Assembly (NCBI GenBank): GCA_033286805.1
Contig: GCA_033286805.1_4727.1
Length of the DNA: 64,000 nt
Direction: 5' to 3' (one strand)
Source of the DNA: a phage
The notes under the pieces are model-generated. The model searched no databases and was not told the origin of the DNA. It saw nothing but the letters and a program-made list of their open reading frames with translations. A program made the translations under genes and the position numbers. Positions 1 to 64,000 of the stretch are shown one piece after another; within the stretch, counting starts at the first letter, position 1; the number at the start of each line of letters is the position of its first letter.

Positions 1-1334
1 CAAGACGTAACACCCTGCTTATCGGGGTTCAGTCTGTAATTCACATCCACCTTCAGGCTTTTCGTAACCTGCGTAATCGCACTATGCACTTTGGTCACCG
101 TTTTGCCTTTCTTATCCTTTTCTGTTTCGAAAAGAACGTCGGTGATTTCGGTTACAACCAGACGCGGTGTGGATTCGCGGTTAGCATCAAGCCATTCATC
201 CAGTAACGTCTTTAAGAAGTTCAAGGAATCAATCGCACGCCAAGCAAGGTTAGGTGGATTGCACGCTTCCATTAAAATGGCTGTGTTCGATCCACCTAGC
301 GGAAGATGCACGCTCTTACCGAGGCCCGTCGGACGCATCGTAAGATCGCACTCACCCTCAAGAATATCGCGATGATATTGACGATGATGAAGGTTATCCG
401 TGTATGCGATATACACTGACTCCGTTGTCCCATGCTCTAATACCCGAGATGCATGCGTACGCATAATCTCAACAGCGTCATCCGGCTTACTTAAATAGAT
501 AACACTATACGCACTATCGCTAATCCTTTTCCCTAACTCAAGACGTCCCTTGTTGTCTTTATCGGTGTTACCACCGAAATAGATGTAGCGGCCATCTTTC
601 GCACGCTCTTGCTGCTGGTTGGTGGTAAAGTAGCAGCGTGAGAACGTAAAGAACGGGCTTATTTCCGGTTCGGGGCTCCAATACCCCTTAGCTGGAAGTT
701 CGCGGCGTATTTGGGTTCTTACAGCCCAGTCCTGGTTTTGTGACAGATATGTTCCACGCGTTGCCAGCATATCCGCACGTTCGTTACCAACATTGCCCTC
801 GTGTCCAGGAACATAGCGCAGCGAAATATCGATAGCGTCGCGCTTCGCATCCCTTATCGCGCTATCGAGTTTCCGCCACCGTTCCGCATTCATTAACGGT
901 TTATTGTCGGATTTAACCCAGTTGTTCTCTCGCCAATTAGCAAGATGGTTGGTGGCACCTACAACAACATATTGGCTGTCCGACAACAGCTGGATCCGTT
1001 TTGCCCCCTTTGCTTTTCCAAGTTCAATCGCACGTATTGCAGCATCCAACTCAGCCTGATTGTTCGTTACGTTGAAACCCAAAGCCTCTAACTCGTCCAC
1101 GTATTCCTTGGGTTCGACCAGCACAGCGTCTTTAGGAAAGTCGAGTTTAGGGTCAACATAACCGTATTGCGTTGGTTTGGGCTTCCCACTTTTTGAGGGT
1201 TCCAAGGTGCCTTTTATTTCTTTCACCATATCGTAGGTGTAGCCGTGCACGCCGTAGCCACCATACCCACTCGATGTTGGACGGGATCCTCCATCACAGT
1301 AGAAAACGGCACCGAGCTCAGTATTTCCTGCCAT
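1..1334 (-). CDS. RNase HI-domain protein with long C-terminal extension; partial (3' end beyond window start)
   Basis: Minus-strand ORF from ATG at 1334..1332 (GAGG SD 7 nt upstream) runs open to position 1, so absent from ORF track. N-terminal ~185 aa match E. coli RNase HI block by block: CDGGSR, NNQAELDAAIRAIE, SDSQYVV..NW, VPGHEGNVGNERADMLA. Followed by >250 aa of unknown function. Confidence 0.8.
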   Translation of the reverse strand, partial: MAGNTELGAVFYCDGGSRPTSSGYGGYGVHGYTYDMVKEIKGTLEPSKSGKPKPTQYGYVDPKLDFPKDAVLVEPKEYVDELEALGFNVTNNQAELDAAIRAIELGKAKGAKRIQLLSDSQYVVVGATNHLANWRENNWVKSDNKPLMNAERWRKLDSAIRDAKRDAIDISLRYVPGHEGNVGNERADMLATRGTYLSQNQDWAVRTQIRRELPAKGYWSPEPEISPFFTFSRCYFTTNQQQERAKDGRYIYFGGNTDKDNKGRLELGKRISDSAYSVIYLSKPDDAVEIMRTHASRVLEHGTTESVYIAYTDNLHHRQYHRDILEGECDLTMRPTGLGKSVHLPLGGSNTAILMEACNPPNLAWRAIDSLNFLKTLLDEWLDANRESTPRLVVTEITDVLFETEKDKKGKTVTKVHSAITQVTKSLKVDVNYRLNPDKQGVTS

Positions 1335-1384
1335 TGTAAACCTCATTAATCATTGTCCGTATGATAGCCCAAAGTTGTACGGTA

Positions 1385-1936
1385 TTACCGATTACCGTCG
1401 GTTGACGTTGGTTGATCGCGATCGACTTTCATTGACCGCAGTTTTCCGCCGTTAATTACACATTGATTGCGTTGTTTGGCGGAGGTCAGACTATTACAGA
1501 CGTAATAGGTATCGATAAAACGTTCAACGCGTTCTTGAAACTCCCTCTCGTCAACTTTATCTTTTTCAAAGGTTCGTAACGCTCGATCAACCTCACCCTG
1601 GAGAATCCGGTTCTGTTCAACCATACTGTCGATTAAACGGCCTCTTACTTCGTTCGATGTGTAGAGTTGACGAATCAGTTCTCGGTTGGTGTCTCGTGCA
1701 TAACGCAATGTTGCATTTTCCTGACGTAAACTAGTCACGTCAGCCATCAAGGTAATGATTTTTTCGCCAGCAAATAACGTCACGATACCCAATACGATGA
1801 AAAAGCCCGTAATCAAGAATATCGAGGACTGTCGAGCTCCATCTCGACGATAGCGTGTGGGCGGTCGCTTACTTCGCCGAAACAACTCGCGAAGAAAAGG
1901 GAAAAGCCAGGGCAACGCCTTGAGTGTAGTAAACAT
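1385..1936 (-). CDS. membrane-anchored coiled-coil protein (hypothetical)
   Basis: Start moved to ATG 1936 (AAGGA SD). One N-terminal TM helix (IFLITGFFIVLGIVTLFAG) followed by heptad-like coiled-coil segment. Confidence 0.45.
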   Translation of the reverse strand: MFTTLKALPWLFPFLRELFRRSKRPPTRYRRDGARQSSIFLITGFFIVLGIVTLFAGEKIITLMADVTSLRQENATLRYARDTNRELIRQLYTSNEVRGRLIDSMVEQNRILQGEVDRALRTFEKDKVDEREFQERVERFIDTYYVCNSLTSAKQRNQCVINGGKLRSMKVDRDQPTSTDGNR

Positions 1937-1990
1937 GCGTGTGTCCTTGATAGTATGAAATTTCCAATACAACTTAACCGAGGACGTCGA

Positions 1991-3331
1991 ATGATTAGTA
2001 TTTTTGGTTTTTATACGTACAAAGGGTACGCTAATAACCACCCAAAAACCACGGCGAAATTCGGTGAGTTCAGTCAGCACAGTGCTACGTTCAGTCGCGA
2101 AATCGGCATCTATACCAACACGGCGTACGCACGTACGACCTTATTAGTGTTGAATGCCGAAAACGAAGCTGGTGAAGCACAAACGCTGAATGACGACACC
2201 GCAGGCCGTATTCTTCAGGTTGGTCAATGGTTGCTGGAAAAAGCCGCATCGGGCGAAATCCAAGATGACCGAGACCAAGTTATTGGCTACCTAAAAGACG
2301 ACTTCACAACGTATTTGGATTCTATCGACATCCCGACACCCACCACCGATGGGAACGTCTATCTACCGGCGTGGATCAGTTTCAAGATAACCGCCACGGG
2401 TGATGTTGTCAAGATATGGCTGTCTGATAGCGTATTCCAAAGTCAATATCCAAAATACGAATACGAAGTCGTTCCTCCTGTTCCTAAGGATCAGTTAGAC
2501 ACCTTCTTCGAAGATCTGGCAACGTTGAAGAAACTGGTTGACAGTCGAAGCAGCGAGAAACTGACCGAAGAAATCAACGAGGTGCGCGACCAATTCCCAG
2601 ACACACAATTGTGGACGAAAACCTATAAAGCGTACGATTACACCGACGATTCGAAGTACATTGATACCGATTGGACGGTGATTATCTACGGTGCAGCAGG
2701 TAACAATATTGATAATATCAAGGAGTTCCTGCAAAACTGGATTCTTAGCAATAGCACGCATGGACGCCCAGACTGGGAAATCGTTCTGCCGGATCTTTTT
2801 ATCCCGACAGAACACATCTTCATTCCAATCTGGAACCGCCACAGCGCTCCGGAGATGACCAATCAGGCACGTATCTATAGTCCCATCTTCGATGATTCGT
2901 TGATGGATACCTACCTGAAAAACTTTGCTGATGGTTACGGCGAAACCGCCGAAGTCCGTAAGTCGCTTCAAGCGGTGCCGACGTTGTGGCGCTCGATCGG
3001 TTTCTTAAGTGTTGGTAACTCACGTAACCGTGATGGTAAACTTAAGTTCTACGACCGCTGGCCACAATACGCGCTCATCAGCACAACCAGCATCGACATT
3101 AACCGTATCGACGATGCGACACGTGAATTCATCACCTTCACTTACGAAATGCTGAAACTGGCAGAATCGCTGACCGAAGACGACCCGGTACCGTTGGGTT
3201 ATAGTCGTGTTACGCGTGGTAGCAATAGCTTCTTAGCGAAAAGCCATAACGATGTTCAGTATCTCTTCTTAACAAAAGAAGCGTTCCTGAAGAAAATGCC
3301 GGATGAAGCCGACACGCCTGTTGGAGGTTGA
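1991..3331 (+). CDS. hypothetical protein (446 aa)
   Basis: ATG 1991 with GAGGA SD 6 nt upstream; long ORF; no recognisable motif. Confidence 0.6.
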   Translation: MISIFGFYTYKGYANNHPKTTAKFGEFSQHSATFSREIGIYTNTAYARTTLLVLNAENEAGEAQTLNDDTAGRILQVGQWLLEKAASGEIQDDRDQVIGYLKDDFTTYLDSIDIPTPTTDGNVYLPAWISFKITATGDVVKIWLSDSVFQSQYPKYEYEVVPPVPKDQLDTFFEDLATLKKLVDSRSSEKLTEEINEVRDQFPDTQLWTKTYKAYDYTDDSKYIDTDWTVIIYGAAGNNIDNIKEFLQNWILSNSTHGRPDWEIVLPDLFIPTEHIFIPIWNRHSAPEMTNQARIYSPIFDDSLMDTYLKNFADGYGETAEVRKSLQAVPTLWRSIGFLSVGNSRNRDGKLKFYDRWPQYALISTTSIDINRIDDATREFITFTYEMLKLAESLTEDDPVPLGYSRVTRGSNSFLAKSHNDVQYLFLTKEAFLKKMPDEADTPVGG

Positions 3332-3333
3332 TT

Positions 3334-3960
3334 ATGGCTGTAACACGCATGACGCCAAGTCCCGGTGCGGTCGGGGTATTCACAGTATCAGCGCCGTTTT
3401 CCGTTGGTGCGTCAACGCTATATACCGTTACAGCGTTACGCCGATTCAGCGAAGTCATCGGTAGTGGAATCGATCTATTTACGGAACTGTACGAACCGTT
3501 ATCAATAGACAAATCCACTTTCGAAGCGCATCTCGAAGCGAATGCTTATCTCGTCACGTTGCAACCGGATTATGGTGCGCCCGTACTGGTACCTGATACG
3601 TATATCACGTCGTACCCAAAGAACGATTCCTTGCGGTATCGTCGCATTATTCTGGGTATCGATTTCGGGCCTCTTCCTCCCGGTCTTGACCTTTCGTATT
3701 TAACAACGATATTGAAAGGTAAGGCCAGTGATATTCTTGGTGTCGAACCTGAAGTTAAAACGATGGAAATCACTCTCGATGATACCGTTACTCAGGAACA
3801 ACATCAGATAAACGAAGCCCGTCGTCAGGCTGCGATAAAAGAGCGGGATACCATTTACGCACGCTGTGAAACGCAAGAGAAGCAGATAACGGCTTTACTT
3901 GCAACCCAAAAGCAACTTATCAAATTGCTTCAAGACGCCGGTATCAATCCGACACCTTAA
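3334..3960 (+). CDS. hypothetical protein
   Basis: ATG 3334 preceded by GGAGG; starts 2 nt after upstream stop; ends 7 nt before hairpin at 3967. Confidence 0.55.
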   Translation: MAVTRMTPSPGAVGVFTVSAPFSVGASTLYTVTALRRFSEVIGSGIDLFTELYEPLSIDKSTFEAHLEANAYLVTLQPDYGAPVLVPDTYITSYPKNDSLRYRRIILGIDFGPLPPGLDLSYLTTILKGKASDILGVEPEVKTMEITLDDTVTQEQHQINEARRQAAIKERDTIYARCETQEKQITALLATQKQLIKLLQDAGINPTP

Positions 3961-3966
3961 CATATT

Positions 3967-3998
3967 CCCTCCTCCTTCCCTGTTGGGTTGGAGGAGGG
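3967..3998. terminator. CCTCC/GGAGG palindromic hairpin (H1)
   Basis: ccctcctcc-tt-ccc-tgtt-ggg-tt-ggaggaggg, then TTATGCCGTCA; between convergent genes 3334-3960(+) and 4071-4772(-); A13 tract at 4013-4025. Confidence 0.65.
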
Positions 3999-4070
3999 TT
4001 ATGCCGTCAAGCAAAAAAAAAAAAATGATAGTCACAGGCTCTCCAATGAAGGAGAGCCGTGACCGTCAGT

Positions 4071-4772
4071 TTAAGATGCAGATAATCTCGCGTACTTCTG
4101 GCGAACATGGTTCTTACGGCGAACTTCGTCGTCCTCGTCACGCCATTCGAGGTAAGCAACGAATCGACGTAACTGCGCCGCCGTCATCGTTGACGAGCGG
4201 TCTTCTACGTCTAGAACAACGTAACGAACATCACCAACACCATCGCAATCAACGTAACTGAATACCAAAAGACCATCACCGTATTCAACGATGGTAACTT
4301 CGAATCGTTTATTGAACAAATAAAACAGTTCCGATTCAATGATCATCGGAATGACGCATAAATCAGCACGATTGAGGATTTCCATCATCACCCGTAACGC
4401 GCGAGGAGTATGGCGAGCGAACTGGTCGTTAAAACGTTGTTTCATCGCTTGTTCCACGCCATCTGTTTTTGTTCCAAACCAAGGACGTATTACAGATTTC
4501 GGTGGTGTGAGACGAAAGCGATATGCTTGTATAAACAACAGAATATCAGCGACGTTAGGAAATTCTTCCTGGTCTTCGTATATCTTGCGGATAATATCCG
4601 GAATCGTAACCATCAAGTATTTCTTATCGCCTCCCACTTTCTCGAGATTAGCAATATGTCCTTCTACCATAGGCTGGTAAACGAAATTATACCAATGACG
4701 GTATCTTTCGGTGCGTTGGTAGTTTGGGATAAAATTAAGAATAATACTCACTGCGCGTTTTAATGGGTTCAT
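4071..4772 (-). CDS. hypothetical protein (233 aa)
   Basis: Long ORF on dominant strand, last gene of a minus-strand block, converging on hairpin at 3967-3998. Confidence 0.55.
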   Translation of the reverse strand: MNPLKRAVSIILNFIPNYQRTERYRHWYNFVYQPMVEGHIANLEKVGGDKKYLMVTIPDIIRKIYEDQEEFPNVADILLFIQAYRFRLTPPKSVIRPWFGTKTDGVEQAMKQRFNDQFARHTPRALRVMMEILNRADLCVIPMIIESELFYLFNKRFEVTIVEYGDGLLVFSYVDCDGVGDVRYVVLDVEDRSSTMTAAQLRRFVAYLEWRDEDDEVRRKNHVRQKYARLSAS

Positions 4773-4786
4773 CGGAAGGATCCTTC

Positions 4787-5200
4787 TTATGTTTTAATAT
4801 GCACATCGTCAATCCCCTCGGTAATCCAGCCGATGGGAAGGACAATCGTTGTTATCGTGTTATGGGTGTAATGATTGAGAAAGTGGAAATAGTAATTTTT
4901 GTTAGACTGTTCGATCCGTAGGTCGAGGTGCGCGTCTTCAGGTAACCGTAACCAAGCACCGTACAGTTCATTAAACTTACGCTGAATTTTACCGGGGTTC
5001 ATTGGAACCCCACGACCACGACGATGTAGCTGACGTAATGATTCAATCAAACACTCAGAGATACCCGTTGTCGTTCCGTTATCGCTTGTATCAATAACGA
5101 TGAACTCTCGTGACCCACGACCGAGATAAAAGCCAGCGACAAAAGCTGCAGCAACAAAAATTATCGTACCGATACCAATATACCAATAGTAAGTATCCAT
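4787..5200 (-). CDS. small membrane protein (N-terminal TM helix)
   Basis: ATG 5200 with GTGAGG SD; hydrophobic stretch IGIGTIIFVAAAFVAGFYL. Confidence 0.5.
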   Translation of the reverse strand: MDTYYWYIGIGTIIFVAAAFVAGFYLGRGSREFIVIDTSDNGTTTGISECLIESLRQLHRRGRGVPMNPGKIQRKFNELYGAWLRLPEDAHLDLRIEQSNKNYYFHFLNHYTHNTITTIVLPIGWITEGIDDVHIKT

Positions 5201-5211
5201 AACGACCTCAC

Positions 5212-5739
5212 TTATACCCAATAGTCGGCAAGCGGTTTTACCTTATTAATGGGCAACTGTACTTTACCGATGTTCTCTACATCCGCATCAGCGTAGAGAA
5301 CAATTTTATCATCGTCTCTTTCCCAACGAATAATAAATCGACCAGGAAGAAGATTACTCTGTTCAAGAGACGCAGTAACCTGCTGCGTCAAAACAGACAA
5401 CCAAGCAGGCATCAATGTTGCAATATCTAAGTCATTTGACCACTCAGCACGTTGCTCCACTGGACGTAACATACGTTCGACGGTGCGTTGAACCGTTGCG
5501 GTGATATAGCCTTTATCTTCGTCACTGATTGGATCAGGACGAGACACAAAACGTTCAGCAGGCTTGTGGGTAATATATTCATGCAAATCGATGAGTGGTG
5601 TTGTCATAGTACTCGCTCCATCAGAATGTAATTGGGTAACCCGTAGGGTTGTCTGCATGCTATTCAGAAGCGCAAAAGCGCCATAAACAACAACGATACC
5701 AAGTATAGCCAAAACAGAAATCATTAACGTGTATTGCAT
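5212..5739 (-). CDS. membrane protein (N-terminal TM helix)
   Basis: ATG 5739 with GGGGAG SD at 6 nt; TM segment LMISVLAILGIVVVYGAFALL. Confidence 0.5.
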   Translation of the reverse strand: MQYTLMISVLAILGIVVVYGAFALLNSMQTTLRVTQLHSDGASTMTTPLIDLHEYITHKPAERFVSRPDPISDEDKGYITATVQRTVERMLRPVEQRAEWSNDLDIATLMPAWLSVLTQQVTASLEQSNLLPGRFIIRWERDDDKIVLYADADVENIGKVQLPINKVKPLADYWV

Positions 5740-5840
5740 TGTCATCTCCCCTACATACGCATCTTGAAGATCGGTTAAAAACAACAAAAGAAAAAACGAT
5801 ATAAAGCAAGGTCCTCTGATATCAGAGGACCTTGGATCAA

Positions 5841-6497
5841 TTAGCTTGCAGCTTCTTCATTTGTATCAGGTTTGCTTCCCCCTAACAAACCGTCAAACAG
5901 ACCCGTATGTTTCAGGTAGAAGAGAGCGATAGCGCCCATTGCTGCTGCGCTCGTCGCCGTTAACGCAACCCCAGCACGATACTGCCATTTACGGTCAGGC
6001 TTTTGATCAAGAGCCATACGACGCATGTATTCAGCCTCTGCTTCATTCCGATGAATTTCGGATTCAGCCAAGCGGGCTAAGGTATCGCGGTCAAGGTTAT
6101 CATAACGTACGTTCATGGTGGTTTCCTCTTGTTTGGAAGTTGATTGCTTAGTGGATTCTTGGTCAACAGTCGTTTCAGATGGTTCAAACGGCTGGTTGTT
6201 CATTTTCTGATCTTTATTGGTCATGATAGACTCCTTCGATTTTTGAGATGAAATTGATTTAAACCATCGTGGATGGCGGTATTCAGTTTTACATGTGCAG
6301 TTAAGTTTCTCGTGCAGGAAAGCGTAAAAACGTTTTGCGCCTACACGTAAGGCTTTCAGCATTACCCATCCACGAGCACTCAAACGGTGTAGCTGTTGCG
6401 GTATGTCTAGTTTCCTAGCCAAGCGAAAGTATCTTTCAATCACTTCGATAGGAAACCATTGTTGTTCCACATCGGTGAGACTGAAAGTCTTATCCAT
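5841..6497 (-). CDS. hypothetical protein with C-terminal TM helix
   Basis: First ORF downstream of promoter box at 6522-6545; C-terminal hydrophobic segment GVALTATSAAAMGAIALFYL. Confidence 0.5.
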   Translation of the reverse strand: MDKTFSLTDVEQQWFPIEVIERYFRLARKLDIPQQLHRLSARGWVMLKALRVGAKRFYAFLHEKLNCTCKTEYRHPRWFKSISSQKSKESIMTNKDQKMNNQPFEPSETTVDQESTKQSTSKQEETTMNVRYDNLDRDTLARLAESEIHRNEAEAEYMRRMALDQKPDRKWQYRAGVALTATSAAAMGAIALFYLKHTGLFDGLLGGSKPDTNEEAAS

Positions 6498-6521
6498 GAA
6501 TGAAATCTCGCTGGCTTACTT

Positions 6522-6545
6522 CACTTAAGTAATATAGCCGTGAAA
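6522..6545 (-). promoter_or_regulatory. conserved 24-bp promoter-like box, copy a
   Basis: Plus reading CACTTAAGTAATATAGCCGTGAAA; minus reading TTTCACGGCTATATTACTTAAGTG; 25 nt upstream of ATG of 5841-6497(-). Confidence 0.55.
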
Positions 6546-6647
6546 AATGTTGGAATAAGTTAAATACCGCAACCGCAGCTAATTTTATAGGCTTTTAGCC
6601 TAAACCAATCATCTTCGGAATCATCATCTTTGAAACAGGAATCTATC

Positions 6648-7469
6648 ATGGAAAAAGTATTTGTTTGTAAGCTGTTTACCAACGGCAATAGCCAACCAAT
6701 GTACCTGACCGATCCAGTTCTAGGTAATCGGAACAGCACCGTATTCAAAGAAGCTTTCGAATACGCTAAAAATAAAGCCGTGAGAACACTGACGTCCGAT
6801 GACTGTATCAACGGTATCACGTGGGCGGAGTTATTCGGTGATGCTGTTAGACACTTCGTTCGGGACGCAAGAAAACGGGAAATCTGTCTCACGACTATCG
6901 TTGTGCGTGAAAATGCAGAAATTTTATCAAACGTTTTGGTTGATTTTAATGACGTTTGCGTGTTTAATCCAGAGAACACGTTTGAACAATATCTTACTGC
7001 CCTGAACAACCAGCTCGGTAAAGATATTCATCCCGAATTCGCCAAGTTAACATATCAGTTACTTTTTGACGACGTCGATCCAAATACGAAGATCGATACC
7101 AGCTTATCGCCCCTGGTAAAGAAATACGGATCGGTTCTCGCTACGGCAACACCCACCACCGATGGCGGTTATGATATCGAATTGGATGGTCCATTAAAAG
7201 AACAAGAGCCTACTGGGGTTAGGGCGGTACATCACAACCTCGTCGTTAAATCTGATGGGTGCGATGAACATTACGCTATGATAAACGATGAAAACAATTA
7301 CCGTTTAAGTCAAGCGATTGGTGTTCTACGCTATACCGAACCCACTGTTGTAGACGATTATACATCGACAACAACGCACACCACGTGTTTCATTTTCATC
7401 TATCCCAATGAAAGTGTGTACATTACTGACTGCTACGGCAATACCGTAGATAGCTTACGTCGTTACTAA
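6648..7469 (+). CDS. hypothetical protein
   Basis: ATG 6648 with AGGA SD 7 nt upstream; followed by TTCG-loop terminator at 7476. Confidence 0.55.
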   Translation: MEKVFVCKLFTNGNSQPMYLTDPVLGNRNSTVFKEAFEYAKNKAVRTLTSDDCINGITWAELFGDAVRHFVRDARKREICLTTIVVRENAEILSNVLVDFNDVCVFNPENTFEQYLTALNNQLGKDIHPEFAKLTYQLLFDDVDPNTKIDTSLSPLVKKYGSVLATATPTTDGGYDIELDGPLKEQEPTGVRAVHHNLVVKSDGCDEHYAMINDENNYRLSQAIGVLRYTEPTVVDDYTSTTTHTTCFIFIYPNESVYITDCYGNTVDSLRRY

Positions 7470-7475
7470 TCGTCG

Positions 7476-7508
7476 AGCCTGTCCTTCGGGGCAGGCTTTT
7501 ATGCTGTT
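7476..7508 (+). terminator. intrinsic terminator, TTCG-tetraloop family (T1)
   Basis: agcctgtcc-ttcg-gggcaggct then TTTTATGCTGTTA; directly after stop of 6648-7469. Confidence 0.75.
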
Positions 7509-7577
7509 AAATATCAGGAATAAGAATTAACAAAATAGGAAAATGGTGTGAATATAACACAAAGGAGGGAGATGATC

Positions 7578-7694
7578 ATGTTACTCATTTTAATGGAGAG
7601 AGCATTGCTGGCGGGTATCTGCGCATTCTCTGTTAAACACGCTGTTGCTATCATGGCTGAAGAAAGGCGTAATACGCATAATGTATTACGCTGA
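7578..7694 (+). CDS. small hydrophobic peptide (38 aa; MLLILMERALLAGICAFSVKHAVAIMAEERRNTHNVLR)
   Basis: Not in ORF track (<60 aa). Strong SD AAGGAGGG 8 nt upstream of ATG 7578; hydrophobic N-terminal half. Confidence 0.3.
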   Translation: MLLILMERALLAGICAFSVKHAVAIMAEERRNTHNVLR

Positions 7695-7711
7695 AAACAC
7701 TGTGTGCATTA

Positions 7712-8113
7712 GTGTATGACGAGAAATCGTCGAGGCCCCCGTCTTCACGAGGGCCAACACCTATGCATGATTATTCATCGTCTGTTAAACAAAAGGTTAT
7801 AAACATGAGCAATTTGAACGTTGAATTTACTTCAACAACGCCTGTCATGAATGGTGTTGGCACTGAAACCAAAATCGTATTAGAACCCATTCCAGGGTTA
7901 CGCGATCTCGGTGATTTTTATCCACTGATGCCGCGTATACGGAAGGCCTTAAACAGTATCGATCTTGATTCCAATAAAGATTTCCAACACGATACAGAAA
8001 ATACCGATCATGTATTGCTGCCATCAGGGATCGCAAAATTCACCTACACGCAAACATTGAAAGCCTCCGATGGTGAAATCCGTCGTTTTATCGTTGAAGT
8101 AGAAAGCGCATAA
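7712..8113 (+). CDS. hypothetical protein (start uncertain; alternative ATG at 7805)
   Basis: ORF ending just before hairpin 8119-8148; no motif recognised. Confidence 0.45.
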   Translation: MYDEKSSRPPSSRGPTPMHDYSSSVKQKVINMSNLNVEFTSTTPVMNGVGTETKIVLEPIPGLRDLGDFYPLMPRIRKALNSIDLDSNKDFQHDTENTDHVLLPSGIAKFTYTQTLKASDGEIRRFIVEVESA

Positions 8114-8118
8114 AAACC

Positions 8119-8148
8119 ATCCTCCCAACCCGTAAGGGAAGGGAGGAT
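8119..8148. terminator. CCTCC/GGAGG palindromic hairpin (H2)
   Basis: atcctccc-aa-ccc-gtaa-ggg-aa-gggaggat then AAATATGCCGTTA; convergent junction 7712-8113(+)/8167-8796(-); TTTTTAT on minus side. Confidence 0.7.
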
Positions 8149-8166
8149 GAAATATGCCGTTAAACG

Positions 8167-8796
8167 TTATTCAACAAACCCTGCATTCAACAGATTGTCG
8201 TAAACACGATTAGCGACATCAACAGGAGAATGTGTGTTACTGGTATCTATACGCAGCGTTTTCGCGTCGCCGAGATAGTCCATAAAATCCATGTAACGAT
8301 AACGTCGTTTATTGAATGTCGCTTCATCGATGTTATCAAACATCTGATGTTTAGCGTGACGAACACGGAACCGTCTTAAATACGTAGGATAGTCAATATC
8401 CAGATAAACATAGTAAGACGGCATGATAATCGACGGTAGGTTCGGCAACAACGCGTCAAACAGCTTAACGTTGGCATCATTAACCTGGTAAACATACGTC
8501 GAAGCAATCGAACGATCGCTAAGCACAGTTTTCCCTTCGTTAAGGGCTGGATGAATCACCTTGTTGAAGAGATGATTACGTTGCGACATCATCGCCAACA
8601 GCTCGGTTTCCGGATCGAATCTGTTTGTTGGTGTTTGGTCTTCCAGGATAAGTTTACGAATGGCTTCTCCGTAGAGAGTACCACCGGGTTCACGTACGAC
8701 ACAGACATTGTTTAAACGGCTGTGTAAAGACGAGATAACCGAACTCTTTCCTGAATAATCCAAACCTTCAATAACGATATACTTATTACGAGACAT
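8167..8796 (-). CDS. tmk: thymidylate kinase (dTMP kinase)
   Basis: MSRNKYIVIEGLDYSGKSS (P-loop), VVREPGGT, SDRS..YVYQ align with E. coli Tmk MRSKYIVIEGLEGAGKTT / FTREPGGT / GDRHDLSTQAYQ. ATG 8796 with GGAG SD. Confidence 0.9.
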   Translation of the reverse strand: MSRNKYIVIEGLDYSGKSSVISSLHSRLNNVCVVREPGGTLYGEAIRKLILEDQTPTNRFDPETELLAMMSQRNHLFNKVIHPALNEGKTVLSDRSIASTYVYQVNDANVKLFDALLPNLPSIIMPSYYVYLDIDYPTYLRRFRVRHAKHQMFDNIDEATFNKRRYRYMDFMDYLGDAKTLRIDTSNTHSPVDVANRVYDNLLNAGFVE

Positions 8797-8812
8797 TCCC
8801 CGCTCCAATTAA

Positions 8813-9988
8813 CTACTTCGTTTTTGCTGCCAACGGCTGCGATACTGTAATCTCTACCCGATTCTCATCGGTACGTTTAACGATGATAAGGCTGCGTTCA
8901 TCACCGAATGGTTCTGAGATCTTACAAGCCTCTTTAAGATTTTCGAGAATCGAGCCATGGGGTTCAAACACCGCAAAACCGGAACTAGCGTCGATTCTTA
9001 CTAAATATACACGCACATCGTTTACGGTAATGGTGTCATCCGTCTTGAACCCACAGCAGGAGGGTAGATGGAACTGGCCGGGAATACCGGCTACGTATGC
9101 CTCACCACCGAACATTTCTATTAACGTCACCGGTTTAAATGTTTTCTCTGGGAAAGCATTATTAAGAATATCGTTTCCATTCACAAACCAGATCGTTACT
9201 TTATCTTCAGAATACGCTAGTCGGTATGGTTGAGTTGCGGACGCTTGCGCTTTATGCTGGTTAAATAACTTTGATTTTGTCGCAATCACAGCACGGCCTT
9301 GGGCGTCAAAGTACAGAACTTCATACCCAACACATCCGATAAACACGCGACGGTTATTAAGTTCAGGGATTCTGACTACTAACGCATTACCATCTTCCGT
9401 CGGTGTAATACCCCGCAGGATAATCGATTCGTTATTCAATACTGAGTTGTCCACAACGATGCTTCGCATTACCGCTGGGGTTACTGTTTTATCTGCGGTG
9501 GGTTCAGGTTGCTCAGCAATGCGGTCAAAAGGTTCGATGGATACCATGGGAACGAAGTATTCAACGATATGCTTGTTTTCAGCACCAACGTCCATGACGG
9601 TGATCTGCAAACGCGTAGCATCCGAATTCAATGCTTGTTTCACACGTTCTGCATTAGGAGTATCACGGTCAATATGAATCAAGGCTTTTACCACACCGTC
9701 GTCTTCCAACCATCCCGTTAAAACGCGACCGACGATATCATTCACGTCACGAATCGGGAAGCACAGTTCAGCGCCATCGAGCACCGCTTCGATTTTACTG
9801 CTAATGACGGGCACCTTACCGTCGTTAAGATGCGCCAGCAGACCGGTTACTGCACCTTCACTAACCGGATGTTTTGTCGTCGTACTGACCAACGGTACGA
9901 TAAAACGATCTTCGCTGTATTTCTCGACACCACAGATAACCGGGACTTGAGGGCATTGATCAACCAGCCCCCATTCAACAGTATTCAT
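8813..9988 (-). CDS. hypothetical protein (391 aa)
   Basis: Long ORF in DNA-metabolism block; no motif recognised. Confidence 0.6.
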   Translation of the reverse strand: MNTVEWGLVDQCPQVPVICGVEKYSEDRFIVPLVSTTTKHPVSEGAVTGLLAHLNDGKVPVISSKIEAVLDGAELCFPIRDVNDIVGRVLTGWLEDDGVVKALIHIDRDTPNAERVKQALNSDATRLQITVMDVGAENKHIVEYFVPMVSIEPFDRIAEQPEPTADKTVTPAVMRSIVVDNSVLNNESIILRGITPTEDGNALVVRIPELNNRRVFIGCVGYEVLYFDAQGRAVIATKSKLFNQHKAQASATQPYRLAYSEDKVTIWFVNGNDILNNAFPEKTFKPVTLIEMFGGEAYVAGIPGQFHLPSCCGFKTDDTITVNDVRVYLVRIDASSGFAVFEPHGSILENLKEACKISEPFGDERSLIIVKRTDENRVEITVSQPLAAKTK

Positions 9989-10024
9989 AACGTTTTTTTT
10001 CCTTCTTGGGTTTTGTACGAGTTG

Positions 10025-10639
10025 CTAACGGCGTTTTGTACCGACCTTCCCATTTCGATGGTCATCAAGAATACGCCATTCTTCGAACAGGAGTTCAGCG
10101 GCGAAATAACCGACGGCGATGCTGTCTATCGCATGCTCATCAAGATTCGCTAACACAACACCGTTTCTGGGTGTGATGTTCATGAGGTTCAACACTTTCT
10201 GGCGAACATCGTCCTTACCAACACGGGACGTCATAATCCCAACAGCGCGTTTTGCGCTTCGGTTATCAACCCCTAAGAAAGACACCGTAGGGTCAAAATC
10301 GATAACCGTTGTCTGAATCGCTGAAAACAGCTCGCTGAGCGCCATACCGCTTTGCTTGAAACGACCGATGAATGGTGTCTCACAAGCAACCGCTTGCGGC
10401 TGGTACTCTTGCAATAACGTTGTCAGCGAACGACGGTGTTCTTGGATACGTGCGGCACGATTACCGTATCCAAGCGCAATATCACCATCGGGATCATATC
10501 GACGTGAAGCGTGCCATGTCCCTGCATACAGCAGTTCAATATCTTCGACACGCACGTCCAAACGTAGTAACGACGCACCGAGCGTATCGGTGCCAGGGTC
10601 GATTGCCAGAATATCGTAAGCGTATTCTGGTGGGATCAT
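10025..10639 (-). CDS. RuvC-like Holliday junction resolvase
   Basis: ILAIDPGTDTLGASL versus RuvC ILGIDPGSRVTGYGV; AVACETPF (catalytic Glu); DEHAIDSIAVGY versus ADAADALAIAITH. Start ATG 10639 overlaps upstream stop (ATGA). Confidence 0.65.
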   Translation of the reverse strand: MIPPEYAYDILAIDPGTDTLGASLLRLDVRVEDIELLYAGTWHASRRYDPDGDIALGYGNRAARIQEHRRSLTTLLQEYQPQAVACETPFIGRFKQSGMALSELFSAIQTTVIDFDPTVSFLGVDNRSAKRAVGIMTSRVGKDDVRQKVLNLMNITPRNGVVLANLDEHAIDSIAVGYFAAELLFEEWRILDDHRNGKVGTKRR

Positions 10640-11454
10640 GGTGTTACAACAGCCTCTACTGACCATGGGAAGGTTTTCGCAACAACACCTTCCAGGAAGC
10701 GTTCAACTTCCGATTGCTCATACACCGAAAGCTTTTCGAACGGCGTTTGGTCTTCGGTTAAACCTACCGCATGAATAGGACCCAGGTCTTTAACCAGGGT
10801 GACTTCACCTTTAACGCCTTCACGTTTAACGATAACGGCGTGGTCATTAACCTTGGGATCGTACAGCACGCGCATCATGGTTACTGCATCATCCGGTTCA
10901 TAACCGAAATCGATGGCAACACGAGCATTCGTCCCTTCATCATCCAGAAGCTTGCTCAGCGCTTTACAACGGTCTTCAATCCAATCCAACGCGACCACGG
11001 TTTCTTGGCGTAGCTGAACCTCAACCTCTTTTCCTTGTTCGTCGATACGTTTCACGGTAACAAAATCGTGTAATAAACGGTCAGGAAGGAGAGAAGCAAT
11101 AAGCTCAACGTCGGGTTCAGGTTTTTCGTTTTCCAGAATGATGGTCGCTTGTGCGTCCAGATGTTCTTTAAAACGGATGTAGCGTGTTAATCGCAGAACT
11201 TCGTCTTGGGATTTTGCGTCTTCGGGAATAATCTCCGTCATGACGTTATAGATCTTTTCAGCGAACGTCGGAATTACGGTGATTGTAATTCGTGCTGGCG
11301 TGCCACGCTCCTGGTACTCATCGGCTAATTTCTTCGCCATCCCGTTAAAGTAGGTTTGGAGAAACGGTTGCTGCGTTAGAAACATTTTCTCCAGATCGGA
11401 ATAGCGATGCTTGCGTGCATGGCCTAGCTTCTTCATGGGTTTTTTCATCAACAT
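10636..11454 (-). CDS. hypothetical protein (272 aa)
   Basis: ORF immediately downstream of the SbcC-like gene; no phosphoesterase (SbcD) motifs found. Confidence 0.55.
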   Translation of the reverse strand: MLMKKPMKKLGHARKHRYSDLEKMFLTQQPFLQTYFNGMAKKLADEYQERGTPARITITVIPTFAEKIYNVMTEIIPEDAKSQDEVLRLTRYIRFKEHLDAQATIILENEKPEPDVELIASLLPDRLLHDFVTVKRIDEQGKEVEVQLRQETVVALDWIEDRCKALSKLLDDEGTNARVAIDFGYEPDDAVTMMRVLYDPKVNDHAVIVKREGVKGEVTLVKDLGPIHAVGLTEDQTPFEKLSVYEQSEVERFLEGVVAKTFPWSVEAVVTP

Positions 11455-11469
11455 AAATCCTTATTTATC

Positions 11470-13926
11470 TTAAATAATCGTGACGTGTTCGTTATACGTT
11501 TCAGGGAGGATGATGTTCGTTTTATCAAGAACCATACACTCGGCTTTACGGAATGATGCATGGTTGATCACATAGTGACTGATGAACCACACCTGGCTTA
11601 CGCGGTGGCCATCAACCAGACGACGAACAAAATCCATGGCATTAGATTGGTGTTGCGGATCAAATGTTGATGCGAATTCATCTAACATCAACGGATAATC
11701 CGTAAACCCTTTGTAATGCATCATCGCGATGATAAACGCGATATTGATAATTTCCTTTTGCCCCTTACTCCCATAAACAATATCTTTTCGCGGTGTCGGA
11801 TACTTCTCAGTTAAAAGCGGAAAACGATAGTTCAATCCTTGCGCGTCGATAGCACACGGGAGTATCTGAAGTTGGTATTCCCAAATACTCGCAATGATGC
11901 CGTTCATGTACTCAACGAACGCGTTGATGGGACCCGCAATTGTTTCGGCAATCAGTCCGTTGGATGGACTCAACTCATCCAGAACAAGTTGTGCGTAACT
12001 GAGCTGTTCTTCCACCTCTTTTTGTGTCGTTTCCAACTGAGCCAGAAGCTGCTGGTCGGTTTTAGCTTCCTGTAACTGCTGTTCGACATGGCTTATTCGG
12101 CGAACCGTATCAGACATCGCAGCACGTAACGATTTCGTGTAGAGGTGTTGCAGATACTCTAACCACAGTTGCGTTAACGCTTTATCGCTGTTATCAGAAC
12201 GCACCTGATCTTCCATAATCGCCGTAATGGTTTCCAATCTACCTTCCGTAGCTGTGATGGCTTGTGTTAACCGCTCAACGGTTGTTAACAACTCTGTCCT
12301 GTTCTTATAAAGCAATTCTCGACGTTGCTGTAACGGTTCAACATCAACCGCTTGTACCCGTTCGAGCATGCCTTGAAGATGCTTCCGTTCCTGTTCGGCT
12401 TGTGTGTAACGCGCAAGTTTCTCAAACGCAAGCAACCAATCGTTAATGATTCCAATGCTGCGGAATCCTAAACCGTTTTTACGTCCTTCTTCCAGCAGAT
12501 TGTCCCACATGGGTTTAATGGCGTAATAATCCTTCGTCCAACGTGTTAACTGACGATGCTGTTCCATCCAGAGCGTATAGCGCTGAACCTTCTCACTAAG
12601 CTCAGCTAACGATTTCTCTTGTTCTTCAACCCAAGCACGACCCTTCTGAATACGTTGTTCAATACCCGCTTTGCTGGTCTTTTCTGTTTCACCAACGTGA
12701 AAGCGATAATTGCATTTTGGACAGCTGGTCTGGGGTTGGTGGTTAAGGTGGTCGAGGTGCGCTTCTAAATCGGCTAACGCATGTTTCGCGTTACGCAAAC
12801 GCATTCTTGCCGCCTCTTCCTCCTTGATGTAAGCTTCAGCATCGTAAACATGATAGGTGTTGTCGGTATCAATCCATTCTTGCAATAGTTCTGTTAACGG
12901 AGCCTGAACTTGCGTGAGCTGTTGTAAACAAACCGCGGCGTCCAGATTCATTGTTAAAAGCTCACCTGGATGATCTTGCTGAAGTTGTTCGTCCAAACAG
13001 GCAAGGCGGGCTTTAATTTGATCAATATCACCTTCTCCAGACTGTTTCAACTGGTCAAGGATATTATCGATACCCAACAGCTCGTCAACCTGACTTTCGA
13101 GTTTCGCATTCGCATTCGCGAGTTGCTCTCTTAGTTCAGCCAGATTCCGCTGTTCTTGTTGCGATGTTCCTCCTTGGTAACGAACAACAGCACGAAGAAG
13201 CTCACGATTAAAATGATGGGCGCGTTGTGCGGATTCCAGAAGCTGTCGTTGATCAACATCGCTATCGAATAACGGCAATCCCATCATCGCTTCGAGCGCT
13301 GAGCGTTGCTGTTTTAACTCTGCTTCCAATCCCTGATGGTCGGTGCCGGTGTATTTCGCTTCAATGCGTTGTGATGTTTCAACCAACTTATTCAGCGTAT
13401 GCTCATTCACCGCTTTCAGTGAACGTACTTGTTGCTTAACCACCTGAAACAACTCAAGCGCATAATCGACGTTAACCGGACATATCTGCGTTAATCGTTC
13501 GCGACGTTTCATCGGTCCCATTTCGGTGAACTGATAAGCCGTTTCGTAACCTAACAACAAACGAATAGTGTCATCATTAAGTTCGAAATGTTCTTCAATC
13601 AGTTTCCACTGAGCGGGTTGTGTACCACCACCATTCAGGTTCTCGCTGTCGTTAACGTAGAACTCATGCTTAAACCCTTTTTCTAAACGACTGATAAGAC
13701 GGTATTGCTTATTACGGTGTTCGCAGCGGTACTCGTAATACCCGTCTTTATCAAAATCGGCACGCTCAGGAACGGTTGGATACAGCAAAGGCAATAGACT
13801 ACTCTTACCCGAACCGTTGCTGCCTAAAATGAGTTGTACGGGATTATCTGGCCGGATGACCAGCTCCCGAATCATCCCGGTATCAAAACGATTGAATCCA
13901 CGTAAGTGGAGATAGGTGCATCGCAT
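11470..13926 (-). CDS. sbcC: SbcC/Rad50-like recombination ATPase
   Basis: N-terminal Walker A LILGSNGSGKSSLL; central coiled coil with CxxC zinc hook (SCPKCNY); C-terminal signature-like GSKGQKE and Walker B LMLDEF. Start set at ATG 13926 (MRCTYLHLRGFNRF). Confidence 0.8.
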   Translation of the reverse strand: MRCTYLHLRGFNRFDTGMIRELVIRPDNPVQLILGSNGSGKSSLLPLLYPTVPERADFDKDGYYEYRCEHRNKQYRLISRLEKGFKHEFYVNDSENLNGGGTQPAQWKLIEEHFELNDDTIRLLLGYETAYQFTEMGPMKRRERLTQICPVNVDYALELFQVVKQQVRSLKAVNEHTLNKLVETSQRIEAKYTGTDHQGLEAELKQQRSALEAMMGLPLFDSDVDQRQLLESAQRAHHFNRELLRAVVRYQGGTSQQEQRNLAELREQLANANAKLESQVDELLGIDNILDQLKQSGEGDIDQIKARLACLDEQLQQDHPGELLTMNLDAAVCLQQLTQVQAPLTELLQEWIDTDNTYHVYDAEAYIKEEEAARMRLRNAKHALADLEAHLDHLNHQPQTSCPKCNYRFHVGETEKTSKAGIEQRIQKGRAWVEEQEKSLAELSEKVQRYTLWMEQHRQLTRWTKDYYAIKPMWDNLLEEGRKNGLGFRSIGIINDWLLAFEKLARYTQAEQERKHLQGMLERVQAVDVEPLQQRRELLYKNRTELLTTVERLTQAITATEGRLETITAIMEDQVRSDNSDKALTQLWLEYLQHLYTKSLRAAMSDTVRRISHVEQQLQEAKTDQQLLAQLETTQKEVEEQLSYAQLVLDELSPSNGLIAETIAGPINAFVEYMNGIIASIWEYQLQILPCAIDAQGLNYRFPLLTEKYPTPRKDIVYGSKGQKEIINIAFIIAMMHYKGFTDYPLMLDEFASTFDPQHQSNAMDFVRRLVDGHRVSQVWFISHYVINHASFRKAECMVLDKTNIILPETYNEHVTII

Positions 13927-14040
13927 GCTATGATAATCCTTCTTCGATACCTTCTGAACCCGTGGTTCAGAATGCGAAGCTGAAGCCATACTTCAGCGTT
14001 ATTTTCTATATCGTTATTTAAATCAGTAGGAGATTACAGC

Positions 14041-15129
14041 ATGAGCGACCTGGCAACAGACAATCGCACAAAAGGGAGTCAGCTAGCTCCAGACAACAAC
14101 GTAAGCGTTTTCCGTATCTTTGCCTTGGGTACTGTTGCTGCCGACTTTTCCAATAAAAGTCTGGAGGAAGATCCTAACCAAACGCTGGAGGTCTTTCTTG
14201 ATGAGATGATGTCAGGCGCTGATGGGAAAGTTGAAGCGGCGGGAAGCGTTAAAGAAGTCAGTGCAACAGACGCTCAAGGAAACAGCTATACGGCGAAAGC
14301 GGCAACAACAACCAGCGTACAGTGTTACTGGTTACCCTTCGGCAGTAACCGGATGACAGCACCTAACTTGAGGAAAGGTCAGCGTGTGGTGGTTTGGCGT
14401 ACCGCCGATGAAGAACAGCTCTACTGGCAACCCAAAGGAGGGGATAGCGAGCTGATGACCATGGAATCGGTTATCCTCACCGTCAGCGCACGTCCTAGCG
14501 CTAAGAAGGACCGTAAATCGATTTCAACGGAAGACTGCTATTACCTAATGGTTGATACCTTCCTCAAGAAGGCGGTTATCGGCACCAGCGCACAGCTTGG
14601 TGAAGTTACCCAAGTTTACATGGAACTTAATCTGGACGAGGGTTACCTACAGGTTGCGGACAGCGTCCATCAAAATCTGCTGTTACTCCATTTCGTTGAA
14701 CATATGCTGCGTTATCAAAACCAGGATGACAGCATCATCGACGTGACAAAAAAGAACATCACATTCCAGTGCGAGGATACGCTCAAAGCAATCGCTAAGA
14801 ACGATATCCGAATGAAAGCAAAAAACATTTATACCGAATGTGAGAACTTCGAGCGTACCAGCAAAACAGAAAGCGTTACGAGTCAGAATGTTTCTTTGAA
14901 GTGTGATCGTTACACCGCGCAAGTATCAGGACAGACCATGTTTAAATGTCCGAATACGGTATTCACTGGGGCTGTAAGCTTCACAGGTGAAGACGGAAAC
15001 ACGATGACGTTGAATGGGAACTTCATACACGTCGCAGGCTCTTGGCGTTCACCAACCGGAACAAACGTATACACCCACGATCACGGCGGTGTAGACCGTG
15101 GCAGCGGTCGTACAGATCCGTTCCAATAA
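14041..15129 (+). CDS. hypothetical protein (362 aa)
   Basis: ATG 14041 with AGGAG SD 8 nt upstream; followed by A-tract and hairpin 15150-15183. Confidence 0.6.
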   Translation: MSDLATDNRTKGSQLAPDNNVSVFRIFALGTVAADFSNKSLEEDPNQTLEVFLDEMMSGADGKVEAAGSVKEVSATDAQGNSYTAKAATTTSVQCYWLPFGSNRMTAPNLRKGQRVVVWRTADEEQLYWQPKGGDSELMTMESVILTVSARPSAKKDRKSISTEDCYYLMVDTFLKKAVIGTSAQLGEVTQVYMELNLDEGYLQVADSVHQNLLLLHFVEHMLRYQNQDDSIIDVTKKNITFQCEDTLKAIAKNDIRMKAKNIYTECENFERTSKTESVTSQNVSLKCDRYTAQVSGQTMFKCPNTVFTGAVSFTGEDGNTMTLNGNFIHVAGSWRSPTGTNVYTHDHGGVDRGSGRTDPFQ

Positions 15130-15149
15130 AAAAAAGAAATGCTATACAA

Positions 15150-15183
15150 CCTCCTTCCCTAGCCGTCAAGGCCGGGGAAGGAG
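15150..15183. terminator. CCTCC/GGAGG palindromic hairpin (H3, variant loop)
   Basis: cctccttccc ... gggaaggagg 10-bp stem with inner gcc/ggc stem; A8 tract upstream, T-rich downstream; convergent junction 14041-15129(+)/15200-15589(-). Confidence 0.7.
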
Positions 15184-15199
15184 GATTATAGTTTATTTA

Positions 15200-15589
15200 T
15201 TAACGCGTTGCATTCTGGATGATTTCTTTTCCGATCTTAACCAAAGCGGGTATCTGTACAGCGGTTGCGCCTCGATGACGAAACGCGGTCGTTAACGCGG
15301 TATCGATACTCACCGCACGTCCGTGAAGACGATCGAAATAGACTTGAGTGATTGCGGTAGCGTAATCCTTTCGCTGTTTCTTGGTTTGGCTCAACAGCGC
15401 CGCACTATGACTAACGATGAAGTAAGCGATTAAGAAGAACGCCGCTGACCGCGAACCAGGTAGAAAACCTTGTCGCTTAGGGAGCATCTCACAATCGCGA
15501 ACACTATTATCGTTCGCCAGCTCTTCCATATCAACACAGCATAATTTTGCATAGGTGTGGAGATAGTGGGTAAAAGTTGAATTTAACAT
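15200..15589 (-). CDS. hypothetical protein
   Basis: ATG 15589 with GAGGAAAG SD; last ORF of minus block ending at hairpin 15150-15183. Confidence 0.45.
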   Translation of the reverse strand: MLNSTFTHYLHTYAKLCCVDMEELANDNSVRDCEMLPKRQGFLPGSRSAAFFLIAYFIVSHSAALLSQTKKQRKDYATAITQVYFDRLHGRAVSIDTALTTAFRHRGATAVQIPALVKIGKEIIQNATR

Positions 15590-15695
15590 TTTTCTTTCCT
15601 CGATTACAATGAGTTCAATGTATAGCTTAAACGTCACAGAACGACGTATAACGGTTTGTTTTAATTTCTAATGGGTTTCCTTATCTAAGATTGAA

Positions 15696-16058
15696 TTAAA
15701 GCGCTCTGAAGAGTTCTGTAGCGTTCTCGTCACGTAAACAGGCTTCGTTCAACAATTCAGCTAACAGCTTCGACCGAACTTCAACAAATGTCCTGAGGCG
15801 ATGCTCCCATTCTAAACGGATAGTGTACGTATTATCCAGGTTTTTGTAATCAACGACAGATACCGAGCAGCGGGGTTCACGTTTGTTCACAGCACTCCAA
15901 ACATCACGGATAACCGTCACGCCTTTCTTGGTGCATGTAAACGTTAAAATACAGCGGTTATTCGCAGCTTCTTCACGGACGCCAACAAATTCACTTCGTA
16001 ACGATGAGACTTTGATCAGTCGGTCAATGGCGAGCGATAAACCGATACGTTGTTGCAT
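15696..16058 (-). CDS. small protein, tandem paralog family member
   Basis: Shares motif NRCILTFTCTKKG with next gene (MRCVRLTFVCTTLGK); AGAGGGGA SD before ATG. Confidence 0.5.
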   Translation of the reverse strand: MQQRIGLSLAIDRLIKVSSLRSEFVGVREEAANNRCILTFTCTKKGVTVIRDVWSAVNKREPRCSVSVVDYKNLDNTYTIRLEWEHRLRTFVEVRSKLLAELLNEACLRDENATELFRAL

Positions 16059-16059
16059 A

Positions 16060-16488
16060 TCAAATCCCCTCTTTCAGAATCTCATTGAGGCTATTAGCAA
16101 CCGCATCTAACTTCGTGCTGATTACTTTTGGTGTCAATCCGTATATTTTCCAAACTATCTGTGGTTGACGTATTCCATTTGTCTGACAATACATCTCGAT
16201 CGACAACACCATATCGTCGGTGAACGTCGTGCTTTCGCAACAACGAAGATAGGCAGCCTCAAGCAACGTCTTTCCTAACGTGGTACACACAAAAGTCAAT
16301 CGAACGCAACGCATAGACAACGTGTTCGCATTCATTGATGCTGAGATCGGCTGAATGTGTTCACGCAGTTTTTCGTCTTCACGTAAAAGTGATAGGGTGC
16401 GATGTAAGCTGGTGTGCTGAGCAACCAGTGAATGATAAAGACCAACGCGCGCTGCAGTTACTGCTGATTCGGGCCATTTAATTTTCAT
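16060..16488 (-). CDS. small protein, tandem paralog family member
   Basis: Motif MRCVRLTFVCTTLGKT shared with 15696-16058. Confidence 0.5.
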   Translation of the reverse strand: MKIKWPESAVTAARVGLYHSLVAQHTSLHRTLSLLREDEKLREHIQPISASMNANTLSMRCVRLTFVCTTLGKTLLEAAYLRCCESTTFTDDMVLSIEMYCQTNGIRQPQIVWKIYGLTPKVISTKLDAVANSLNEILKEGI

Positions 16489-16503
16489 GTTCGATTCCTC
16501 GTA

Positions 16504-16947
16504 TTAACACTGTGTTCCATTCGATAAGCGGGTGGTATCAAAACGATCCAGTTGGTGTACAATGCTATTAGCAACACGATGCAAATAGTGTATTTTGTCC
16601 ATTCGTGAAATCGCAGAAATCGTCCAGCAAGCCTCTGACGTCCAATAGGTGCCGTCTTCACTAAGGCTAACGTTATAAACTAACTTCGTCATCACATTTC
16701 TCGCCTTATGCTCAGCAGACCAGAATATGTTTTCTAACACATCCTTCCCCGTTTGTGAAAACACGAACCCAAGCTTCACGTCGAAGTCGGATGCTTCAAG
16801 ATTAACGCAGTGAAGATGATTCTCTAACGGCGCAAAAGAGGCTAAACGTTCCAGCGCGTTTTGCAGTGTGGGATGATCGAGCTTTTCGAGATCATCCACA
16901 GGTTGTTCAGGTACAATCGCGATCGATTTACAGAATTTAATTTCCAT
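16504..16947 (-). CDS. small protein, possible distant paralog
   Basis: Weaker related motif KLGFVFSQTGKD; preceded by palindromic element 16978-16995. Confidence 0.5.
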   Translation of the reverse strand: MEIKFCKSIAIVPEQPVDDLEKLDHPTLQNALERLASFAPLENHLHCVNLEASDFDVKLGFVFSQTGKDVLENIFWSAEHKARNVMTKLVYNVSLSEDGTYWTSEACWTISAISRMDKIHYLHRVANSIVHQLDRFDTTRLSNGTQC

Positions 16948-16964
16948 GGTAGGTTCCTCTTGAT

Positions 16965-16995
16965 AGATGGTAGTAACGGGGATACCGCGGTATCC
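16965..16995 (-). promoter_or_regulatory. TAGTAA + GGATACC palindrome element, copy 1
   Basis: ggTAGTAAcGGGATACCgcGGTATCCC; 18-bp perfect palindrome at 16978-16995; ~31 nt upstream of ATG of 16504-16947(-). Confidence 0.45.
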
Positions 16996-17004
16996 CCTAA
17001 GTCT

Positions 17005-17475
17005 TTATAACACGCCCCAAGCCATATTGGGTACAGGCTCGTTACGTTCGATGTAATACATCAAGCGTTCTTTAAGTTTGGTTAACGCCTCAGCAACGAT
17101 GTTCTCTATGGCGACGACCTTTTCCATATTGCTCATCGTATCCTTCCACGTGAACCATTCGATCAAATTAACGGTGTGTAAGACCTTGTTATCGTCGGTC
17201 ATAACCTGGGTATTTTCACGACGATCGCGGGTTGTATACAACGGCGTTTGTATATTCGTTTTAATACGTGTCCAAAGCTCTTCCAGGAACTCACTCGATC
17301 GACTATCTGCCGTGACGATAAGCTCACTACGTACTGATTGTTCTCCTCGCTTTTCAATAACAAATAAACCATCGTAATCGATGTTCATCAATTTACGGAG
17401 GTTATCATTGCTATTCCAGTCTTTTACAACGGCAGGAAGTCGGCTATTGTAACCTTCAGGCAATCTCTCAATCAT
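17005..17475 (-). CDS. hypothetical protein
   Basis: ORF on dominant strand; overlaps next gene by 8 nt. Confidence 0.5.
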   Translation of the reverse strand: MIERLPEGYNSRLPAVVKDWNSNDNLRKLMNIDYDGLFVIEKRGEQSVRSELIVTADSRSSEFLEELWTRIKTNIQTPLYTTRDRRENTQVMTDDNKVLHTVNLIEWFTWKDTMSNMEKVVAIENIVAEALTKLKERLMYYIERNEPVPNMAWGVL

Positions 17476-17905
17476 CGGTTTCTGCTCCTATATCACGTTT
17501 AAGGTCGGCCACCAGTTTTTCATAATGGTCTTTTATTACATTGGCAATAACGAATTGCACTTTTCTCACCAGCTGCTCATTGGCATCACTGAACGTAAGA
17601 TGCTCACGCACTTCAACCGGACGTGATACACCGCCGATATCGTAGACTTTGTTCGATGTACGGCGAGCAATCACTGGAAGCGGTTCCACGGCGGCCAGTG
17701 CAGTACAGATTTCCGTAACGAGTTCTTGAATGCTGCTTCTGCCTTCGATAATAACAGAACAGCGATAGACATCTACCTCGTTAAGCTGTTCAACGACATC
17801 AGCCTTGATTTTGAAATTTCCAATAAGCGAGCTCACCAAAGTGCTATGCCAGTTGTTCACCACCCCGACCAACAGCGGATGATTCTCAAGATCTCTTCTA
17901 TTCAT
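17468..17905 (-). CDS. hypothetical protein
   Basis: ORF on dominant strand; preceded by hairpin 17944-17966. Confidence 0.5.
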   Translation of the reverse strand: MNRRDLENHPLLVGVVNNWHSTLVSSLIGNFKIKADVVEQLNEVDVYRCSVIIEGRSSIQELVTEICTALAAVEPLPVIARRTSNKVYDIGGVSRPVEVREHLTFSDANEQLVRKVQFVIANVIKDHYEKLVADLKRDIGAETDD

Positions 17906-17943
17906 CAGTTAGCTCCTAAATAGATCTACAACGAACTTTCGAT

Positions 17944-17966
17944 GGAAGGGAGTATGTTTCCCTTCC
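17944..17966 (-). terminator. GGAAGGGA/TCCCTTCC hairpin (H4)
   Basis: Perfect 8-bp stem, 7-nt loop; between minus genes 18081-18371 and 17468-17905. Confidence 0.5.
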
Positions 17967-18080
17967 TTGGGTTCGTTTATTGCGTTACGAAGCTTTACAG
18001 CTTGCGTAAACCACAACGGTTCCATTGTTGATTACCTCAACATCATCCTGGTCCGTTTGATCGCAAGTTTGGTGTCCGCA

Positions 18081-18371
18081 TTAACTCCCTCTGTGGTGCG
18101 AAAACAAAACATCTAACTGTTCCCGTTGTTCTTTTAAGCATGCAGGAAGCTGGTCTTCCCGTACCGTTCCGATTTCCAACGTGATGTACCAACGTTGTTC
18201 TGAGGCCTGCCATTGAAAACTGCTCTGTAACCGCAGGATGTTAGGATCACGTACCTTGTTTGCACTGTAACGGTTGAACCAATCCAGGTATTCTGCTTTC
18301 CCTTCCTCGTCGGCAACGTAACGCTGCACGCTGTTCTTCCCTTTGTTCTCGTATCCCGTTGCACGTATCAT
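18081..18371 (-). CDS. hypothetical protein
   Basis: Start set at ATG 18371 overlapping upstream stop (ATGA coupling). Confidence 0.45.
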   Translation of the reverse strand: MIRATGYENKGKNSVQRYVADEEGKAEYLDWFNRYSANKVRDPNILRLQSSFQWQASEQRWYITLEIGTVREDQLPACLKEQREQLDVLFSHHRGS

Positions 18372-19150
18372 GCGAACGTTTCTCCTGTAATGTGTTGTGG
18401 GCGTTGTAGCATGGTAACATCCCATTGTACGATCCGGCTCCGGCTTACCAGCATCATGACGGATTCATCATCAAGCCCTGGTTGCGCAACCGGCAACCAA
18501 CGTTCGTTAAGCACCTTCGCTTCAACGCGTTTCTTGCGGGGATTGTAACGCACCTCGCTGACCCAAGCGAATCCAAGCGGATGCACAACCCGTGGATAAT
18601 ACATGCGAAGCAATTGATGCATTTGATCCATTGCCTCCAAGCTCGCATCCGCCAGGTAAGGTTTCACCATGGCAAGCTTTTTGGTGTAATACGTTCCAAC
18701 GGTATGGTTCGCCCACCCAGGAAGCGCGTGATGGAATCCTACCTGTAATTGTGTATTGCCGTTCACCTTCAGCCAACCGTATTGTCCCGCCGCACGTCCC
18801 TCGTCAGTATCGATCCATGTAAGTATATCGATGAACGCACGATCGGCGATCTCGATGCGTTCCACCCGTTCATCCAACGCACCACGTACCACGAATCCGC
18901 TCGCGCTCAGCCGTGCAGGATGCTGGCTACGATGTGCGTACCAATTCTTGTTGCCGGTAAGCAGGTAAGGATACAAGTGCGCACCACGCCAAACAACCTT
19001 TCCGTTCGTCCCGTCGACGCAACGTACACGCATCCCAGCCTGACCGCTGCTGTAGCATGCTACCCTCACGCATTCGTTTTGAACATCGCTCGGTAACGCC
19101 AGGTATTCATCTCCAGTAAACATGGTATCAAAAATCAATGCTTCTTTCAT
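18368..19150 (-). CDS. hypothetical protein (260 aa)
   Basis: First ORF downstream of promoter box 19234-19257. Confidence 0.55.
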   Translation of the reverse strand: MKEALIFDTMFTGDEYLALPSDVQNECVRVACYSSGQAGMRVRCVDGTNGKVVWRGAHLYPYLLTGNKNWYAHRSQHPARLSASGFVVRGALDERVERIEIADRAFIDILTWIDTDEGRAAGQYGWLKVNGNTQLQVGFHHALPGWANHTVGTYYTKKLAMVKPYLADASLEAMDQMHQLLRMYYPRVVHPLGFAWVSEVRYNPRKKRVEAKVLNERWLPVAQPGLDDESVMMLVSRSRIVQWDVTMLQRPQHITGETFA

Positions 19151-19233
19151 CTAAAAAGATCCTCTGTTTTTCACGTTAATTAAACAACGTATTGATTTCT
19201 ATTTGACACAATACGAACATTGTACGTATCTAT

Positions 19234-19257
19234 CACTTAGGTAATATAGTCGTGAAA
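19234..19257 (-). promoter_or_regulatory. conserved 24-bp promoter-like box, copy b
   Basis: CACTTAGGTAATATAGTCGTGAAA; 84 nt upstream of ATG of 18368-19150(-). Confidence 0.55.
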
Positions 19258-19370
19258 GGATTTGCATTAAAGCAAGGGTTTTGTTTTTTAAGAAGGGATG
19301 GATTTAGAAGAGGTGTTTCAAGGAAGGTAAACGAGGATAGGTATTTTGATTTAAGTAAGTAAGTAAGATG

Positions 19371-19516
19371 TTATCTGTATTTGTTAAAAGTGTATTGTCT
19401 AAGTTATCTTGTTTATCTTAGGTTATGTCTTATTGTTTAATCGTTTTATCTTTGTATGTTTAAGTTGTTTTATTTATCTTGTTTGTTTATTTAAAAGTAA
19501 GTTAATAAGCTTATCT
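19371..19516. repeat. six dispersed TTATCT(T) copies in AT-rich non-coding region, plus (AAGT)4 microsatellite at 19353-19368
   Basis: TTATCT at 19371, 19404, 19414, 19446, 19484, 19511. Confidence 0.6.
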
Positions 19517-19531
19517 TCAAAACAATGGATA

Positions 19532-19564
19532 ACATGTGTTTACCACCTTAACGGTAACACATGT
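19532..19564. repeat. inverted repeat ACATGTGTT / AACACATGT (9-bp stem, 15-nt spacer)
   Basis: Perfect reverse complements read directly. Confidence 0.6.
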
Positions 19565-19612
19565 CATCTGTGCATTACACTCCGCTATCACTTCGTTACA
19601 TGCTTATATGTT

Positions 19613-19800
19613 GGATAACTCAAAAAACATTTGTGATACTCTTCTTCACGTTGTTCATCAGAGTATCTCGTCTATACTCATTGCATTCGTATACGACATA
19701 ACCGTTATACGCTAACGCTACGCTTATAGCTTGATAACTCTAAGGATAAAAACATAAACTCGCTTCGCTCGTTTAGTTTTTCTTTTTCTTAGAGTTATCC
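19613..19800. repeat. GGATAACTC boxes: direct at 19613-19621 and 19732-19740, inverted at 19792-19800; 13-bp inverted repeat GATAACTCTAAGG / CTTAGAGTTATCC
   Basis: Exact 13-bp inverted repeat at 19733-19745 and 19788-19800; third box 120 bp upstream. Confidence 0.6.
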
Positions 19801-19963
19801 TGTTGCTCGTCTCTAAAGGACTTCGCTCCTCCCCCGTCCCCCGAAGGGGCCGAGGTCGTGGAAATTTTACTTTCCAAATACATTTACAACATCTGTAAAC
19901 TTTTACTCCAGGTACTTAATCTTATCATTAGAAATTATAAAAGAGAATAAACACAAACATAAA

Positions 19964-19995
19964 CCTTCCTCCAACCCAACAGGGAAGGAGGAAGG
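19964..19995 (-). terminator. CCTCC/GGAGG palindromic hairpin (H5)
   Basis: ccttcctcc-aa-ccc-aaca-ggg-aa-ggaggaagg, 17 nt downstream of stop of 20012-20905 gene. Confidence 0.7.
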
Positions 19996-20011
19996 GAGAG
20001 ATTAATTAAAA

Positions 20012-20905
20012 TTAATCAGCGACGTTATAACCGAATACTGCTTTACCGTAGGTGTGAGTACCGTTAGCTAACGACAGCACCAGCACATGGTTGTACGTAG
20101 CGTTAACGCCCTTGTCAGTAGACTCGGTGGTAGCACCGTTATAGACAAAGGTAGCCGTTTGCAGATTGGCTTTCAGTTCATTGATGATATCATCACTTAC
20201 GCCGGTCTGCTCTTTGATCAGGGTGGTCAGGTTACCTGCTAAGCTTGCATCGATATTTACTTCGTTGCCAGTAATAGCTTGTAAACCTGGAGCGTAAGTA
20301 CTGAAGTCTAACGGATAGGTTAACAGACGTGCTGACGTTTTGGTACCATCGCCTTCATCAACGTAGGTTAAGTTACCCAGGTTGGTAACCTTGATGATGT
20401 TAGCCAGATCCAGCGTGGTGTTATAAACTTTAACTTGAACAGAGCCATACCACGCCAACGAATCTTCTTTGGCTTCCAGGGTGATCGTCTGGATACCTGA
20501 CTGATCAAAGGTAACCTGAGTAGCTAACGTTTCGGCTTTGATGTCTTTCGTTTTATCCAGGAACTTCTCACCGGAAGGCGTGATCATACCGTAGCGTTGA
20601 GCTACAAGGTCAACCACATCACCGATGGTGGTGTTCGCCTCAACGTTAACACGTACAGCGATCTTCTGGAACCACTTAGCCAGATCCAGACGATGGTAGG
20701 TGACATCGCGGTTATTGAAGTAAGGGGTACCTTCACCAGGACTAAGTGTTAAAGTTGCTTCTGGAGCAGAAGGATTCTTTTCTTTAAGGACGTATTTAAG
20801 GTCGGTGTATTTAAAGTTGGCACCAGTGTCGGCGTTGAGCTGGTTAATCTCATCAACGATAAGTTGCCAAGGTGTTTTTAAAGTAAGCGATACTTGAGCT
20901 GTCAT
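20012..20905 (-). CDS. abundant virion protein, paralog family member A
   Basis: Strong codon bias; shares YxNRxDL / LAWYGSV-type blocks with 21048, 31966, 33788, 34650 genes; followed by hairpin 19964-19995. Confidence 0.7.
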   Translation of the reverse strand: MTAQVSLTLKTPWQLIVDEINQLNADTGANFKYTDLKYVLKEKNPSAPEATLTLSPGEGTPYFNNRDVTYHRLDLAKWFQKIAVRVNVEANTTIGDVVDLVAQRYGMITPSGEKFLDKTKDIKAETLATQVTFDQSGIQTITLEAKEDSLAWYGSVQVKVYNTTLDLANIIKVTNLGNLTYVDEGDGTKTSARLLTYPLDFSTYAPGLQAITGNEVNIDASLAGNLTTLIKEQTGVSDDIINELKANLQTATFVYNGATTESTDKGVNATYNHVLVLSLANGTHTYGKAVFGYNVAD

Positions 20906-21047
20906 TTTCTACCTCTATGGTTGTTACATCACTCTCAAAAGATGTAAGTGTTTACAGAAATAAGTATATTTTATATTAAATGTGAATAATATGGAGAACG
21001 ACTCCGAATCTCCTTTTCGACCATCAAAAATCAGAGGACACACAATC

Positions 21048-21590
21048 ATGGCCTTAGACTTTAACAAAGCAGCGAAATCCCTTCTGCTTGATCTTATCAA
21101 CACCAAAGCAACCCGTGCACTGGCCGAACAAGAACTGCAGTTCGGTACCCCGGGGGCATCTTCCGAACATGAAAAGAACACCGTTATTCAGCTGGACGCT
21201 GCGCCTGAAGCAGAAAACCTGCAGGGTAGTCAGCAGTTCTACTACGATCGTCTGGCTCTGTCCGAAGTTTTCGCTGATGTAACCGGCGACGTTACTTTCG
21301 AACTGCCGCACGGTACCGACAGCATCCAGGCTTCTGAACTGGTAAGCAAGCTGGTCACCAAATTCGGCCTGGCTTCCCTGAACGGTGAAATCAAAGAAGA
21401 AACCTTCCAGCTGTCTGCTGGTACTGTTGGTCAGGTAACTCTGAGTGCGATCGATAATGGTCTGGTATATACCGGCACTCTGCAGGTTGCTCTGACCTAT
21501 GCAGCAGCACCGAAAGACCAACTGGCAACTGTTCTGGCGGATAACGTAGCTGATGGCTTCGTGAAACCGACCGTTAGCGTTGTTGGCTAA
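21048..21590 (+). CDS. abundant virion protein, paralog family member B
   Basis: ATG 21048 with GAGGA SD; strong codon bias; blocks QQFYYDRLAL ... LVYTGTLQV. Confidence 0.7.
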   Translation: MALDFNKAAKSLLLDLINTKATRALAEQELQFGTPGASSEHEKNTVIQLDAAPEAENLQGSQQFYYDRLALSEVFADVTGDVTFELPHGTDSIQASELVSKLVTKFGLASLNGEIKEETFQLSAGTVGQVTLSAIDNGLVYTGTLQVALTYAAAPKDQLATVLADNVADGFVKPTVSVVG

Positions 21591-21602
21591 TACCAATAGC
21601 TT

Positions 21603-21643
21603 AGAGCAATAGTATGGGTTTTGTACAGCTCGGCTATTGCTCT
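21603..21643 (+). terminator. hairpin with 10-bp perfect stem and 21-nt loop
   Basis: agagcaatag ... ctattgctct; 13 nt after stop of 21048-21590. Confidence 0.35.
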
Positions 21644-21792
21644 TCTACAATTTGGTTGTAACAATCTGCGTGGTTGCACGCTTATCTTTCTCATTGAGCG
21701 CTTCGTGTGAAGCGTGGTGTTGAAAGGGTTGTGGATCTCCTCAAGCGGCCAGGGACCCAGACCAACCTGAATAAACACGAACACCTGTTAAG

Positions 21793-21825
21793 CCCCTCCT
21801 CATCCGTTATTGGGTGAGGAGGGGT
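21793..21825. terminator. CCTCC/GGAGG-type hairpin (H6, divergent)
   Basis: cccctcctca-tcc-gttat-tgg-gtgaggagggg; between 21048-21590(+) and endolysin 21888-22523(-). Confidence 0.55.
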
Positions 21826-21887
21826 CTTATACGTCTTTATGCGTTCCGTTCGTTCTGGAGCGTTTTAGGACGGTTTACTGCAAGGTT

Positions 21888-22523
21888 TTATTCAACACTG
21901 AAACCGTTCAAACAGATAGCTTCGTAACGCTTACGTTCACGACGTTTACGCGCCTGCCAACCGTAAATGAACTTCTCGTCTTTCTCACGACGTTCAGCTA
22001 ATTCGATGTAATAGGTGCTCTGCATGTCCAGCATCGCATCGATGAGATAATCCTTACCAGTTGCGCCACGCTTAGCGATGTAGGCATCAAGAGCTGCCAG
22101 TGATTTGGGACCCATTGCACCATCAGCATCAATATCTTTCCAGTAAGTTTGACGGTTGTTCATGACGTTCAGGTAACGCTGAAGGTTCTTAACCGCAACC
22201 GTTTTACCTGCATTGATACCCAGGTCAAAGAGACGGTCAGCCAAGAACACAGAACGTTTCATGACTTCGTCAAGCTTCATCTTATCCCAGAAGTGGGTCT
22301 TGTAGATAAAGAACGCCATTTCCGTGGTAAGGTTACGCATGTTACCGTCCCACCCGAATTTCGTTTTCAGCGTGGTTTTGTACTGATCCGCAAGCGCTTT
22401 CGTAATGCCGTGGTTTGTACATTTTCCGCTGTCGTCTGGGTCATCAACATACCCGCCTTCAACATCGGTTTTGTCGCGAATGATGAATTCGCAGGTAAAA
22501 TCTTTTTCAGTAATCTTAGCCAT
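21888..22523 (-). CDS. endolysin, GH108 N-acetylmuramidase-like with C-terminal peptidoglycan-binding region
   Basis: N-terminal motif EGGYVDDPDDSGKCTNHGIT matches GH108 signature EGGYvndp.DpGG.TkyGIT; GAGGAG SD 6 nt before ATG 22523. Confidence 0.8.
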   Translation of the reverse strand: MAKITEKDFTCEFIIRDKTDVEGGYVDDPDDSGKCTNHGITKALADQYKTTLKTKFGWDGNMRNLTTEMAFFIYKTHFWDKMKLDEVMKRSVFLADRLFDLGINAGKTVAVKNLQRYLNVMNNRQTYWKDIDADGAMGPKSLAALDAYIAKRGATGKDYLIDAMLDMQSTYYIELAERREKDEKFIYGWQARKRRERKRYEAICLNGFSVE

Positions 22524-22649
22524 TAGAACTCCTCGTTGGAATAACGATTTAGAGGAACAGGGAAGCCCTAGAACACGATAAACGATTTAATCCAGGCAAA
22601 CCCCAGACTAAACTTTTCTAAGCGTTAGAACGCGTTCTAGAGCGCAATA

Positions 22650-24698
22650 TCAAATACCTTTGGTTCCCTTCACGTGATGTGCGATTTCTTCAACCATTGC
22701 ACGCAGGGCACGAAGCTGTTGGTCGTGTTCGTACCAACCGCCTAACAGAACCCCGCTATACACCATGGTGTCAAGACTTAACAGTCCTTTATCTGATACG
22801 TTGATCATTTCAGGGAACTGTTCTTGAACACGCTGTGCGATAACACCGATCTTCTCGACATCAGGATCGTAGTTGTGACGGAAACGGGCAAGCCCGCTGC
22901 GCGCCATTTCACGTAAACGTTCACTGAGAGATTCCGGATGATCTTTCAGATAACGAATGTCGTGTTTACTGCGTTCATCCGAGCGGATGTATGCGTTAGG
23001 AACATCGATGTTACTGTTGAAGTACAGCGCACTACCACCACCTGCAGAGTTCCCCCAATAGAAGCGTGTGATCTCACCGCCGCCATTCTCCGTGATGATG
23101 ACATGTTTACCTAAACGCGTACCACCATTACCATCAACGAAGACCAGTTTGTTTCCGCTGTAAGAACCCCAGAACAAGCGTGTATCGATGATGTGTGTTG
23201 CGGCGAGACGGGCGTTACGTGGTGTAGAATACACGGTGTTAACATCTTGCTGTGCATGCGCATCGGAAGCGATCCCGTAGTTCTGTACGTTACCCAACCC
23301 TACCTGCGCTTTTGTAACAGCATGAGGGTTATCCCGACGGTTGGCGTGAGCGTTAACCAGATCACCCGCTAATTTCTGAATTGCCCAGTTGGTAGACTGT
23401 GGTGTCATGTAACGGTTCGTTGCAGAACCACCTTGCGCTTCAGCTTGGTTAGCGGTTGGGTAGTTCTCAACACTTCCTAACCCTACTTGTGCTTTAGACA
23501 CTTGGTGTGGGTTATTCTTATCGGCGATGTGTGCATTAAGCGGAACTAACGCAAAGGTCTCAATGGACGCTTTGGTTGTGTTCGGTGCCATTAATCGGTT
23601 AGCTGCAACACCAGCACGCGCTTCTTCTTCAGAAGCCATTGGGTAGTCTTGCACATTCCCTAACCCAACCTGTGCTTTGGTCACCCTGTGTGGGTTGTTA
23701 TAATCGGCTTTATGCGCATTAAGCGGAATCAATGCGAACTGTTCAATCGATGCAACGGTACGTAGCGGCGTCATGAAACGGTTGTTCGCTGTTCCGGCTT
23801 TCGCCTCATCATCCGAAGCGGTCGGGAAGTTATCAACGTTCCCAAGGTTAACCTGTGCTTTGGTGACACTGTGTGGGTTATCCCGACGGTTAGCATGCGC
23901 GTCGACTAGATCGCCCGCCAGTTTAGCAATCGCCCAGCCAACCGTTTGTGCGGTCATGTAACGGTCAGGTGCGGTACCGGCTTCTGCCTCCGCCTTGTTT
24001 GCGGTAGGATAGTTCTGTACGTTACCTAGTCCGACTTGGGCTTTTGTTACTTCGTGTGGGTTATCGGTACGGTTAGCGTGAGCGTAATGCAGATCGGTTA
24101 GATCTTTATCCGCCGCTTGCATGTCTTTGCGTAGCTGATCGATTGCCGCCCAGAGACGGTTATCGGACGCAGCATCACCGATGAGTATTGCGGCTTTTAA
24201 CGAATAGATCGCTAAGCAAAGATGTTCGGTACCGTAAATAGCACTAACGTGGTGGATGTGTGGTTCAGGCGGATAGAGTTCCGGTTTGTTCTTGATGTCA
24301 TCCCAGTTGATCGGACGATCGTCAAGTTTGAGTTCTTCGATAGCCTGATATAACGCGTCAATAAGACTTACGTAAACACCACCGATGATACGATAGTCGT
24401 TAATTAACGTCCCCTCGATATCATCGTTGATAATGGCGATGGCTGCACAGATTTCTTTACCCGCGTAAAGCGTAGCGTCCTGATACAAGAAGATAGGTTT
24501 GTAGTCCACGCCTCGCACCAGTGTCTTACCGGTAAGCTTTTCAGTGATGACCAGACTTTCGGTGAAGAACGGTCCGCCATCAAGGGCGTAACATTTATTC
24601 TCGGTTCGTGGAACGGTATGTTCTTCGCCAACGATGTGGTTGCTGGCGAGTGTACCGGTCCAGTCCTCGGGGTACTTCAGGGTAATTGGTGTCGACAT
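22650..24698 (-). CDS. tail fibre with C-terminal S74-type intramolecular chaperone domain
   Basis: Five ~57-aa repeats (H.ANRRDNPH.VTKAQVGLGNV.NY...EA..G...NRYMTP); C-terminal SDERSKHDI motif (SDxRxK) typical of autoproteolytic fibre chaperone domains. Confidence 0.85.
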   Translation of the reverse strand: MSTPITLKYPEDWTGTLASNHIVGEEHTVPRTENKCYALDGGPFFTESLVITEKLTGKTLVRGVDYKPIFLYQDATLYAGKEICAAIAIINDDIEGTLINDYRIIGGVYVSLIDALYQAIEELKLDDRPINWDDIKNKPELYPPEPHIHHVSAIYGTEHLCLAIYSLKAAILIGDAASDNRLWAAIDQLRKDMQAADKDLTDLHYAHANRTDNPHEVTKAQVGLGNVQNYPTANKAEAEAGTAPDRYMTAQTVGWAIAKLAGDLVDAHANRRDNPHSVTKAQVNLGNVDNFPTASDDEAKAGTANNRFMTPLRTVASIEQFALIPLNAHKADYNNPHRVTKAQVGLGNVQDYPMASEEEARAGVAANRLMAPNTTKASIETFALVPLNAHIADKNNPHQVSKAQVGLGSVENYPTANQAEAQGGSATNRYMTPQSTNWAIQKLAGDLVNAHANRRDNPHAVTKAQVGLGNVQNYGIASDAHAQQDVNTVYSTPRNARLAATHIIDTRLFWGSYSGNKLVFVDGNGGTRLGKHVIITENGGGEITRFYWGNSAGGGSALYFNSNIDVPNAYIRSDERSKHDIRYLKDHPESLSERLREMARSGLARFRHNYDPDVEKIGVIAQRVQEQFPEMINVSDKGLLSLDTMVYSGVLLGGWYEHDQQLRALRAMVEEIAHHVKGTKGI
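23214..24086 (-). repeat. coding tandem repeats (5 x ~57 aa, NPH-VTKAQVGLGNV core) in fibre gene
   Basis: Repeat units read from translation of 22650-24698. Confidence 0.8.
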
Positions 24699-24711
24699 AA
24701 CCTGGAGGTCC

Positions 24712-27306
24712 TTATAACGTGACTGTACCTAATTTGGTTGTCTTATTGAGATTAATGACAGAGATCTGGGTATCGCTGGTCGTAATCGTTCCGATATTAA
24801 CGCGCTGTCCTTTATCATCTTCTTGCTTGTAGATGGTTAACTCCAGCTCTAACTGGTCGCCATTAGGAACAACGGAAACGTACCATGTTTTATTACCTGG
24901 TGAACTATTATAGTCTTTTAGGTTATAATGGCCTTTAGGTAAGGTCATGACCTTACCGGCAAACAAGCAAGTGATGTCTTCGTTGATGTAGATATCGTAA
25001 CCGGAAGCAGCAACGACCGTAGAAACCATGTAGACATGTTTGACGGTACCTGCGAGGTATTCGGCTACGCTTGGTCCGTATGCTCTGAATACCTGTCCAC
25101 CATTGGATAAACGGTACGCTTCCCCAAGGTCGACGTACCCCAGACCCCATACCGGATGGACGTTGTAACGACGTCCGCTGCTGGCCAAATACTCATAAAG
25201 GTCATCTACCGATAACCCAACCCACGCACCACTGGCGTTCTTAGCACCACGGAATTGAAAATCGTTTGCGTTTCCTGGAGTAGCAACGCGCACGGACATC
25301 GCCCCGGCGATTAACCAACCATCAGCGCATTTACGATACCCTAATGGTCCCCACGCCCCCAGAGTGTTGTCAATGTTATTGATTTGGTCCCGAAGCGTGT
25401 AAGTTACCGTTGTGACGACCCCCGTTACGGTAATGTTCCCTTCCCGAGCGCTGGTCGTCACTTCAGACGTCATGATAGCCGCCTTCCTGGAGACAGGATC
25501 GTACACCGATATGAACATCAAGCAGGGGGCCCCTGTGGACGCCGGAGGAACCACGATAGAGCCGCGTATAACGGAGTATCTCTCAAGCTTCGGCGACGTG
25601 TAGGTATCCCAACAAAGTTTGGCCGCTCTGTCGAGTTCTGCCTGCGTGATGCTTATCGATGCCCCCTTTAAGGCTAACGTATCAGGGTCGACCTCAACCC
25701 TGCTGCTTAATCTCCCTTCCTGTAGCCAACTGCCAGTCACTATCGTCTGGTCGTCGCTCATGTGAATTGTCGCGAAACGTTCGCTCACTGAACCGCCTAC
25801 GTGGACGCGACTGGTTGGCGGGAATCCCATCACATCGACCACGCTGTTCTTATAGCGATAACTCAAATCCCAATCAGCGGTTATTAACCGCTTTTCGAAA
25901 TTGCTCTGACCCCCTGGGATGCGGGATAAGACATAGACCTTGTTCTTCGCCGTGAAGCCAACGAAGCCGTGTGGGCCACAGGACCCAACAACGCGGTCCT
26001 TGATGTTAATCCAGTTCCCCACCTCGTACGCGGATATTGGGGTGAGTTTTGCAAGTTCGTCGAAGACATTACCAGCGTAGTCACCAATGCGATACGATCG
26101 AACCATCGGCGAGGCCAGGTTATCATTCACACAGCTGGTAACCAGACCGTCCTCGCGAATGACCATGTTCCCGGTAAGGTTGGCCCCACCCCATGCCCAG
26201 AATCCGTCTTTATAATCACGGTCACGAGTTGACATCGTACAAGGGCCACGAAAGGACACCGAACCATCGGAGTTCACTTGTAATGACGGCGTTCCAGCAT
26301 TGGGACTTAATGTCCATTGCTTCGTATCCAGGTTCAAATCGACGTACCAGATCGTTGTCCCCTGGTCGGCGATATTCACGGTACTGTTAGTGTACCATGC
26401 CGTCGTGCAGTAGATTCGCGCAATGTTACCTTTTACAACAGCGTAATTTCTAATACCCGCACGAATAGGGACAAGCGTCGTTAATTGACTAGGATACGCT
26501 GTATGGTTTAACACTTCCCAGAAAAGAATATGGTCGAGGTTGGTTTTCGTCGTTCCCTCAAAAATCTTTCCACTAAACCCGGTTTCTTTGGTGAACTGTA
26601 CAGCCGCACCATTTTTAATGTCCGATAACATACAGGTATGTACATCGAGCCCGTTTTTCCCTTCATACGCCCACCAGACTAACAGGTACACTTTGTTTTT
26701 GTAGACGAACGTACTACAGCGCGCCATGCTGTCGGTAATACCCTCTACCGACCCGGTACACATGGCGGCGACATGCTTCTCTACGTTGAATGTGCCGTTA
26801 GTCAGAACGATGTAGGGCTGTGTGTTCTCGTCGTTTGCGTCCATCGCGACACCCATCATCACGCCGTGGTTATGACACCAGACCGATTGTGGGATTTTAG
26901 GTAGTGCTGTAGGCCTATACTGGCGACTGGTACCTATGGCGGTATCGAGCAGCCCTTCACCATTGTTTTTACAGATAGCGTAATACACCCCGTTTTTCAT
27001 GCTGTTGGATGCCGAGCGAAGGATGGAAACACTCCCGTCTGCTTCCTGACAGATTCCGTAGGTACGACGTTCGGTCATGGCTATCGCGCCATCAGCTGAC
27101 CCTTCGATGGCGAGAGGGAAGTAACTTTGATCGCCAATTTGTTCGATATCGGTTACGTCAATATCAATGTACTTTTCCATCTCGGTGTTGAACTCTGCGG
27201 TGCTGTACGCGCCGAGATCGCCAGCCTTTAACCCTGTTGGATTGCTTCGACTAGCGATACGCTCAGTAACGCTGGTCACCAGTTCGCTAAATTTTTTCAT
27301 TGCCAT
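24712..27306 (-). CDS. putative receptor-binding protein / tail fibre or spike (864 aa)
   Basis: Inside fibre cassette; N-terminus MAMKKFSEL...ASRSNP shares anchor motif with the two small downstream proteins. Confidence 0.6.
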   Translation of the reverse strand: MAMKKFSELVTSVTERIASRSNPTGLKAGDLGAYSTAEFNTEMEKYIDIDVTDIEQIGDQSYFPLAIEGSADGAIAMTERRTYGICQEADGSVSILRSASNSMKNGVYYAICKNNGEGLLDTAIGTSRQYRPTALPKIPQSVWCHNHGVMMGVAMDANDENTQPYIVLTNGTFNVEKHVAAMCTGSVEGITDSMARCSTFVYKNKVYLLVWWAYEGKNGLDVHTCMLSDIKNGAAVQFTKETGFSGKIFEGTTKTNLDHILFWEVLNHTAYPSQLTTLVPIRAGIRNYAVVKGNIARIYCTTAWYTNSTVNIADQGTTIWYVDLNLDTKQWTLSPNAGTPSLQVNSDGSVSFRGPCTMSTRDRDYKDGFWAWGGANLTGNMVIREDGLVTSCVNDNLASPMVRSYRIGDYAGNVFDELAKLTPISAYEVGNWINIKDRVVGSCGPHGFVGFTAKNKVYVLSRIPGGQSNFEKRLITADWDLSYRYKNSVVDVMGFPPTSRVHVGGSVSERFATIHMSDDQTIVTGSWLQEGRLSSRVEVDPDTLALKGASISITQAELDRAAKLCWDTYTSPKLERYSVIRGSIVVPPASTGAPCLMFISVYDPVSRKAAIMTSEVTTSAREGNITVTGVVTTVTYTLRDQINNIDNTLGAWGPLGYRKCADGWLIAGAMSVRVATPGNANDFQFRGAKNASGAWVGLSVDDLYEYLASSGRRYNVHPVWGLGYVDLGEAYRLSNGGQVFRAYGPSVAEYLAGTVKHVYMVSTVVAASGYDIYINEDITCLFAGKVMTLPKGHYNLKDYNSSPGNKTWYVSVVPNGDQLELELTIYKQEDDKGQRVNIGTITTSDTQISVINLNKTTKLGTVTL

Positions 27307-27318
27307 TATTCACCTCAG

Positions 27319-27804
27319 TTAAATCGGCGAATCAGGTAATTGGCCATCGACAATCTCGGTAGTGGCCACTTTACGTGTCGCAGCAAGATGTGCTGTGCCC
27401 TGAACTTTGTTCCAGGTACCGATACGCATCACGTTTTTATAGCTGCTGTTACTGTCGCTCAATGTGTAAACAAAACCGTTATCCGTGACAGCAAGATAGA
27501 TCCAACCGGTTGATGCGCTAACACCAGAAACATCCAACGTGGTCGCGGGCACCGTTCCTGTTATCGTGTTGTATTCCGCTTCACCTTGGCCGATGCTGAT
27601 CCTCCCGTTGTTGTAGCTGGCTGCTGGAATTATTTTATTTCGGCTGAAGAAAAGGAACGGAAGATAACGTTGTGTGACAAGAGGTGTAAGTTTAGGAGCC
27701 ACTTCTGTCTTGGCGTACACGTTTGTCTGCGTCGTTGTTACTGAATGAGGATTCTTCTTGGCCAGGTAGGCTCCCCATTCAGAAAGCAATGTCGATAACT
27801 TCAT
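27319..27804 (-). CDS. small tail-fibre-associated protein
   Basis: N-terminus MKLSTLLSEWGAYLAKKNPHSVTTTQ carries a single copy of the fibre repeat core. Confidence 0.5.
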   Translation of the reverse strand: MKLSTLLSEWGAYLAKKNPHSVTTTQTNVYAKTEVAPKLTPLVTQRYLPFLFFSRNKIIPAASYNNGRISIGQGEAEYNTITGTVPATTLDVSGVSASTGWIYLAVTDNGFVYTLSDSNSSYKNVMRIGTWNKVQGTAHLAATRKVATTEIVDGQLPDSPI

Positions 27805-27808
27805 ACGA

Positions 27809-28324
27809 CTACCCCATATAACGTTTTTGGCCGAGGATAAAGACCTTGTTAAGGACCACCGAGGTAATGCCTGACGCGTTGCAACTCACCTGCCCAACAC
27901 GAATCGCTGTTGATGAATCAGCCCCAGCACTACTGTTCCAACTCCAGCCGACCGACCCACCTTTCTGATGAATAAACAGATATCCGGTTTTGTTTGCCCA
28001 ATCGGAAGTAAGATTTTTGATGTCTAACGTTCCTTTCGCCAGAATATAGTCGGTACCAGCGATCATGACGGGGATTTCAGGATACGAGATTACCGTACCG
28101 CTGGCGGTAACGTTGCTGATGCGATCACTACGAATATCAGTACAATCACCGAAATACGCTACGGGGAGTATCCCCTTAGGGAGCTTTTTGCCGATTCTCG
28201 TATCGATAGTGTTTTTATCGGGTGCGTCGATTTGCGCTGCAGTGACTTGGTTAGGGTTATCCTTCCTTGCGTACCATGTCGTCATGCGAGCACCCAATTC
28301 ACTCATTTTTGTGCCCATTTTCAC
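27809..28324 (-). CDS. small tail-fibre-associated protein
   Basis: N-terminus MKMGTKMSELGARMTTWYARKDNPNQVTAAQ resembles fibre repeat core and N-termini of 24712 and 27319 genes. Confidence 0.5.
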   Translation of the reverse strand: MKMGTKMSELGARMTTWYARKDNPNQVTAAQIDAPDKNTIDTRIGKKLPKGILPVAYFGDCTDIRSDRISNVTASGTVISYPEIPVMIAGTDYILAKGTLDIKNLTSDWANKTGYLFIHQKGGSVGWSWNSSAGADSSTAIRVGQVSCNASGITSVVLNKVFILGQKRYMG

Positions 28325-28375
28325 ATCCTATCGAAAAATAAAAAGAAGGAAAGGTGGGTAGAACCCACCCATCCG

Positions 28376-30529
28376 TTATAACGTTTCGAAGTCGGTTGCT
28401 TTGATAACCGCGTTGAAGTTGGCAAGGAATTCCTTAAGCAATGCTTGGAAGACATCACGGAACGCTGTGTTCGTCTGCAAGCTGGTTAAATAATCGTTCT
28501 TAAGGTAATCGCTCAGCTTACCGATCTTCTGCATCTTCTCGCCGTCTTGGTTCTCTCCAGGTTCTTGGCTGTTGATGTTAACCCATTTGATCCCTTCGAG
28601 ATCACCATCGGCAAGGAAGTTGGCGGGTGTCTCATCGTCGTTCAGGATTTTAATCGTATCACTGGATTCAATGCCACCGTAAGCTTCCAGAAGCTGGTTG
28701 ACTGTTAGCGTGTTGGTGTTGATTGAACCATTGACACCATCAATACCGATGCCTGCACCTGTGATGGATGTCGCCGAAAGATCGATCGGTCCGGTTAACT
28801 TACCACCGTTGATCGGTAACGCACCAACTTGCTCGGCGGTGTGTGTATGGTTAGCTAACGCCGCAAACGCCACGATAGACTTATACGTCGAATACGGCGT
28901 CATATACGCTGATTGGTTGGTGTTGTCAGCCGCTTCAGTATCGGTAGCGACATTAAAGTTCTGCACGTTGCTGAGACCGACCTGCGCCTTCGTTACTTCA
29001 TGCGGATTGCTCTTATTGACAACGTGTGCTGCAAAACCATCACCAGCTAAAGCAGTGATTGCCGCTTTTGTCGCAGCCGGTGTCATATAGCGGTTGGTTG
29101 CTTCACCCGTTTGCGCCTCTTCGTCGGAAGCAACAGGATAGTTCTCAACGCTCCCCAAACCAACCTGAGATTTTGTTACTTGGTGTGGGTTTTCGGTATT
29201 CGCGATGTGACTACTGAACCCTTGACCAGCCAGTTGCTCGATTGCGTAACGAACAAGTATTGGCGTCATGTACTTGTTGTTAACTTGACCATCGATAGCT
29301 TCTTGGGTGGTGGCAACCCCGAAGTTTTGCACGCTCCCCAACCCAACCTGCGCTTTCGTAACAGCGTGGGGGTTATTGGTGTTACCGATGTGATCGGTAA
29401 CCGTTGGGGTGATTAATCCTGCGATAGCGGCTGCCGTGGTCGCAGGGGTCATGTATTTATCGTTAGCAACACCCGCAGCAGCTTCTACGTTAGATGCTAC
29501 ACCGTAGTTCAATACATTTCCTAACCCAACTTGAGCTTTGGTTACCCCGTGGGGGTTGTTCTTGTCTCCGGTATGGGTTGTCAACGTAGCGTTAACGTTA
29601 TCGATACGCGTGCTTAAGCCATCGGTGATTGCTTTGATTGCGGCTCGTACACCCACTGGTGTCGTGTACAGATTGGTGGCCGTACCGGTAATGGTTGCAT
29701 TACTATCGGCTGTACCGTAGTTCTCAACGTTTCCGAGTCCCACCTGGGCTTTCGTTACCTTGTGTGGGTTGTTATAGTTGCTGATGTGTGCAGCAGCACT
29801 ATCACCACTCAGGTTAGCGATCATCTTACGCGTCATCGCCAACGTCATGTACAGATTTTCACCGATGGTTTCCAGATCGCTCTCGGTCGCCGTTGTGAAG
29901 TTCTGAACATTCCCCAATCCAACTTGAGCCTTGGTTACCCCATGGGGGTTATCGCGACGATTCTCGTGCTGCAGCAATGCGGTCATTGCTTTATTGAACC
30001 CTTCTTCAAGCGGTTCTTTCAATGATTCGATTGCGGCCACCACATCGTCCCACGTCATTGTGTCGGTTTCGACATTATGTTGGTGGTTGATTGGTGGGAA
30101 TACGGAAGGAACGTCGGCAACCTTTTCCCAGAACGTAACGCGGGGATCGTAAAGGTTGTTGGCTAAAACGTTAAGAATTTGTTGTTGATCAAGTGTAAAC
30201 TCACCCCCCAGTGAATAGTAGTTCAGTTGCAACTGTCCACTGAATGCGGTGTCCAACAGCATGATGGAACCGTATAATTCCAGGCCGGTCAGCGCAGCCA
30301 TGGCACGGAAGGGGTGAGTGCATAAAAAGTCAACGCCTTCTTCCAGATACGCGTTTGTTTCAGGGTTGTAGATCTTTAACCCATTACGAAAATATGGCGC
30401 GTATTTAGGAACGAGAAAGTTAAATCCGGTCCCCGTGGAAGGACGGACAGTGACGAGTTCTTCTGGAACCCATGCGCCATCCAAATTCCCCTGCGGGTTA
30501 TACGGAAGGCGTTTAATTTCATCTGTCAT
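28376..30529 (-). CDS. tail fibre (717 aa) with six NPH-VTKAQVGLGNV repeats
   Basis: N-terminal domain paralogous to that of 22650-24698 (L.YP, GVD[YF], PP..H.H); six ~57-aa repeats; C-terminal ALPINGGKLTGP fibre-tip-like motif. Confidence 0.8.
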   Translation of the reverse strand: MTDEIKRLPYNPQGNLDGAWVPEELVTVRPSTGTGFNFLVPKYAPYFRNGLKIYNPETNAYLEEGVDFLCTHPFRAMAALTGLELYGSIMLLDTAFSGQLQLNYYSLGGEFTLDQQQILNVLANNLYDPRVTFWEKVADVPSVFPPINHQHNVETDTMTWDDVVAAIESLKEPLEEGFNKAMTALLQHENRRDNPHGVTKAQVGLGNVQNFTTATESDLETIGENLYMTLAMTRKMIANLSGDSAAAHISNYNNPHKVTKAQVGLGNVENYGTADSNATITGTATNLYTTPVGVRAAIKAITDGLSTRIDNVNATLTTHTGDKNNPHGVTKAQVGLGNVLNYGVASNVEAAAGVANDKYMTPATTAAAIAGLITPTVTDHIGNTNNPHAVTKAQVGLGSVQNFGVATTQEAIDGQVNNKYMTPILVRYAIEQLAGQGFSSHIANTENPHQVTKSQVGLGSVENYPVASDEEAQTGEATNRYMTPAATKAAITALAGDGFAAHVVNKSNPHEVTKAQVGLSNVQNFNVATDTEAADNTNQSAYMTPYSTYKSIVAFAALANHTHTAEQVGALPINGGKLTGPIDLSATSITGAGIGIDGVNGSINTNTLTVNQLLEAYGGIESSDTIKILNDDETPANFLADGDLEGIKWVNINSQEPGENQDGEKMQKIGKLSDYLKNDYLTSLQTNTAFRDVFQALLKEFLANFNAVIKATDFETL
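28834..29971 (-). repeat. coding tandem repeats (6 x ~57 aa, NPH-VTKAQVGLGNV core) in fibre gene
   Basis: Repeat units read from translation of 28376-30529. Confidence 0.8.
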
Positions 30530-30550
30530 GATGCGCCCTTTACAAGTTGT

Positions 30551-30580
30551 TAGTAAGTATGGGATACCCTGGGGTATCCT
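30551..30580 (-). promoter_or_regulatory. TAGTAA + GGATACC palindrome element, copy 2
   Basis: gtTAGTAAgtatGGGATACCctggGGTATCC; ~32 nt upstream of ATG of fibre gene 28376-30529(-). Confidence 0.45.
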
Positions 30581-30633
30581 GTGTTAACAGCGGTAAAATA
30601 TTACTGTAACTATAAAATAAGGGGGCCTCTCCC

Positions 30634-31914
30634 ATGTATACATTGGTAAAAACTTACGGATTACCCGTAGGTTCTGGCACGGCCTGGACAGCGCTTGAGG
30701 CGGGTGAAAGTGTCCTGAGTACGTTGTTCTCAACGTATCAAAAACTCAAGATCCAGGTCCATGAAAGCTATGCTGACCAGCAACAAGTTATTGATCTGTA
30801 CGCGTTCCAATCCGAGCTTCAAAACAGCAGTGATACGCTCAATGCGTGGCTGAAGGCGAAATCGGACGCACATACTAACCTCCGTGGACAGCCAGGCGAG
30901 CTGTCGATTAAAACCCACAAGCTTTATTGTCACGACGTTATTACAGTAGGCTTTCTCCCTAAAGTCGGTAATAGCGGCTATCATCCGAGCAACGCGATCC
31001 CTGAGTCGGAACGCACTGATATCCTGTTGACGAAAGCGAATACGAACTACGAAAATATCGGTAAGCATTGCTTGTTTACCGTAGGTGGTTATGTTCATCC
31101 TCACGTTTACGGTAAAGACGTCGGTGTCTATATCCAGGGCGGGTTCAAGACGGCACAGCGTAGCCAAGAAAACGATATCGGCATGATTGATTTTAGCCGT
31201 ATCGGGAGTTTGGAAATCCATGCCATCACAGAAGAGATGATTGCTGATTCCACGAAGCTCTTGCCGTATAAGGACGAGATGTACTTGCGGTTACCGCGCA
31301 AGGTCGCCGAAGATGAAACCGTCGCGCTGGTGTTCGGGGGATATTTACATCTTCTTGACGATTGTTACACGATCGTTAGTGACACGACAGCAAAAATAAA
31401 CTGCATTAACATGTTTCTTTATGAAAGATACTTCCGTTCCCGCAAATACCTTGATCTAACGTCTCTTGGTATTCTGTTGAACGAAGAAGACCCGCAGTCC
31501 GATATTGTTGCCAATCGTTTATTGTCCGATAAAGCATTAAAAGCGTGGGTGACGCATCCTTGCAGTTTCTGGGTGTATATCAAAGCAACATCGATTCAGG
31601 TTACGCAAGAACCTTTACCACGAAGTGGTGTACCAGGACAATATTTCTTAGGTAAGAAACCGGAAGGACTGATTCGAGCCGATCTTGGTGAGTTACCGGC
31701 TTACGTGCAGACCTATGAAAAACCGTTATGGGTACTTCACTCGCGCTGGGGACTTCGTAAGAACATGTTGTTTGAAAACACATTGTACAAGCACACCCGC
31801 GTTAAGCGGCTTAACGATACGCCTTATCTTCACCAGGTCTGGTTGGAAACGCACGCGACGTTGCAGACAGTACACAAGCTCGAATTGATCGATTCCAGTC
31901 AGAAAAACAAATAA
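30634..31914 (+). CDS. hypothetical protein (426 aa)
   Basis: ATG 30634 with AAGGGGG SD; plus-strand island between fibre cassette and paralog genes; ends before hairpin 31925-31956. Confidence 0.6.
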   Translation: MYTLVKTYGLPVGSGTAWTALEAGESVLSTLFSTYQKLKIQVHESYADQQQVIDLYAFQSELQNSSDTLNAWLKAKSDAHTNLRGQPGELSIKTHKLYCHDVITVGFLPKVGNSGYHPSNAIPESERTDILLTKANTNYENIGKHCLFTVGGYVHPHVYGKDVGVYIQGGFKTAQRSQENDIGMIDFSRIGSLEIHAITEEMIADSTKLLPYKDEMYLRLPRKVAEDETVALVFGGYLHLLDDCYTIVSDTTAKINCINMFLYERYFRSRKYLDLTSLGILLNEEDPQSDIVANRLLSDKALKAWVTHPCSFWVYIKATSIQVTQEPLPRSGVPGQYFLGKKPEGLIRADLGELPAYVQTYEKPLWVLHSRWGLRKNMLFENTLYKHTRVKRLNDTPYLHQVWLETHATLQTVHKLELIDSSQKNK

Positions 31915-31924
31915 CCAAACATAA

Positions 31925-31956
31925 CCCTCCTCCAACCCGTAAGGGAAGGAGGAGGG
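31925..31956. terminator. CCTCC/GGAGG palindromic hairpin (H7)
   Basis: ccctcctcc-aa-ccc-gtaa-ggg-aa-ggaggaggg then AATATGCTGTTA; convergent junction 30634-31914(+)/31966-32871(-). Confidence 0.75.
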
Positions 31957-31965
31957 AATATGCTG

Positions 31966-32871
31966 TTATGCTACATATAAGGTTAGATAACCATCGATGA
32001 GCGTATTCATCACACTGAGTTGGAGTACGACAGCTTTACTAACATCCGTACGTACACCAAACGGTAGTGTTTTGAATTGCTCTGGATCGGCTATTACTTG
32101 CGCATTCTGCAAGTTGAGCGGTCCAGGCATTGCTGACAATACCCAGCGATCGTTGACCATAAGGCCGTCGATCTCTTCAGAGAGGCCCAATTGCAGTGCG
32201 TTCATTTCTGCGATTAGTGCCTCCGATTGCGCATCACCTGAGGTTAACGTATACCCATCGGTAAGTGATGCCAGAACACCAGCAGATACGAACCAGTTGT
32301 ACGAAACAATAGCGCCTGGGAGTTTACTGCTATCTCGATCGATGATATAATTCAACCCAGCCAACATATTGTTGCGAACGAGGTTGTTGAGGTCATTACG
32401 TCCTGAGGTCAACTCAACAAGTAACTGACCAACCCATACTTGGTTACCGGGTTTAGGTGTTATCACAACCTGTATCGGTGACTTGGACTTATCCAGATCC
32501 GCGTCGACAATCTCGGTTTTGTTGAGAAGGATACCGTACGTCGATGCTAAGACAGGTAGGATCTCAGAGACCTTGGTTAATGCATCTAAGGTTTCGATCT
32601 CGATGGGCCAGTGGTGCTGTCCGCCAGACCAAGTACCCAGTTTACCAAGATCGATGCGGTTATAATAGATGTCGACAGAGTTCACCAACCCTGAACCCGG
32701 TTGGGGATGCACGGTTAACTTGCTGTTACGCTTGTACCCTGTGCTTTCAGAAGCCTCACCGATAACCAGTTTATCCAGCGTTACGCCTCGAGCATCGAAA
32801 TCGCTATGCTTTCGAATCAGCCGAAAGAGGATTTCTTTCGATTCTAACCCCAGGATTTCACTGTACTCCAT
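31966..32871 (-). CDS. virion protein, paralog family member C
   Basis: Blocks VDIYYNRIDLGKL ... STYGILL ... QVWVGQLLV shared with other family members. Confidence 0.65.
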   Translation of the reverse strand: MEYSEILGLESKEILFRLIRKHSDFDARGVTLDKLVIGEASESTGYKRNSKLTVHPQPGSGLVNSVDIYYNRIDLGKLGTWSGGQHHWPIEIETLDALTKVSEILPVLASTYGILLNKTEIVDADLDKSKSPIQVVITPKPGNQVWVGQLLVELTSGRNDLNNLVRNNMLAGLNYIIDRDSSKLPGAIVSYNWFVSAGVLASLTDGYTLTSGDAQSEALIAEMNALQLGLSEEIDGLMVNDRWVLSAMPGPLNLQNAQVIADPEQFKTLPFGVRTDVSKAVVLQLSVMNTLIDGYLTLYVA

Positions 32872-32886
32872 TTAACACCCCTTAGG

Positions 32887-33771
32887 TTACGGTAGGATTT
32901 CTGCGCCCGTCGGGCCTGCCTTACGAGCTTCCAACGCACCAAGGTCGTATTTCAGCGTCAGCGTATCGTTGGTGGTATAAAGGTTGTGGTAAGTCGAAAT
33001 CAGATCGGTAACCTGCGCGCCGACGATTTCGTTCATGTCGAAGGCCGAACCTTGACCATCATCGGCACGAACGATTTTATCGCCAGCAGAGACCATCCCA
33101 ATTTCAGAAATAACCGCGTACTCTTCACCACCTTCGGTGAGTTTAGCCACATTGAGATATTCGTTAATATCCCATGGCGTCCAAACCAAAGAGACTTTAC
33201 AGCTGTAGTCGTAGTACTCTCCGGTCGCTACCAGAATTCCGGTTGTTGGGATATCCGGTCGGGTGGGGTTGAGGTTAGCGTCGGTTGGGTGCCATTCGAT
33301 GGTCTGAGCGACGCCGTCGACGTATTTGGTATAACGCATGGAGCGGACAACGTTATCGAAATCGATGCGACGACCGTAATAACAGATATACTTTTTACCG
33401 CTTTCCAATGTCTCAATACGACGTAACCCAAATTTAGCGCGTTCGTCTGTGGTCAAATCGTTACCAACTTCACGCATCACGAACGGCTTGATCTTCCACG
33501 GTGAAAGATCGCTTGCTTCGTGAGCGATCGGCATCGAGGAAGGGATACCGTTAGCGTTGCGGATGAATTCATGACCTTGGTTGCCGATACAGAAGTAACG
33601 TACAGCAGGATTACCCTCGGGGTAAACCTTTGATTGAATCTGAAGCTTTTCATTCAAGGTGCTATGTTCTTCCCATGCGTGAGGAAGACCGAGCGTAAGG
33701 TTAGTTTGTACTTGACCGCCGATAATCGTACGGACGATACGATCGGTAGCACGGATTTGTGTAGAAGCCAT
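32887..33771 (-). CDS. hypothetical structural protein (294 aa)
   Basis: ORF embedded between paralog family genes. Confidence 0.6.
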   Translation of the reverse strand: MASTQIRATDRIVRTIIGGQVQTNLTLGLPHAWEEHSTLNEKLQIQSKVYPEGNPAVRYFCIGNQGHEFIRNANGIPSSMPIAHEASDLSPWKIKPFVMREVGNDLTTDERAKFGLRRIETLESGKKYICYYGRRIDFDNVVRSMRYTKYVDGVAQTIEWHPTDANLNPTRPDIPTTGILVATGEYYDYSCKVSLVWTPWDINEYLNVAKLTEGGEEYAVISEIGMVSAGDKIVRADDGQGSAFDMNEIVGAQVTDLISTYHNLYTTNDTLTLKYDLGALEARKAGPTGAEILP

Positions 33772-33787
33772 GTCTTTTCCTATTTAA

Positions 33788-34639
33788 TCAGTTATATTGC
33801 ATCAACAGGATACCGCCGTAGTTCGTGCAGTAATCTTGGCTAAGCGTAACGATAACAGCGTTAGCGAACGCAGGGTTAACAGGATAACCCTGTGCGATAA
33901 GTTCTGTTGTTTTACCGGTTGCAAGCACGGTGGCTCCGTAAAGGTTGTTTTCGTCTTCACGGCCGTTATAAACCCATGGGGTTGGCGCAACGTTGTTGAA
34001 TAAGCTAACCAATGCGCTTAAATTACCACCAACTTTTAACCCGGCGAGATCGGAACGGATAGCTGTACAGTCTATAGCGTAACTGTAGACCAATGCCTGG
34101 ATACGATTTGCGGTGTAGTACGGGAAATTGAGACCGGTCATCACCGAAGTCTTCATCATCCCCGCAATATCGTGGGCACTATCGAGGAGATAGAACGTAA
34201 CACTTCCCGTCCAAGCCAATCCGGTTGTTTTCAACTCTACGGTGTGAGGGAACGGATATTCATCACCTCGTACAATTGGAGAATCGACGCAGCTATCCTG
34301 ATCGATAACGATTCCGTACGTTGATTGAATCAGAGGGATAAGATCATGCGTTGTTTTAACCCCAGCATCGATAGCAAGCTTCGGTTCCATTCCCAAGAAG
34401 AAGTCTTGAATAGGGATACGATCGTACCACACGTAGCTGCTTTCACGGTATTGTGCTGGCGTTACTGTTGCCGAAGGCGATACTTTCGCGCGCGTGTTCC
34501 GTTTATACGCGTGGTTTCCGTTTTCAGCAACATCCGTGATATCAAGTGCATCGAAGTTAAAGTCGAAGTCTGGATTGGCTGCCTGAATAAGTTCAGCGAC
34601 CAGTACTTTAGGACTTTTGTTTAACAATTTCTGACTCAT
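33788..34639 (-). CDS. virion protein, paralog family member D
   Basis: Blocks SYVWYDRIPIQDF ... STYGIVI ... LAWTGSVTF. Confidence 0.65.
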   Translation of the reverse strand: MSQKLLNKSPKVLVAELIQAANPDFDFNFDALDITDVAENGNHAYKRNTRAKVSPSATVTPAQYRESSYVWYDRIPIQDFFLGMEPKLAIDAGVKTTHDLIPLIQSTYGIVIDQDSCVDSPIVRGDEYPFPHTVELKTTGLAWTGSVTFYLLDSAHDIAGMMKTSVMTGLNFPYYTANRIQALVYSYAIDCTAIRSDLAGLKVGGNLSALVSLFNNVAPTPWVYNGREDENNLYGATVLATGKTTELIAQGYPVNPAFANAVIVTLSQDYCTNYGGILLMQYN

Positions 34640-34649
34640 TGTTTATTCC

Positions 34650-35585
34650 TTAGCCTTGTTCTTCTGGAGAACGACCCTGGAGGCTTGCGGTATGTCCGTC
34701 GACGTTGTAATAGAAAATCAATGGACCGCCGACGGCAGTACAGTAGTTTTCATCCAGACCGATCTCGATACCGTATTGGTAACCCGCTCGTGCTGGAATA
34801 CGTCCGCCTAACTCGCCGTTGAAAGCCACTTTAGCATTATACAGGTTATACGGTGCGGCGTTGTCGTCTAATACCCAACGATCGGTAGTCATTTCAGCCA
34901 GAAGATCGGCAACCACCACATCGCTAATAACGGTACCTGTTACCAGCGAAGCCAGCAGTTCACCGTAATCAGAAGTATCACGACTGTAACTGTAAATCTC
35001 GCCGCTAGCGCGTACGCCTTGACCGAAGAACTTAAGGCCGTCCAGCTCCTTGATCGCGATAATATCGTCAAGATTCGGCACACGCGATTTCATCAAGATA
35101 CGAACGCTCCCCGTCCAAGCCAGGCAGTTAGATGCGACACGAAGCAATTGTCCGTTAACGGTATCCCAGTTAAGTTCGTCGTTGACGATTTCTTCCGCGG
35201 TAAGACCAAGACCGAAACGTTCTTTGATGATAGGCCAGATATCACGCATCTTGGCGGCGTCTGGCGCATCGATAAGAATAGGAGCTACGTTACGCAGATA
35301 CGCACCGATGTTAATACGATCGTAATACAGTGTCGTCGAACCTTCGTAATCGTCTAACTCAGTAAGCTTAGCGGTTGCTGTCGCCGTAATCTGGGTGTCG
35401 CGCTCATAGGCGCTTTGGTTGGTGGTTGGTGTTCCTAAAACCAATAATTCAGGGGTTAGGATATGCTCTCCGTTCTGAGGTGGGTTATCGTGGTTGATAA
35501 GACCATACACGAGATCGGATGAGGGTAAAGAGACGTCGACCGGGTAAAGTTCGGTGTCGTCAATAGTTGTTACCGTATCACTCAC
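34650..35585 (-). CDS. virion protein, paralog family member E
   Basis: Blocks TLYYDRINIGAYL ... ERFGLGL ... LAWTGSVRI. Confidence 0.65.
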   Translation of the reverse strand: MSDTVTTIDDTELYPVDVSLPSSDLVYGLINHDNPPQNGEHILTPELLVLGTPTTNQSAYERDTQITATATAKLTELDDYEGSTTLYYDRINIGAYLRNVAPILIDAPDAAKMRDIWPIIKERFGLGLTAEEIVNDELNWDTVNGQLLRVASNCLAWTGSVRILMKSRVPNLDDIIAIKELDGLKFFGQGVRASGEIYSYSRDTSDYGELLASLVTGTVISDVVVADLLAEMTTDRWVLDDNAAPYNLYNAKVAFNGELGGRIPARAGYQYGIEIGLDENYCTAVGGPLIFYYNVDGHTASLQGRSPEEQG

Positions 35586-35644
35586 GGTGACCTCCTCGCC
35601 AGGAATTAGATAAAAAAGACTTTACGATTTGCTGCGCTATCACG

Positions 35645-38056
35645 TTAAACGTCCTCGATAGGCAAAGGTTTAACAATCAAACGATTGAGCGGATTCGATA
35701 GACGCATACTGATAGGCTTATACGCAACATGATTCGTCTCACTTAGAGCCACTGATCTGAAACGACCGTTCAACTGTTTGTAAATCGGTTCTATCCAGAG
35801 ACCTCGAAGATCGCGTTTACGGAAACGCTGTTCGAACGGTTTGATGGGGTTCGCGGTCAACCCACGCAACGATTCTGACAGCAGACGCTCACTAAGGTCG
35901 CGTGGTGCCCGACCTGGGAACGGTGCAAGCCACAAACCATCGAGCGGATTTTTACGGAAACGCAACGAGACAGGATCGCTAATGACTTGTGCCCAATATT
36001 GCGTACTGAATCGAACGGTTTGGGTGTTCTCGTAACCACTACAATCACACCAGGTTGGTTTCGGAGGCGCTTCCAAACTTTCAACCGCTGATTCACGCCA
36101 GTTCGTCATCGGGTTGTTATCATGCACGAATTTGATAACTTCCGTAGCCTGGTTATCCGTATCATGAACGTTTGCCTGTGCCCAGTCTTCCCACAGTTCT
36201 TCACGACCACTTACTAAACTCGAACCGAGACGAACGGCAATTTTGTTTAGTGGTTTGATTGGATCGCTGTTGATTGTCTGGATAAAATGGATGGTGTAAC
36301 TGCTCAATGTCTTAAGCAGCTGCAGCATTCCGTATTGAATATCCTTAAGACTGGTGACATCTTCCAAATCTTGGCCGGTGGCCTTTGTGAAGATATCGAG
36401 AGCCAGAATTCCCGCCTCTTCTTGACTGATTGCGTCAAGCTCCCAATCCATCGATAAGAACCATTCCTTGTAAAGCTGCCCAATACCGAAGTCGACGCCA
36501 ACATCCATGTAAAAGTTTTCAACGATGGCTTCAGCCATACCTCGAGCTTGATAATGCTCTTGGAGCTGGTACATGAACTGATGACGACGCCAGCCTTGGT
36601 AAATCTCGGTAACGGCGGTCAGAAACTCTTCAGTGCTGACGACCGGACGCAATGTTACTTGCTTATCCAAACACCACCAGATCAGTTTATCGGGAATGAT
36701 AGCAGGATCGGTAATGCTGCGGAGATGGTCGAATGTCGGTAGCGTTAACACCCTGACGTGGTTAGCATGGATCTTAGGTACTTCAATCAGCGTCATGCCC
36801 ATCGAATAGTTCAGCAAATACAAGAACAGCTTGTATGCATCTTTCATCGACATCGTCATGGTATCACCCGTCACCGGGTTGGTTGTCGTTAACCGTGACT
36901 GATACATGCCTATTGCGCTAAGATGAATCCATTCATTCAGCAGGAAATCATACTTAGGATACAGTTCACTGTCTGTAAGGTCTTCGGCTTCACTTTCCAA
37001 CACCTTGGTCGTTAAGGTATTGTTGTCATGCATCGACATCTTCTCTATCGTACGGTTAAGCTCGGTATAATACTCCGCTTCGTTATCCCGCGCTAGAGGG
37101 AACTGTTGCTGCATCACGGTGGTGACCTTACGTCTTACCGTGCCATTACCGACGATCTCTTGAAGGTTAAGCGGTTTACGCTCCATGTAAACAGCAGGTT
37201 TTAACGTCTGGGGTATCTCGGAAGCGTCTTGTTTGATCGAGAACGCACCGATTGGAATCCCACGATCGGTTAATACCTTTTGAATGAGCTTATCGTAGTT
37301 TTCCGTTCTGCCCATGTTTCTTTCAACGTAAGCGATGTTACGATAGAACCAGAGCATTTGGGATTCGGTCATGTATCGCTTGAATCGATCGAGACCTTGA
37401 TGGCTTGCCAGATAACTCCAGATATGGAAGCTATGGGCATAATGGGTATGACAGTTTTCCCAACGAATACCTTTTATCATCTCAGGTATTTGTGTGAATA
37501 GGATGGCGTATAGCGCAGGCCAATGAAGCATATCGACGCTCTCGTATGCTGGATGTTCCCAGCGTCTGAAGTAATCGTCGATTTCTTGCTGTAAACGCGG
37601 AATAAGATTGGCCTCGCGTGACTCAACCTCTTGTGTATCGTACCAGAGAATCTCATGATTGCGTGCCGCAATTGCTTTCTCGATATCGATGGGGTTAAGG
37701 ATACCCAAGATCAACATACGTTGTTCCGGGTACCGCGTAATTAAACGATTGAAATAATCTCCACCATACGCGTATTCCCTTGCCGTCATGCGATGCCGTA
37801 ACATGTTTTCCTTGGTGAACTCGATCTCTTCGAGCGTATCCAGGGAATTTACGGTCATCATTGTCTGACAAGGATGATACTCGCCAGCGAGATTCATGTA
37901 GTATAACCACGTGCGTGGGTCGTCCCCGACGGCCATCTGGTAGACTTCGGAAACCTTGAGGTTTAACCGTTCTGCCGTGATGTCGCTTTTAATAATCAGG
38001 GTGTCCGTTAGACGCTGCACGCTTTCCGAATAAAGCTGATAGTCAGTGTTGGACAC
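35645..38056 (-). CDS. large hypothetical protein (~803 aa)
   Basis: Start set at GTG 38056 preceded by GGAGG at 7 nt (track start 38125 is TTG and would overlap the divergent gene). Confidence 0.6.
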   Translation of the reverse strand: MSNTDYQLYSESVQRLTDTLIIKSDITAERLNLKVSEVYQMAVGDDPRTWLYYMNLAGEYHPCQTMMTVNSLDTLEEIEFTKENMLRHRMTAREYAYGGDYFNRLITRYPEQRMLILGILNPIDIEKAIAARNHEILWYDTQEVESREANLIPRLQQEIDDYFRRWEHPAYESVDMLHWPALYAILFTQIPEMIKGIRWENCHTHYAHSFHIWSYLASHQGLDRFKRYMTESQMLWFYRNIAYVERNMGRTENYDKLIQKVLTDRGIPIGAFSIKQDASEIPQTLKPAVYMERKPLNLQEIVGNGTVRRKVTTVMQQQFPLARDNEAEYYTELNRTIEKMSMHDNNTLTTKVLESEAEDLTDSELYPKYDFLLNEWIHLSAIGMYQSRLTTTNPVTGDTMTMSMKDAYKLFLYLLNYSMGMTLIEVPKIHANHVRVLTLPTFDHLRSITDPAIIPDKLIWWCLDKQVTLRPVVSTEEFLTAVTEIYQGWRRHQFMYQLQEHYQARGMAEAIVENFYMDVGVDFGIGQLYKEWFLSMDWELDAISQEEAGILALDIFTKATGQDLEDVTSLKDIQYGMLQLLKTLSSYTIHFIQTINSDPIKPLNKIAVRLGSSLVSGREELWEDWAQANVHDTDNQATEVIKFVHDNNPMTNWRESAVESLEAPPKPTWCDCSGYENTQTVRFSTQYWAQVISDPVSLRFRKNPLDGLWLAPFPGRAPRDLSERLLSESLRGLTANPIKPFEQRFRKRDLRGLWIEPIYKQLNGRFRSVALSETNHVAYKPISMRLSNPLNRLIVKPLPIEDV

Positions 38057-38083
38057 GATCGGTCCTCCAAGGAGCCAGTGTAA

Positions 38084-40993
38084 ATGAACGATATAAATAA
38101 AGGGCGCGTCGCCCTCGAACGTCAAATGAGCAATAATGACGTTGCGAAGGCACTCATGAACAAATTTGTCGCTCCTGCTCCGCAGTCACGTCTTTATAAT
38201 ACACGTGATGCGGAAGGAGCGAACGGTCGTTTCGGGTTAGTTGTTCCCGACCAAATGACGATGAACACGGTTACGCGTGCGACCGCGACAAACATCGAGG
38301 ATAATAAAAACATCCTCGAGTTGTTCCCTGAACTTAAACGCGTGATGCAGATCTATGTTGCCGCGTTGACGAACCCTAACGATCTTAAGACGGTCGAGAT
38401 GTTTATCGACAGCGAAGATTTCCCCGGCAGAGTCGCAGAAATCGTTCAGCCGATGATCGATACCATCGACACGCATTTTAAGAATATCTATAAAATAAAG
38501 ACGCTTATCCCTCGTATCATCGAAGACGTCTTCTTTATCAAGGGCAGTTATAACTTCGTTGTTCTGCCGGAAAGCACGCTCGACCGCGCCATTAATGGTA
38601 ACGGTCAACTGAAACTTGAAGAATACGGATTTAAAGACAACCATTTTGCAAGCTGGGGACTTTTAGGTAACGACAGTCGCAAACGCCACGAAAATCAACT
38701 ACCCGCGACGGTTTCGATGGAAGATTATTTCTCGGGTGTTAATGAAACCATACCGTACGATCCTGTTGTTCGCATAGACAGCATTAAGTTTACCAATACC
38801 CTGCTTCGCGATAAGGACGGTAAATTCATTGAAGCGAAGATCGATATTCCGGATATGGTTACGGTTGTCGATAACCCAGACATCCTCCGCATGCCTATTC
38901 TGCATCAACGTCGAGCAGCGACAGCAGTGCAGCGTGCGTTACGCGCAAACACGTTAGGAGGTAGTGGTTTGGTAACGCTGTCAGGCGATCCGACCCTAAC
39001 CGCTAACCGACGTGAGCTGTCGCAAGAACAGGTTAACGAGATCTGGAATAAACTCAACATCCAACGTCACACCAAGGTATCTCCCGTTTACGCGCTGGCA
39101 ACCCCAGATACACTCGATCGTCAAAGCGTCGGTCATCCTGGTGTGATGCACGTACCACCTGAGGCATTAGAACCCGTACATGCGCCTGGCGATCCGGAGA
39201 ACCATATCGGGTATTTGGTTCAGTTGGATGAGTTTGGTTATCCGGTGCGTTTGGTTGAAGATGCTGCGTATTACAAGCAGTTGGAAGGGCGGTTGTCGAA
39301 GATCACCGCAGATATCGCAGGTACGTCAAGCAACGGCATGGCGAGCGAGATGATTGGTGCGGCCAAGAACATGATCCAAGGTACGTCATGTAATCAGGTA
39401 GACATGTCGGCCTTCGTATCGTCGTACGAATCGCTGATGCAACGTTACATCGTTGAACGTATTGTCAACGGTTATCTTGGCAGTGCGGTGGAAATCGGCG
39501 CGACATCATCGTTTTACCTATCGATGCTTGCCCGTAGCCTCGCTCATAAGCAGACCCGTGTTTTGTTTATTCCTCGAGAGATGGTGACTTACATCGCTTA
39601 TGAATACAACAAATACGGTATCGGTCGTTCGCTGCTTGAAAGTACGAAGATGATCTCGTCGCAACGAGCCATGCTCATGGTTCAAGAACTGATGGCGAAA
39701 ATCAAAAGTTCGTTGAACTATACGACGCTAAGCGTAATGCTTGAAGACACCGACAGAAACCCGGTCGATACCGTCGAACAAGCGCTGCATAGTTTCGCTC
39801 GTGTCTACCAGTCTGGTTTCCCTCTGGGTGAAACTAACCCGATGGATATCATCAACGCGTACGAACGAAGCTCGATTCGATTGAAGGTTGAGGGGAATAA
39901 CCCACGCTTCCCGAAATTGAATACAGACGTCAGTGTTGAGCAGCGTAACTATCAGTCTCCTGATAATGAGCTGATGGATCGTTACCGCCGTGACCATTTC
40001 ATGGGTTTGGGAGTTTCTCCAGAGATTATCGATACTTCCTACCAATCTGAATTCGCAGCTTCTGTGATTACAGCTAACGCGATGCAAGAGAAACAGTTCA
40101 CGGTTTGTCGTGAGGTGATCACGAATGGGTTATCGGACCACATCAAGAAATACACGGCATACAGTCCCGTGTTGTTGACGTCGTTACGAAACACGGTTCG
40201 TGCGAACATGTCTAAGCTCTCCCAGGCACAATTGAAGCAGCTTTTTGGTAGCGATTTCGAAAACGGTGTTATCCGTAACGTTAACGCCTATCAGGAGATT
40301 GACGACCAATCAGCAACAATGGATCTGGATTACACTAAACCAGAAGTCCAGGAAGTTATTGCCGATGCTTATGTGTCCATGTTCTTAAACAGCCTGCGTG
40401 TGCGTTTACCGGATAGCAATGCTCGTCGCCTTGAAGATCAGGTACGTGAATATAATCAGTACAAGGAAGCGATTACTGCGCAACTTGATGATTATTTAAC
40501 ACCTGATTACGTCATGGGTCTGGGTGGGGTTGATGAAACAACGCTGCAGATGATCCGCGCATGCATTATTGGTACCGCGATGCGTACGTGGGCAAAAGAG
40601 AACAACTTCAATCAGGAGCTGGCTGATCTCTTCAGTCTTGACGATAAGAAGAATGCCGTGCAAGATTGGAAACGTATGTCCATGGAACATATTGAAGTCA
40701 TGGGTAAATGCATGGGTGATTTTGCATTGTATATTCAGAATCTGACGAAGAAGATTGAAGAGAAGATGGGAGCTCAAGCACAGGACGGCAGCGTTTCATC
40801 TGATGGTTCGTGGTCATCCGATTCAAGTAGCGATACCGGTTCTTCTGATGACTTCGGTGGCGATGACGATTTCGGAGATACCGATTTCGATACCGAAACG
40901 ATGGAGGAAACCTCAACAGAAGAAACAACCACATCTGAGGAAACGACTACCGACACAACGTCAGAAGACGACACTTCAGGTGGCGTTGTCTAA
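38084..40993 (+). CDS. large hypothetical protein (969 aa) with acidic S/T/D/E-rich C-terminal tail
   Basis: ATG 38084 with AAGGAG SD; C-terminal 80 aa low-complexity acidic tail; followed by hairpin 41034-41067. Confidence 0.65.
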   Translation: MNDINKGRVALERQMSNNDVAKALMNKFVAPAPQSRLYNTRDAEGANGRFGLVVPDQMTMNTVTRATATNIEDNKNILELFPELKRVMQIYVAALTNPNDLKTVEMFIDSEDFPGRVAEIVQPMIDTIDTHFKNIYKIKTLIPRIIEDVFFIKGSYNFVVLPESTLDRAINGNGQLKLEEYGFKDNHFASWGLLGNDSRKRHENQLPATVSMEDYFSGVNETIPYDPVVRIDSIKFTNTLLRDKDGKFIEAKIDIPDMVTVVDNPDILRMPILHQRRAATAVQRALRANTLGGSGLVTLSGDPTLTANRRELSQEQVNEIWNKLNIQRHTKVSPVYALATPDTLDRQSVGHPGVMHVPPEALEPVHAPGDPENHIGYLVQLDEFGYPVRLVEDAAYYKQLEGRLSKITADIAGTSSNGMASEMIGAAKNMIQGTSCNQVDMSAFVSSYESLMQRYIVERIVNGYLGSAVEIGATSSFYLSMLARSLAHKQTRVLFIPREMVTYIAYEYNKYGIGRSLLESTKMISSQRAMLMVQELMAKIKSSLNYTTLSVMLEDTDRNPVDTVEQALHSFARVYQSGFPLGETNPMDIINAYERSSIRLKVEGNNPRFPKLNTDVSVEQRNYQSPDNELMDRYRRDHFMGLGVSPEIIDTSYQSEFAASVITANAMQEKQFTVCREVITNGLSDHIKKYTAYSPVLLTSLRNTVRANMSKLSQAQLKQLFGSDFENGVIRNVNAYQEIDDQSATMDLDYTKPEVQEVIADAYVSMFLNSLRVRLPDSNARRLEDQVREYNQYKEAITAQLDDYLTPDYVMGLGGVDETTLQMIRACIIGTAMRTWAKENNFNQELADLFSLDDKKNAVQDWKRMSMEHIEVMGKCMGDFALYIQNLTKKIEEKMGAQAQDGSVSSDGSWSSDSSSDTGSSDDFGGDDDFGDTDFDTETMEETSTEETTTSEETTTDTTSEDDTSGGVV

Positions 40994-41033
40994 ACGGATG
41001 TAAAAAAAATAACACATAGTTAACCTTCTCCCC

Positions 41034-41067
41034 AACCCGTAAGGGAAGGGGAGAAGGGCTATGCGCT
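41034..41067. terminator. CCTCC/GGAGG palindromic hairpin (H8)
   Basis: ccttctcccc-aa-ccc-gtaa-ggg-aa-ggggagaagg then GCTATGCGCTAT; A8 tract upstream; convergent junction 38084-40993(+)/41075-41350(-). Confidence 0.7.
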
Positions 41068-41074
41068 ATTTAAC

Positions 41075-41350
41075 TTATCTCGAGGTTAACCACGATTCAA
41101 TTGTGGTGAGGTTGCTTCGCAATACGCGCCAACTAGGGTGTGGTGGGATCACAGCACCTTGGTCGATTACGGTTAGCTGAGCCTGGTACTTCTGTTGCAT
41201 ACGGGCTACCGTAGCGTTTACCGAAAGGAAAAGCTGGTAACGTTCGTACGCCGTCAGTACAGCATCCATTTGGATTGCTTCGGTTGCTAAAACGATTTCG
41301 CGTAAGTCCTTTGCGTCCATCGGGACAGTAATGAGTTTATAATGACTCAT
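41075..41350 (-). CDS. hypothetical protein (91 aa)
   Basis: Small ORF ending at hairpin 41034-41067. Confidence 0.45.
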   Translation of the reverse strand: MSHYKLITVPMDAKDLREIVLATEAIQMDAVLTAYERYQLFLSVNATVARMQQKYQAQLTVIDQGAVIPPHPSWRVLRSNLTTIESWLTSR

Positions 41351-41399
41351 AGGGTTTCCTTATCAACCAGGGTATCGCGTTAACAATACCCATCGTCAA

Positions 41400-43958
41400 T
41401 TACTGTTCGTCGCGTTCCAACAGATACTCGGAAGCGGTAATACCGTTTACCGTACGTACTGCTTTCAGACGAGTATCATCACTCAGAATCACGGTAACAG
41501 ATTGCAGACCTTTTACTTTGGTTTCGAAGGTCTTGAACACCTGATCCAGCATACGAGCAATGCTTGGGTTGGTTGCAGCCGATGCGTGGGTGTAACCGCT
41601 TTGGTTCAGCTTCAGAATCTTGGCGTTGGTCGGTACGCGAACAACAACATGCGGACGCATCGCGAACACGCTATGATTAAACCAGTAAGCATCGTTGCTA
41701 TCTTCGTCGGTAACGATGTCTGGATTAACACGCATATCCTCGACAGCCGCATCCGCCAAACGCCGTTCGATTTCGTCAGCATCCAGAGAGCCATCTTTCT
41801 CCAGTTCTGCACGATACTCACTCATGGCAACCAGATGACGTTCACGATTCGCAGCGGATTTTTCGTGAGCTGCTTTCAGGTAGTCATGCATGTTGTACAG
41901 TTCAGCCATGGAAAGACGAATGTTCCACTGACCTTCGCCATCACGATTGCAGTAGAGGCACTTCAGCATGTTGACCCAGGTATAGTAGCAATTGGAGAAT
42001 TCATCTTCAATGAACTTCTGGTCCATTTTAAGATCGTGAATCAGCCAACCGGACAGTTCTCCGATATCATCAACGAAGCTAGAGATGGTGGTTTCAGAGA
42101 AGTTCTTCGGTACGATACGTTTGATCAGCTTGTTAACGTCTTTGGTCATGCTATCGTTCAGGAAATGCCAGATACGCAGAGGAATGACATCTCGATACTG
42201 TTGCATGATCTGACGATAAGCTTTGATATCGTCGCTACGACCTTTATCAATAGACAACGCATCCAGGAATTCATGGATTGCATCCAGCTCTTTGTCGGTA
42301 TAGGTTCCCAGATAGGAATTGACGGTGGCCAGGAATGCTAATGCGTCGTTTTGGTTGACGTCGGTGTTGGTCTGCTGAATGATCGCTACTGAAGCTTTGG
42401 TTTCAGCATCCTCAACGCTTGACGCTGCGATCGCATCGGTGACGGTAAACAGTTTCATTTCGCGCTGCTCACCGACAACGATTGGCTCACGCTGAACCGG
42501 CTTGTTAAGGCTAACACGAACAACTTCTGCTTGCGCGATACGATCCAGTTTTGCCATTTCCTGCTCTGCCATACGACGAGCGGTTGGATCTGATTCAAGT
42601 TCGATGTATTCCACTTCTTCCTCCGTGAGGGATGTAATGTCAACAATGGTTTCATGAAGAATTCCGTTTTCGTCGATACGTGCTCGACGAGCGAAGTGCC
42701 TGAAGTCATACAACGTCGGCCAACGACTATTAGGTGCAAAGTCTTTGGCTTTCAGACGCATCTGCATAAATTCTTCATGTTGAACAACACGACCGTAACG
42801 CTTAGCATCTTCGGTCGCATCAATTGGATTAACGGTCTTTGTTGCCGTAGCGGAACGAGCCGTACGAACCGGTTCCGGTTTCACCTGCGCAGGTTCAGGT
42901 TGAACGGGTTTCTGCTGCCCAGCCTTAACATGCCATTCTGGCTCTTCGTACTGTTCAGCAAATTGCTCGGCCGCTGCAAAGATATCGTTGATACCACCAA
43001 TATCTCCTTCAGGATTTGTCGAATATACTCGTGGTTGCGGTGCCTCGTAACGCGGCGCTGCGGTAGCAGGCGCGGCATCAACGATAGGATCATCATCACC
43101 AACATCATACAAACGGTTGAACGCACAATCCTTCGAATCAATGTACGATGGTGTTTGTGGTTGGACAACCGTAGGTCGAGGTTGTGTGCCGTATCCTGGT
43201 GTTGTTGGAGCCATACCACGCATAACTGCAGGACTAGGTTGGTATTGCGGTTGTGGGTAGGTTCCACCATACATGGCGTACGCAGGCTGTTGTGGTTGAC
43301 CATACCCGTTGCTAACCATCGCACTTGCTTGCGGCCCACGATAAGTCATCCCCATCTGCATCACCTGCTGCTTCAAACCACGTGACTTCTGAGCGATTTG
43401 CGCTAGGCTTCCGCTTTTATTCAGCTGCGTGTACTTGTTCGCGGCTTCCGGGTTAATGCGTGATAATTCAATCGCGCGATAATATTCCGGGTACTGATTA
43501 GGTTCAAAGAGCCACGTTACAAGATGATACAGCGCAACTGTGCTCACAGCAGCAGAGACGATCTGGTCGTCGGACGCGTTCTGTGGCATCGGGTTGATGT
43601 AAGAGAACACGTTCCAACAACAGTCTTCAACAAGCGATTCCATCATCATATCGTTATTGGTATAACGTGCGACGAACTCGGTTTGTATTTTGTCTTGCTG
43701 AGCGAAGTCTTTCAGGACATTAAAGATGGCTTGACGGATTTTGACGATCGTCGCTTCTTGGGTGATGAAGTTATAGTTCTGCTGATATGAGGGTTGTTGG
43801 TATTGTGGTGGTTGATAGGCGTTATTCGGATATGCACCGTACGGCGATTGCTGATACTGCTGCTGACGAACCTGTTCAGCCGCATAATTAATCGTGCTCG
43901 CATAAGGGTTTTCGCTATAGCCCATTTGCTGATACATGTTGTTACTGCCATTATACAT
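41400..43958 (-). CDS. large protein with Gln/Tyr/Pro-rich low-complexity regions (852 aa)
   Basis: N-terminal ~65 aa and an internal ~70 aa segment are Q/Y/P/G-rich (YQQ, PQYQQPSYQQNY, GYGQPQQPAY). Confidence 0.65.
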   Translation of the reverse strand: MYNGSNNMYQQMGYSENPYASTINYAAEQVRQQQYQQSPYGAYPNNAYQPPQYQQPSYQQNYNFITQEATIVKIRQAIFNVLKDFAQQDKIQTEFVARYTNNDMMMESLVEDCCWNVFSYINPMPQNASDDQIVSAAVSTVALYHLVTWLFEPNQYPEYYRAIELSRINPEAANKYTQLNKSGSLAQIAQKSRGLKQQVMQMGMTYRGPQASAMVSNGYGQPQQPAYAMYGGTYPQPQYQPSPAVMRGMAPTTPGYGTQPRPTVVQPQTPSYIDSKDCAFNRLYDVGDDDPIVDAAPATAAPRYEAPQPRVYSTNPEGDIGGINDIFAAAEQFAEQYEEPEWHVKAGQQKPVQPEPAQVKPEPVRTARSATATKTVNPIDATEDAKRYGRVVQHEEFMQMRLKAKDFAPNSRWPTLYDFRHFARRARIDENGILHETIVDITSLTEEEVEYIELESDPTARRMAEQEMAKLDRIAQAEVVRVSLNKPVQREPIVVGEQREMKLFTVTDAIAASSVEDAETKASVAIIQQTNTDVNQNDALAFLATVNSYLGTYTDKELDAIHEFLDALSIDKGRSDDIKAYRQIMQQYRDVIPLRIWHFLNDSMTKDVNKLIKRIVPKNFSETTISSFVDDIGELSGWLIHDLKMDQKFIEDEFSNCYYTWVNMLKCLYCNRDGEGQWNIRLSMAELYNMHDYLKAAHEKSAANRERHLVAMSEYRAELEKDGSLDADEIERRLADAAVEDMRVNPDIVTDEDSNDAYWFNHSVFAMRPHVVVRVPTNAKILKLNQSGYTHASAATNPSIARMLDQVFKTFETKVKGLQSVTVILSDDTRLKAVRTVNGITASEYLLERDEQ

Positions 43959-43992
43959 TTCTTACGATCCTTTTTATTTATTCGGTTATGTG

Positions 43993-45792
43993 TCAATCGA
44001 TTATGTCACGATCGTTAATTTCTACAATTTCTTCATCGAATCGACCGACGTCTTTCTTCAAGCCTGCATTGGTTGCTGCAACGTCATTTGCAATTTGTGG
44101 GGTAATGATTAACCGACCACGTTCGTCGATAGGTGCGTACATACTGAACTTTTGACGTCCGGTTGGTTCGGAGTGTGGAAGATTCAGATAGCTTGCACAG
44201 AACGGGATGGAACCACTAACCAAACGACTCTCGTCAGCCAATGCAGCACCGCCTGCGTTTTGGCTCTGGAGAACAACATGCGTGCTCACTTTGAACAGCA
44301 TGCAATCACCCGGTGACTGAATCGATGTTGCCACTTTCTCACGTTTATCACGATTGCTCTGGATATTGAGAATCGCTTCCGTTGCAACTTGATTTCGCAA
44401 CGCCTTCTGCACATCGCGATTGGTCATCTCTTTACGGTTGTTCTGTCGTTTGCCACGTTCTGTGGTTTTAAGATGGAACCCCAGTTTAAAGATGCTTTTA
44501 CGCACATCCTCCATGACATATTCCAACACCATCAATTCCTTACCGAACATCGTCGTGGTGTCAACACGACTCATTTCGATAGTAACATTGTCAATCAGAT
44601 ACGCCATAAATTCGTAGAAGTCGTCGCAAGGAATATTTTCCTGTTTGAACTTCTTCTGTTGAATTTCGTCAACGTAAAGATCGAGACTGTCGATGTGGTG
44701 GTTTACATCACGCAACAAACGCGCATCCGCATTGTTGTTATTAAAGATAATCAAACCGAGTAATGTACGCCAATGGTCTGGCGCATTTGCGAACTCCTCA
44801 ACCGGATAGTCTTCCGGAAAACGATCGTAATAACGGTCGATGAGATATAGGAACGCACCGACAAGGCCAAGAACAATACGTTCCGTGCCTCCACGTCTTA
44901 CAGCAATTTGAATATCAGGATGTTTGTAACGTACAGCGCTAGCGCTACGGCTTTTACCGCTTTTGCTGATACTAAAGCCTTTAGGAATAACCCCCATGGT
45001 GCGATAGATTACCCATTGGTCACGCGGAAAATCACGTTCAGCAAGGTTCCGTCCGGTTACGGCTTCGACACCTGCAAAACGTCGGAAACACTCACCCACC
45101 CCGTACTTCGCAAAGAGATAGTGACCCAGTGTGGTTACGCTGGTGTGGTTGATGTTGTCACCGTTCACTTTACTTTGTTTGGTAAGATGATAGATTTGCG
45201 ACCAGGGTAATGACAGGTAATGACGATAATCGATACCGGTCGGTGTATCATTGCTCAGGAACTGATACGGTGTACGTTTAACCGTGATTTTATCACGCGG
45301 AAGCATGATGAACGCCATGTCTTTCGTGTAACTGATTACGGGGTCAGCGAGTACCGCACTGAGAATGAAGTTCGCACCACGTAGACGCATTTTACCACCC
45401 TGACCTACCGCGGGTAATAGGAGAGGATGTCGGATAATGCAGTAGTCCTTTCCGGGTTCACGACGGTCGCCTGATTCCATCGCGCCGTACCAGCGGAATT
45501 CCAGCATCACCATAAACACATCGGAAGGCGCAAGGTCGAAGGTCAGCTTACCGCTATCCTTCCCTTTGGTTTTCTTTCCTCCGCTTAAGTAGTGGAACTG
45601 TTCGCGGGCCATACAGCGACGCAGGCCATGATACACCAGATCCTTAGGTAAACTATCTTTGCTGTTCCGCCAAAGACGATCAACATAGGACTCAACATCT
45701 TGCATCTTATCGACGACGATGTTGCGTGCTATCTTCTCGTTCATCTTCGGTGCAAGCTCAGCGACAGCTTTGCAGAATCTAGGATCCATCAC
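43993..45792 (-). CDS. hypothetical protein (599 aa)
   Basis: Long ORF on dominant strand; no motif recognised. Confidence 0.6.
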   Translation of the reverse strand: MMDPRFCKAVAELAPKMNEKIARNIVVDKMQDVESYVDRLWRNSKDSLPKDLVYHGLRRCMAREQFHYLSGGKKTKGKDSGKLTFDLAPSDVFMVMLEFRWYGAMESGDRREPGKDYCIIRHPLLLPAVGQGGKMRLRGANFILSAVLADPVISYTKDMAFIMLPRDKITVKRTPYQFLSNDTPTGIDYRHYLSLPWSQIYHLTKQSKVNGDNINHTSVTTLGHYLFAKYGVGECFRRFAGVEAVTGRNLAERDFPRDQWVIYRTMGVIPKGFSISKSGKSRSASAVRYKHPDIQIAVRRGGTERIVLGLVGAFLYLIDRYYDRFPEDYPVEEFANAPDHWRTLLGLIIFNNNNADARLLRDVNHHIDSLDLYVDEIQQKKFKQENIPCDDFYEFMAYLIDNVTIEMSRVDTTTMFGKELMVLEYVMEDVRKSIFKLGFHLKTTERGKRQNNRKEMTNRDVQKALRNQVATEAILNIQSNRDKREKVATSIQSPGDCMLFKVSTHVVLQSQNAGGAALADESRLVSGSIPFCASYLNLPHSEPTGRQKFSMYAPIDERGRLIITPQIANDVAATNAGLKKDVGRFDEEIVEINDRDIID

Positions 45793-45828
45793 ACACTCCT
45801 TTCAGAAAGTTGCTTAAGCAGATTAAAG

Positions 45829-47271
45829 TTACTTTTTCGATGACGCTTTCTCAAGAATCTTGAAAAAGGTCATACCTATACCGACAACAGCCGCGGTTAT
45901 GCTTGCAGCGGCTTTCCAAACATCGACGTTACGTTGACGTCGCGCTTCTTCCGCTTCACGTTGTCTTTTTGCCTCTTCATCACGTCGACGTATCTCAGCA
46001 GCAAACTCGTCGTGCTTACGTTTGGATTCTTCGTCTCGACGACGAAGTTCAGCGACGAATTCTTCATGTTTGCGTTTAGCCTCGTCATCACGACGTTTTA
46101 AATCAGCTTGATAATCTTCGTGTATTTGTTTACGTAGATCATCTTGACGCTTCATTTCGGCTTGGTGTTGTTCCATCCTACGTTTTTGTTCGTCTTTAAG
46201 CTGATCGAGTTCGGCTTTATGTTGTTCATCACGCAGCTTTGCGTCGGCGCGATGCGCCTCATGCATCTGTGCGATAACTGCCTTGTGTTCATCCGCCATA
46301 CGTCGCATTTCAGCCATCACCCCTTTAAGGGTTTCTTCTGATGCCTTACGTTCGTAGCTACGTTGGTCGAAATCATTTTTGTAGGCTTCTTTTTGGATGG
46401 GGTCGCGCCAATGTAATGCCGATTCACGTGTCGGAAAAACATTGTACTTCCACATCTCTTTTTCCAAATCTTCGACCGGTACGAAGATGGAGTCATTATT
46501 ACCGAAGGTAACCAACATACCTGGCGCACCTGCTCCATTCGTTGGTTTTATTTCGAACGCTTTCCCCAGCACGTTAACCCATAAGCTATACGGATTATGA
46601 AAGTCGGGTGGCGTCCAATGGATAGTGAGTTGCGTTCCGAGAATCCGGAAACCCTCTGTTTTTCCCGTCAAGCTCCGCGCGCACGTTGCGATGTAGGGGT
46701 GATCAATCCCTTTCGTAACGTGGTCTGCGCTTTTGTATTCTCCTTTAACTTTTACGATTGCCACGTTGATTTGCGCGACATAAGCGGGTTGATTAAAGTT
46801 CAGCGTGTTGAGGTCAATTTGACATATTTCATCCAGCGTATCGTACCAGTCTTGCTGGTCTAATAGACGCGGCATTTTCTCTGTGTTAACAATACGACGG
46901 ATATGCGGTTTCCTTATCGCGTAACCTGTGCCGTTTTTAACACGGAGTATATCCCGACGTCTACCCGCGTAGACGAAGTTTCTGAATGCACCATTCGCAT
47001 TAGATACGTCATGGCTGTCAACTATTACAGGACTACGAAATTTTGAACGTCGTACGATCCTGAATGTATTGCCGTCCTCAACCCTACCAGGAATGTACTG
47101 GAACATATTGTCGGAGGTGATAACCAACACGGTATGGCCAGATTCATTAATACATGCCCATCCTAATTCCAGGTCATATAACGGTTCGGCATAACCGTCA
47201 ATGCGATATGCGTGCGTACCATCCCACGGTTCGAACGCGGTATCACATATTGGCATGGAGGGCATCGTCAA
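45829..47271 (-). CDS. membrane-anchored protein with tandem charged 18-aa repeats and C-terminal TM helix
   Basis: First ORF after promoter box 47416-47439; C-terminal repeats RRRDEE[AS]KRKH[ED]EF[AV]AE[IL] then TM segment ITAAVVGIGMTFF. Confidence 0.6.
   Translation of the reverse strand: MTMPSMPICDTAFEPWDGTHAYRIDGYAEPLYDLELGWACINESGHTVLVITSDNMFQYIPGRVEDGNTFRIVRRSKFRSPVIVDSHDVSNANGAFRNFVYAGRRRDILRVKNGTGYAIRKPHIRRIVNTEKMPRLLDQQDWYDTLDEICQIDLNTLNFNQPAYVAQINVAIVKVKGEYKSADHVTKGIDHPYIATCARSLTGKTEGFRILGTQLTIHWTPPDFHNPYSLWVNVLGKAFEIKPTNGAGAPGMLVTFGNNDSIFVPVEDLEKEMWKYNVFPTRESALHWRDPIQKEAYKNDFDQRSYERKASEETLKGVMAEMRRMADEHKAVIAQMHEAHRADAKLRDEQHKAELDQLKDEQKRRMEQHQAEMKRQDDLRKQIHEDYQADLKRRDDEAKRKHEEFVAELRRRDEESKRKHDEFAAEIRRRDEEAKRQREAEEARRQRNVDVWKAAASITAAVVGIGMTFFKILEKASSKK
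45940..46110 (-). repeat. coding tandem repeat (~54 bp x 3) encoding RRRDEE[AS]KRKH[ED]EF[AV]AE[IL]
   Basis: Repeated DNA units ...cgacgacgaagttcagcgacgaattcttcatgtttgcgttt... within 45829-47271. Confidence 0.6.
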
Positions 47272-47415
47272 CCTCCATCTGATTGAAAACTATCACGCAT
47301 AATACATTTCCCTTTTCTTGTTCTTATCAAGCCGACAGCCGACGGTTTCAGCATCGTTCCTAGCGCGAGAACGACCTTACGTGTTGTCTATGCCTTATTC
47401 ATCGAAGGCGTCTGT

Positions 47416-47439
47416 CACCTAGGTAATGTAAGCGTCAAA
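47416..47439 (-). promoter_or_regulatory. conserved 24-bp promoter-like box, copy c
   Basis: CACCTAGGTAATGTAAGCGTCAAA; between hairpin H9 and start of 45829-47271(-). Confidence 0.55.
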
Positions 47440-47473
47440 TTTTTTCTATTCGCAACGATAAACGGCATAGAAA

Positions 47474-47503
47474 CCTCCCCCAACCCTTACGGGCTGAGGG
47501 AGG
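47474..47503 (-). terminator. CCTCC/GGAGG-type hairpin (H9)
   Basis: cctccccc-aa-ccc-ttac-ggg-ct-gagggagg; ~100 nt downstream of 740-aa gene stop and 35 nt upstream of promoter box 47416-47439. Confidence 0.65.
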
Positions 47504-47602
47504 CTGACTTATGTATCACGGTGCCGGATGAATGTCCGGTGCAATGAAACCATCCGCAACGTTGTCGTCAAGAATATCATCCAACGAAGCAGCTACGGTA
47601 GT

Positions 47603-49825
47603 TCAGTTAGTCTGAACCGGCAGCTTGATGTTTTCAGTGTAGACCTTACGCAGGTTCACAACGTTAATCAGACCCAGCAGCGGGCAGTTGTTAACGAAGC
47701 GGCAGCGCGGCTGAACCATGGTTTCTTTAGAAACCTGACCGTTACGGGTAACCTGAGCAACAGATACCAGTTCCGGTACATACAGGAACATACCGAAGGT
47801 CAGCGGATCCGGAGAACCCTGGATACCACGAGACAGGGTCACGAAGATCTTATCGCGCAGCATGACGTTCGGGTTATCTACAACCACGAAGTTGAAGCTT
47901 ACACCAACGGTACGGAAATCGCCATCGGTCTGCAGGAACTGCGGGATGTAGTTGTCAGTTGCTACTACGCAACGCGGTTTCTCATCAGCGTTGGAAGACA
48001 GCAGCTGCAGAGCTGGCTGATAACCAGACTCAGAGTACATGCGGTATGCCATTTCACGAATCACGTTCATGATCGCAGCAGACACTTCAGCACGACGTTC
48101 TGCGGTGGTGGTACCCTGAACAGATTTCTCCAGGTCCAGGTTGATTTCTTCGAACCACGGACGGATCAGGTAACGACCGAAACCTTCGATCTGGATGTCA
48201 CCGAACTGACGGAAGCGAGAGGTCGCAACCGCTTTCAGTGCGTCTTTGTAGCTGAACAGTTTCTCAACCATCAGGTTGTCGAAACGTGCGTTAGCAGCTT
48301 GGATCAGAACGTCCAGGTCAGCAGCGTTTTCTTCCCAATCCAGCGGACGAGGAATGGAGAACGGAGCCAGCAGGCCGATTGCGTAACGTTCTTGCTTCAT
48401 GTTGAAGTCAAGGTGCTTACCGCGCTCACGACGGTTGCTGTTGTTACGGCGGATACGCAGTTCGTAACCAACCAGTTTGAAGCTCAGGTCTTCAGCCAGT
48501 TGTTTGAACTCTTCGCTCTTACGCGGTTGTTCGATGTTGTCCTGATCAACCAGGCGATACAGTTCAGCGTTAGCGCCGTTAACACGCAGACCCGCTTTCT
48601 CTACGTTGGAAGAACCGTAAACTTCGATCGCCAGCTGAGCAGCAGATTTCGCATCGATGATGTCCTGCAGCGCTTCAGCTTTCGCACCTTTAACGTCTTT
48701 GGTGTTCTCATCAACGAAGATGGAGTGAGTGTCGAACGCCAGGGTCATTTTGCGGAAGTCGCCTTCCAGGGATTTCTGGAAACCGTTGGTGATCAGACCA
48801 GATACGTCGAACGGTACGTAAGAGGTTTTGCTGTGCTTGGTAGATTTGATTTCCACCAGGATTTTGGTCAGCGTGATCTGGGCGTCCAGCGCGTCGGTGT
48901 TGTCGCTGTAACCGTTAGCCAGGATGCTATCGTCTTCAGCGATACCGATCATGTCGATCAGTTTATCAACAGCCAGGTAAGACGTTTTATAAGTTACGCC
49001 TTTAATTTCGATGTCACGCGGAGCAACGATAGTTTTGTCAACGAAGTACTGCGCGTTAGCATCGTCAGCACGATAGATCGGATGCAGATCGGTCACGTCG
49101 TTGGACAGAACGTCGTTGTACATGAACGCATCCAGCAGCGGACGACGTACCCAATCAGCCGGAGTACCGTCAGCGTTACGACGCAGGTGGTTGAACACCA
49201 GCGGACGACGGAAAGATACATCATAACCGATCTGGTTCGGAGCCAGAACGATGGTGTTGTACAGTTCGTTACCCATGCGGCTCAGACGAGAAGCCTTCAC
49301 GTTGAACACAACGGAGTACGGCATCATGTCACGCAGTTCTTTCTGGTCGTAGGACAGCTGAACCAGTTCTTCAGATTCGCAACCGCAGGAATCAGCAGCC
49401 ATCATGACGAAGTTAGAGCTATCGACTTCACGGCCAGACGGAGTGGTGCTGATGTTCATGGAACGTGCTTGTTTAGCATATTCCACCGGGTTGCCATGAG
49501 CCAGCATGATCAGTGCTGCTGCACGAGCCTGCTGTGCGTTCATGGTGAACAGCTGTTCTTCAATACGCTGCTTCTCTTCCGGAGTGGTGGTTTCGAAGCC
49601 CAGCATGGACAGAACCGGTTCTTCGGCTTTACGGATGTCGCTGCTGAAGCTCTTAACATCCATTTCGTTAACCAGTTTGTCCATGGATTTGAAATCAACC
49701 TTAGAAGCAGATTCCATAGACAGGAAGGTGTTCTCCAGACCTTTGTCTGCTGGTTTGCTACCATTAGCGGTCAGGAACTGGCGAGTGGCCGCGACCTGTT
49801 GGCTAAGAAGGGTTTTATCATTCAT
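47603..49825 (-). CDS. major virion structural protein (740 aa); major capsid or tail sheath candidate
   Basis: Strongest codon bias in window (CTG, CCG, CGT, GGT, AAC, TTC preferred); antisense frame stop-free for 766 codons; followed by hairpin 47474-47503. Confidence 0.75.
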   Translation of the reverse strand: MNDKTLLSQQVAATRQFLTANGSKPADKGLENTFLSMESASKVDFKSMDKLVNEMDVKSFSSDIRKAEEPVLSMLGFETTTPEEKQRIEEQLFTMNAQQARAAALIMLAHGNPVEYAKQARSMNISTTPSGREVDSSNFVMMAADSCGCESEELVQLSYDQKELRDMMPYSVVFNVKASRLSRMGNELYNTIVLAPNQIGYDVSFRRPLVFNHLRRNADGTPADWVRRPLLDAFMYNDVLSNDVTDLHPIYRADDANAQYFVDKTIVAPRDIEIKGVTYKTSYLAVDKLIDMIGIAEDDSILANGYSDNTDALDAQITLTKILVEIKSTKHSKTSYVPFDVSGLITNGFQKSLEGDFRKMTLAFDTHSIFVDENTKDVKGAKAEALQDIIDAKSAAQLAIEVYGSSNVEKAGLRVNGANAELYRLVDQDNIEQPRKSEEFKQLAEDLSFKLVGYELRIRRNNSNRRERGKHLDFNMKQERYAIGLLAPFSIPRPLDWEENAADLDVLIQAANARFDNLMVEKLFSYKDALKAVATSRFRQFGDIQIEGFGRYLIRPWFEEINLDLEKSVQGTTTAERRAEVSAAIMNVIREMAYRMYSESGYQPALQLLSSNADEKPRCVVATDNYIPQFLQTDGDFRTVGVSFNFVVVDNPNVMLRDKIFVTLSRGIQGSPDPLTFGMFLYVPELVSVAQVTRNGQVSKETMVQPRCRFVNNCPLLGLINVVNLRKVYTENIKLPVQTN

Positions 49826-49974
49826 TGAAAGTATCCTTTACAGAATTAACTTATATAAGTCGGTCGATAGACCATAGCGTACACGCGTGCATGCGCCACT
49901 ATAGTATCAGTAAACACTTACCGTTGTTTAGGCTGTGATACAACACTAAAAATGCCGCATAACTTTTCCCTACG

Positions 49975-50595
49975 TCATAAACGACGCAGGCGATAATGGA
50001 TGGAACGATTGGTGCAATATGAACGGAACAGCGGCAATTGCGCAACTTCCGCAAGACTCATATTAATTCGCAGGTGTTCAATAACGGCGCTGTAGTTATC
50101 AGCAATACGATCGCTCAATAACTCTTCTGCCAATAAAGGAAGACAATCGACAACAATCGCGATCACATCCTCATTAACATAACGCACCCGAACACTCAAC
50201 GGACGTTTGTCTGGGCTGTAAGTTGGATCCGCCAAACGACGTTCAATATCACGCGGATAGCTCGTCAGTAAATGGTAATAACCATTGTCATAACGATTGA
50301 TGTACTCACACAGCACATCAACATTCTTCTCTGGCGGCAAACCTGTTTCGTCATAGTGATACGCAAACATACCACCAAGCAGGTTGTTAAGATGAACTGC
50401 AGGGTTCGCTTGTTCGTGTTCTTTCGTGATGAAGAAAGGCACGTTTTGAGCTGCGAAATAAAAACCTACATCATTGGGCGATAGTATGCCGAAAAGACTT
50501 TTAGGGTCTAATAACACCTGTAAGTCATCACGCGCATTTCGAATAATCGCGTGTTCTACCCAATTCGGAACGACGAGATATCGGAGTTCCTTCAT
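49975..50595 (-). CDS. hypothetical protein (206 aa)
   Basis: ATG 50595 with AGAGG SD; divergent from 50635 gene. Confidence 0.55.
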   Translation of the reverse strand: MKELRYLVVPNWVEHAIIRNARDDLQVLLDPKSLFGILSPNDVGFYFAAQNVPFFITKEHEQANPAVHLNNLLGGMFAYHYDETGLPPEKNVDVLCEYINRYDNGYYHLLTSYPRDIERRLADPTYSPDKRPLSVRVRYVNEDVIAIVVDCLPLLAEELLSDRIADNYSAVIEHLRINMSLAEVAQLPLFRSYCTNRSIHYRLRRL

Positions 50596-50634
50596 TATGA
50601 TTACCTCTTTGCAAGTATCGAAAGGATTGAGTCG

Positions 50635-52245
50635 ATGGACCCAAAACAGATAGCCATTAAGATTATTACGTTACTGTTTCGTAATGCACAATTGAACCAT
50701 CCCGATCCCAGTACGATCGAACATGTTAAATCCGTCTTAGATAAAGTCGAACCCCCGAAAAACCATCTCGCTACAGACGTAGATAGAGAGGTTTTCAGCA
50801 ACCTGATGAACACCATTCATTGGATGCTGGAACAACCGTTATCGGAACCTTTCGATAAACAACAGTTGTTACAAAGGATACGTTTAGATTGCCTTGAACA
50901 AAGCAATCTTTACGAGATTCTTGCCGACGGACTGTACGATATCGAAGACGACGCTCATATCAGTAAGGTCTGTTCGCTCTATTACAACGAATTACGTAAT
51001 CTGATTACCCGTCGTCGTGTTTTCGAAACCTTTAGAAACACGTACATGGATATCAGTAACGGGCGACTTGGGGATAAAGAATTTTTCGATGCGATGGCGA
51101 ATCTGAAATTATCGCTAGACAGTATCGAAATGGATACCGAAAATCCCGAAGAGATGGCGTGTATGATTGACGGCTTTATCGCTGACAGCGAAGACGATAT
51201 CGAGAAAGTCGAACGTATGTTCGTCAAAGCGATGGAACGTAACAGTCCTGAAGGTGGATTTGTAACCGGCTGGCAAGGCTTTAATAAAATGTTGGGGTCG
51301 GTCGGTGTTTTACGTCGCGGTACCTTAGGACTGATTGGTGCAATGCAGCACCGGAACAAGTCAGGCGTGTTGTTAAAACTGTTCACACATCTGGCATTGT
51401 ACAACAAACCCCATTTCTTTTTCCCGGAGCGAGCAAAGAAAGCATTACTGATTCATTTGTCGACAGAAAACGAAGTGGAAGAAAACACGCTTCAGATATA
51501 CAAGAACATGCGAGAACAGGAAACAGGCGAATATGTCGATATTCGTAAGATTGACCCTCGCGAGGCATCACGTTATGTGTTGAAGGTGTTCAACGATGCG
51601 GGTTTCTCTGTTTGTATGCGTCGTGTTGATGGGATGAGTTACAAACAACTCGCTAATCTCATCGACCATTTCGAACGCATGGGTTATGAGGTCATGGCGT
51701 TGTTCATCGACTATCTGAAAATGTTCTCATCGGAAGGGCTGGATAGAAATGGACCGACCGGCGCATGGCTCCAAGAACTCTTTAACAAAGTCCGTAACCT
51801 CTGCAGCGTTAAACGTATTTTAGGTATGACCGTACACCAGCTGTCATCCGATGCGAAGATGCGTGCACGTGATGGCAACGATGAAGAGTTCGTTGACCAA
51901 GTCGCAGGTTTAAGTTACTGGGATGGTTGTAAAGGGATTGACCGTGAGATTGACCTCGAAGTGATTGTTGATATCGTTAAGGAACCGGGCAAACGTCAAA
52001 GCTGGCAGGTCTTTGCGTTAGGGAAAGACCGTCAACCGGATAACGGTTCAACGAAACCTGAAGACAAACATTTCGCGATGCCATTCCAAACCATCGGGAT
52101 GCTTCCTGATGATTACGGTAAGAAAGCAGTATATTGCCGCAAGGTTGGCGGACAACCTGTCTCCGAGGGAGGTAAAGGTCCGTGGAACAAGTTCGATGAA
52201 AACGCAGCACCGAGTAATGAATTACAATTTGATTTAGAATTTTAA
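50635..52245 (+). CDS. hypothetical protein (536 aa)
   Basis: ATG 50635 with AAGGA SD at 8 nt; followed by A9 tract and hairpin 52271-52302. Confidence 0.6.
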   Translation: MDPKQIAIKIITLLFRNAQLNHPDPSTIEHVKSVLDKVEPPKNHLATDVDREVFSNLMNTIHWMLEQPLSEPFDKQQLLQRIRLDCLEQSNLYEILADGLYDIEDDAHISKVCSLYYNELRNLITRRRVFETFRNTYMDISNGRLGDKEFFDAMANLKLSLDSIEMDTENPEEMACMIDGFIADSEDDIEKVERMFVKAMERNSPEGGFVTGWQGFNKMLGSVGVLRRGTLGLIGAMQHRNKSGVLLKLFTHLALYNKPHFFFPERAKKALLIHLSTENEVEENTLQIYKNMREQETGEYVDIRKIDPREASRYVLKVFNDAGFSVCMRRVDGMSYKQLANLIDHFERMGYEVMALFIDYLKMFSSEGLDRNGPTGAWLQELFNKVRNLCSVKRILGMTVHQLSSDAKMRARDGNDEEFVDQVAGLSYWDGCKGIDREIDLEVIVDIVKEPGKRQSWQVFALGKDRQPDNGSTKPEDKHFAMPFQTIGMLPDDYGKKAVYCRKVGGQPVSEGGKGPWNKFDENAAPSNELQFDLEF

Positions 52246-52270
52246 ACGCAAAAAAAAAGATTGTGCGGTT

Positions 52271-52302
52271 CCCTCCTCCAACCCGTAAGGGAAGGAGGAG
52301 GG
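52271..52302. terminator. CCTCC/GGAGG palindromic hairpin (H10)
   Basis: ccctcctcc-aa-ccc-gtaa-ggg-aa-ggaggaggg then GTTATGACCG; A9 tract upstream; convergent junction 50635-52245(+)/52319-52645(-). Confidence 0.75.
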
Positions 52303-52318
52303 GTTATGACCGCTTTGA

Positions 52319-52645
52319 TTAACTTATTGTCATGAATTCATTAGGTGAAAATTTCCAGCCGTTCTCAGTGAGAAGCGTGTTGAGTTTCGCTGCAACGATA
52401 AGCCACGCATGCATGGCTGTTACATCGTATTGGCGATTCACTCGACGTTGGTTTTCGATATTGATTTGCTCCTGTTCAGTGATGTTTGGATAAAGTGCGA
52501 TAGCGCTAGGTTTACCCAGCGCGCTAGTCATCACCGCCGTACATTCACTGATAATGTTGTTTAAGTGGTAGTTATACACCGTTCCACGCATGACGCGATG
52601 ACGGCATTCGATAATAGCGTCGTAAATGATTTCTCGAGTAATCAT
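52319..52645 (-). CDS. hypothetical protein (108 aa)
   Basis: ORF ending at hairpin 52271-52302. Confidence 0.45.
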   Translation of the reverse strand: MITREIIYDAIIECRHRVMRGTVYNYHLNNIISECTAVMTSALGKPSAIALYPNITEQEQINIENQRRVNRQYDVTAMHAWLIVAAKLNTLLTENGWKFSPNEFMTIS

Positions 52646-52651
52646 GATAAT

Positions 52652-53053
52652 TTAAAACATACGGTCGTTTTTAGCACGGGCGTTCATTACCAGATCGTAG
52701 ATGCCTGCGGTTCGTAAGCACTCTTCGTAGTAACGATGTGCGCCTTCATCAGCCATCCACGATAACCCACGGCTATCCGCAACAATAACCAGTTTGTTAT
52801 TGTTGAACGCACACACCACACGGTAGGTCGCGTTGTTATTCGGGTCGCGAGTGATAAGTTCGTAGACGCCGTTAACAGGTTTACTGAATTCGCCATTTAA
52901 CGGAACGAGTTCGGTAGTACCTTCAGCAAACGTTACGTTGATCGGTGATGGATCTTTAGCGATAACAGTATATTCCACATTGTGTTCTTTACTGGTCATA
53001 ATACCGAAGTAAGAACTGACAGGGGAACGTGGTACACTAAGAATATTAAACAT
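52652..53053 (-). CDS. hypothetical protein (133 aa)
   Basis: ORF on dominant strand. Confidence 0.5.
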   Translation of the reverse strand: MFNILSVPRSPVSSYFGIMTSKEHNVEYTVIAKDPSPINVTFAEGTTELVPLNGEFSKPVNGVYELITRDPNNNATYRVVCAFNNNKLVIVADSRGLSWMADEGAHRYYEECLRTAGIYDLVMNARAKNDRMF

Positions 53054-53123
53054 AGATGTTGTCCTCTTAATTGGATTTAGATTGTTGGGTGTGTAATTGA
53101 GAAATGAAAACGTTGTTTCGGTT

Positions 53124-53693
53124 TTAGACGATGAGTGACCAGGTGGTAAGCACCCCGCTTGCGAATTCGAGCTTAAGACGTTTACCGATAAGTTGTTGTT
53201 GGATCATCTTCTCAGTGATACGTCGATCTTGCTGAACCGCTTTATCAAACGCTTCTTTTGCTTCAGCTTGGTAGAAGTTCGTTTCTTCGTTTTCGTCGAT
53301 CTCTTCGAGAGCATCCTCGTCGATGTCAGCAAGTTTCACTCGACCGTTTTCATCAGGTTGTTCTGCAGGTTCATTGTCATACGGCGTGTCTTTTGTTGGT
53401 GCGACACGATGTTGCAACTCGACCTGTGTTAACATGATCTCCATCTCACCATCGATAGGAATGATTTCATCGGCGCTGCCGTTTTCGGTCAGCTCTCGAC
53501 TTTCCAGTAATGTCGTCGTAACAGAGAACACCTCTTCAACAGGAACCTCATCATCGTCGATGGTGTTAACCGTGTTGCTGGTAACTTCGGCAACAACCAT
53601 CAAATCAAATGCGTGAGGGTCACCTGGCATTTTGATGCCTGGAAGTTTGTTGAGGTACCAAGGATCAAGAATCATGATTTCTGGATTAAACAT
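53124..53693 (-). CDS. acidic hypothetical protein (189 aa)
   Basis: D/E-rich; first substantial ORF downstream of promoter box 53897-53920. Confidence 0.5.
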   Translation of the reverse strand: MFNPEIMILDPWYLNKLPGIKMPGDPHAFDLMVVAEVTSNTVNTIDDDEVPVEEVFSVTTTLLESRELTENGSADEIIPIDGEMEIMLTQVELQHRVAPTKDTPYDNEPAEQPDENGRVKLADIDEDALEEIDENEETNFYQAEAKEAFDKAVQQDRRITEKMIQQQLIGKRLKLEFASGVLTTWSLIV

Positions 53694-53896
53694 CGTATTT
53701 TACCTTTCTATGTTAGGTGGATTGCGGATAGAAGAATCAATGCATAGATTGATCGTTCTATGTTAGAAATTATTGCCGAACTGGTTATGGTTATAACGCG
53801 TGTTTTCGTATGCTGACGGGTCGCGTATTAATAAGGTCATGACTGTATCCTCGATTATTAAGAGAAATTTACAACGATAACAGTAACCGCTGTTAT

Positions 53897-53920
53897 CACC
53901 TAGGTAATGTAGTCGCGAAA
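53897..53920 (-). promoter_or_regulatory. conserved 24-bp promoter-like box, copy d
   Basis: CACCTAGGTAATGTAGTCGCGAAA; between hairpin H11 and minus block starting at 53693. Confidence 0.55.
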
Positions 53921-53954
53921 TAAACTGGAGTAATGCGAAATAAGACAGCATAGA

Positions 53955-53987
53955 ACCCTCTCCCAACCCAGCAGGGAAGGGAGAGGG
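53955..53987 (-). terminator. CCTCC/GGAGG-type hairpin (H11)
   Basis: ccctctccc-aa-ccc-agca-ggg-aa-gggagaggg; just downstream of 53994-54626 gene and 35 nt upstream of promoter box 53897-53920. Confidence 0.65.
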
Positions 53988-53993
53988 AATATA

Positions 53994-54626
53994 TCACCAA
54001 TGATCGAAGGAACCAGGAGTGTTACGAACGATCTCAACTTGGAAGGTTATTGGTACTGATGGCAATGAAACATATTCGCGTTGCGATAGCAGGACGTTGT
54101 CTTCTCGCTCATCGATGCGAGTAGAACCCGTCAGAAATTGGAACATAGCGACTTGAAGCTCATCGGTGAAACGGAGGTACTCACCGATGTGTGGTGTTGC
54201 ATCATATCGAATAAGTACGTTGCCAAACCGTCGTGCGATATTTGGAGTATCTGTGAACGAAACAGGGAAATCCAAAGTCATTCCCATCGTTTCACCTGGC
54301 TTCATTTTCCGAATCGACGCAATTGGCGCGTCGAAGATATTCCATTCTTCTTTCATCGTGTCTGGAAACACACCGCGATACAAGATGGTCTTTTGATGAC
54401 GATGAACGGGTTGTAAACGGTCAACCAATATTTTCAAAGGTTTAAGTTCTTCAGCCAATTCATAATCTGCTTGGATGTTCCACTTTGCCGCAAGTTCCAT
54501 TAGGTTGGGATACGCGCTATATTTATTGACGATAGCCCAGTTAACATTACGCAAATCGATAGGAAGGAATTTGATAATTTCCTTGTTGAATATCCATTGG
54601 TTTAATTTCTTAATCTTCGAAAGCAT
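53994..54626 (-). CDS. hypothetical protein (210 aa); weak R-S-ExE ADP-ribosyltransferase-like pattern
   Basis: Start set at ATG 54626 (track start would overlap upstream gene). Motifs ILYRGV, VSFTDT, DEREDN in ART-like order; assignment speculative. Confidence 0.45.
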   Translation of the reverse strand: MLSKIKKLNQWIFNKEIIKFLPIDLRNVNWAIVNKYSAYPNLMELAAKWNIQADYELAEELKPLKILVDRLQPVHRHQKTILYRGVFPDTMKEEWNIFDAPIASIRKMKPGETMGMTLDFPVSFTDTPNIARRFGNVLIRYDATPHIGEYLRFTDELQVAMFQFLTGSTRIDEREDNVLLSQREYVSLPSVPITFQVEIVRNTPGSFDHW

Positions 54627-54642
54627 GATGTACTCACTACAG

Positions 54643-56010
54643 CTAAACGGTTGGACGAACGGTGTTGTCTTTTTCTGGTGCAAGCCATAACGTGACCGTA
54701 CCATGACATGTCCACTGTGGCTCACGTACAGAAGAACCTGCCATCGTAACAGCACAATCGGTACGCATGATAACCCCGTATGCTTCGCAGAGATTGTTAT
54801 CCTGCATCCACACAACTTTAGCAGGCATGCCGGGATACAACAAATCCATGTTTGCGTATTCCCACACCAACTGCATTGTTCTACCGCGTAATCCAGCAGT
54901 ATTGCTTAATTCACGCCATCGGTTATCGGTTACGCGTCCCATCCCTTTCGCCACCTTCACGTTATCGCTACGTTCTTCAGTTACGTACTCGCTAACGTTT
55001 ACGGTACGACTGATTATCGTATCACCCCCTTTTGATAATGTCATTCCCTGACTCATCTGACTTGCCGAAACAAAACGCCCGCCCGCATTACCTAACAACG
55101 AAGCCGCGTTATTGATGTCGCTTACCGACGCCCCTCTCGTACAGGCAATTTCCACGTATTTGTCACGATTGATCCAGGTCTTGTCCATGCCCGGAAACAT
55201 ATCGGCAGGATAGTTGTAAAAGATAGCCGTGCGCCGACCGTCAGAGAAACGGGTTTCGTCATAGAGAGGATAAATATACAGATACGGAGATTGGTAATAA
55301 CAACCGACATCCGCTGAATAAATACCGACCTGGTTCTGGATTTTGTCTACGAGATCCATTGCGTTGGTACCGTGCGGAAGAATAAGCAACTTGAACAGGT
55401 TGTCGTTATTCGGTGCAACAATATCCACACCCTGCATTTTGAATCCGGTGTCGGCTTCAACCGCAGAAAGTATTTTGCTGAATTCGAGCCGTAACACATC
55501 CAGAACTTTCGACCCGGTATAGTTTTCACCGGTTTCTGATTGCATGAAGCTTTCAAGAACAGGATCGAACAGTTGAAATTGAAGATCGACCATTTGCTCG
55601 TAGTCTTTCTTCGAAGAATCGGTTGCGGTACGTTCGTCGGTAGCAGACATACGACTGTCTACGGTTGTTAAACAAACCGCTCGGTAGACGTAAGCTTGTG
55701 CGGCATCGTCTACGGTTTGGCGTTGTCCGCGCATCAGGCTGTACGCCTGCACGATGATGCGCATTTTAAGTTGTTGTTGGTATGGTAGAATGTATTTTCC
55801 GTAACTGCCCGGTGGGAACTTTACAGAAATATAAAGTTCATCCCCTGCGTTACGTTCATAGTCTCGATACGTGTGGACTTGAGTCACTAAAGGAACAGAC
55901 ACCGTCATTGACGGCGTGATTAATTCCGCGGTGACTTTATACGCAACAGCAACTGCTTCCTGCGCAAATGTACCGATATACCGTCCTAACGGCGTCTGTT
56001 TGTAATCCAT
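54643..56010 (-). CDS. hypothetical structural protein (455 aa)
   Basis: Long ORF in tightly packed minus block. Confidence 0.6.
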   Translation of the reverse strand: MDYKQTPLGRYIGTFAQEAVAVAYKVTAELITPSMTVSVPLVTQVHTYRDYERNAGDELYISVKFPPGSYGKYILPYQQQLKMRIIVQAYSLMRGQRQTVDDAAQAYVYRAVCLTTVDSRMSATDERTATDSSKKDYEQMVDLQFQLFDPVLESFMQSETGENYTGSKVLDVLRLEFSKILSAVEADTGFKMQGVDIVAPNNDNLFKLLILPHGTNAMDLVDKIQNQVGIYSADVGCYYQSPYLYIYPLYDETRFSDGRRTAIFYNYPADMFPGMDKTWINRDKYVEIACTRGASVSDINNAASLLGNAGGRFVSASQMSQGMTLSKGGDTIISRTVNVSEYVTEERSDNVKVAKGMGRVTDNRWRELSNTAGLRGRTMQLVWEYANMDLLYPGMPAKVVWMQDNNLCEAYGVIMRTDCAVTMAGSSVREPQWTCHGTVTLWLAPEKDNTVRPTV

Positions 56011-56012
56011 GT

Positions 56013-56618
56013 TTAACGACCCCGTTGCTGTTGTTGAATGATGAATTCTTCGATCTTCGTACCACGGAATTCGCTGTGACGAACTGCTTGCAGTTGCTCT
56101 TCAACGGTTGGGCCTGCATTGAGACCACCACGACGTGCGCGGTTGATGCCGATTTTACGACGCTGGCCGATTTCACGTAAACGTGAAGATAATCCGCTCA
56201 TTTCGGTTGGGTCTTTAATGCGACCGCGTGCAACGTTCCACAGACCACCCATGAACTCTTCGAGAATACGACTGGCTTCGAGAGACGGTACGCGTGCGTT
56301 AGGATCGTTTTCGAGATTGTATTTAACGTATTCCGTGTGTTCCAGAAGAAGCATGAACATCTTCATGGCGTTCACGTCAGGATTTGCAATACGCATAGGA
56401 ACACCACGAGAATGTTTTTCAGCAGCCTGCGGTACGGTAAGCTGTGCGGGCACCTCTTCGTTCATGGCCATATCGTCGATTTCTGCAACCCCTGAAGAGT
56501 AGACGCCGCTGACCTCATTGGTGTAATTGTCCACCATGAATTTACGGGGAATCCAGAATTCGAATTTACGTTCAAATAGACGTTTGGTTGGGGTATCTTT
56601 AACGTGTTGTAGACTCAT
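56013..56618 (-). CDS. hypothetical protein (201 aa)
   Basis: Overlaps upstream gene by 4 nt. Confidence 0.55.
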   Translation of the reverse strand: MSLQHVKDTPTKRLFERKFEFWIPRKFMVDNYTNEVSGVYSSGVAEIDDMAMNEEVPAQLTVPQAAEKHSRGVPMRIANPDVNAMKMFMLLLEHTEYVKYNLENDPNARVPSLEASRILEEFMGGLWNVARGRIKDPTEMSGLSSRLREIGQRRKIGINRARRGGLNAGPTVEEQLQAVRHSEFRGTKIEEFIIQQQQRGR

Positions 56619-57931
56619 GGTTCAATAGCTCCTGCTCGTAACAGCATAATAACGAACGGTGTGAAATAATAACGATCTAGCGGAGAAAGCAACGGTATTG
56701 CGTCAACCATCTGTTTCAGTGCCGGATGGCTGATCGCTTTCTCATCGACCATATCACGTACCATACTCTCAATAATCGTCATTGGGGCTTGATTGCGGTA
56801 GAAAGCCTCTGTGAAAACATAGTACGGATCGTCCGCTACAGATGGAAACAACGGAACGCCGTCATACTCCATCGATGTAAGGTTGGTCACCAACGGGTTT
56901 GTCGGTGGTGTGTTTTCAGGTACAGCCAACTCTTTACCGACGTCTTCACCGAGCGATGTGGTCGCAGGCCACATACAGAATCGCGCCCCGCTAAAACGAA
57001 TCCCACCTGCAGCCGGGTACTGATAGAAACGCTTTGTTGACAACAGTGTGAATTTCACCGTCAACCGCGCCTCGTCTTCCCGACGTCCGTCCATGACCCA
57101 TTCAAAGACAGAAATCGCGTTCGCTTCCTGGTTATCATCTACGTTAAGGCGTCCGAAGTTCCAAGACGGTTTTCCTTCAAGCGACGACCATAATTTCGTA
57201 AACGCGTTAACACACCAGGGATCGTAGGTTGCAGCATCCTGACCAGGAACAAGCAGTGTGTTGAGTTCACGGCTGTAGAATTCATGGTAATACGCGTGAC
57301 AAAGTCCTAGTGCACGACGGAGATAATCATACTTACGATTGTATTTCTCCGTTGCCATTACGGGATGTTTTCCGTGCTTTAACTGGTCTTGGTCGTATAG
57401 CGTATCCTCAACGATTTTTGCTTCCAGTTCGATAAGCTGTTTTTCGTCAAGAATACGTTGGAAGGAAATGTCGCATTCGTAAGCCGGTGCTAAGCTGATG
57501 TTCTTCGGCGTGATTCGGGTGATTGTGTACACCGCGATACGATGATCGAGACCGGAGATTAACAGCATGTTACCTAAAAGAGGAACCGATACCGCCGGAA
57601 GTATACACGTACCCTCGGATTGAAAACGTGCGGTACCGTTGTCGTACGACGGCGTCAATGACGACATTAACTTGATAGGGTAATGTCTGATGCGACGGTA
57701 CTGCTGTTCAGCGATGTCTCGGTTAGCTTGAAAACTGCTTTGTTCATCATCGCGACCGAGAATCTGTTCGTAATAATCACATTCTACGGAATAACCGGAT
57801 GCGTAATTCACTAACCCGATTTGACTATTGTATTGCTCATCCACCACCGCAGAACGATAAACGTCGTCGCGAGCCTTCGCGGGTTGTTGGGGGTTGATGA
57901 TGGGTTTCGCGGGCTTCTTAGCGAGCGCCAT
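56615..57931 (-). CDS. hypothetical structural protein (438 aa)
   Basis: Long ORF in minus block; no motif recognised. Confidence 0.6.
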   Translation of the reverse strand: MALAKKPAKPIINPQQPAKARDDVYRSAVVDEQYNSQIGLVNYASGYSVECDYYEQILGRDDEQSSFQANRDIAEQQYRRIRHYPIKLMSSLTPSYDNGTARFQSEGTCILPAVSVPLLGNMLLISGLDHRIAVYTITRITPKNISLAPAYECDISFQRILDEKQLIELEAKIVEDTLYDQDQLKHGKHPVMATEKYNRKYDYLRRALGLCHAYYHEFYSRELNTLLVPGQDAATYDPWCVNAFTKLWSSLEGKPSWNFGRLNVDDNQEANAISVFEWVMDGRREDEARLTVKFTLLSTKRFYQYPAAGGIRFSGARFCMWPATTSLGEDVGKELAVPENTPPTNPLVTNLTSMEYDGVPLFPSVADDPYYVFTEAFYRNQAPMTIIESMVRDMVDEKAISHPALKQMVDAIPLLSPLDRYYFTPFVIMLLRAGAIEP

Positions 57932-59510
57932 AGCGTTTCACTCCTACGATGGTACCGACAAGAATTCTCGGTACAAATAAACTACGATGTTTGAACCACG
58001 AAGCGGTTGTTGGGATACGTTTGATGGCTTCGATAAGCCCGATTAGCGTATAGCACCCCCGACTGTTCTTTTTAGGCCAGTACTTTTTATCTAAACCTAA
58101 TACCGCAAACAGTTCATCCACCAGATTGGGATAACAACACAACGCTTCAAGTGTTTCAACCTGTAACTGACTTAAATCTAACAGTATCGCTAGACGAACG
58201 TGGTAATCACTCCGTAAGTCTAACGGATCTTTCGCTTCAAGATCACCAACGTCGGTTAATGTCCACGCGTCTCTTGCGTAGCGGTATTTGCCCTTCCAAA
58301 CCTCAAGGAAAAAAGGAGATTGGTAATGACATTTTGACCATTCTGGGTACTCGCGGAACCACCGAACAAGATCGGGATGGAATTCACCTTCTTCGGCTAA
58401 CGAGTCCAACGTCACCAATAGGTTAGGTTGTTCAGGATCGATAGCGAGCAGCGCGGTGAAAAGCGTGCTTGATGGAAGCTCGGTCTCTACGCTCGATGGA
58501 GGCAGCCATTCATCCAGATCAGGATACCGATACGCTTGAATCGATGCACCCTGTTCCGGCAAGAACGAATCACGAAGAATGTCCTGATACTGCACCACCA
58601 TACCGCCACGACGTGCACGGGATTTATCGCGCACTGAGAGGCTCGGTTTGTAAAGGTACTCTTCGGGGAGTATCTGTTGGTGTACTTGAACCGGATACCG
58701 TGCTACGATGTGTGTTGGCGTGTCGTACGTGTAACGGTAAGAGAAGGTTGCGTTGTACGAAGAACTGTTCTCATTCTTCTCTGGCTTCGGAGCGTCGGTG
58801 AAATCAAATTGACCAGAGATCTCTTCTTGCATTTCCCTGATAACCAATTTAACGCTCTTACCGTCACCTGCAACTGTCGTCATGGTGGTTGCGCGGTTGT
58901 CGAACCCGTCTCTAAGGTATTCGCTGAACTTAACCCCGTAACCCGCTATTGCTTCTCGGTGTGTGTGGATAACTTTTAACAACATGAGAAACTGTGTTGG
59001 GATCGCATAGCTGTATTCAGCGCTAAGGAAGGCAGCGACGTGCTGACTTGTCAGCAAACGTTTCATGTCGTACCACCAACGTTCGGCAGTGACCTGATCT
59101 TCGAACCGTTTGGTGATCTGCATGGTCGCGACCATCGTACTGTAAACAGGTACTAGCGATACGCCAAGGTTACGGTCTTCAAATACGGGAAGACTGTTTC
59201 GTTTGTAAACGGTATCGTACATAGAGGCCTGTTCTTCAGGGACAATATTAAGCTCAATTTGGATAAACCCGTCAGCAGGCCCTTTCACATCCTGATCAAC
59301 AACTTGCGGTGGTTGCTCGTTCGCAGCACTCATTTTAGCGTGAAGAGCTTCCCCTCGAAAAAGAATGTTCTCCCGACTATAATCCCACCCGCAAAGCTCG
59401 CTGATCTGCCGTAACACCGCGATTGCAACCGGACGTGTTACCGTCGCGTATACGTCATTGATTTTTCGATCAAGTTTAGGCATCGATGTCGTCCTCGCTA
59501 ATTTCCTCAC
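57918..59510 (-). CDS. hypothetical structural protein (530 aa)
   Basis: Long ORF in minus block; no motif recognised. Confidence 0.6.
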   Translation of the reverse strand: MRKLARTTSMPKLDRKINDVYATVTRPVAIAVLRQISELCGWDYSRENILFRGEALHAKMSAANEQPPQVVDQDVKGPADGFIQIELNIVPEEQASMYDTVYKRNSLPVFEDRNLGVSLVPVYSTMVATMQITKRFEDQVTAERWWYDMKRLLTSQHVAAFLSAEYSYAIPTQFLMLLKVIHTHREAIAGYGVKFSEYLRDGFDNRATTMTTVAGDGKSVKLVIREMQEEISGQFDFTDAPKPEKNENSSSYNATFSYRYTYDTPTHIVARYPVQVHQQILPEEYLYKPSLSVRDKSRARRGGMVVQYQDILRDSFLPEQGASIQAYRYPDLDEWLPPSSVETELPSSTLFTALLAIDPEQPNLLVTLDSLAEEGEFHPDLVRWFREYPEWSKCHYQSPFFLEVWKGKYRYARDAWTLTDVGDLEAKDPLDLRSDYHVRLAILLDLSQLQVETLEALCCYPNLVDELFAVLGLDKKYWPKKNSRGCYTLIGLIEAIKRIPTTASWFKHRSLFVPRILVGTIVGVKRYGAR

Positions 59511-59859
59511 CTCCTTGTTGTCGATATCCGGTATAATGAATCAGACTGCTCTGTAGAAGCTCTTTAACGAGCCCTAGACGCGTTTTATCTGTTTCATTGG
59601 ACGTTTCCATTAATGTTTCTATTTCGTTGTTTAAAACAGCGTATAGCGCTTCTAACGGCAATCCTTGGATGATTGGTTTGTTGGTACCTTCCGGTAGTGC
59701 CGCAACAGGAATCTGCACGACGGTTTCATGTGAGGTATGTGGGTTGATACGGCAAATATACATACCGGGTACTGAATGTCGCGGGCACGCCGCTACCAAG
59801 CATGTCTGTTGCTGCGCACCGTTAAGTGCGAGTGAAAGAAATTTTGCTTCACGTGTCAT
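59476..59859 (-). CDS. hypothetical protein (127 aa)
   Basis: ORF overlapping downstream gene start by 35 nt; real start may be internal. Confidence 0.4.
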   Translation of the reverse strand: MTREAKFLSLALNGAQQQTCLVAACPRHSVPGMYICRINPHTSHETVVQIPVAALPEGTNKPIIQGLPLEALYAVLNNEIETLMETSNETDKTRLGLVKELLQSSLIHYTGYRQQGGEEISEDDIDA

Positions 59860-59904
59860 CGCAGATTCCTGTTTGAAAGATAAGATATCACATGATGGTC
59901 GACA

Positions 59905-59932
59905 GCATAAAGCCCACCCCGAAGGGCGGGCT
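59905..59932 (-). terminator. intrinsic terminator, TTCG-tetraloop family (T2)
   Basis: Minus strand agcccgccc-ttcg-gggtgggct then TTTATGCTGTCG; 16 nt downstream of stop of 1128-aa gene; homologous to T1. Confidence 0.75.
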
Positions 59933-59947
59933 GTTTATGCGTACGGA

Positions 59948-62900
59948 TTACTTGTAGGCACCGCAATGGGCTTTGATGAGGAAAAGCACCGCTTGCATCG
60001 GTTTATTGAACTGTTGCCATAACGTCAATGCCGGATGGAACAGCCAATCTTCCAGGCCGAGAACAATACCGTAGTTAACGACATTATTAACATCGTTCTC
60101 AACGTTGAGTTCGCTATCCAGGAATTTATCGATTGAACGCAGGGTCTGCATGGCGTTGTCAGCAATAAGCCAAGCTTCATGTGCTTCACGAGCCGCACGC
60201 AGCACTGCCTCCAGTTCGCTGATAGTAGCTACCGGTAATTCCTCACTGGTGAGGTCGTCAGAAACCGTAAACTGGCGATTGATACCGGTGTAGATCCACT
60301 GCATCAGTTTCGCTGCTTCCTCGTTCGGGTTGTTACGCGTTGTCGCATAAGTCGCGCTCACCTTCACGATGTGCGTTTCACCAAGATACGCTTTGGAACC
60401 AACACCTTTACGATCACTGTCTTTCCACGGTTGTACGGTAGCGACCATGAGCTTATCCCATTTCTGAATAGGAATACGCTTCAGACCAACAACCGATCCA
60501 GCGGATGTTTCGGACTGGTTGCTCTTCCGCACGTCACTGAGTTCACGATCGATAGCAACGATTAATTCACGCGTCATGTTACCAAGCATTTTGATTTCAC
60601 CCAACGCAGCGATGAGCTTCTTCACATCGGTAACAGGTTCACCACCGATGGTAAGATGACGGATGAAACGTTTCAGAATAATCCGTTCTGCTGCTGGGTT
60701 ACCGCGACGCGCTTTAGCCAACGCTTGCTGTGTTTCGGCGAACAGCTTATCCCATGGAGCCGTAGCGGCGGTATAGTAACGATGGTTGGTTTCAATCCAG
60801 TTACCGATACGGTTGACCGCGGTCTTAACGGTATCCATGAATCCTTCCATCGCAATTTCGGTAGCTTCGACGTTACCCTGGAAGTTATCAGGACCGATCT
60901 CGCGTGCCGCTACCAGAATACCTTCCACTGCACTCACCGCATGACGACCGATAGCCAGATTTCGCTGCGCTTCTTCAGCACGCTCAACGAATTCCACCAC
61001 CGCAGGATCGTCGACGATTTCCGCCTCGGCAACAGCACGCGTACCCGCATCACCTTCCAGCGTTTCGATGGTGACAACCGGATCGTTTTCACCAGCAACA
61101 TCCTGGTACTCTTCCTGTTTGAGTTCGCCGTTATCGACCGCAGCGACAGCGGTGAGTATACGGACGGTAACATCACCGAGTTCTTTCGCAGCGAATCCGT
61201 AGACGGTACATGCTGTTGTCGCAAAGTTCATCAGTGTGCGTGTGCGTTTAACGATGTAACCAACATCGTAATCGTTGCCGCTCTTATCGATGTCGCGGAT
61301 TAACCGTTCAGCTGTCTCCTGAAGCTGTGTAGCTGCTTTCAGAAGGTCCTCATCAAACAGTTTCGTTGACGCATCGATCAGCATATCAACACTAACGTTA
61401 GACGGCACAGCATCATCCTGCTGTTTCATGGCGCTAAGTTCGTCGCGGAACTTACGAATACCGTCTAAAGCGGCGTCGGCGCTATGTCCGAACGCGGCCA
61501 CGCCAGACATTGTTGTTGCTGTCAGCATGTCCGTATCAGCGTTTGGACTTTCGCCTTCTTTAAGATCCTTCAGCTGGTCGAAGAACTTACGGGATGCTTC
61601 AGCGATACGTTTGCTGTCTTTTACCGCGTTTACGATTTTATCGACGGATTTAGCGTCGTTTGCAAGCAGCGTATCGAGTTTGTTCCATTCGACATCGACT
61701 TTCGTCGCATCCTTAGTATCGCTTGGCGGAGGAAGCAGTTTCATCACTGGGGTTGTGCGTTGTTCTTTGGTCAGCTTGTTGGCCTTCCCTTCGATTTTTT
61801 TCTTATTAACACCAAAGAGATTTTTCAAACGCGCCACGATGGCTTTTAAGAACTTCACAACCGCTTCGTAAACCGATTTCAGAATCTGTTTAAAGCGACC
61901 CGGCTGCTTTTCCCCGTCTTCCAGATTAAGATCGCTGTTCAGTGCGACATCAAGCTGTTTGTACGATTCCATGATGTATTCGTCTTTGATTTCAGGACGA
62001 ATCTCGAAGCTTTCCATCGGACCTTCAGCCGGACGGAATTCCATTTTCAGTTCGCCTTGCAGAGTAGGGTCGACAATGGCGATCGCTTCACCCTGACCAT
62101 CAGCGTTAAAGCGTTCAGCGTAACGAGTACGGCGAACAATAACACTCTTATCCCCATCAAGACGACGTACCACCATGGTGCCAGGAATGTACGGTTGTTC
62201 TGTTTCAATGACGGTTACATCTGTCTCACCTTCACCGAGAATAACAGAAGCGCGCTGTTCAACAACAGGAACATCTAATACGCCACGGGCTTCCAGCTCT
62301 TGATGAATTTCGAACGACTCTTGTTTCAGATCTTCATCTTCTTCGTTTTCGTCGTCTTCATCATCGTCACCTTTGGTGTTTTCATCACCCTTGGTGGTTG
62401 TGTCGTCGGTGGCACCAGCGTCAGCGTCGGTGTTAGCAGGTTCTTCGGACGCAGGTTCGGTGGTGTTGTCCTCCGTGGACGACCCGTCAGTGTTATCGAC
62501 CTCAACATCGCCTTGCAGTTCTGTTTCCTGAGCAACTGCTTCGGCTTTCTGCTCACCGGTATTACCATCATTAGCGTCGACAACAGGTTGTTCGTCAGCG
62601 ACGGTATCTTCAACCTTTTCTACTTTCTCTACGACACGTTTAATCACGGTGACTTTGATGGGTTCTTCCGTTGTTTTGGTTTCTGGCGTCACCTCGGCTG
62701 CCGCAGCCACTGTTTCAGCAACAGGTTCTGCTTTTTCCGGTTCGACGACATTACCTTTAACCCCTTGGGTGGTTTCTGCAGGTTGTGCTGCCTGTTCGAT
62801 TTGCGCCGGATTGGTTGGATCGATGGCGTTAGCCGCATCCTGAATCTTGTTCTTCAGGTTGTCGCGGTCAGCGTTAACGGTCGGGTCGTTGGTCACTTTC

Positions 62901-63334
62901 GGTGCCGGTGTTTCGGTCGGTGCGTTTGCCGGATACGGGTTCTTCGGCTCTTCGCCAGGTGCGGTCGGTACCGCGATCAGAACGAACGGTTGAACATCGT
63001 TACCGTCTTCCATGGTTACGCCACCGTTGCTCGGTGTGAAACGAATTCGTAAACTGCCATCAATAGGACGGGTCACAATAACAGCACGTACGACATCCTC
63101 GCCGTTCTCATCCGTGCTACGAATCACACGAACAGCGTCATCAACGGTAGCCCCTTCCTCGAGCGTATCTGATTCGATCGTCGCTTCGATGCTGTCTGGC
63201 CGTGCCGCTGTAGGTAATGCGATCACTTGCTCTTCTTTATCAGTAGAAAGCGTTGCTTTGACTTCGATAGGTGTATCGCCGCTTTCCAGGTTAAGATGCG
63301 ACTTACGCATCAGATCAGCTAACGATTTTTTCAT
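59948..63334 (-). CDS. very large virion-type protein (1128 aa) with acidic low-complexity segment
   Basis: Longest ORF in window; ~90-aa D/E/T-rich segment (DDDEDDENEEDED); followed by TTCG-loop terminator 59905-59932. Confidence 0.7.
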   Translation of the reverse strand: MKKSLADLMRKSHLNLESGDTPIEVKATLSTDKEEQVIALPTAARPDSIEATIESDTLEEGATVDDAVRVIRSTDENGEDVVRAVIVTRPIDGSLRIRFTPSNGGVTMEDGNDVQPFVLIAVPTAPGEEPKNPYPANAPTETPAPKVTNDPTVNADRDNLKNKIQDAANAIDPTNPAQIEQAAQPAETTQGVKGNVVEPEKAEPVAETVAAAAEVTPETKTTEEPIKVTVIKRVVEKVEKVEDTVADEQPVVDANDGNTGEQKAEAVAQETELQGDVEVDNTDGSSTEDNTTEPASEEPANTDADAGATDDTTTKGDENTKGDDDEDDENEEDEDLKQESFEIHQELEARGVLDVPVVEQRASVILGEGETDVTVIETEQPYIPGTMVVRRLDGDKSVIVRRTRYAERFNADGQGEAIAIVDPTLQGELKMEFRPAEGPMESFEIRPEIKDEYIMESYKQLDVALNSDLNLEDGEKQPGRFKQILKSVYEAVVKFLKAIVARLKNLFGVNKKKIEGKANKLTKEQRTTPVMKLLPPPSDTKDATKVDVEWNKLDTLLANDAKSVDKIVNAVKDSKRIAEASRKFFDQLKDLKEGESPNADTDMLTATTMSGVAAFGHSADAALDGIRKFRDELSAMKQQDDAVPSNVSVDMLIDASTKLFDEDLLKAATQLQETAERLIRDIDKSGNDYDVGYIVKRTRTLMNFATTACTVYGFAAKELGDVTVRILTAVAAVDNGELKQEEYQDVAGENDPVVTIETLEGDAGTRAVAEAEIVDDPAVVEFVERAEEAQRNLAIGRHAVSAVEGILVAAREIGPDNFQGNVEATEIAMEGFMDTVKTAVNRIGNWIETNHRYYTAATAPWDKLFAETQQALAKARRGNPAAERIILKRFIRHLTIGGEPVTDVKKLIAALGEIKMLGNMTRELIVAIDRELSDVRKSNQSETSAGSVVGLKRIPIQKWDKLMVATVQPWKDSDRKGVGSKAYLGETHIVKVSATYATTRNNPNEEAAKLMQWIYTGINRQFTVSDDLTSEELPVATISELEAVLRAAREAHEAWLIADNAMQTLRSIDKFLDSELNVENDVNNVVNYGIVLGLEDWLFHPALTLWQQFNKPMQAVLFLIKAHCGAYK

Positions 63335-63349
63335 AAAGCGTTATTCCTC

Positions 63350-63999
63350 TTAAAAGTAATATTTCAGCGCCTCGCGAGAGACATCAAGCATAGCCGCTGT
63401 TGAATTCGTAAAGAACTCGGCATAGCCCACAAGCGGCACCTTGATCCACGCGGTATACGCTGTAAGGTATCGAGAAAGGGCTACCATAGCATCATCAGAA
63501 GCAGTAGTAACTGACAACTGACCTTGTTGACGATAAACGTCGTTAAGTTTTGCTTGTAGATTCCCTGCGATTTCGAGTAACTCGTTGGCGTACTTTTTAC
63601 GATGGTAACTAACCAGTAAATCAACACCCGTATTTACCGACTCGAGTAGCACACCAACTTGTTCTAATGTTGGCATTGTAACCACCATATCCCGTTCAAC
63701 TGACGGTACATCCTGGACTTCAAACCGTGCGGATTGAATGGTGAGGGACTGTTGAATTGAACCAGAACCTGAGGCGGTAACCTGATCGAGTCGTAGCGTA
63801 CGGTTACCCAGTAACGTTACATTGACGAGTCTCGATTCGTTCAGCGTACTGTAGACTTTGTGCAATAACGTATACGCGTCACGGTTAATCACATCGATTA
63901 ATGCGGTATCCGTCTGTTTTAAGATAATGTCGAGCGCTCTATCTAACGTATTAGCGAACTGCTTGAAATCATCACGGAACGACGAAGACAAGAGATATT
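63350..63999 (-). CDS. hypothetical protein, partial (5' end beyond window end)
   Basis: Reading frame stays open to window edge; track start is a TTG. Confidence 0.45.
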   Translation of the reverse strand, partial: YLLSSSFRDDFKQFANTLDRALDIILKQTDTALIDVINRDAYTLLHKVYSTLNESRLVNVTLLGNRTLRLDQVTASGSGSIQQSLTIQSARFEVQDVPSVERDMVVTMPTLEQVGVLLESVNTGVDLLVSYHRKKYANELLEIAGNLQAKLNDVYRQQGQLSVTTASDDAMVALSRYLTAYTAWIKVPLVGYAEFFTNSTAAMLDVSREALKYYF

Positions 64000-64000
64000 C

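Follow-up and report, generated by a model that had tools for sequence, protein, structure and literature searches.

The window analysed in this work, a stretch of 64 kb of phage DNA, shares ~95% nucleotide identity and full synteny with Escherichia phage Goslar, and by this sequence comparison its source is a Goslar-like chimallivirus. Goslarvirus belongs to the Chimalliviridae, as does PhiKp24. Five open reading frames, here called A to E, lie at the coordinates and on the strands given in the initial annotation and are orthologues of Goslar gp22, gp23, gp31, gp33 and gp34, with order and orientation kept and 89-99% amino acid identity. The domain layout is also the same in the two phages, including the truncation of B and gp23.

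Gene A (20012..20905, minus strand) encodes a full-length DUF7941 protein of 297 aa, 89% identical to Goslar gp22, that covers positions 4-275 of the 276 in the Pfam profile PF25613. Its best match in phage SPN3US is gp141 (tblastn to SPN3US 117921-118832; 25% identity, E=2e-6). Gene B (21048..21590, plus strand) encodes a short DUF7941 protein of 180 aa, 94% identical to Goslar gp23, which comprises the N-terminal domain and the linker without the C-terminal domain (PF25613 positions 4-174 of 276). Translation of B begins as annotated in Goslar, from the ATG at 21048, which has AGAGGA as its ribosome-binding site, and the short form is a natural one, found also in Goslar gp23 and in SPN3US gp160 and gp83.

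As described at first, A and B point away from each other, with exactly 142 bp between them (20906..21047). This intergenic region is rich in A+T (68%, versus 53% for the window) and is conserved in Goslar. The 12-mer GTAAGTGTTTAC is located in it at 20944-20955, 93-104 nt upstream of B, and its only other occurrence in the window is an exact copy 85-96 nt upstream of the capsid gene. We infer from the sequence that this 12-mer is a putative promoter element.

The remaining members are all on the minus strand: C (31966..32871), 301 aa, a low-copy protein 99% identical to Goslar gp31; D (33788..34639), 283 aa, a medium-copy protein 98% identical to gp33; and E (34650..35585), 311 aa with a GTG start, a low-copy protein 98% identical to gp34. 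As with A, their matches to PF25613 span positions ~2-275 of 276, which corresponds to the full-length architecture. Between C and D lies a gene from outside the family (32887..33771, minus strand), encoding a DUF7208 baseplate spoke protein (Pfam DUF7208, 325 bits). Its equivalents are Goslar gp32, phiKZ gp139 and SPN3US gp84, and its PDB matches are 11lx from Goslar (E=5.6e-202) and phiKZ gp139 in 9xpg/9xqd (E=5.9e-43).

Family membership of the five proteins

The proposal that the five genes are paralogs is borne out by pairwise BLASTP (22-26% identity, 38-75 bits; the alignment of B with D is not significant by itself), and all five pass Pfam DUF7941, with 177.8 bits for A, 75.0 for B, 190.9 for C, 162.9 for D and 214.7 for E (E-values from 9e-21 to 2e-63). 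Since every member scores 75-215 bits against a curated gathering threshold of 27 bits for PF25613, their similarity is far beyond chance. The five proteins also match PHROG 1037 far above threshold, phrog_2935 being assigned as well (B), and their joint profile matches phiKZ gp127 over its full length (E=7.6e-16). No sixth member was detected in the window when an HMM of the five was compared with 200 ORFs (next best E-value 1.1). The shared blocks used to recognise the family stand only in relaxed form: the strict patterns occur in four, two and three of the five proteins, whereas the loosened versions [YWT][YW]xR[IL], [YF]G[ILM] and [AV][WY]xG[STQ][VL] align in all of them.

The initial annotation could match no known family by eye, and on this point it has to be corrected, as the five belong to Pfam DUF7941, PHROG 1037/2935 and SPN3US paralog family B. 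That they belong to the DUF7941 virion proteins ("paralog family B") and come from a Goslar-like chimallivirus is essentially certain. The family was previously described in SPN3US between 2016 and 2023 (Thomas 2016, Ali 2017, Scheuch 2023), is in Pfam, has been partly solved as phiKZ gp127 (PDB 9xqd) and is analysed in a 2026 Goslar cryo-EM preprint (bioRxiv 10.64898/2026.04.21.720040). The finding is thus real, and concerns a known family and no new kind of system. A tblastn search retrieved 120 phage records, from phages of Pseudomonas, Erwinia, Salmonella, Cronobacter, Serratia and Xanthomonas, and those among the matches listed are all 210-306 kb in size. DUF7941 occurs in Chimalliviridae genomes, and the Goslar-like window agrees with this distribution.

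The SPN3US proteins gp83, gp138-145, gp148, gp151, gp154, gp155 and gp160 all pass PF25613 and belong to the same family as A to E. The list given by the SPN3US authors comprises gp83, gp138-154, gp160 and gp237, and six members assigned through their PSI-BLAST searches are below Pfam significance. SPN3US has ~20 members in one long array, as opposed to 10 in Goslar, five of them in this window, and its proteins are only ~25% identical to those described here. The two phages are nevertheless similar in organisation: SPN3US has one abundant member of ~32 kDa (gp141, like A) and one abundant short member of ~18.5 kDa (gp160, like B), a DUF7941 gene adjoins the DUF7208 spoke gene, and the family cluster adjoins the endolysin gene.

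The inner-body family PF12699 (phiKZ gp93-97, Goslar gp53-58, SPN3US gp53/54) is the kind of family that the initial annotation had in mind. Its members are also chimallivirus-specific paralogs, very abundant and invisible in cryo-EM maps, but they are unrelated to DUF7941, are encoded in another operon, are cleaved by the prohead protease and are injected. None of the five proteins matches PF12699 at E<=0.1.

Abundance, codon usage and divergence

All five orthologues were detected by mass spectrometry in purified Goslar virions, in agreement with their proposed nature as virion proteins. The high abundance claimed for the whole family is valid for A and B, not for C, D and E. Label-free quantification (LFQ) of the Goslar virion puts gp23 (B) at ~2,144 and gp22 (A) at ~577 copies, but gp33 (D) at only ~112, gp34 (E) at ~27 and gp31 (C) at ~8.5. 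A is an abundant subunit, B is the most abundant member of the family, and both rank with the most abundant proteins of the particle; the SPN3US counterpart of B is gp160, and gp141 and gp160 were each estimated at >300 copies. From the Goslar copy numbers, A and B together would amount to ~60 MDa per particle (2,144 x 19.1 kDa + 577 x 32.5 kDa). The high abundance of these two proteins had been predicted from sequence alone and was confirmed by Goslar proteomics.

A codon bias as strong as that of the capsid gene had been attributed to both A and B, and this applies to B only (Nc 33.7, versus 30.1 for the capsid gene; CAI of 0.61 on the capsid scale), which ranks second of 57 genes, behind the capsid gene. 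The bias of A is moderate, at rank 6-8 with an Nc of 44.9; E, D and C are found between ranks 11 and 53, and C shows no bias (Nc 58.9). The order in the window is B>A>E>D>C, and codon bias tracks virion abundance in Goslar.

The two abundant proteins are also the ones that change. A differs from its Goslar orthologue at 11% of residues and B at 6%, while the neighbouring genes differ at only 0.4-2%, and the dN/dS values relative to Goslar are 0.34 for A and 0.30 for B, as compared to 0.01-0.09 for the neighbours. The substitutions in both are clustered in patches, which in A correspond to residues 42-49, 119-136 and 205-220. Moreover, comparison with a second genome gives 52% identity for B and 80% for A, versus 88-97% for the flanking fibre and endolysin genes. 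By these sequence comparisons, A and B evolve faster than their neighbours.

Elsewhere in the family, the N-terminal DUF7941 module is fused to host-facing domains: to a T4 Gp38-type adhesin in SPN3US gp155, to depolymerase-type "bifunctional tail proteins", predicted to be tail fibres, in PhiKp24, and to carbohydrate-binding, glycoside hydrolase or LRR domains in Goslar gp86, gp92 and gp161. Together with the fast evolution of A and B, these fusions most likely point to an exterior, host-facing role. Since adhesin, glycosidase and depolymerase domains are carried on this same N-terminal module in other proteins, external host-finding filaments are the most likely function.

Domain structure and probable polymerisation

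The AF2 model of A (pLDDT 85) predicts two domains, one N-terminal (residues ~10-160) and one C-terminal (190-297), joined by a linker (161-190). In a Foldseek search of the PDB with this protein, the model matched the N-terminal domain of phiKZ gp127 in 9xqd (E=1.3e-7, probability 1.00, TM (target) 0.65), and no other PDB fold was retrieved with E<0.07. Residues 161-200, which include the linker, have the lowest pLDDT (54-69) and yet form the most conserved stretch among 57 orthologues (entropy 0-0.24). Low predicted order combined with the highest conservation is characteristic of a segment that becomes folded when it meets its partner, as the linker of A probably does.

Purified Goslar gp22 assembles into filaments seen by negative stain (bioRxiv 10.64898/2026.04.21.720040); on its own the protein yields filaments and bundles with lengths of hundreds of nm, and head-to-tail dimers are predicted by AlphaFold 3. 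By extension from Goslar gp22, for which there is direct evidence, head-to-tail self-association is most likely for A to E. Each protein consists of an N-terminal globular domain with the conserved blocks, a conserved linker unstructured on its own and, except in B, a C-terminal globular domain. The linker, with the C-terminal domain where present, would dock on the N-terminal domain of the next subunit and generate head-to-tail polymers. A and the truncated B would supply the bulk of the polymer, with very high production driven from their divergent control region, and C, D and E, encoded around the spoke gene, would be low-copy specialised subunits, probably anchors, adaptors or ends. The polymers most likely form flexible filaments outside the particle, with which it would locate and grip its host.

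Flexible accessory appendages on the exterior of the particle, non-essential but raising the number of host encounters, include T4 Hoc and whiskers, the phi29 head fibres and the phiCbK head filament. In the branched receptor-binding systems of PhiKp24, CBA120 and G7C, N-terminal docking domains are combined with variable C-terminal binding or enzymatic domains. The likeness of DUF7941 to such accessory fibres is one of function, as no sequence or fold relationship was found, and a head-to-tail polymer of thousands of small subunits would be unusual beside a trimeric coiled fibre.

Location on the virion: head versus baseplate

The published evidence on the location of the family, on the head or on the baseplate, is contradictory. 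In SPN3US the family was experimentally assigned to the head, using tailless heads from a tail-tube amber mutant purified through two CsCl gradients, step then equilibrium. The ratio of tailless head to wild type was 1.44 for gp141, 1.23 for gp160, 1.06-1.67 for gp138-154 and 0.89 for the adhesin fusion gp155, with 1.39 for the capsid protein, as opposed to 0.056 for the spoke gp84 (DUF7208) and 0.004-0.03 for fibre and sheath proteins. Two further head-only preparations agree with the retention of the family on tailless heads.

Filaments of A and B might instead assemble in the cell and merely co-sediment with particles, without being true virion components. Goslar gp22 makes filaments unaided, and PhuZ filaments and chimallin fragments were likewise present in the Goslar preparation. 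However, the ratio of the family to capsid protein is constant across SPN3US virions and DNA-filled heads after CsCl gradients, and a virion map of phiKZ shows gp127 in position. Protein-only polymers should band far below DNA-filled heads in density. We regard such contamination as very improbable.

The same head association is expected if A and B are packaged in the capsid, as internal mass or as "antler" complexes under the vertices, and are perhaps ejected. Protease-deficient SPN3US proheads already contain gp141 and gp160, at 23-69% of the ratio to capsid protein found in the wild type. The internal proteins gp53 and gp54 are present there to a similar degree, so that an interior location fits as well. 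Moreover, the SPN3US authors label gp160 "Head ejection?" and "antler", and the family is absent from ordered Goslar cryo-EM density despite >2,500 copies. On the other hand, an interior location is hard to reconcile with the adhesin, depolymerase and carbohydrate-binding fusions, considering that the adhesin fusion gp155 is itself head-associated. The SPN3US homologues are reported to be uncleaved by the prohead protease, unlike most packaged ejection proteins, the genes belong to a module of tail-fibre, baseplate and endolysin genes, separate from the inner-body operon, and one member is outside, on the phiKZ baseplate. We consider packaging inside the head unlikely.

That member, gp127, is the sole structural localisation of any DUF7941 protein: each star lobe has one copy, where the gp139 band ends in the outer peripheral baseplate (PDB 9xqd), docked from a prediction into a 4.4-Å map. 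The band is built by the homologue of the DUF7208 protein of the window. phiKZ has only ~3 DUF7941 members, among which we identified no equivalent of the short and very abundant B. The 2026 Goslar preprint proposes that ~six peripheral-baseplate sites anchor all DUF7941 proteins as a "fiber cloud", heterogeneous filaments of up to ~3 µm involved in host capture. This is consistent with the position of gp127, and of the fitted gp126, at the outer end of the gp139 spoke, with the Foldseek placement of A onto the gp127 chain and with the location of C, D and E around the spoke gene. The gp22 filaments formed in vitro and the host-recognition domains fused to other members, predicted tail fibres in the case of PhiKp24, point in the same direction. 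However, it must be considered that the SPN3US members tested, except gp237, stay with tailless heads at their virion ratio to capsid protein, while the spoke gp84 and gp131-like fibres drop 18- to 200-fold, and that three head preparations made independently agree on this. The SPN3US work is not cited in the preprint, nor is this conflict addressed there, and its Goslar baseplate map has no DUF7941 density. Anchoring of the whole family at the baseplate is, in our judgement, quite unlikely.

On the suggestion of decoration or inner-body proteins, in the sense of head association, the evidence is divided: proteomics of SPN3US assigns the family to the surface or interior of the head, and members are put at the peripheral baseplate by the phiKZ structure and by the Goslar preprint. 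In our reading, the tailless-head data favour anchoring of the bulk at the head or neck, but they were all obtained with SPN3US, which belongs to another genus than Goslar and has 20 members. DUF7941 proteins are absent from the models of the Goslar capsid, neck and inner baseplate, no published map shows the family on a head, and no visible "hair" has been described on particles that would carry ~60 MDa of external filament. In support of a few copies at the baseplate, the copy numbers of C (~8) and E (~27) fit 6- to 12-fold sites.

The best overall explanation, to which we give about an even chance, is that the family forms external host-capture polymers, most of the bulk being on the head or neck, with a few copies at each baseplate spoke tip, and not all on the baseplate. 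With a slightly lower probability, the published baseplate anchoring may be wrong, in that the bulk of A and B would be at the head or neck, or inside the head, and a few low-copy members (such as C, D or E) would be at the spoke tips.

Two literatures have treated the same family under different names and reached opposite conclusions on its location. What this work adds is the conflict between head and baseplate, and the observation that the abundant subunits A and B are the fast-evolving ones. The family contributes thousands of protein copies per particle in phages studied for their nucleus-like compartment and for therapy. If the baseplate anchoring is wrong in this way, nucleus-forming jumbo phages would carry a rapidly evolving, self-polymerising capsid coat or filament system of ~60 MDa that is seen in no cryo-EM map.

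Five paralogs of an already described family

The five ORFs have exactly the coordinates and strands listed in the initial annotation: A at 20012-20905(-), B at 21048-21590(+), C at 31966-32871(-), D at 33788-34639(-) and E at 34650-35585(-), which are orthologues of gp22, gp23, gp31, gp33 and gp34, respectively, of Escherichia phage Goslar (Chimalliviridae). The window is ~95% identical to Goslar, with the same gene order. Its positions 1-4025 correspond, with 98% identity, to the final 4 kb of the Goslar record (233280-237304); therefore, the genome or contig it comes from is circularly permuted with respect to the sequence deposited for Goslar.

Pairwise BLASTP between A-E gave 22-26% identity and 38-75 bits, B/D being the sole pair without significance by itself, and all five proteins scored 75-215 bits against Pfam PF25613 (DUF7941), for which the threshold is 27 bits. 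All of them also matched PHROG 1037/2935, annotated as 'virion structural protein', and a search of 200 ORFs in the window with an HMM built from A-E found no further members. The proposed paralogy is therefore real, and the family identity of the five proteins is settled. The sequence blocks described as common to them could be aligned in all five, but the strict motif strings fit only four, two and three of the members. An inner-body assignment (PF12699) was ruled out, as there was no profile match. In a larger homologue search, which scored the 8,000 candidates with most shared words and whose cluster counts are not a census, at least 77 A-type and at least six E-type clusters were found, with no other types among the candidates scored.

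Thus, A-E are a real and correctly spotted paralog family, but a known one: it has been described in Pfam, in proteomics papers on SPN3US (Thomas 2016, Ali 2017, Scheuch 2023), in a phiKZ structure and in a 2026 Goslar preprint (bioRxiv 10.64898/2026.04.21.720040). The latter named the family, with 10 members in Goslar, and reported their copy numbers; it presents the family as new, and the SPN3US work is not among its references. The profile matches show that SPN3US 'paralog family B' is the same family as DUF7941: gp83, gp138-145, gp148, gp151, gp154, gp155 and gp160 pass PF25613, and the best SPN3US match of A is gp141.

Expression and divergence of the A/B pair

The codon bias of B is second only to that of the major capsid gene (47603-49825(-); Nc 33.7 vs 30.1), which is the most biased gene and the reference for the CAI scale. 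On this scale B reaches 0.61 and the next gene 0.45. The bias of A is moderate (Nc 44.9, rank 6-8 of 57), and E, D and C are unremarkable. A 766-aa ORF antisense to the capsid gene (47528-49828(+)) is a shadow ORF of this strongly biased gene. The pattern agrees with the copies per Goslar virion published from label-free mass spectrometry (gp23 ~2,144, gp22 ~577, gp33 ~112, gp34 ~27 and gp31 ~8.5). Therefore, the high abundance initially attributed to the family is right for the head-to-head pair A/B, most strongly for B, and wrong for C, D and E.

The intergenic region between A and B has 142 bp and 68% A+T. The 12-mer GTAAGTGTTTAC occurs exactly twice in the whole window, once inside this region at 20944-20955(+), 93-104 nt upstream of B, and once at 49910-49921(-), 85-96 nt before the capsid gene, so that the downstream genes are the two most codon-biased ones; TATA follows each exact copy by 5-9 nt. 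A copy with one mismatch (30646-30657(-)) lies upstream of the gene for a 717-aa fibre protein, and allowing up to two mismatches there are 14 matches in the window vs 5.8±2.5 expected. This 12-mer is a candidate strong late-promoter element that might be recognized by a phage RNA polymerase. Sigma-70 promoters were not enriched in the A/B region (3 sites vs 3.1 expected in a scan), and phages of this kind use their own RNA polymerases. Among ten upstream regions compared, no k-mer of at least 7 bases recurred in as many as three.

Direct orthologue comparisons with Goslar, on which the rate difference rests rather than on the homologue cluster search, gave dN/dS of 0.34 for A and 0.30 for B vs 0.01-0.09 for nine neighbours and for the major capsid gene, indicating that A and B evolve faster than the genes around them. 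The changes in A are clustered at residues 42-49, 119-136 and 205-220. B and A have 52% and 80% identity to their counterparts in a second Goslar-like genome, as against 88-97% for the adjoining fibre and endolysin genes. The 260-aa protein encoded beside A (18368-19150(-); Goslar gp21) is only 41.5% identical in that genome, and its gene is another fast-evolving one bordering the pair.

Structure, fusions and neighbouring fibre genes

The AlphaFold2 model of A, built from a 26-sequence alignment (mean pLDDT 85), has an N-terminal α/β domain (residues ~10-160), a low-confidence linker (161-190) and then a C-terminal domain; B has just the first two of these three parts. The sole significant match of the model to a solved structure was the N-terminal domain of phiKZ gp127 (PDB 9xqd; E=1.3e-7, TM 0.65), and a five-sequence profile gave a full-length match to the gp127 chain (E=7.6e-16). 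Only A and this profile reached gp127, and a single-sequence PDB search with protein E gave no match. Residues 161-200 of A, which span the linker and reach into the C-terminal domain, are the most conserved among 57 orthologues and those where the confidence of this monomer model is lowest, as would be expected of a stretch that becomes folded on binding a partner. According to a prediction in the Goslar preprint, subunits join head to tail, the linker and C-terminal domain of one docking onto the N-terminal domain of the following one.

The same preprint describes proteins in which the DUF7941 module is fused to a carbohydrate-binding, a glycosidase or an LRR domain. SPN3US gp155 (725 aa; 18170-20347 of one SPN3US section) joins an N-terminal DUF7941 module to a T4 Gp38-type tail-fibre adhesin domain (PF05268, E=7e-18). 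In Klebsiella phage PhiKp24 (6940-11064 of the PhiKp24 section), two adjacent 'bifunctional tail proteins' of 679 and 689 aa, both depolymerase-type, start with a DUF7941 module of ~150 aa, which suggests that some of the branched depolymerase fibres of that phage use this module as their attachment domain.

Two fibre-like proteins of the window, with 682 aa (22650-24698(-)) and 717 aa (28376-30529(-)), carry about five and about seven copies, respectively, of the repeat NPHxVTKAQVGLGNVxN[YF], seen directly in the translations; the former has a Peptidase_S74 domain in the Goslar annotation. The segment 24712-28324(-) is a mosaic module inside a region otherwise 96-99% identical to Goslar. Its 864-aa protein (Goslar gp26) has merely 52% identity to Goslar, a 161-aa protein 84% (dS 1.3) and a 171-aa protein 91%, and from these values the module looks like an exchanged receptor-binding cassette.

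Location in the virion

In PDB 9xqd phiKZ gp127 is located in the outer peripheral baseplate, and in the phiKZ atlas each gp139 band is ended by one gp127. The peripheral baseplate is also where the Goslar preprint would anchor its proposed 'DUF7941 fiber cloud'. Between C and D (32887-33771(-)) lies the gene for the DUF7208 baseplate spoke protein, which matches solved Goslar chains (PDB 11lx) and phiKZ gp139. SPN3US, as the window, has a DUF7941 gene directly adjoining the spoke gene, the short gp83 beside gp84 (4919-6326 of another SPN3US section).

However, in SPN3US tailless heads, obtained from a tail-tube amber mutant and purified on two CsCl gradients, the normalised head/WT ratio was 1.44 for gp141, 1.23 for gp160 and 1.06-1.67 for gp138-154, on a level with the capsid protein (1.39), and the DUF7208 spoke protein gp84 fell to 0.056, the sheath and gp131-like fibres to 0.004-0.03. 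These particles even part gp83 (1.20, with the head) from gp84 (with the tail). Two further head-only preparations agree on family B retention. The retention in tailless heads together with the loss of the spoke protein means that most of the SPN3US family depends on neither tail nor baseplate, which a cloud restricted to the baseplate leaves unexplained, and we regard such a restriction as quite unlikely. Purified gp22 forms long filaments according to the Goslar preprint, and the signal could come from free polymers co-purifying with the particles, an explanation that we hold to be very improbable.

In the SPN3US papers, gp141 and gp160 are named as candidates for the internal 'antler' densities. 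Family B is already present in protease-deficient proheads, but the same samples also contained free tails, so that interior and exterior proteins cannot be told apart from the prohead proteome. The family is not cut by the prohead protease. That its members are packaged inside the head is unlikely in our view. The strongest single argument for external polymers attached to the head or neck is that the adhesin fusion gp155, with a head/WT ratio of 0.89, was classed as a head protein by proteomics. We favour, at about an even chance, externally exposed polymers that are mostly attached to the head or neck, with a few copies at the spoke tips. In such an arrangement A-E would form head-to-tail polymers in which A and B may supply the bulk, and the low-copy C, D and E may be specialised subunits.

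As a discovery the family is of little interest. Its residual value comes from the contradiction between the two literatures on its location.

Follow-up and report, generated by a model that had tools for sequence, protein, structure and literature searches.

The DNA between positions 22,650 and 30,529 of the 64,000-nucleotide stretch that we analysed (the window) belongs to a Goslar-like jumbo phage that forms a nucleus (a chimallivirus) and is its peripheral tail-fibre operon, with three anchor-less sister proteins encoded between two anchored fibres. On the reading that we favour, and to which we give slightly better than even chances, the two fibres would be accompanied by a sub-complex of the three paralogues that carries an exchangeable β-propeller body. 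Across the whole window, identity to Escherichia phage Goslar is about 95% (the genome figure is 94.7%), and the genes discussed here correspond to gp24-gp30 of that phage. Five minus-strand open reading frames, which encode proteins of 717, 171, 161, 864, and 682 amino acids, lie where the initial annotation had put them and have the sizes that it gave. Its description of a tail-fibre or receptor-binding cassette is borne out by proteomics, as all five proteins were found in Goslar virions. All of the genes are under purifying selection (dN/dS ≤ 0.21), and we found no further members of these families elsewhere in the Goslar-type genome.

The genes that border the fibres help to identify the locus:

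30634..31914, plus strand: homologue of phiKZ gp130, 426 amino acids (Goslar gp30)
21888..22523, minus strand: muramidase with GH108 and PG_binding_3 domains (Goslar gp24; Pfam E = 2e-19 and 2e-18)
21780-21837: hairpin (inverted repeat) after the muramidase gene

The 426-amino-acid protein was assigned by BLASTP against phiKZ gp130 (E = 3e-26 over about 340 amino acids) and by synteny, which extends across Goslar, PCH45, Special G, SPLA10, and phiKZ. Its gene diverges in transcription from the fibre operon, and it is adjacent and divergent to the fibres in phiKZ, Goslar, PCH45, and Special G as well as in this genome. The cassette genes are all on one strand. The muramidase gene is the final gene of the operon, and the Goslar annotation places a terminator in the matching gap downstream of gp24. 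Judging by homology and synteny, the operon is the counterpart of phiKZ gp130-gp135, which likewise has a divergent gp130 homologue, the anchor, the NPH repeats, and the gene order (PMC13250141). The phiKZ paralogues also share an N-terminus and differ in their C-termini. However, the anchored paralogues number four in phiKZ (2-3 repeats each) and two in the Goslar type (5-6 repeats):

28376..30529, minus strand: fibre A, 717 amino acids (Goslar gp29, 98.6% identical)
29984-30529, minus strand: fibre A anchor domain, residues 1-182
28892-29995, minus strand: fibre A shaft of six 61-residue NPH repeats, residues 179-546
28379-28891, minus strand: fibre A tip, residues 547-717
22650..24698, minus strand: fibre B, 682 amino acids (Goslar gp25, 99.6% identical)
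24165-24692, minus strand: fibre B anchor, residues 3-178
23220-24122, minus strand: fibre B shaft of five repeats, residues 193-493
22983-23219, minus strand: fibre B tip, residues 494-572
22653-22982, minus strand: fibre B S74 intramolecular chaperone, residues 573-682, with S573 and K578

The two fibres do share a paralogous N-terminal domain, as first proposed (24% identity over 131 amino acids, E = 7.5e-11), and it is truly an anchor, being a homologue of the gp131-like domain found by cryo-EM at the site where phiKZ fibres attach to the baseplate. An HMM of the anchor, built from this genome and its relatives, matches phiKZ gp131 (E = 3e-35), gp135 (2.5e-34), gp134 (2.6e-22), and gp133 (8e-18), and the 717-amino-acid protein matches gp131 by BLASTP (1e-42). 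In phiKZ, 12 fibres attach beneath gp130, and the fibre base consists of six gp131-like domains and a six-helix bundle (PMC13250141). This hexameric base has been seen only by cryo-EM of phiKZ (PMC13250141); the region is not resolved in the Goslar maps. By analogy, the gp131-type domain would fix both fibres to the outer baseplate, underneath its gp130 homologue, and each fibre would then continue into its shaft of 61-residue repeats and its own tip.

The NPH-VTKAQVGLGNV repeat is present in five copies in the 682-amino-acid protein and in six copies in the 717-amino-acid protein. Its period was first put at about 57 residues, but we measured 183 nucleotides, or 61 residues (one spacing is 71 and another is 60). 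The repeat consensus includes H-x7-H, and the second histidine is the H of NPH.

The C-termini of the two fibres gave no significant match to each other, as anticipated. The tip of fibre A has no Pfam match and no sequence match in the PDB. Fibre B ends in a Peptidase_S74 domain (PF13884) at residues 573-631 of 682, which scores 26 bits versus the Pfam cut-off of 22 (E = 1.1e-5). S573-D-E-R-S-K578 is kept in the orthologues from Goslar and L005, and PCH45 has SDIRVK. The Ser...Lys spacing of SDxRxK and the extreme C-terminal location are shared with the chaperones of K1F endoNF, T5 pb1, and S16 gp37, and fibre B has a weak sequence match to the C-terminus of S16 gp37 (6f45, E = 0.013). The S74 domain folds the 682-amino-acid fibre and is then probably cut off. 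The two tryptic peptides of the chaperone that would be expected in the listed part of the Goslar peptide table are absent from it, although this part includes 16 entries for gp25; this is weak evidence for cleavage. Unlike the endosialidase-type fibres, fibre B has a tip of just 80 residues or so before the S74 domain, and its cleavage is a prediction.

Between the two fibre genes lie a possible terminator and the three anchor-less genes, of which we will call the two small ones s1 and s2:

28352..28370, minus strand: terminator-like hairpin between fibre A and s1 (8-bp stem with 5 G-C pairs and a T-rich tail; from a consensus scan only)
27809..28324, minus strand: s1, 171 amino acids from a GTG start (Goslar gp28, 91% identical)
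28154-28318, minus strand: s1 half-repeat, N-terminal helix-NPN-VTAAQ
27815-28141, minus strand: s1 shoulder-type β-sandwich, residues 62-170
27319..27804, minus strand: s2, 161 amino acids, architecture as in s1 (Goslar gp27, 84% identical)
24712..27306, minus strand: large paralogue, 864 amino acids (Goslar gp26, 52% identical)
27139-27306, minus strand: large paralogue N-terminal half-repeat, residues 1-56
25048-27138, minus strand: large paralogue inserted body with β-propeller, residues ~57-753
24715-25047, minus strand: large paralogue shoulder-type C-terminal domain, residues 754-864

The true start of s1 is most likely the ATG at 28318, which would give the 169 amino acids of the Goslar annotation and has AGGA 8 nucleotides upstream. 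The hairpin might lower read-through into the three-gene set, but terminator-like sites are no more numerous in this region than expected from shuffled sequence.

By profile comparison, the middle proteins are all paralogues of one another, with hhalign probabilities of 97.9%, 97%, and 98.3% (for s1 versus s2 over their full length, 97.9% and E = 5.5e-13); two are shoulder-only, and one has a body of about 690 residues inserted. As the initial annotation had noticed, each N-terminus carries one diverged copy of the repeat core. More precisely, the shared segment corresponds to the first 35 or so residues of the shaft repeat: a helix, an NPx turn, and VTxxQ. In profile-profile comparisons, these N-termini matched the shaft repeat at 94.9% (E = 4e-8), versus at most 2.6% for 20 column-shuffled controls. 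At the other end, the three proteins share a domain of about 105 residues that is predicted to form a β-sandwich of the "shoulder" type found in receptor-binding proteins (RBPs). The predicted structures show a β-sandwich with a preceding helix, and a propeller fold in the body of the 864-amino-acid protein, whose model has low to moderate confidence at the N-terminal 80 residues and in the C-terminal domain. A profile of the shoulder domain from 40 family members found nothing in the PDB at E ≤ 10, and the domain has no Pfam match. The claim is thus of a modelled fold resemblance to the RBPs of the lactococcal phages p2 and 1358, to TssK, and to SPP1 gp22, and not of family membership. In those proteins the shoulder is N-terminal, whereas here it is C-terminal or split from the N-terminus by the inserted body, and it follows a fibre shaft repeat in a jumbo myovirus.

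Comparison with other phages shows how the anchor-less proteins relate to ordinary fibres. Erwinia phages Special G/RAY (Agricanvirus; gp17-gp20), Aeromonas phage PS2, and Klebsiella phage Miami have the same families of anchors, repeats, bodies, and C-terminal domains beside the same gp130 homologue. In Special G, PS2, and Miami, the tip modules are fused to an anchor and one repeat, with or without a body, while Goslar, PCH45, SPLA10, and pEa_54 encode them separately, with just the half-repeat retained. The small paralogue is directly beside the large one, overlapping or at most 13 nucleotides apart, in every anchor-less locus that we examined (Goslar-type, L006/L007, PCH45, SPLA10 twice, pEa_54, 121Q/PBECO4, and 5 of 5 additional metagenomic loci). 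The order of the middle genes is kept down to 33-40% protein identity. Depending on the phage, there are one or two small paralogues per large one, so there is no single stoichiometry across the family. An anchor-less protein with a single repeat, gp132 (110 amino acids), is encoded by phiKZ as well. The main receptor candidate of phiKZ likewise bears a β-propeller, but on the anchored gp131 instead of an anchor-less protein, and gp133-135 of this phage have C-terminal domains with no homology to the shoulder type.

The abundance of these proteins in virions bears on how they might be arranged. In purified Goslar virions, the detected peptides of the three middle products cover 32-61% of their sequences. 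Mass spectrometry gave copy numbers of 87 for gp25, 75 for gp29, 18 for gp30, 14.3 for gp28, 13.8 for gp27, and 12.8 for gp26, as well as about 76 for the muramidase gp24, but such label-free estimates are good to about ±50% or worse (a spoke protein with 48 copies was estimated at 179). With about 80 copies of each fibre and about 13 of each middle protein, the fibres are roughly six-fold more common, and each middle protein is present at about 0.7-0.8 copies per gp30. We infer that the three anchor-less paralogues are one functional unit: the small and large proteins would join via their shared parts in one sub-complex, which would ride on the base of an anchored fibre with about one copy of each protein per site. 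In branched multi-RBP systems (CBA120 TSP1-4, G7C gp63.1/gp66, and T4 gp10-gp12), anchor-less RBPs similarly ride on an anchored protein. Here, the attachment element would be the shaft half-repeat plus the shoulder domain, and we detected no T4 gp10-like attachment domains.

A more specific and distinctly tentative version, which we consider rather unlikely to be right, is that the 169/171-, 161-, and 864-amino-acid proteins form a 1:1:1 heterotrimer, or a 2:1 one where a relative has only one small gene. The shoulder-only paralogues would then occupy two of the three chain positions, giving an asymmetric, monovalent receptor-binding head with one propeller body per fibre site. The N-terminal helices, together with those of an anchored fibre trimer, would form a six-helix bundle as at the phiKZ fibre base, which would stand in for the missing anchor domains.

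The middle proteins could instead form three separate homotrimers, that is, two shoulder-only mini-fibres and a trimeric propeller RBP, with about six trimers of each per virion, every one bound on its own to a fibre or the outer baseplate. Every solved relative of the shoulder fold (the p2 and 1358 RBPs and TssK) is homotrimeric, Special G and PS2 put the same C-terminal domain on its own anchored protein, and 13-14 copies is within error of 18. However, homotrimers leave unexplained why the gene of a body-less shoulder protein always adjoins that of a large paralogue (the stop and start codons often overlap), and the six-fold excess of fibres and the ratio to gp30 fit one copy per site better than three. 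We regard this arrangement as possible but not probable.

The tight linkage of the small genes to the large one, their small size, and the equimolar amounts in virions would also fit chaperone- or adaptor-like factors that help the 864-amino-acid protein to assemble or attach and that remain in the particle, as with T2/S16 gp38 or the Mu-type tail-fibre assembly proteins. We doubt this strongly: the small proteins are full paralogues of both ends of the large protein and not of known tail-fibre chaperones, and their genes are upstream, not downstream, of the large gene. Goslar also has a classical Caudo_TAP chaperone (gp89) elsewhere, beside a P1-S-like fibre (gp90). A direct assignment of the small proteins as Caudo_TAP or gp38-like chaperones was rejected, as they have no Pfam match and are paralogous to the large protein instead.

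The initial annotation had proposed three interchangeable receptor-binding modules that dock onto the fibre shaft by strand mimicry and are shuffled via near-identical repeat DNA. The homology of the N-termini to the shaft repeat agrees with this, and the cassette is indeed a recombination hot spot. But the fibre repeats are not the substrate for recombination, because their DNA is too diverged: the 183-nucleotide units are 37-68% identical (median 51%), with exact matches of 16-17 nucleotides at most (16 between the two fibre genes). Relative to Goslar, strong divergence is confined to the body of the 864-amino-acid protein (about 25000-27085), which has been replaced (37-58% nucleotide identity, or about 45%, versus 95-100%, or about 97%, outside), and the breakpoints are at the domain junctions of this body, not within the fibre repeats. 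In one tract, which spans the N-terminus of the large protein, the whole of s2 (dS = 1.3 and dN/dS = 0.07 versus Goslar), and the end of s1, identity is about 80%. The recombination substrate is instead the pair of conserved modules, N-terminal and C-terminal, on either side of the body. Two of the three supposed modules lack any body apart from the shoulder domain that all three share, and the set is conserved as a translationally coupled unit instead of being interchangeable. A closed trimeric shaft would also leave no free strand position; a helical bundle as in phiKZ, or a shoulder-type grip as in p2 and TssK, is suggested by analogy as another way to dock. Overall, the original model seems improbable to us. 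That the anchor-less genes are silent or decaying fibre remnants kept as recombination donors, which might be imagined because the anchor of their fused homologues is missing, is contradicted by the presence of all three products in purified virions, by the intact reading frames and conserved gene order, and by dN/dS of 0.07-0.21, so we give it almost no credence.

We also considered an invertible or diversity-generating cassette (Mu Gin, P1 Cin, or DGR type). The repeats that such a cassette would have do not show up: inverted repeats are short and at chance level, and no near-identical direct repeats of the template/variable type were found.

Returning to the anchored fibres with their three-paralogue sub-complex, the propeller body is the part that varies. 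Its structural matches are to propellers of the sialidase, GH43, and GH130 types, at just 4-12% sequence identity. Four body alleles contain no Asp-box motifs, and the body belongs to no Pfam family and has no assignable catalytic residues. None of this supports an enzymatic activity, and the binding of sugars is what we infer. Each of the two alleles that we compared is found among assemblies labelled E. coli, Salmonella, and Shigella; there is no simple match between allele and host genus. Genome-wide screens identified the receptor of Goslar as the LPS outer core, GluII. The propeller body may be an exchangeable module that binds glycans of the LPS core: this part of the 864-amino-acid protein is swappable, probably binds sugars, and likely sets the host range of the phage.

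The best-supported reading of this locus is a phiKZ-type fibre operon with one sub-assembly of paralogous proteins and an exchangeable host-range body. Two anchored fibres would flank the sub-assembly, which would combine shoulder-only and body-bearing paralogues. (The shoulder is a C-terminal beta-sandwich domain, and the body is a ~690-amino-acid insert with a predicted beta-propeller.) All five ORFs proposed in the initial annotation were recovered, close-set and with intergenic gaps of 4-51 nt: fibre A (717 amino acids), two small proteins (171 and 161 amino acids), the large protein (864 amino acids), and fibre B (682 amino acids). The operon and its surroundings are as follows.

20012-20905, minus strand: homologue of Goslar gp22, a DUF7941 protein
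20982-21590, plus strand: homologue of Goslar gp23, a DUF7941 protein
21888-22523, minus strand: muramidase gene (GH108/PG_binding_3), after the fibre operon ORFs
22650-30529, minus strand: the five ORFs of the fibre operon
30634-31914, plus strand: 426-amino-acid gene, divergent from the fibre operon
31966-32871, minus strand: homologue of Goslar gp31, a DUF7941 protein
32887-33771, minus strand: homologue of Goslar gp32, a spoke protein (DUF7208)

The DNA is 94.7% identical to that of Escherichia phage Goslar (a nucleus-forming jumbo phage of the Chimalliviridae), with only 77% of the region alignable. Fibre A corresponds to Goslar gp29 (98.6% identity), the 171-amino-acid protein to gp28 (91%), the 161-amino-acid protein to gp27 (84%), the large protein to gp26 (52%), and fibre B to gp25 (99.6%). 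DUF7941 proteins were proposed in the Goslar cryo-EM paper to make up the "fibre cloud", and because DUF7941 and spoke homologues lie on either side of the cassette, all of the host-recognition genes appear to be grouped here. A second patch diverged from Goslar (16000-18100; 82% identity at 16000-17154, with ~17155-17950 unaligned) sits among small hypothetical genes upstream of the gp22 homologue. We found no tRNA genes in the whole window and no match to Rfam families at gathering thresholds.

As the initial annotation had claimed, the two fibres share a paralogous N-terminal domain (24% identity, E = 7.5e-11) and have unrelated C-termini. The repeats that it described around NPH-VTKAQVGLGNV are present in the expected numbers (5 in fibre B and 6 in fibre A), but their period is 183 nt, or 61 amino acids, rather than 57. 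Nor is the repeat DNA near-identical: identity between units is only 37-68% (median 51%), and the two fibre genes share no exact match longer than 16 nt. At this level of identity, with exact matches of at most 16-17 nt, we rejected the repeat DNA as a recombination substrate. Each shaft repeat also has a conserved histidine 8 residues ahead of the NPH histidine (H-x7-H), and the three anchor-less proteins lack one or both of these histidines. The tip of T4 gp37 has metal sites on its trimer axis; by analogy, the H-x7-H histidines may be metal sites on the axis of the shaft trimer that are missing from the single-repeat proteins.

The cassette is syntenic with phiKZ gp130-gp135. The 426-amino-acid protein matches gp130 (E = 3e-26), an HMM of the N-terminal domain matches gp131, gp133, gp134, and gp135 (1e-18 to 1e-35), and an HMM of the repeat matches those four proteins as well as the 110-amino-acid gp132, which has no such N-terminal domain. 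Because the phiKZ atlas (2026, PMC13250141) located twelve fibres beneath gp130, the domain common to both fibres is, by analogy with phiKZ, the baseplate anchor. A tblastn search detected the anchor in 287 records from phages of the phiKZ-like group; in a Goslar-type genome, only gp25 and gp29 carry it. Pfam searches at E <= 10 gave no meaningful match for the anchor, the tip, the small proteins, or the large protein. PDB sequence searches (with both fibres, the 864-amino-acid protein, the fibre A tip, and a 40-member profile of the small family) gave nothing or chance matches, except for a weak match of the chaperone region to S16 gp37. That region had been predicted to be a Peptidase_S74-like autoproteolytic domain, and indeed residues 573-631 of fibre B match Peptidase_S74 above the Pfam cut-off. 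Fibre B carries S573-DERS-K578, which is kept in orthologues. Two chaperone-derived gp25 peptides are absent among the rows listed in the Goslar peptide table, which run as far as "ELK..."; their absence is weakly consistent with cleavage.

In each of the three middle proteins, an initial helix leads into NP[NHT]-x-VT-x-x-Q. The suggestion that their N-termini carry the core of the repeat held up: their profile matches columns 1-35 of the shaft-repeat profile (probability 94.9%, E = 4e-8), while 20 column-shuffled control profiles all gave 2.6% or less. They are also paralogues of each other. Using hhalign, we found that the 171- and 161-amino-acid proteins are related over their full length (probability 97.9%), that the N-terminus of the large protein is related to theirs (97%), and that its residues ~756-864 are related to the C-terminal domain of the 171-amino-acid protein (98.3%). 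We rejected the identification of the middle proteins with phiKZ gp133-gp135: although the two loci have anchors and repeats in common, hhalign gave no relationship between the C-terminal domains (probability <1%).

AlphaFold2 modelled the 171-amino-acid protein (pLDDT 84.9) as two helices and a beta-sandwich. The element common to its likenesses (p2 RBP, TssK, and SPP1 gp22) is taken to be the "shoulder" domain. (The p2 RBP divides into shoulder, neck, and head, and SPP1 gp22 resembles its shoulder.) In TssK, the N-terminal shoulder beta-sandwich is part of a trimer bound to a loop of the TssG baseplate protein, an interaction that the authors likened to the attachment of the RBPs of phages p2 and TP901-1. 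At the sequence level, the 40-member profile showed no link to shoulder-fold families in the PDB. The sub-assembly might dock at the fibre base through a helical bundle, or else through a shoulder-type grip; we infer co-assembly of the paralogues, their docking, and their ligand.

Word-indexed homologue searches with the small proteins gave close relatives only, and the wider set came from an exhaustive profile search of representatives, which found 379 relatives. These include dozens of small proteins of 150-250 amino acids and proteins of 850-1020 amino acids that were matched at both ends. Searching for related loci with the large-protein alignment returned Goslar-like contigs only. Fusions of the same C-terminal domain to an anchor and one repeat, some including a body and some lacking one, occur in Erwinia phage Special G, Aeromonas PS2, and Klebsiella Miami. 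Goslar-type phages, PCH45, SPLA10, and pEa_54 instead encode the modules as separate genes that retain only the half-repeat. At every split-type locus examined, the small paralogue adjoins the large one, and often the stop codon of one gene overlaps the start codon of the next (Goslar-type, L006/L007, PCH45, SPLA10 twice, pEa_54, 121Q, PBECO4, and 5 of 5 additional metagenomic loci); 121Q and PBECO4 are not chimalliviruses. A more distant Goslar-like lineage has a fibre A homologue that terminates in Big_1/Invasin_D3 domains (L006 37-2433, L019 11258-13654). L019 has an extra small and large pair on the opposite side of its gp30 homologue (6573-9837), so the number of modules per genome varies. 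Outside the window, Goslar has a separate fibre system without the domain families of this cassette (positions 98471-102861 of the Goslar record): a P1-S-like 1324-amino-acid tail fibre (gp90) and a classical Caudo_TAP chaperone (gp89), adjoining DUF7941 genes.

Goslar proteomics detected the counterparts of all five proteins (gp25-gp29) in virions. The estimated copies per virion are ~87 for gp25, ~75 for gp29, ~76 for gp24, ~18 for gp30, ~14.3 for gp28, ~13.8 for gp27, and ~12.8 for gp26, with a large error (a 48-copy protein was estimated at 179). If we assume phiKZ geometry (12 sites, each with six anchors, and 12 copies of gp130), these counts would fit three gp25, three gp29, and about one of each middle protein per site. 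In a bolder and less probable reading, the middle proteins might form a 1:1:1 heterotrimer that shows a single body at each fibre site. That they form three independent homotrimers is a serious rival to the single sub-assembly; a chaperone role for the small proteins is less likely. The idea of a silent cassette is contradicted by the virion proteomics and by dN/dS. In the structural literature, the Goslar cryo-EM study (2026) assigned neither the peripheral baseplate nor the fibres and did not discuss gp26-gp28, and the phiKZ atlas (PMC13250141) placed the fibre bases alone.

A terminator-like hairpin with a T-rich tail (28352-28370, minus strand) separates the fibre A gene from the first of the small genes. 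It might help to explain why the three middle proteins are ~6-fold less abundant, but fibre B, which is downstream of them, is abundant again. The fibre operon is closed by the gp24 homologue, a GH108 and PG_binding_3 "endolysin". Goslar gp24 is present in purified virions and is about equimolar with the two fibres, which suggests that it is a virion-borne wall hydrolase, perhaps fibre-associated, rather than a lysis enzyme only.

Nucleotide identity to Goslar varies along the cassette.

22700-25000: 95-100% identity; fibre B and the large-protein C-terminal domain
25000-27085: 37-58% identity; large-protein residues ~75-768
27086-27985: 77-83% identity; large-protein N-terminus, the whole 161-amino-acid protein, and the end of the 171-amino-acid protein
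beyond 27985: 94-99% identity; the rest of the 171-amino-acid protein and fibre A

Synonymous divergence from Goslar is 0.08-0.20 for the fibres and gp30, 0.42 for the 171-amino-acid protein, 1.3 for the 161-amino-acid protein, and above 2 for the large protein, with dN/dS at or below 0.21 in all of these genes. Close relatives have at least 4 body alleles, and the large protein has a constant length (864-867 amino acids). Because the strong divergence is confined to the body and the alleles are of constant length, the unit of exchange is the body, bounded by conserved parts of the shoulder, and not the fibre repeats as initially proposed. We also sought repeats in the window that would support inversion or DGR-type variation and found none. 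Directly after the N-terminal segment of the large protein is the motif GDQSYFPLAIxGxADGA, which is invariant among alleles and lines up with the point where the sandwich begins in the small proteins, so the body appears to have been inserted into the shoulder fold.

The body of the large protein would be the exchangeable host-range element. Genome-wide screens identified the Goslar receptor as the LPS outer core, GluII, and a predicted sugar-binding propeller would fit this receptor. No Asp-box motifs were found in the four body alleles searched. Body alleles have no simple link to host genus, as each of the two is found in assemblies of E. coli, Salmonella, and Shigella. Exact copies of the 864- and 161-amino-acid proteins are found on ~235-247 kb contigs of isolate assemblies labelled as E. 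coli, Salmonella (Enteritidis, Anatum, Panama, and others), Shigella flexneri/sonnei, and Enterobacter hormaechei. Goslar-like jumbo phages are thus present as whole genomes in many surveillance assemblies, by way of a carrier state, pseudolysogeny, or contamination.

Goslar is the E. coli model for nucleus-forming jumbo phages, and its gp26-gp28 are still annotated as "hypothetical"; our analysis names a likely LPS-binding host-range protein and two partner proteins, and offers candidates of consistent copy number for unassigned Goslar density. It also defines four widespread domain families that lack a Pfam model (the anchor, the 61-amino-acid repeat, the shoulder-type C-terminal domain, and the body) and extends the lactococcal-RBP/TssK shoulder fold to jumbo myoviruses. 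The large-protein boundaries near amino acids 75 and 768 are natural points for body swaps and a direct guide for host-range engineering.

Follow-up and report, generated by a model that had tools for sequence, protein, structure and literature searches.

A divergent Goslar-type JADA protein with disordered Gln/Tyr/Pro-rich tracts in a jumbo phage genome

The 852-residue protein encoded at 41400..43958 of the window (the whole 64,000-nucleotide stretch of phage DNA analysed here) is almost certainly a JADA orthologue, a member of the phiKZ gp124 / RAY gp4 family in its Goslar-lineage version, and its two Gln/Tyr/Pro-rich tracts are very probably both disordered and selectively maintained. As an overall account, a divergent JADA carrying disordered, interaction-prone tracts is the explanation we hold to be probable; on the narrower point of whether the tracts mediate interactions, and do not only provide spacing, we consider the case evenly balanced. 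The window is 97.8% identical in nucleotide sequence to phage Goslar, in which the ORF corresponds to Goslar_00038 (HOV27_gp038), and we use Goslar gene numbers throughout; the gp38 proteins of phiKZ and T4 carry the same label and are different proteins.

JADA belongs to the core proteins of nucleus-forming jumbo phages; it is essential, early and abundant, is suspected of a role in transcription, and is also the trigger of the bacterial immune sensor Avs5 (a Sir2 NADase). The characterised orthologue is that of the Pseudomonas phage Pa36, gp316: on its own in uninfected cells it is diffuse, and the purified protein is a soluble dimer, yet on infection it moves from a diffuse state to foci at early-phage-infection (EPI) vesicles. 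Its C-domain is a rigid homodimer that alone suffices for toxicity and Avs5 activation, and its linker does not show in the cryo-EM map. The C-domain homodimer, the EPI-vesicle foci and the activation of Avs5 are properties shown for Pa36 gp316 only; the functional data all come from Pseudomonas phages or Goslar, none from the genome analysed here. The Goslar-type protein is a genuine JADA, though a very divergent one, an addition to a known family to which the tract feature also belongs, and it brings into that family an E. coli model phage for which genetics (CRISPRi-ART) and cryo-ET of EPI vesicles already exist. What our analysis further adds is the selection acting on the gp38 tracts and the two chemical flavours found across the family.

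Gene neighbourhood and family membership

The gene and its immediate neighbours are as follows.

45829..47271, minus strand: gp40, orthologue of phiKZ gp122, first gene of the early island
43993..45792, minus strand: gp39, non-virion RNA polymerase subunit (phiKZ gp123 homologue), upstream of gp38 across a 34-nt gap
41400..43958, minus strand: gp38, complete CDS with an ATG start, 852 aa, orthologue of Goslar gp38
41075..41350, minus strand: gp37, a small downstream ORF of 91 aa, last gene of the early island

JADA genes sit immediately after the gene for a non-virion RNA polymerase subunit, and gp38 occupies this same slot, directly behind the gp123 homologue and on the same strand. The polymerase assignment of gp39 comes from tblastn matches in 235 phage records, PHIKZ123 among them, and from phrog_2943 ('polymerase'). 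An HMM of the ORFs upstream of the RNA polymerase gene, built from 15 phages, matched gp40 alone in the window, and weakly (E 0.0026); at its C-terminus gp40 has an extra K/R/D/E-rich repeat region, and it ends in a hydrophobic helix. The order MCP, gp122-like gene, gp123 RNA polymerase, gp38-type gene and portal is found in phiKZ, Eowyn, RAY, PCH45, 201phi2-1 and 10 others, and the MCP-to-portal order also in the metagenomic relative P0005. In the orthology table of core genes in Prichard 2023, HOV27_gp038 shares a column with PHIKZ124 and RAY gp004, with gp040 aligned to PHIKZ122 and gp039 to PHIKZ123.

The expression class is likewise that of JADA. When ChmA is knocked down in Goslar, published RNA-seq gives log2 fold changes of +0.7 to +1.2 for gp037-040 (+0.8 to +1.2 for gp038 itself) and of -4 to -6.8 for gp035, 036, 041 and 042; with the nucleus blocked, the flanking portal, baseplate, MCP and vertex genes drop by 4-7 log2 units, and gp038 read counts lie above those of the MCP gene. 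In Goslar, gp37-40 are an island of early, nucleus-independent transcription set among late genes. The original prediction had placed the ORF among large structural-like genes, a placement that we correct: gp38 follows a non-virion RNA polymerase gene and belongs to the early class, the late genes being those that flank the island, and it does not belong to a structural module. A scan for sigma-70 promoters and intrinsic terminators found fewer sites than in shuffles and carries no information here, as these phages transcribe with RNA polymerases of their own.

The homology itself is carried by the C-domain. An HMM built from the C-domains only of 15 non-Goslar orthologues, with no Goslar-type sequence included, and run under HMMER --max, found gp38 as its sole match in the 163 ORFs of the window, at 22.9 bits and E 2.7e-6 where the best of 1000 shuffles scored 6.6 bits; the match is colinear over residues 412-835. 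The same HMM reaches the intermediate P0005 at E 2.8e-15, and hhalign comparison of C-domain profiles gives 98.3-98.5% probability (E ~1e-14, 334 columns). Searched with Foldseek against 350,542 PDB chains, the C-domain model found only 9rp3_B and 9rp3_A at E <=1e-3, the top match having E 1.3e-4 and probability 1.00 with a TM-score of only 0.2 and a model pLDDT of 55; global fold identity with 9RP3 is not demonstrated, because the AF2 models are poor and the TM-score is 0.2. We used the C-domain model for Foldseek ranking only, with no superposition, and the full-length model (pLDDT 38) was unusable. A phmmer search of PDB sequences with the single C-domain sequence did not reach 9RP3, the phiKZ gp124 control being positive. 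In sequence gp38 is only 10-17% identical to other JADA orthologues, and its N-domain has no significant similarity to theirs (hhalign probability 2.6%, P 0.017, in a colinear alignment). No PHROGs family matches gp38, and Pfam returned nothing beyond a sub-threshold Cas9_C_2 match (residues 731-791, 18.6 bits against a cut-off of 27), which we take as chance.

In tblastn against 50,697 phage records the C-domain matched Goslar and nothing else; of the clusters that an exhaustive HMMER search with the C-domain retrieved from 1.84 billion representatives, two are real, P0002 and P0005, whereas P0006 was rejected as a spurious repeat protein. Word-indexed protein searches gave 4 close relatives with full gp38, where matches are saturated by low-complexity words, and 4 proteins with a 16-sequence C-domain alignment.

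Composition, disorder and selection of the tracts

Within gp38 a Q/Y-rich N-terminal tract precedes a helical N-domain, which is followed by a Q/P/G/Y tract with an acidic A/P-rich segment, and then by the C-domain.

43770..43958, minus strand: low-complexity tract 1, residues 1-63, a Q/Y/N/P-rich N-terminal extension whose length varies among relatives
43374..43769, minus strand: N-terminal helical domain, residues 64-195, from predicted helices
43167..43373, minus strand: low-complexity tract 2, residues 196-264, Q/P/G/Y/M-rich and nearly charge-free, opening the inter-domain linker
42804..43166, minus strand: second part of the linker, residues 265-385, A/P/D/E-rich, net charge -11
42933..42992, minus strand: acidic amphipathic helix in the linker, residues 323-342 (INDIFAAAEQFAEQYEEPEW), helix predicted at 324-335
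41403..42803, minus strand: C-terminal domain, residues 386-852, a homologue of the dimeric C-domain of JADA (PDB 9RP3)

An N-domain, a long disordered linker and a homologous C-domain of ~450 residues are common to gp38 and JADA/phiKZ gp124 (in Pa36 gp316 the N-domain spans residues 1-170 and the linker 170-270). Relative to a 721-residue JADA orthologue gp38 is ~130 residues longer: it adds the 63-residue Q/Y-rich N-terminal tract, its linker zone is ~190 residues (196-385) as against ~100, and its C-domain carries a lineage-specific helical insertion of ~70 residues (~668-741) in which long helices are predicted.

The tracts had been predicted at about residues 1-65 and over some 70 internal residues, dominated by Q, Y, P and G, and both the boundaries and the composition hold up well. 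Residues 1-63, with PQYQQPSYQQNY inside residues 50-62, contain 22% Q, 19% Y, 14% N and 9.5% P; residues 196-264, with GYGQPQQPAYAMYGGTYPQPQYQP inside residues 218-241, contain 16% Q, 16% P (15.9%), 13% G, 10% Y and 10% M. The background, taken from the 55 other non-overlapping window ORFs of at least 100 aa, is 4.1% Q, 4.0% Y, 4.0% P, 5.9% G, 5.2% N and 2.5% M. In its best 60-residue window gp38 reaches 42 of 60 Q+Y+P+G+N residues (0.70), against 27 of 60 (0.45) in the runner-up ORF and a mean of 0.236 (sd 0.064) over all 16,751 such windows; none of 5000 residue shuffles of gp38 reached 42, the maximum being 33. Uncharged runs of 36 and 39 residues occur in the tracts. Tyrosine recurs about every 5 residues in tract 1, where successive Tyr/Phe gaps are 7, 5, 5, 6, 10, 5, 3, 5, 5, 5 and 4 residues (13, 8, 3, 4, 5 and 17 in tract 2), and GY dipeptides number 12 in gp38 as against 4.5 +/- 2.0 in shuffles, by a post-hoc test.

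These tracts are intrinsically disordered and lie on either side of the N-domain; the internal one starts the known JADA linker, and the N-terminal one is an extra element seen again in some lineages. Aliphatic and aromatic core residues make up less than 15% of residues 1-58 and 186-262, the regions where pLDDT is 20-38, and low hydrophobicity and disorder extend past tract 2 to about residue 385. In the full-length AF2 model the helices of residues 58-216 have the highest pLDDT, and residues 217-382 have low pLDDT and no regular structure save one helix. That helix motif, INDIFAAAEQFAEQYEEPEW, is kept in P0003, P0004, P0005 and P0009 even though overall identity is 34-39%, has no counterpart in other lineages, and is a candidate binding motif.

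Are the tracts an artefact of assembly, or absent from close relatives? Tandem Repeats Finder detected no DNA tandem repeats beneath them, and the Q, Y and P codons are mixed. Goslar (GenBank) has the tracts too, as do four independent metagenomic relatives that are 80-99% identical. They are also under purifying selection, with dN/dS values (0.14 for tract 1 and 0.11 for tract 2) like those of the folded domains (0.13 for the N-domain, 0.10 for the C-domain). Against P0004, tract 2 retains 83% amino-acid identity at a dS of 0.85 (dN/dS 0.11); against P0005 it is 33% identical, the N-domain only 21%. A GYGQPQQP motif in tract 2 is conserved across Goslar-type proteins. All gp38 indels are confined to tract 1, which shows an 11-residue expansion in P0003 and P0004 and is reduced to ~25 N/G/Q-rich residues in P0005 and P0009 (34-39% identity). 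In P0003 the second part of the linker has an intermediate dS of 0.43 and lies between a diverged N-half and a near-identical C-half, and residues 265-385 are, from this pattern, probably a recombination junction.

Across the family, low-complexity linkers have one of two flavours, the first uncharged (Q/N/Y/P/G/M) and the second charged (R/D/G). Tracts of at least 55% Q/Y/P/G/N in 30-residue windows occur in 12 of 17 positional orthologues, the remaining five having R/D/E/G/S-rich, RGG-like linkers; N-terminal low-complexity tracts occur in 7 of the 17. Because linker chemistry differs so radically between clades, no single composition is required. The claim that such composition is rare in phage proteins needs qualifying in the same light: gp38 is unique within the window, but linkers of this kind recur in the JADA family across Chimalliviridae. 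The text of the JADA paper makes no mention of low complexity, prions, phase separation or condensates.

Possible roles of the tracts

Could the tracts serve something other than an intracellular JADA? A low-copy virion-associated or ejected protein, with tracts serving packing or ejection, might be read from Goslar virion LC-MS/MS, in which gp038 has 26 peptides, 28% coverage and an estimated 17-39 (~25) copies per virion, ~180-fold above its operon neighbour gp039 (0.14), with gp037 at 0.8 and gp040 not found; the gene also lies between those for portal and MCP. Yet the same preparation holds the non-virion polymers chimallin (~126) and PhuZ (~170), and gp38 is missing from the 28 modelled virion proteins and from the abundant unmodelled ones discussed in that paper; nor does the original Goslar paper have it among its 10 gel-band proteins. 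In 201phi2-1 the 'virion protein by mass spectrometry' note stands with gp198 and gp200 but not with their neighbour gp204, the orthologue of gp38, the Churi orthologue is listed as non-structural, and the transcript is early and nucleus-independent where nearby virion-protein genes are late, so that we regard a virion role as improbable. Far less plausible still is a true prion or amyloid-type domain forming a self-propagating aggregate in infection, a reading we all but dismiss. The Q/N/Y-rich, charge-poor composition invites it, being similar to that of the yeast Sup35 N-domain repeats, but Q+N peaks at 26 per 80 residues (from residue 3), below the classical cut-off of at least 30 in 80 consecutive residues that Michelitsch and Weissman reportedly set in 2000; proline at 9.5-16% disfavours amyloid, the Pa36 orthologue is soluble, dimeric and diffuse alone, and loss-of-function aggregation fits poorly with an essential protein that is abundant early. 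The prion-like label given to the tracts thus survives as a description of composition, of the polar/aromatic class also seen in phase-separating low-complexity domains, and not as one of behaviour. Mimicry of a host disordered region is also very improbable: here GYGQPQQP ... LYDVGDDDPIV would imitate the linker and acidic tip of E. coli SSB, whose tail reads ...GQPQQPQGG...DFDDDIPF, and so engage host replication proteins. SSB partners recognise a free C-terminus, however, and the acidic motif is internal in gp38; [FY]D[VYF] following the linker is no more frequent among orthologues than chance would give, and a GQPQQP match is expected by chance in Q/P-rich sequence. Beyond the resemblance itself, phiKZ gp124 has been reported in host DnaX/FtsZ pull-downs (Van den Bossche 2014, as described in a citing paper), but sticky low-complexity proteins are frequent AP-MS contaminants.

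The more serious alternative, though one we still find unlikely, is that the tracts are passive entropic tethers of JADA in which only length and disorder are constrained, composition reflecting tolerance or drift. P/Q-rich linkers act as flexible tethers in bacterial division proteins, and several observations count against an active role: linker chemistry is radically different between clades (uncharged polar or highly charged), indels pile up in tract 1, the Pa36 linker is unseen by cryo-EM, the C-domain alone holds the known activities, and the orthologue is diffuse on its own in uninfected cells and a soluble dimer in vitro. Against mere tethering, position-specific conservation of tract 2 equals that of folded domains and at deep divergence is even higher than in the N-domain, the linker contains conserved motifs, GY dipeptides are in (post-hoc) excess, and all flavours are rich in the stickers Y, R, M, F and W, unlike the S/G/T/E/K of inert linkers. 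We posit instead that the tracts would be interaction-prone tethers: Tyr 'stickers' (Arg, Met, Phe or Trp in other lineages), together with the embedded motifs, may make weak multivalent contacts through which either the JADA dimer as a whole or its two N-domains could be concentrated at the EPI vesicle or the nascent nucleus, a step that would need an infection-specific partner. The Goslar system allows a test of whether disorder-mediated assembly belongs to the EPI-vesicle stage; if the tracts are inert, the outcome is a correctly annotated family member only.

A bolder possibility, which we hold to be a long shot, is that the low-complexity regions are the working part of JADA, the dimer nucleating, on the EPI vesicle or the nascent phage nucleus, a cohesive phase that is selectively permeable or rich in RNA. 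Such a phase would couple early transcription, mRNA exit, ribosome recruitment or genome hand-over to the nucleus, and the two linker flavours would match the condensate classes of eukaryotic RNA granules and FG-nucleoporins, the polar one Tyr/Met/Phe/Trp-studded and the other Arg/Asp/Gly-rich and RGG-like. If true, a bacterial virus would have its own analogue of a nuclear-pore or RNA-granule phase, and this would account for JADA being essential, very abundant at 10 min and focal only in infected cells, and also for its co-sedimentation with virions.

Likenesses to known low-complexity proteins

The tracts fit a sticker-and-spacer (FUS-like) pattern, with aromatics evenly spaced in a polar, uncharged spacer. 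The Sup35 N, FUS and hnRNPA1 PLDs likewise have polar Q/N/G/S/P spacers, even tyrosines, few charged or aliphatic residues and GY dipeptides; the gp38 tracts differ in being short (63 and 69 residues), proline-rich and below the Q/N threshold, and the likeness is one of composition only, in a protein whose orthologue is diffuse and soluble alone. Condensate behaviour has already been discussed for Chimalliviridae: ChmC, a nucleus-associated RNA-binding protein of chimalliviruses, is reported to phase-separate (NAR 2024, PMC11077065). Both ChmC and gp38 are Chimalliviridae-specific, non-virion and tied to gene expression, but they belong to unrelated families at different genomic positions, and condensation is measured for ChmC and hypothesised for JADA/gp38.

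In composition and in tethering, gp38 also resembles two E. coli proteins. The ZipA P/Q domain and the disordered linker of SSB are Q/P/G-rich tethers between folded modules, and the SSB linker promotes condensation. Unlike these, gp38 combines high Tyr and Met content with a second tract at its extreme N-terminus.

Gene neighbourhood and identity of gp38

The original prediction read the 852-residue protein as prion-like and rich in Q, Y and P, embedded among structural-like genes. Its gene, gp38, lies in the following neighbourhood:

38084-40993, strand opposite to gp38: portal, 969 aa (Goslar gp36, identified by cryo-EM)
41400..43958 (-): gp38, ATG start, 852 residues
43993-45792 (-): gp123 homologue, 599 aa, directly upstream of gp38 (PHIKZ123 homology, 235 phage records)
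45829-47271 (-): Goslar gp40 orthologue, first gene of the early island (phiKZ gp122 in an orthology table; weak HMM match, E 0.0026)
47603-49825 (-): phiKZ-type major capsid protein (MCP; PF25620, E 5e-218)

The gp38 gene shares 97.8% nucleotide identity with Goslar_00038 of Escherichia phage vB_EcoM_Goslar, a nucleus-forming jumbo phage (Chimalliviridae), where it is annotated as 'hypothetical protein'. The PHIKZ123 homologue beside it is a non-virion RNA polymerase (RNAP) subunit, and the gene directly after this homologue encodes 687-981 aa in 15 phages (phiKZ, Eowyn, RAY, PCH45, 201phi2-1, FLC4-4C, RTH11, FBKp24, Haymo, BONAISHI, Phabio, JM-2012, YC1, PS1 and Ea277G). The phiKZ protein, gp124, was recently named JADA via its Pa36 orthologue gp316 (Mol Cell 2026, PMC12931631); JADA forms foci at the early-phage-infection (EPI) vesicle and activates the Avs5 Sir2 NADase (PMC12931631). 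In an ASO screen, phage transcription at 30 min was strongly perturbed when PhiKZ124 or PhiKZ122 was depleted (PMC12571901). A published orthology table equates HOV27_gp038 with PHIKZ124 and RAY gp004, gp039 with PHIKZ123 and gp040 with PHIKZ122 (Prichard et al. 2023 supplement). The literature already covers the JADA family, with its genomic position and disordered linker, as well as the orthology of Goslar gp38.

In pairwise comparison the similarity is weak: E values in BLASTP are 1e-3 against phiKZ gp124 and 1e-4 against Eowyn gp146, with matches centred on I-x-x-F-x-D-[DI]-[GA]-[ED]-L-x-[GA]-[WY]-L, and a single-sequence phmmer search with the gp38 C-domain (residues 386-852) does not reach the JADA C-domain structure 9RP3, whereas the phiKZ gp124 control does. 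An HMM built on the last 460 residues of 15 non-Goslar orthologues was searched against the 163 six-frame ORFs of the window and 1000 shuffles; gp38 is the sole match in the window (22.9 bits, E 2.7e-6, colinear over residues 412-835), and the top shuffle reaches 6.6 bits (n=1000). The same HMM matches P0005, a metagenomic protein of 774 aa with 39% identity to the gp38 C-domain, at E 2.8e-15, and hhalign aligns the Goslar-type C-domains with the other orthologues over 334 columns (98.3-98.5% probability, E ~1e-14). The AF2 model of the C-domain is mediocre (pLDDT 55). Among 350,542 PDB chains, Foldseek returned only 9rp3_B and 9rp3_A at E <=1e-3 (E 1.3e-4, probability 1.00), the next-ranked chain standing at E 0.13, and TM-scores to 9rp3 are only 0.2; this ranking of a predicted model supports homology to 9RP3 but not a global superposition. 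The helical N-domain (residues 64-195) shows no similarity detectable by profile comparison to other JADA N-domains, and overall identity to other JADA orthologues is 10-17%. Relative to these, gp38 has a lengthened linker, an additional N-terminal tract of 63 residues and a ~70-residue helical insertion in the C-domain. We conclude that gp38 is an orthologue of JADA, though a very divergent one.

In published Goslar RNA-seq (ChmA knock-down versus control, 30 min), gp037-gp040 rise by 0.7 to 1.2 log2 units on knock-down, i.e. they belong to a nucleus-independent, early class, whereas gp035 (baseplate), gp036 (portal), gp041 (MCP) and gp042 (vertex complex) go down by 4 to 6.8 log2 units. gp38 does not belong to a structural operon. 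Reads for gp038 exceed those for the MCP gene. The transcript of this JADA orthologue is an early one, from the EPI-vesicle stage.

Is the protein nonetheless found in virions? Mass spectrometry (MS) of Goslar virions detected gp038 with 26 peptides, at an estimated ~25 (17-39) copies per virion, with values of 0.14 for gp039 and 0.8 for gp037, and gp040 not found (bioRxiv 10.64898/2026.04.21.720040, Table S4); gp038 stands ~180-fold over its operon neighbour gp039. The same preparation holds the non-virion polymers chimallin (~126) and PhuZ (~170), the 28-protein Goslar structural model does not include gp38, the 201phi2-1 orthologue lacks the virion-MS note present on its neighbours, and the orthologue in Churi is placed among the non-structural proteins. 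The signal is ambiguous: gp038 could be packaged, stuck to capsids, or part of a co-sedimenting large assembly.

Composition and constraint of the low-complexity tracts

Both peptides quoted in the original prediction occur in the gp38 translation, and composition and shuffles bear out the Q/Y/P/G-rich segments. Tract 1 (residues 1-63) contains Q 22%, Y 19%, N 14% and P 9.5%, and tract 2 (residues 196-264) Q 16%, P 16%, G 13%, Y 10% and M 10%, against a window background (the 55 remaining non-overlapping ORFs of 100 aa or more) of Q 4.1%, Y 4.0%, P 4.0%, G 5.9%, N 5.2% and M 2.5%. The densest 60-residue stretch of gp38 holds 42 Q/Y/P/G/N residues, versus 27 in the runner-up ORF of the window and a maximum of 33 in 5000 shuffles of gp38. 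An assembly artefact is contradicted by the mixed codon choice of the tracts, by the finding of no tandem DNA repeat beneath them, and by their presence in GenBank Goslar and four independent metagenomic relatives.

Tract 1 precedes the N-domain, and the JADA linker opens with tract 2; from there hydrophobicity stays low and predicted structure is absent as far as about residue 385, with one exception, listed here with a motif that follows tract 2:

42933-42992 (-), gp38 residues 323-342: acidic amphipathic helix, INDIFAAAEQFAEQYEEPEW, within the disordered linker
43106-43138 (-), gp38 residues 274-284...294: post-tract motif RLYDVGDDDP
phiKZ gp124 residue 249 (L002): post-tract motif AAYDVPGSSP
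201phi2-1 gp204 residue 241 (L006): post-tract motif SLYDVPVNEP

The helix is retained in P0005 and in a further relative, P0009 (…LYNLAERFAVEEEDPMW…), despite 34-39% overall identity, and is absent from the other lineages examined; it is a candidate partner-binding motif. The YDV-type motif follows low-complexity tracts no more often than expected by chance in the 19 proteins examined.

dN/dS by gp38 region, against P0004, a relative 82% identical (dS ~0.9)
Tract 1: 0.14
N-domain: 0.13
Tract 2: 0.11
Rest of linker: 0.11
C-domain: 0.10

With dN/dS of 0.10-0.14 in all regions, constraint on the tracts is as strong as on the folded domains: the disordered tracts of gp38 are selectively maintained. 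Compared with P0005, tract 2 retains 33% identity and the N-domain 21%; indels are confined to tract 1.

A further relative, P0003 (L020:1001-3589), is a mosaic when compared with window 41403-43958. Over the C-domain (residues 386-852) its protein sequence shows 100% identity to that of the window at dS 0.11, residues 1-264 diverge as in P0004 (dS 0.7-1.7), and linker residues 265-385 are intermediate (dS 0.43). This pattern of sequence divergence indicates a recombination junction within the disordered linker, which would give the N-module and C-domain separate histories. Between the window and the contig that carries P0005 (L018, 4195-8325), the RNAP subunit is 69% identical and JADA 34%, i.e. 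JADA evolves much faster than its co-transcribed neighbour, a difference compatible with relaxed constraint as well as with an arms race against sensors such as Avs5.

Photobacterium phage PDCC-1 (L011, 5700-8100) is an exception to the JADA position: five small ORFs (89-245 aa), and not a ~2.2 kb gene, follow its RNAP subunit gene, and the C-domain HMM finds no match among the six-frame ORFs of 5700-8100. JADA may have been lost, replaced or relocated in Aphroditevirus.

Linker flavours and the proposed role of the tracts

Taking at least 55% Q/Y/P/G/N residues in 30-aa windows as the definition of a tract, we find such tracts in 12 of 17 positional orthologues, reaching 188 residues with 27% Q in Eowyn. 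Their chemistry varies: M/Q/P/Y in RAY, G/N/W in RTH11, G/M/Q in JM-2012, and FG-like in Phabio ('FSGFGGGGSF'). The other five (PCH45, FLC4-4C, FBKp24, Haymo and Ea277G) carry R/D/E/G/S-rich, RGG/RD-like linkers of 120-165 residues, e.g. RRGYSRDDRGRGGFGRGPEHRGRYEDRD, as do P0007 and P0008. N-terminal low-complexity tracts occur in 7/17. In a neighbour-joining tree of the adjacent RNAP subunit, which carries no bootstrap support values, four charged-linker phages form one clade with FLC4-4C apart, which suggests that linker flavour has switched at least twice.

Of the prion-like reading, only the composition stands. gp38 peaks at 26 Q+N per 80 residues, where the classical Q/N-rich criterion is at least 30, and its tracts contain 9.5-16% proline. 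With one tyrosine per ~5 residues in tract 1, and 12 GY dipeptides in the uncharged linkers against 4.5 +/- 2.0 expected (a post-hoc test), the likeness is to FUS-type domains with their sticker-and-spacer pattern. Pa36 JADA is spread diffusely through uninfected cells and is soluble and dimeric on purification, and its C-domain alone suffices for toxicity and Avs5 activation (PMC12931631); autonomous aggregation is therefore disfavoured.

As the likeliest mechanism we infer that the gp38 tracts are interaction-prone tethers rather than inert spacers. They would lend the JADA dimer weak multivalent contacts, to itself or to a partner specific to infection, and so favour its accumulation at the EPI vesicle. 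The chief competing explanation, a tether that is purely passive, is favoured by linker chemistry that differs radically between clades. In a bolder and unlikely reading, the low-complexity regions of JADA would form a functional condensate at the EPI vesicle. The JADA paper (PMC12931631) makes no mention in its text of low complexity, prions, phase separation or condensates, and our literature search found linker composition, the two flavours, selection and the Goslar-specific N-terminal tract nowhere.

Other features of the window

A stop-free ORF of 766 aa (47528-49828, +) runs antisense to the entire major capsid gene and is probably a by-product of codon usage, not a gene. The portal C-terminus (~40780-40990, +) is a strongly acidic, S/D/T/E-rich tail of ~70 residues (…SSDGSWSSDSSSDTGSSDDFGGDDDFGDTDFDTETMEETSTEETTTSEETTTDTTSEDDTSGG), situated past the crown domain (residues 778-923) of the cryo-EM model; it is a second low-complexity region in the window, unlike those of gp38 in kind. 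Towards its C-terminus the gp40 orthologue has an additional stretch of near-repeats rich in K/R/D/E (…RRRDEEAKRKHEEF / RRRDEESKRKHDEF…) and, at its terminus, a hydrophobic helix (VWKAAASITAAVVGIGMTFFKIL); conceivably, gp40 is anchored in the membrane of the EPI vesicle and partners JADA there.
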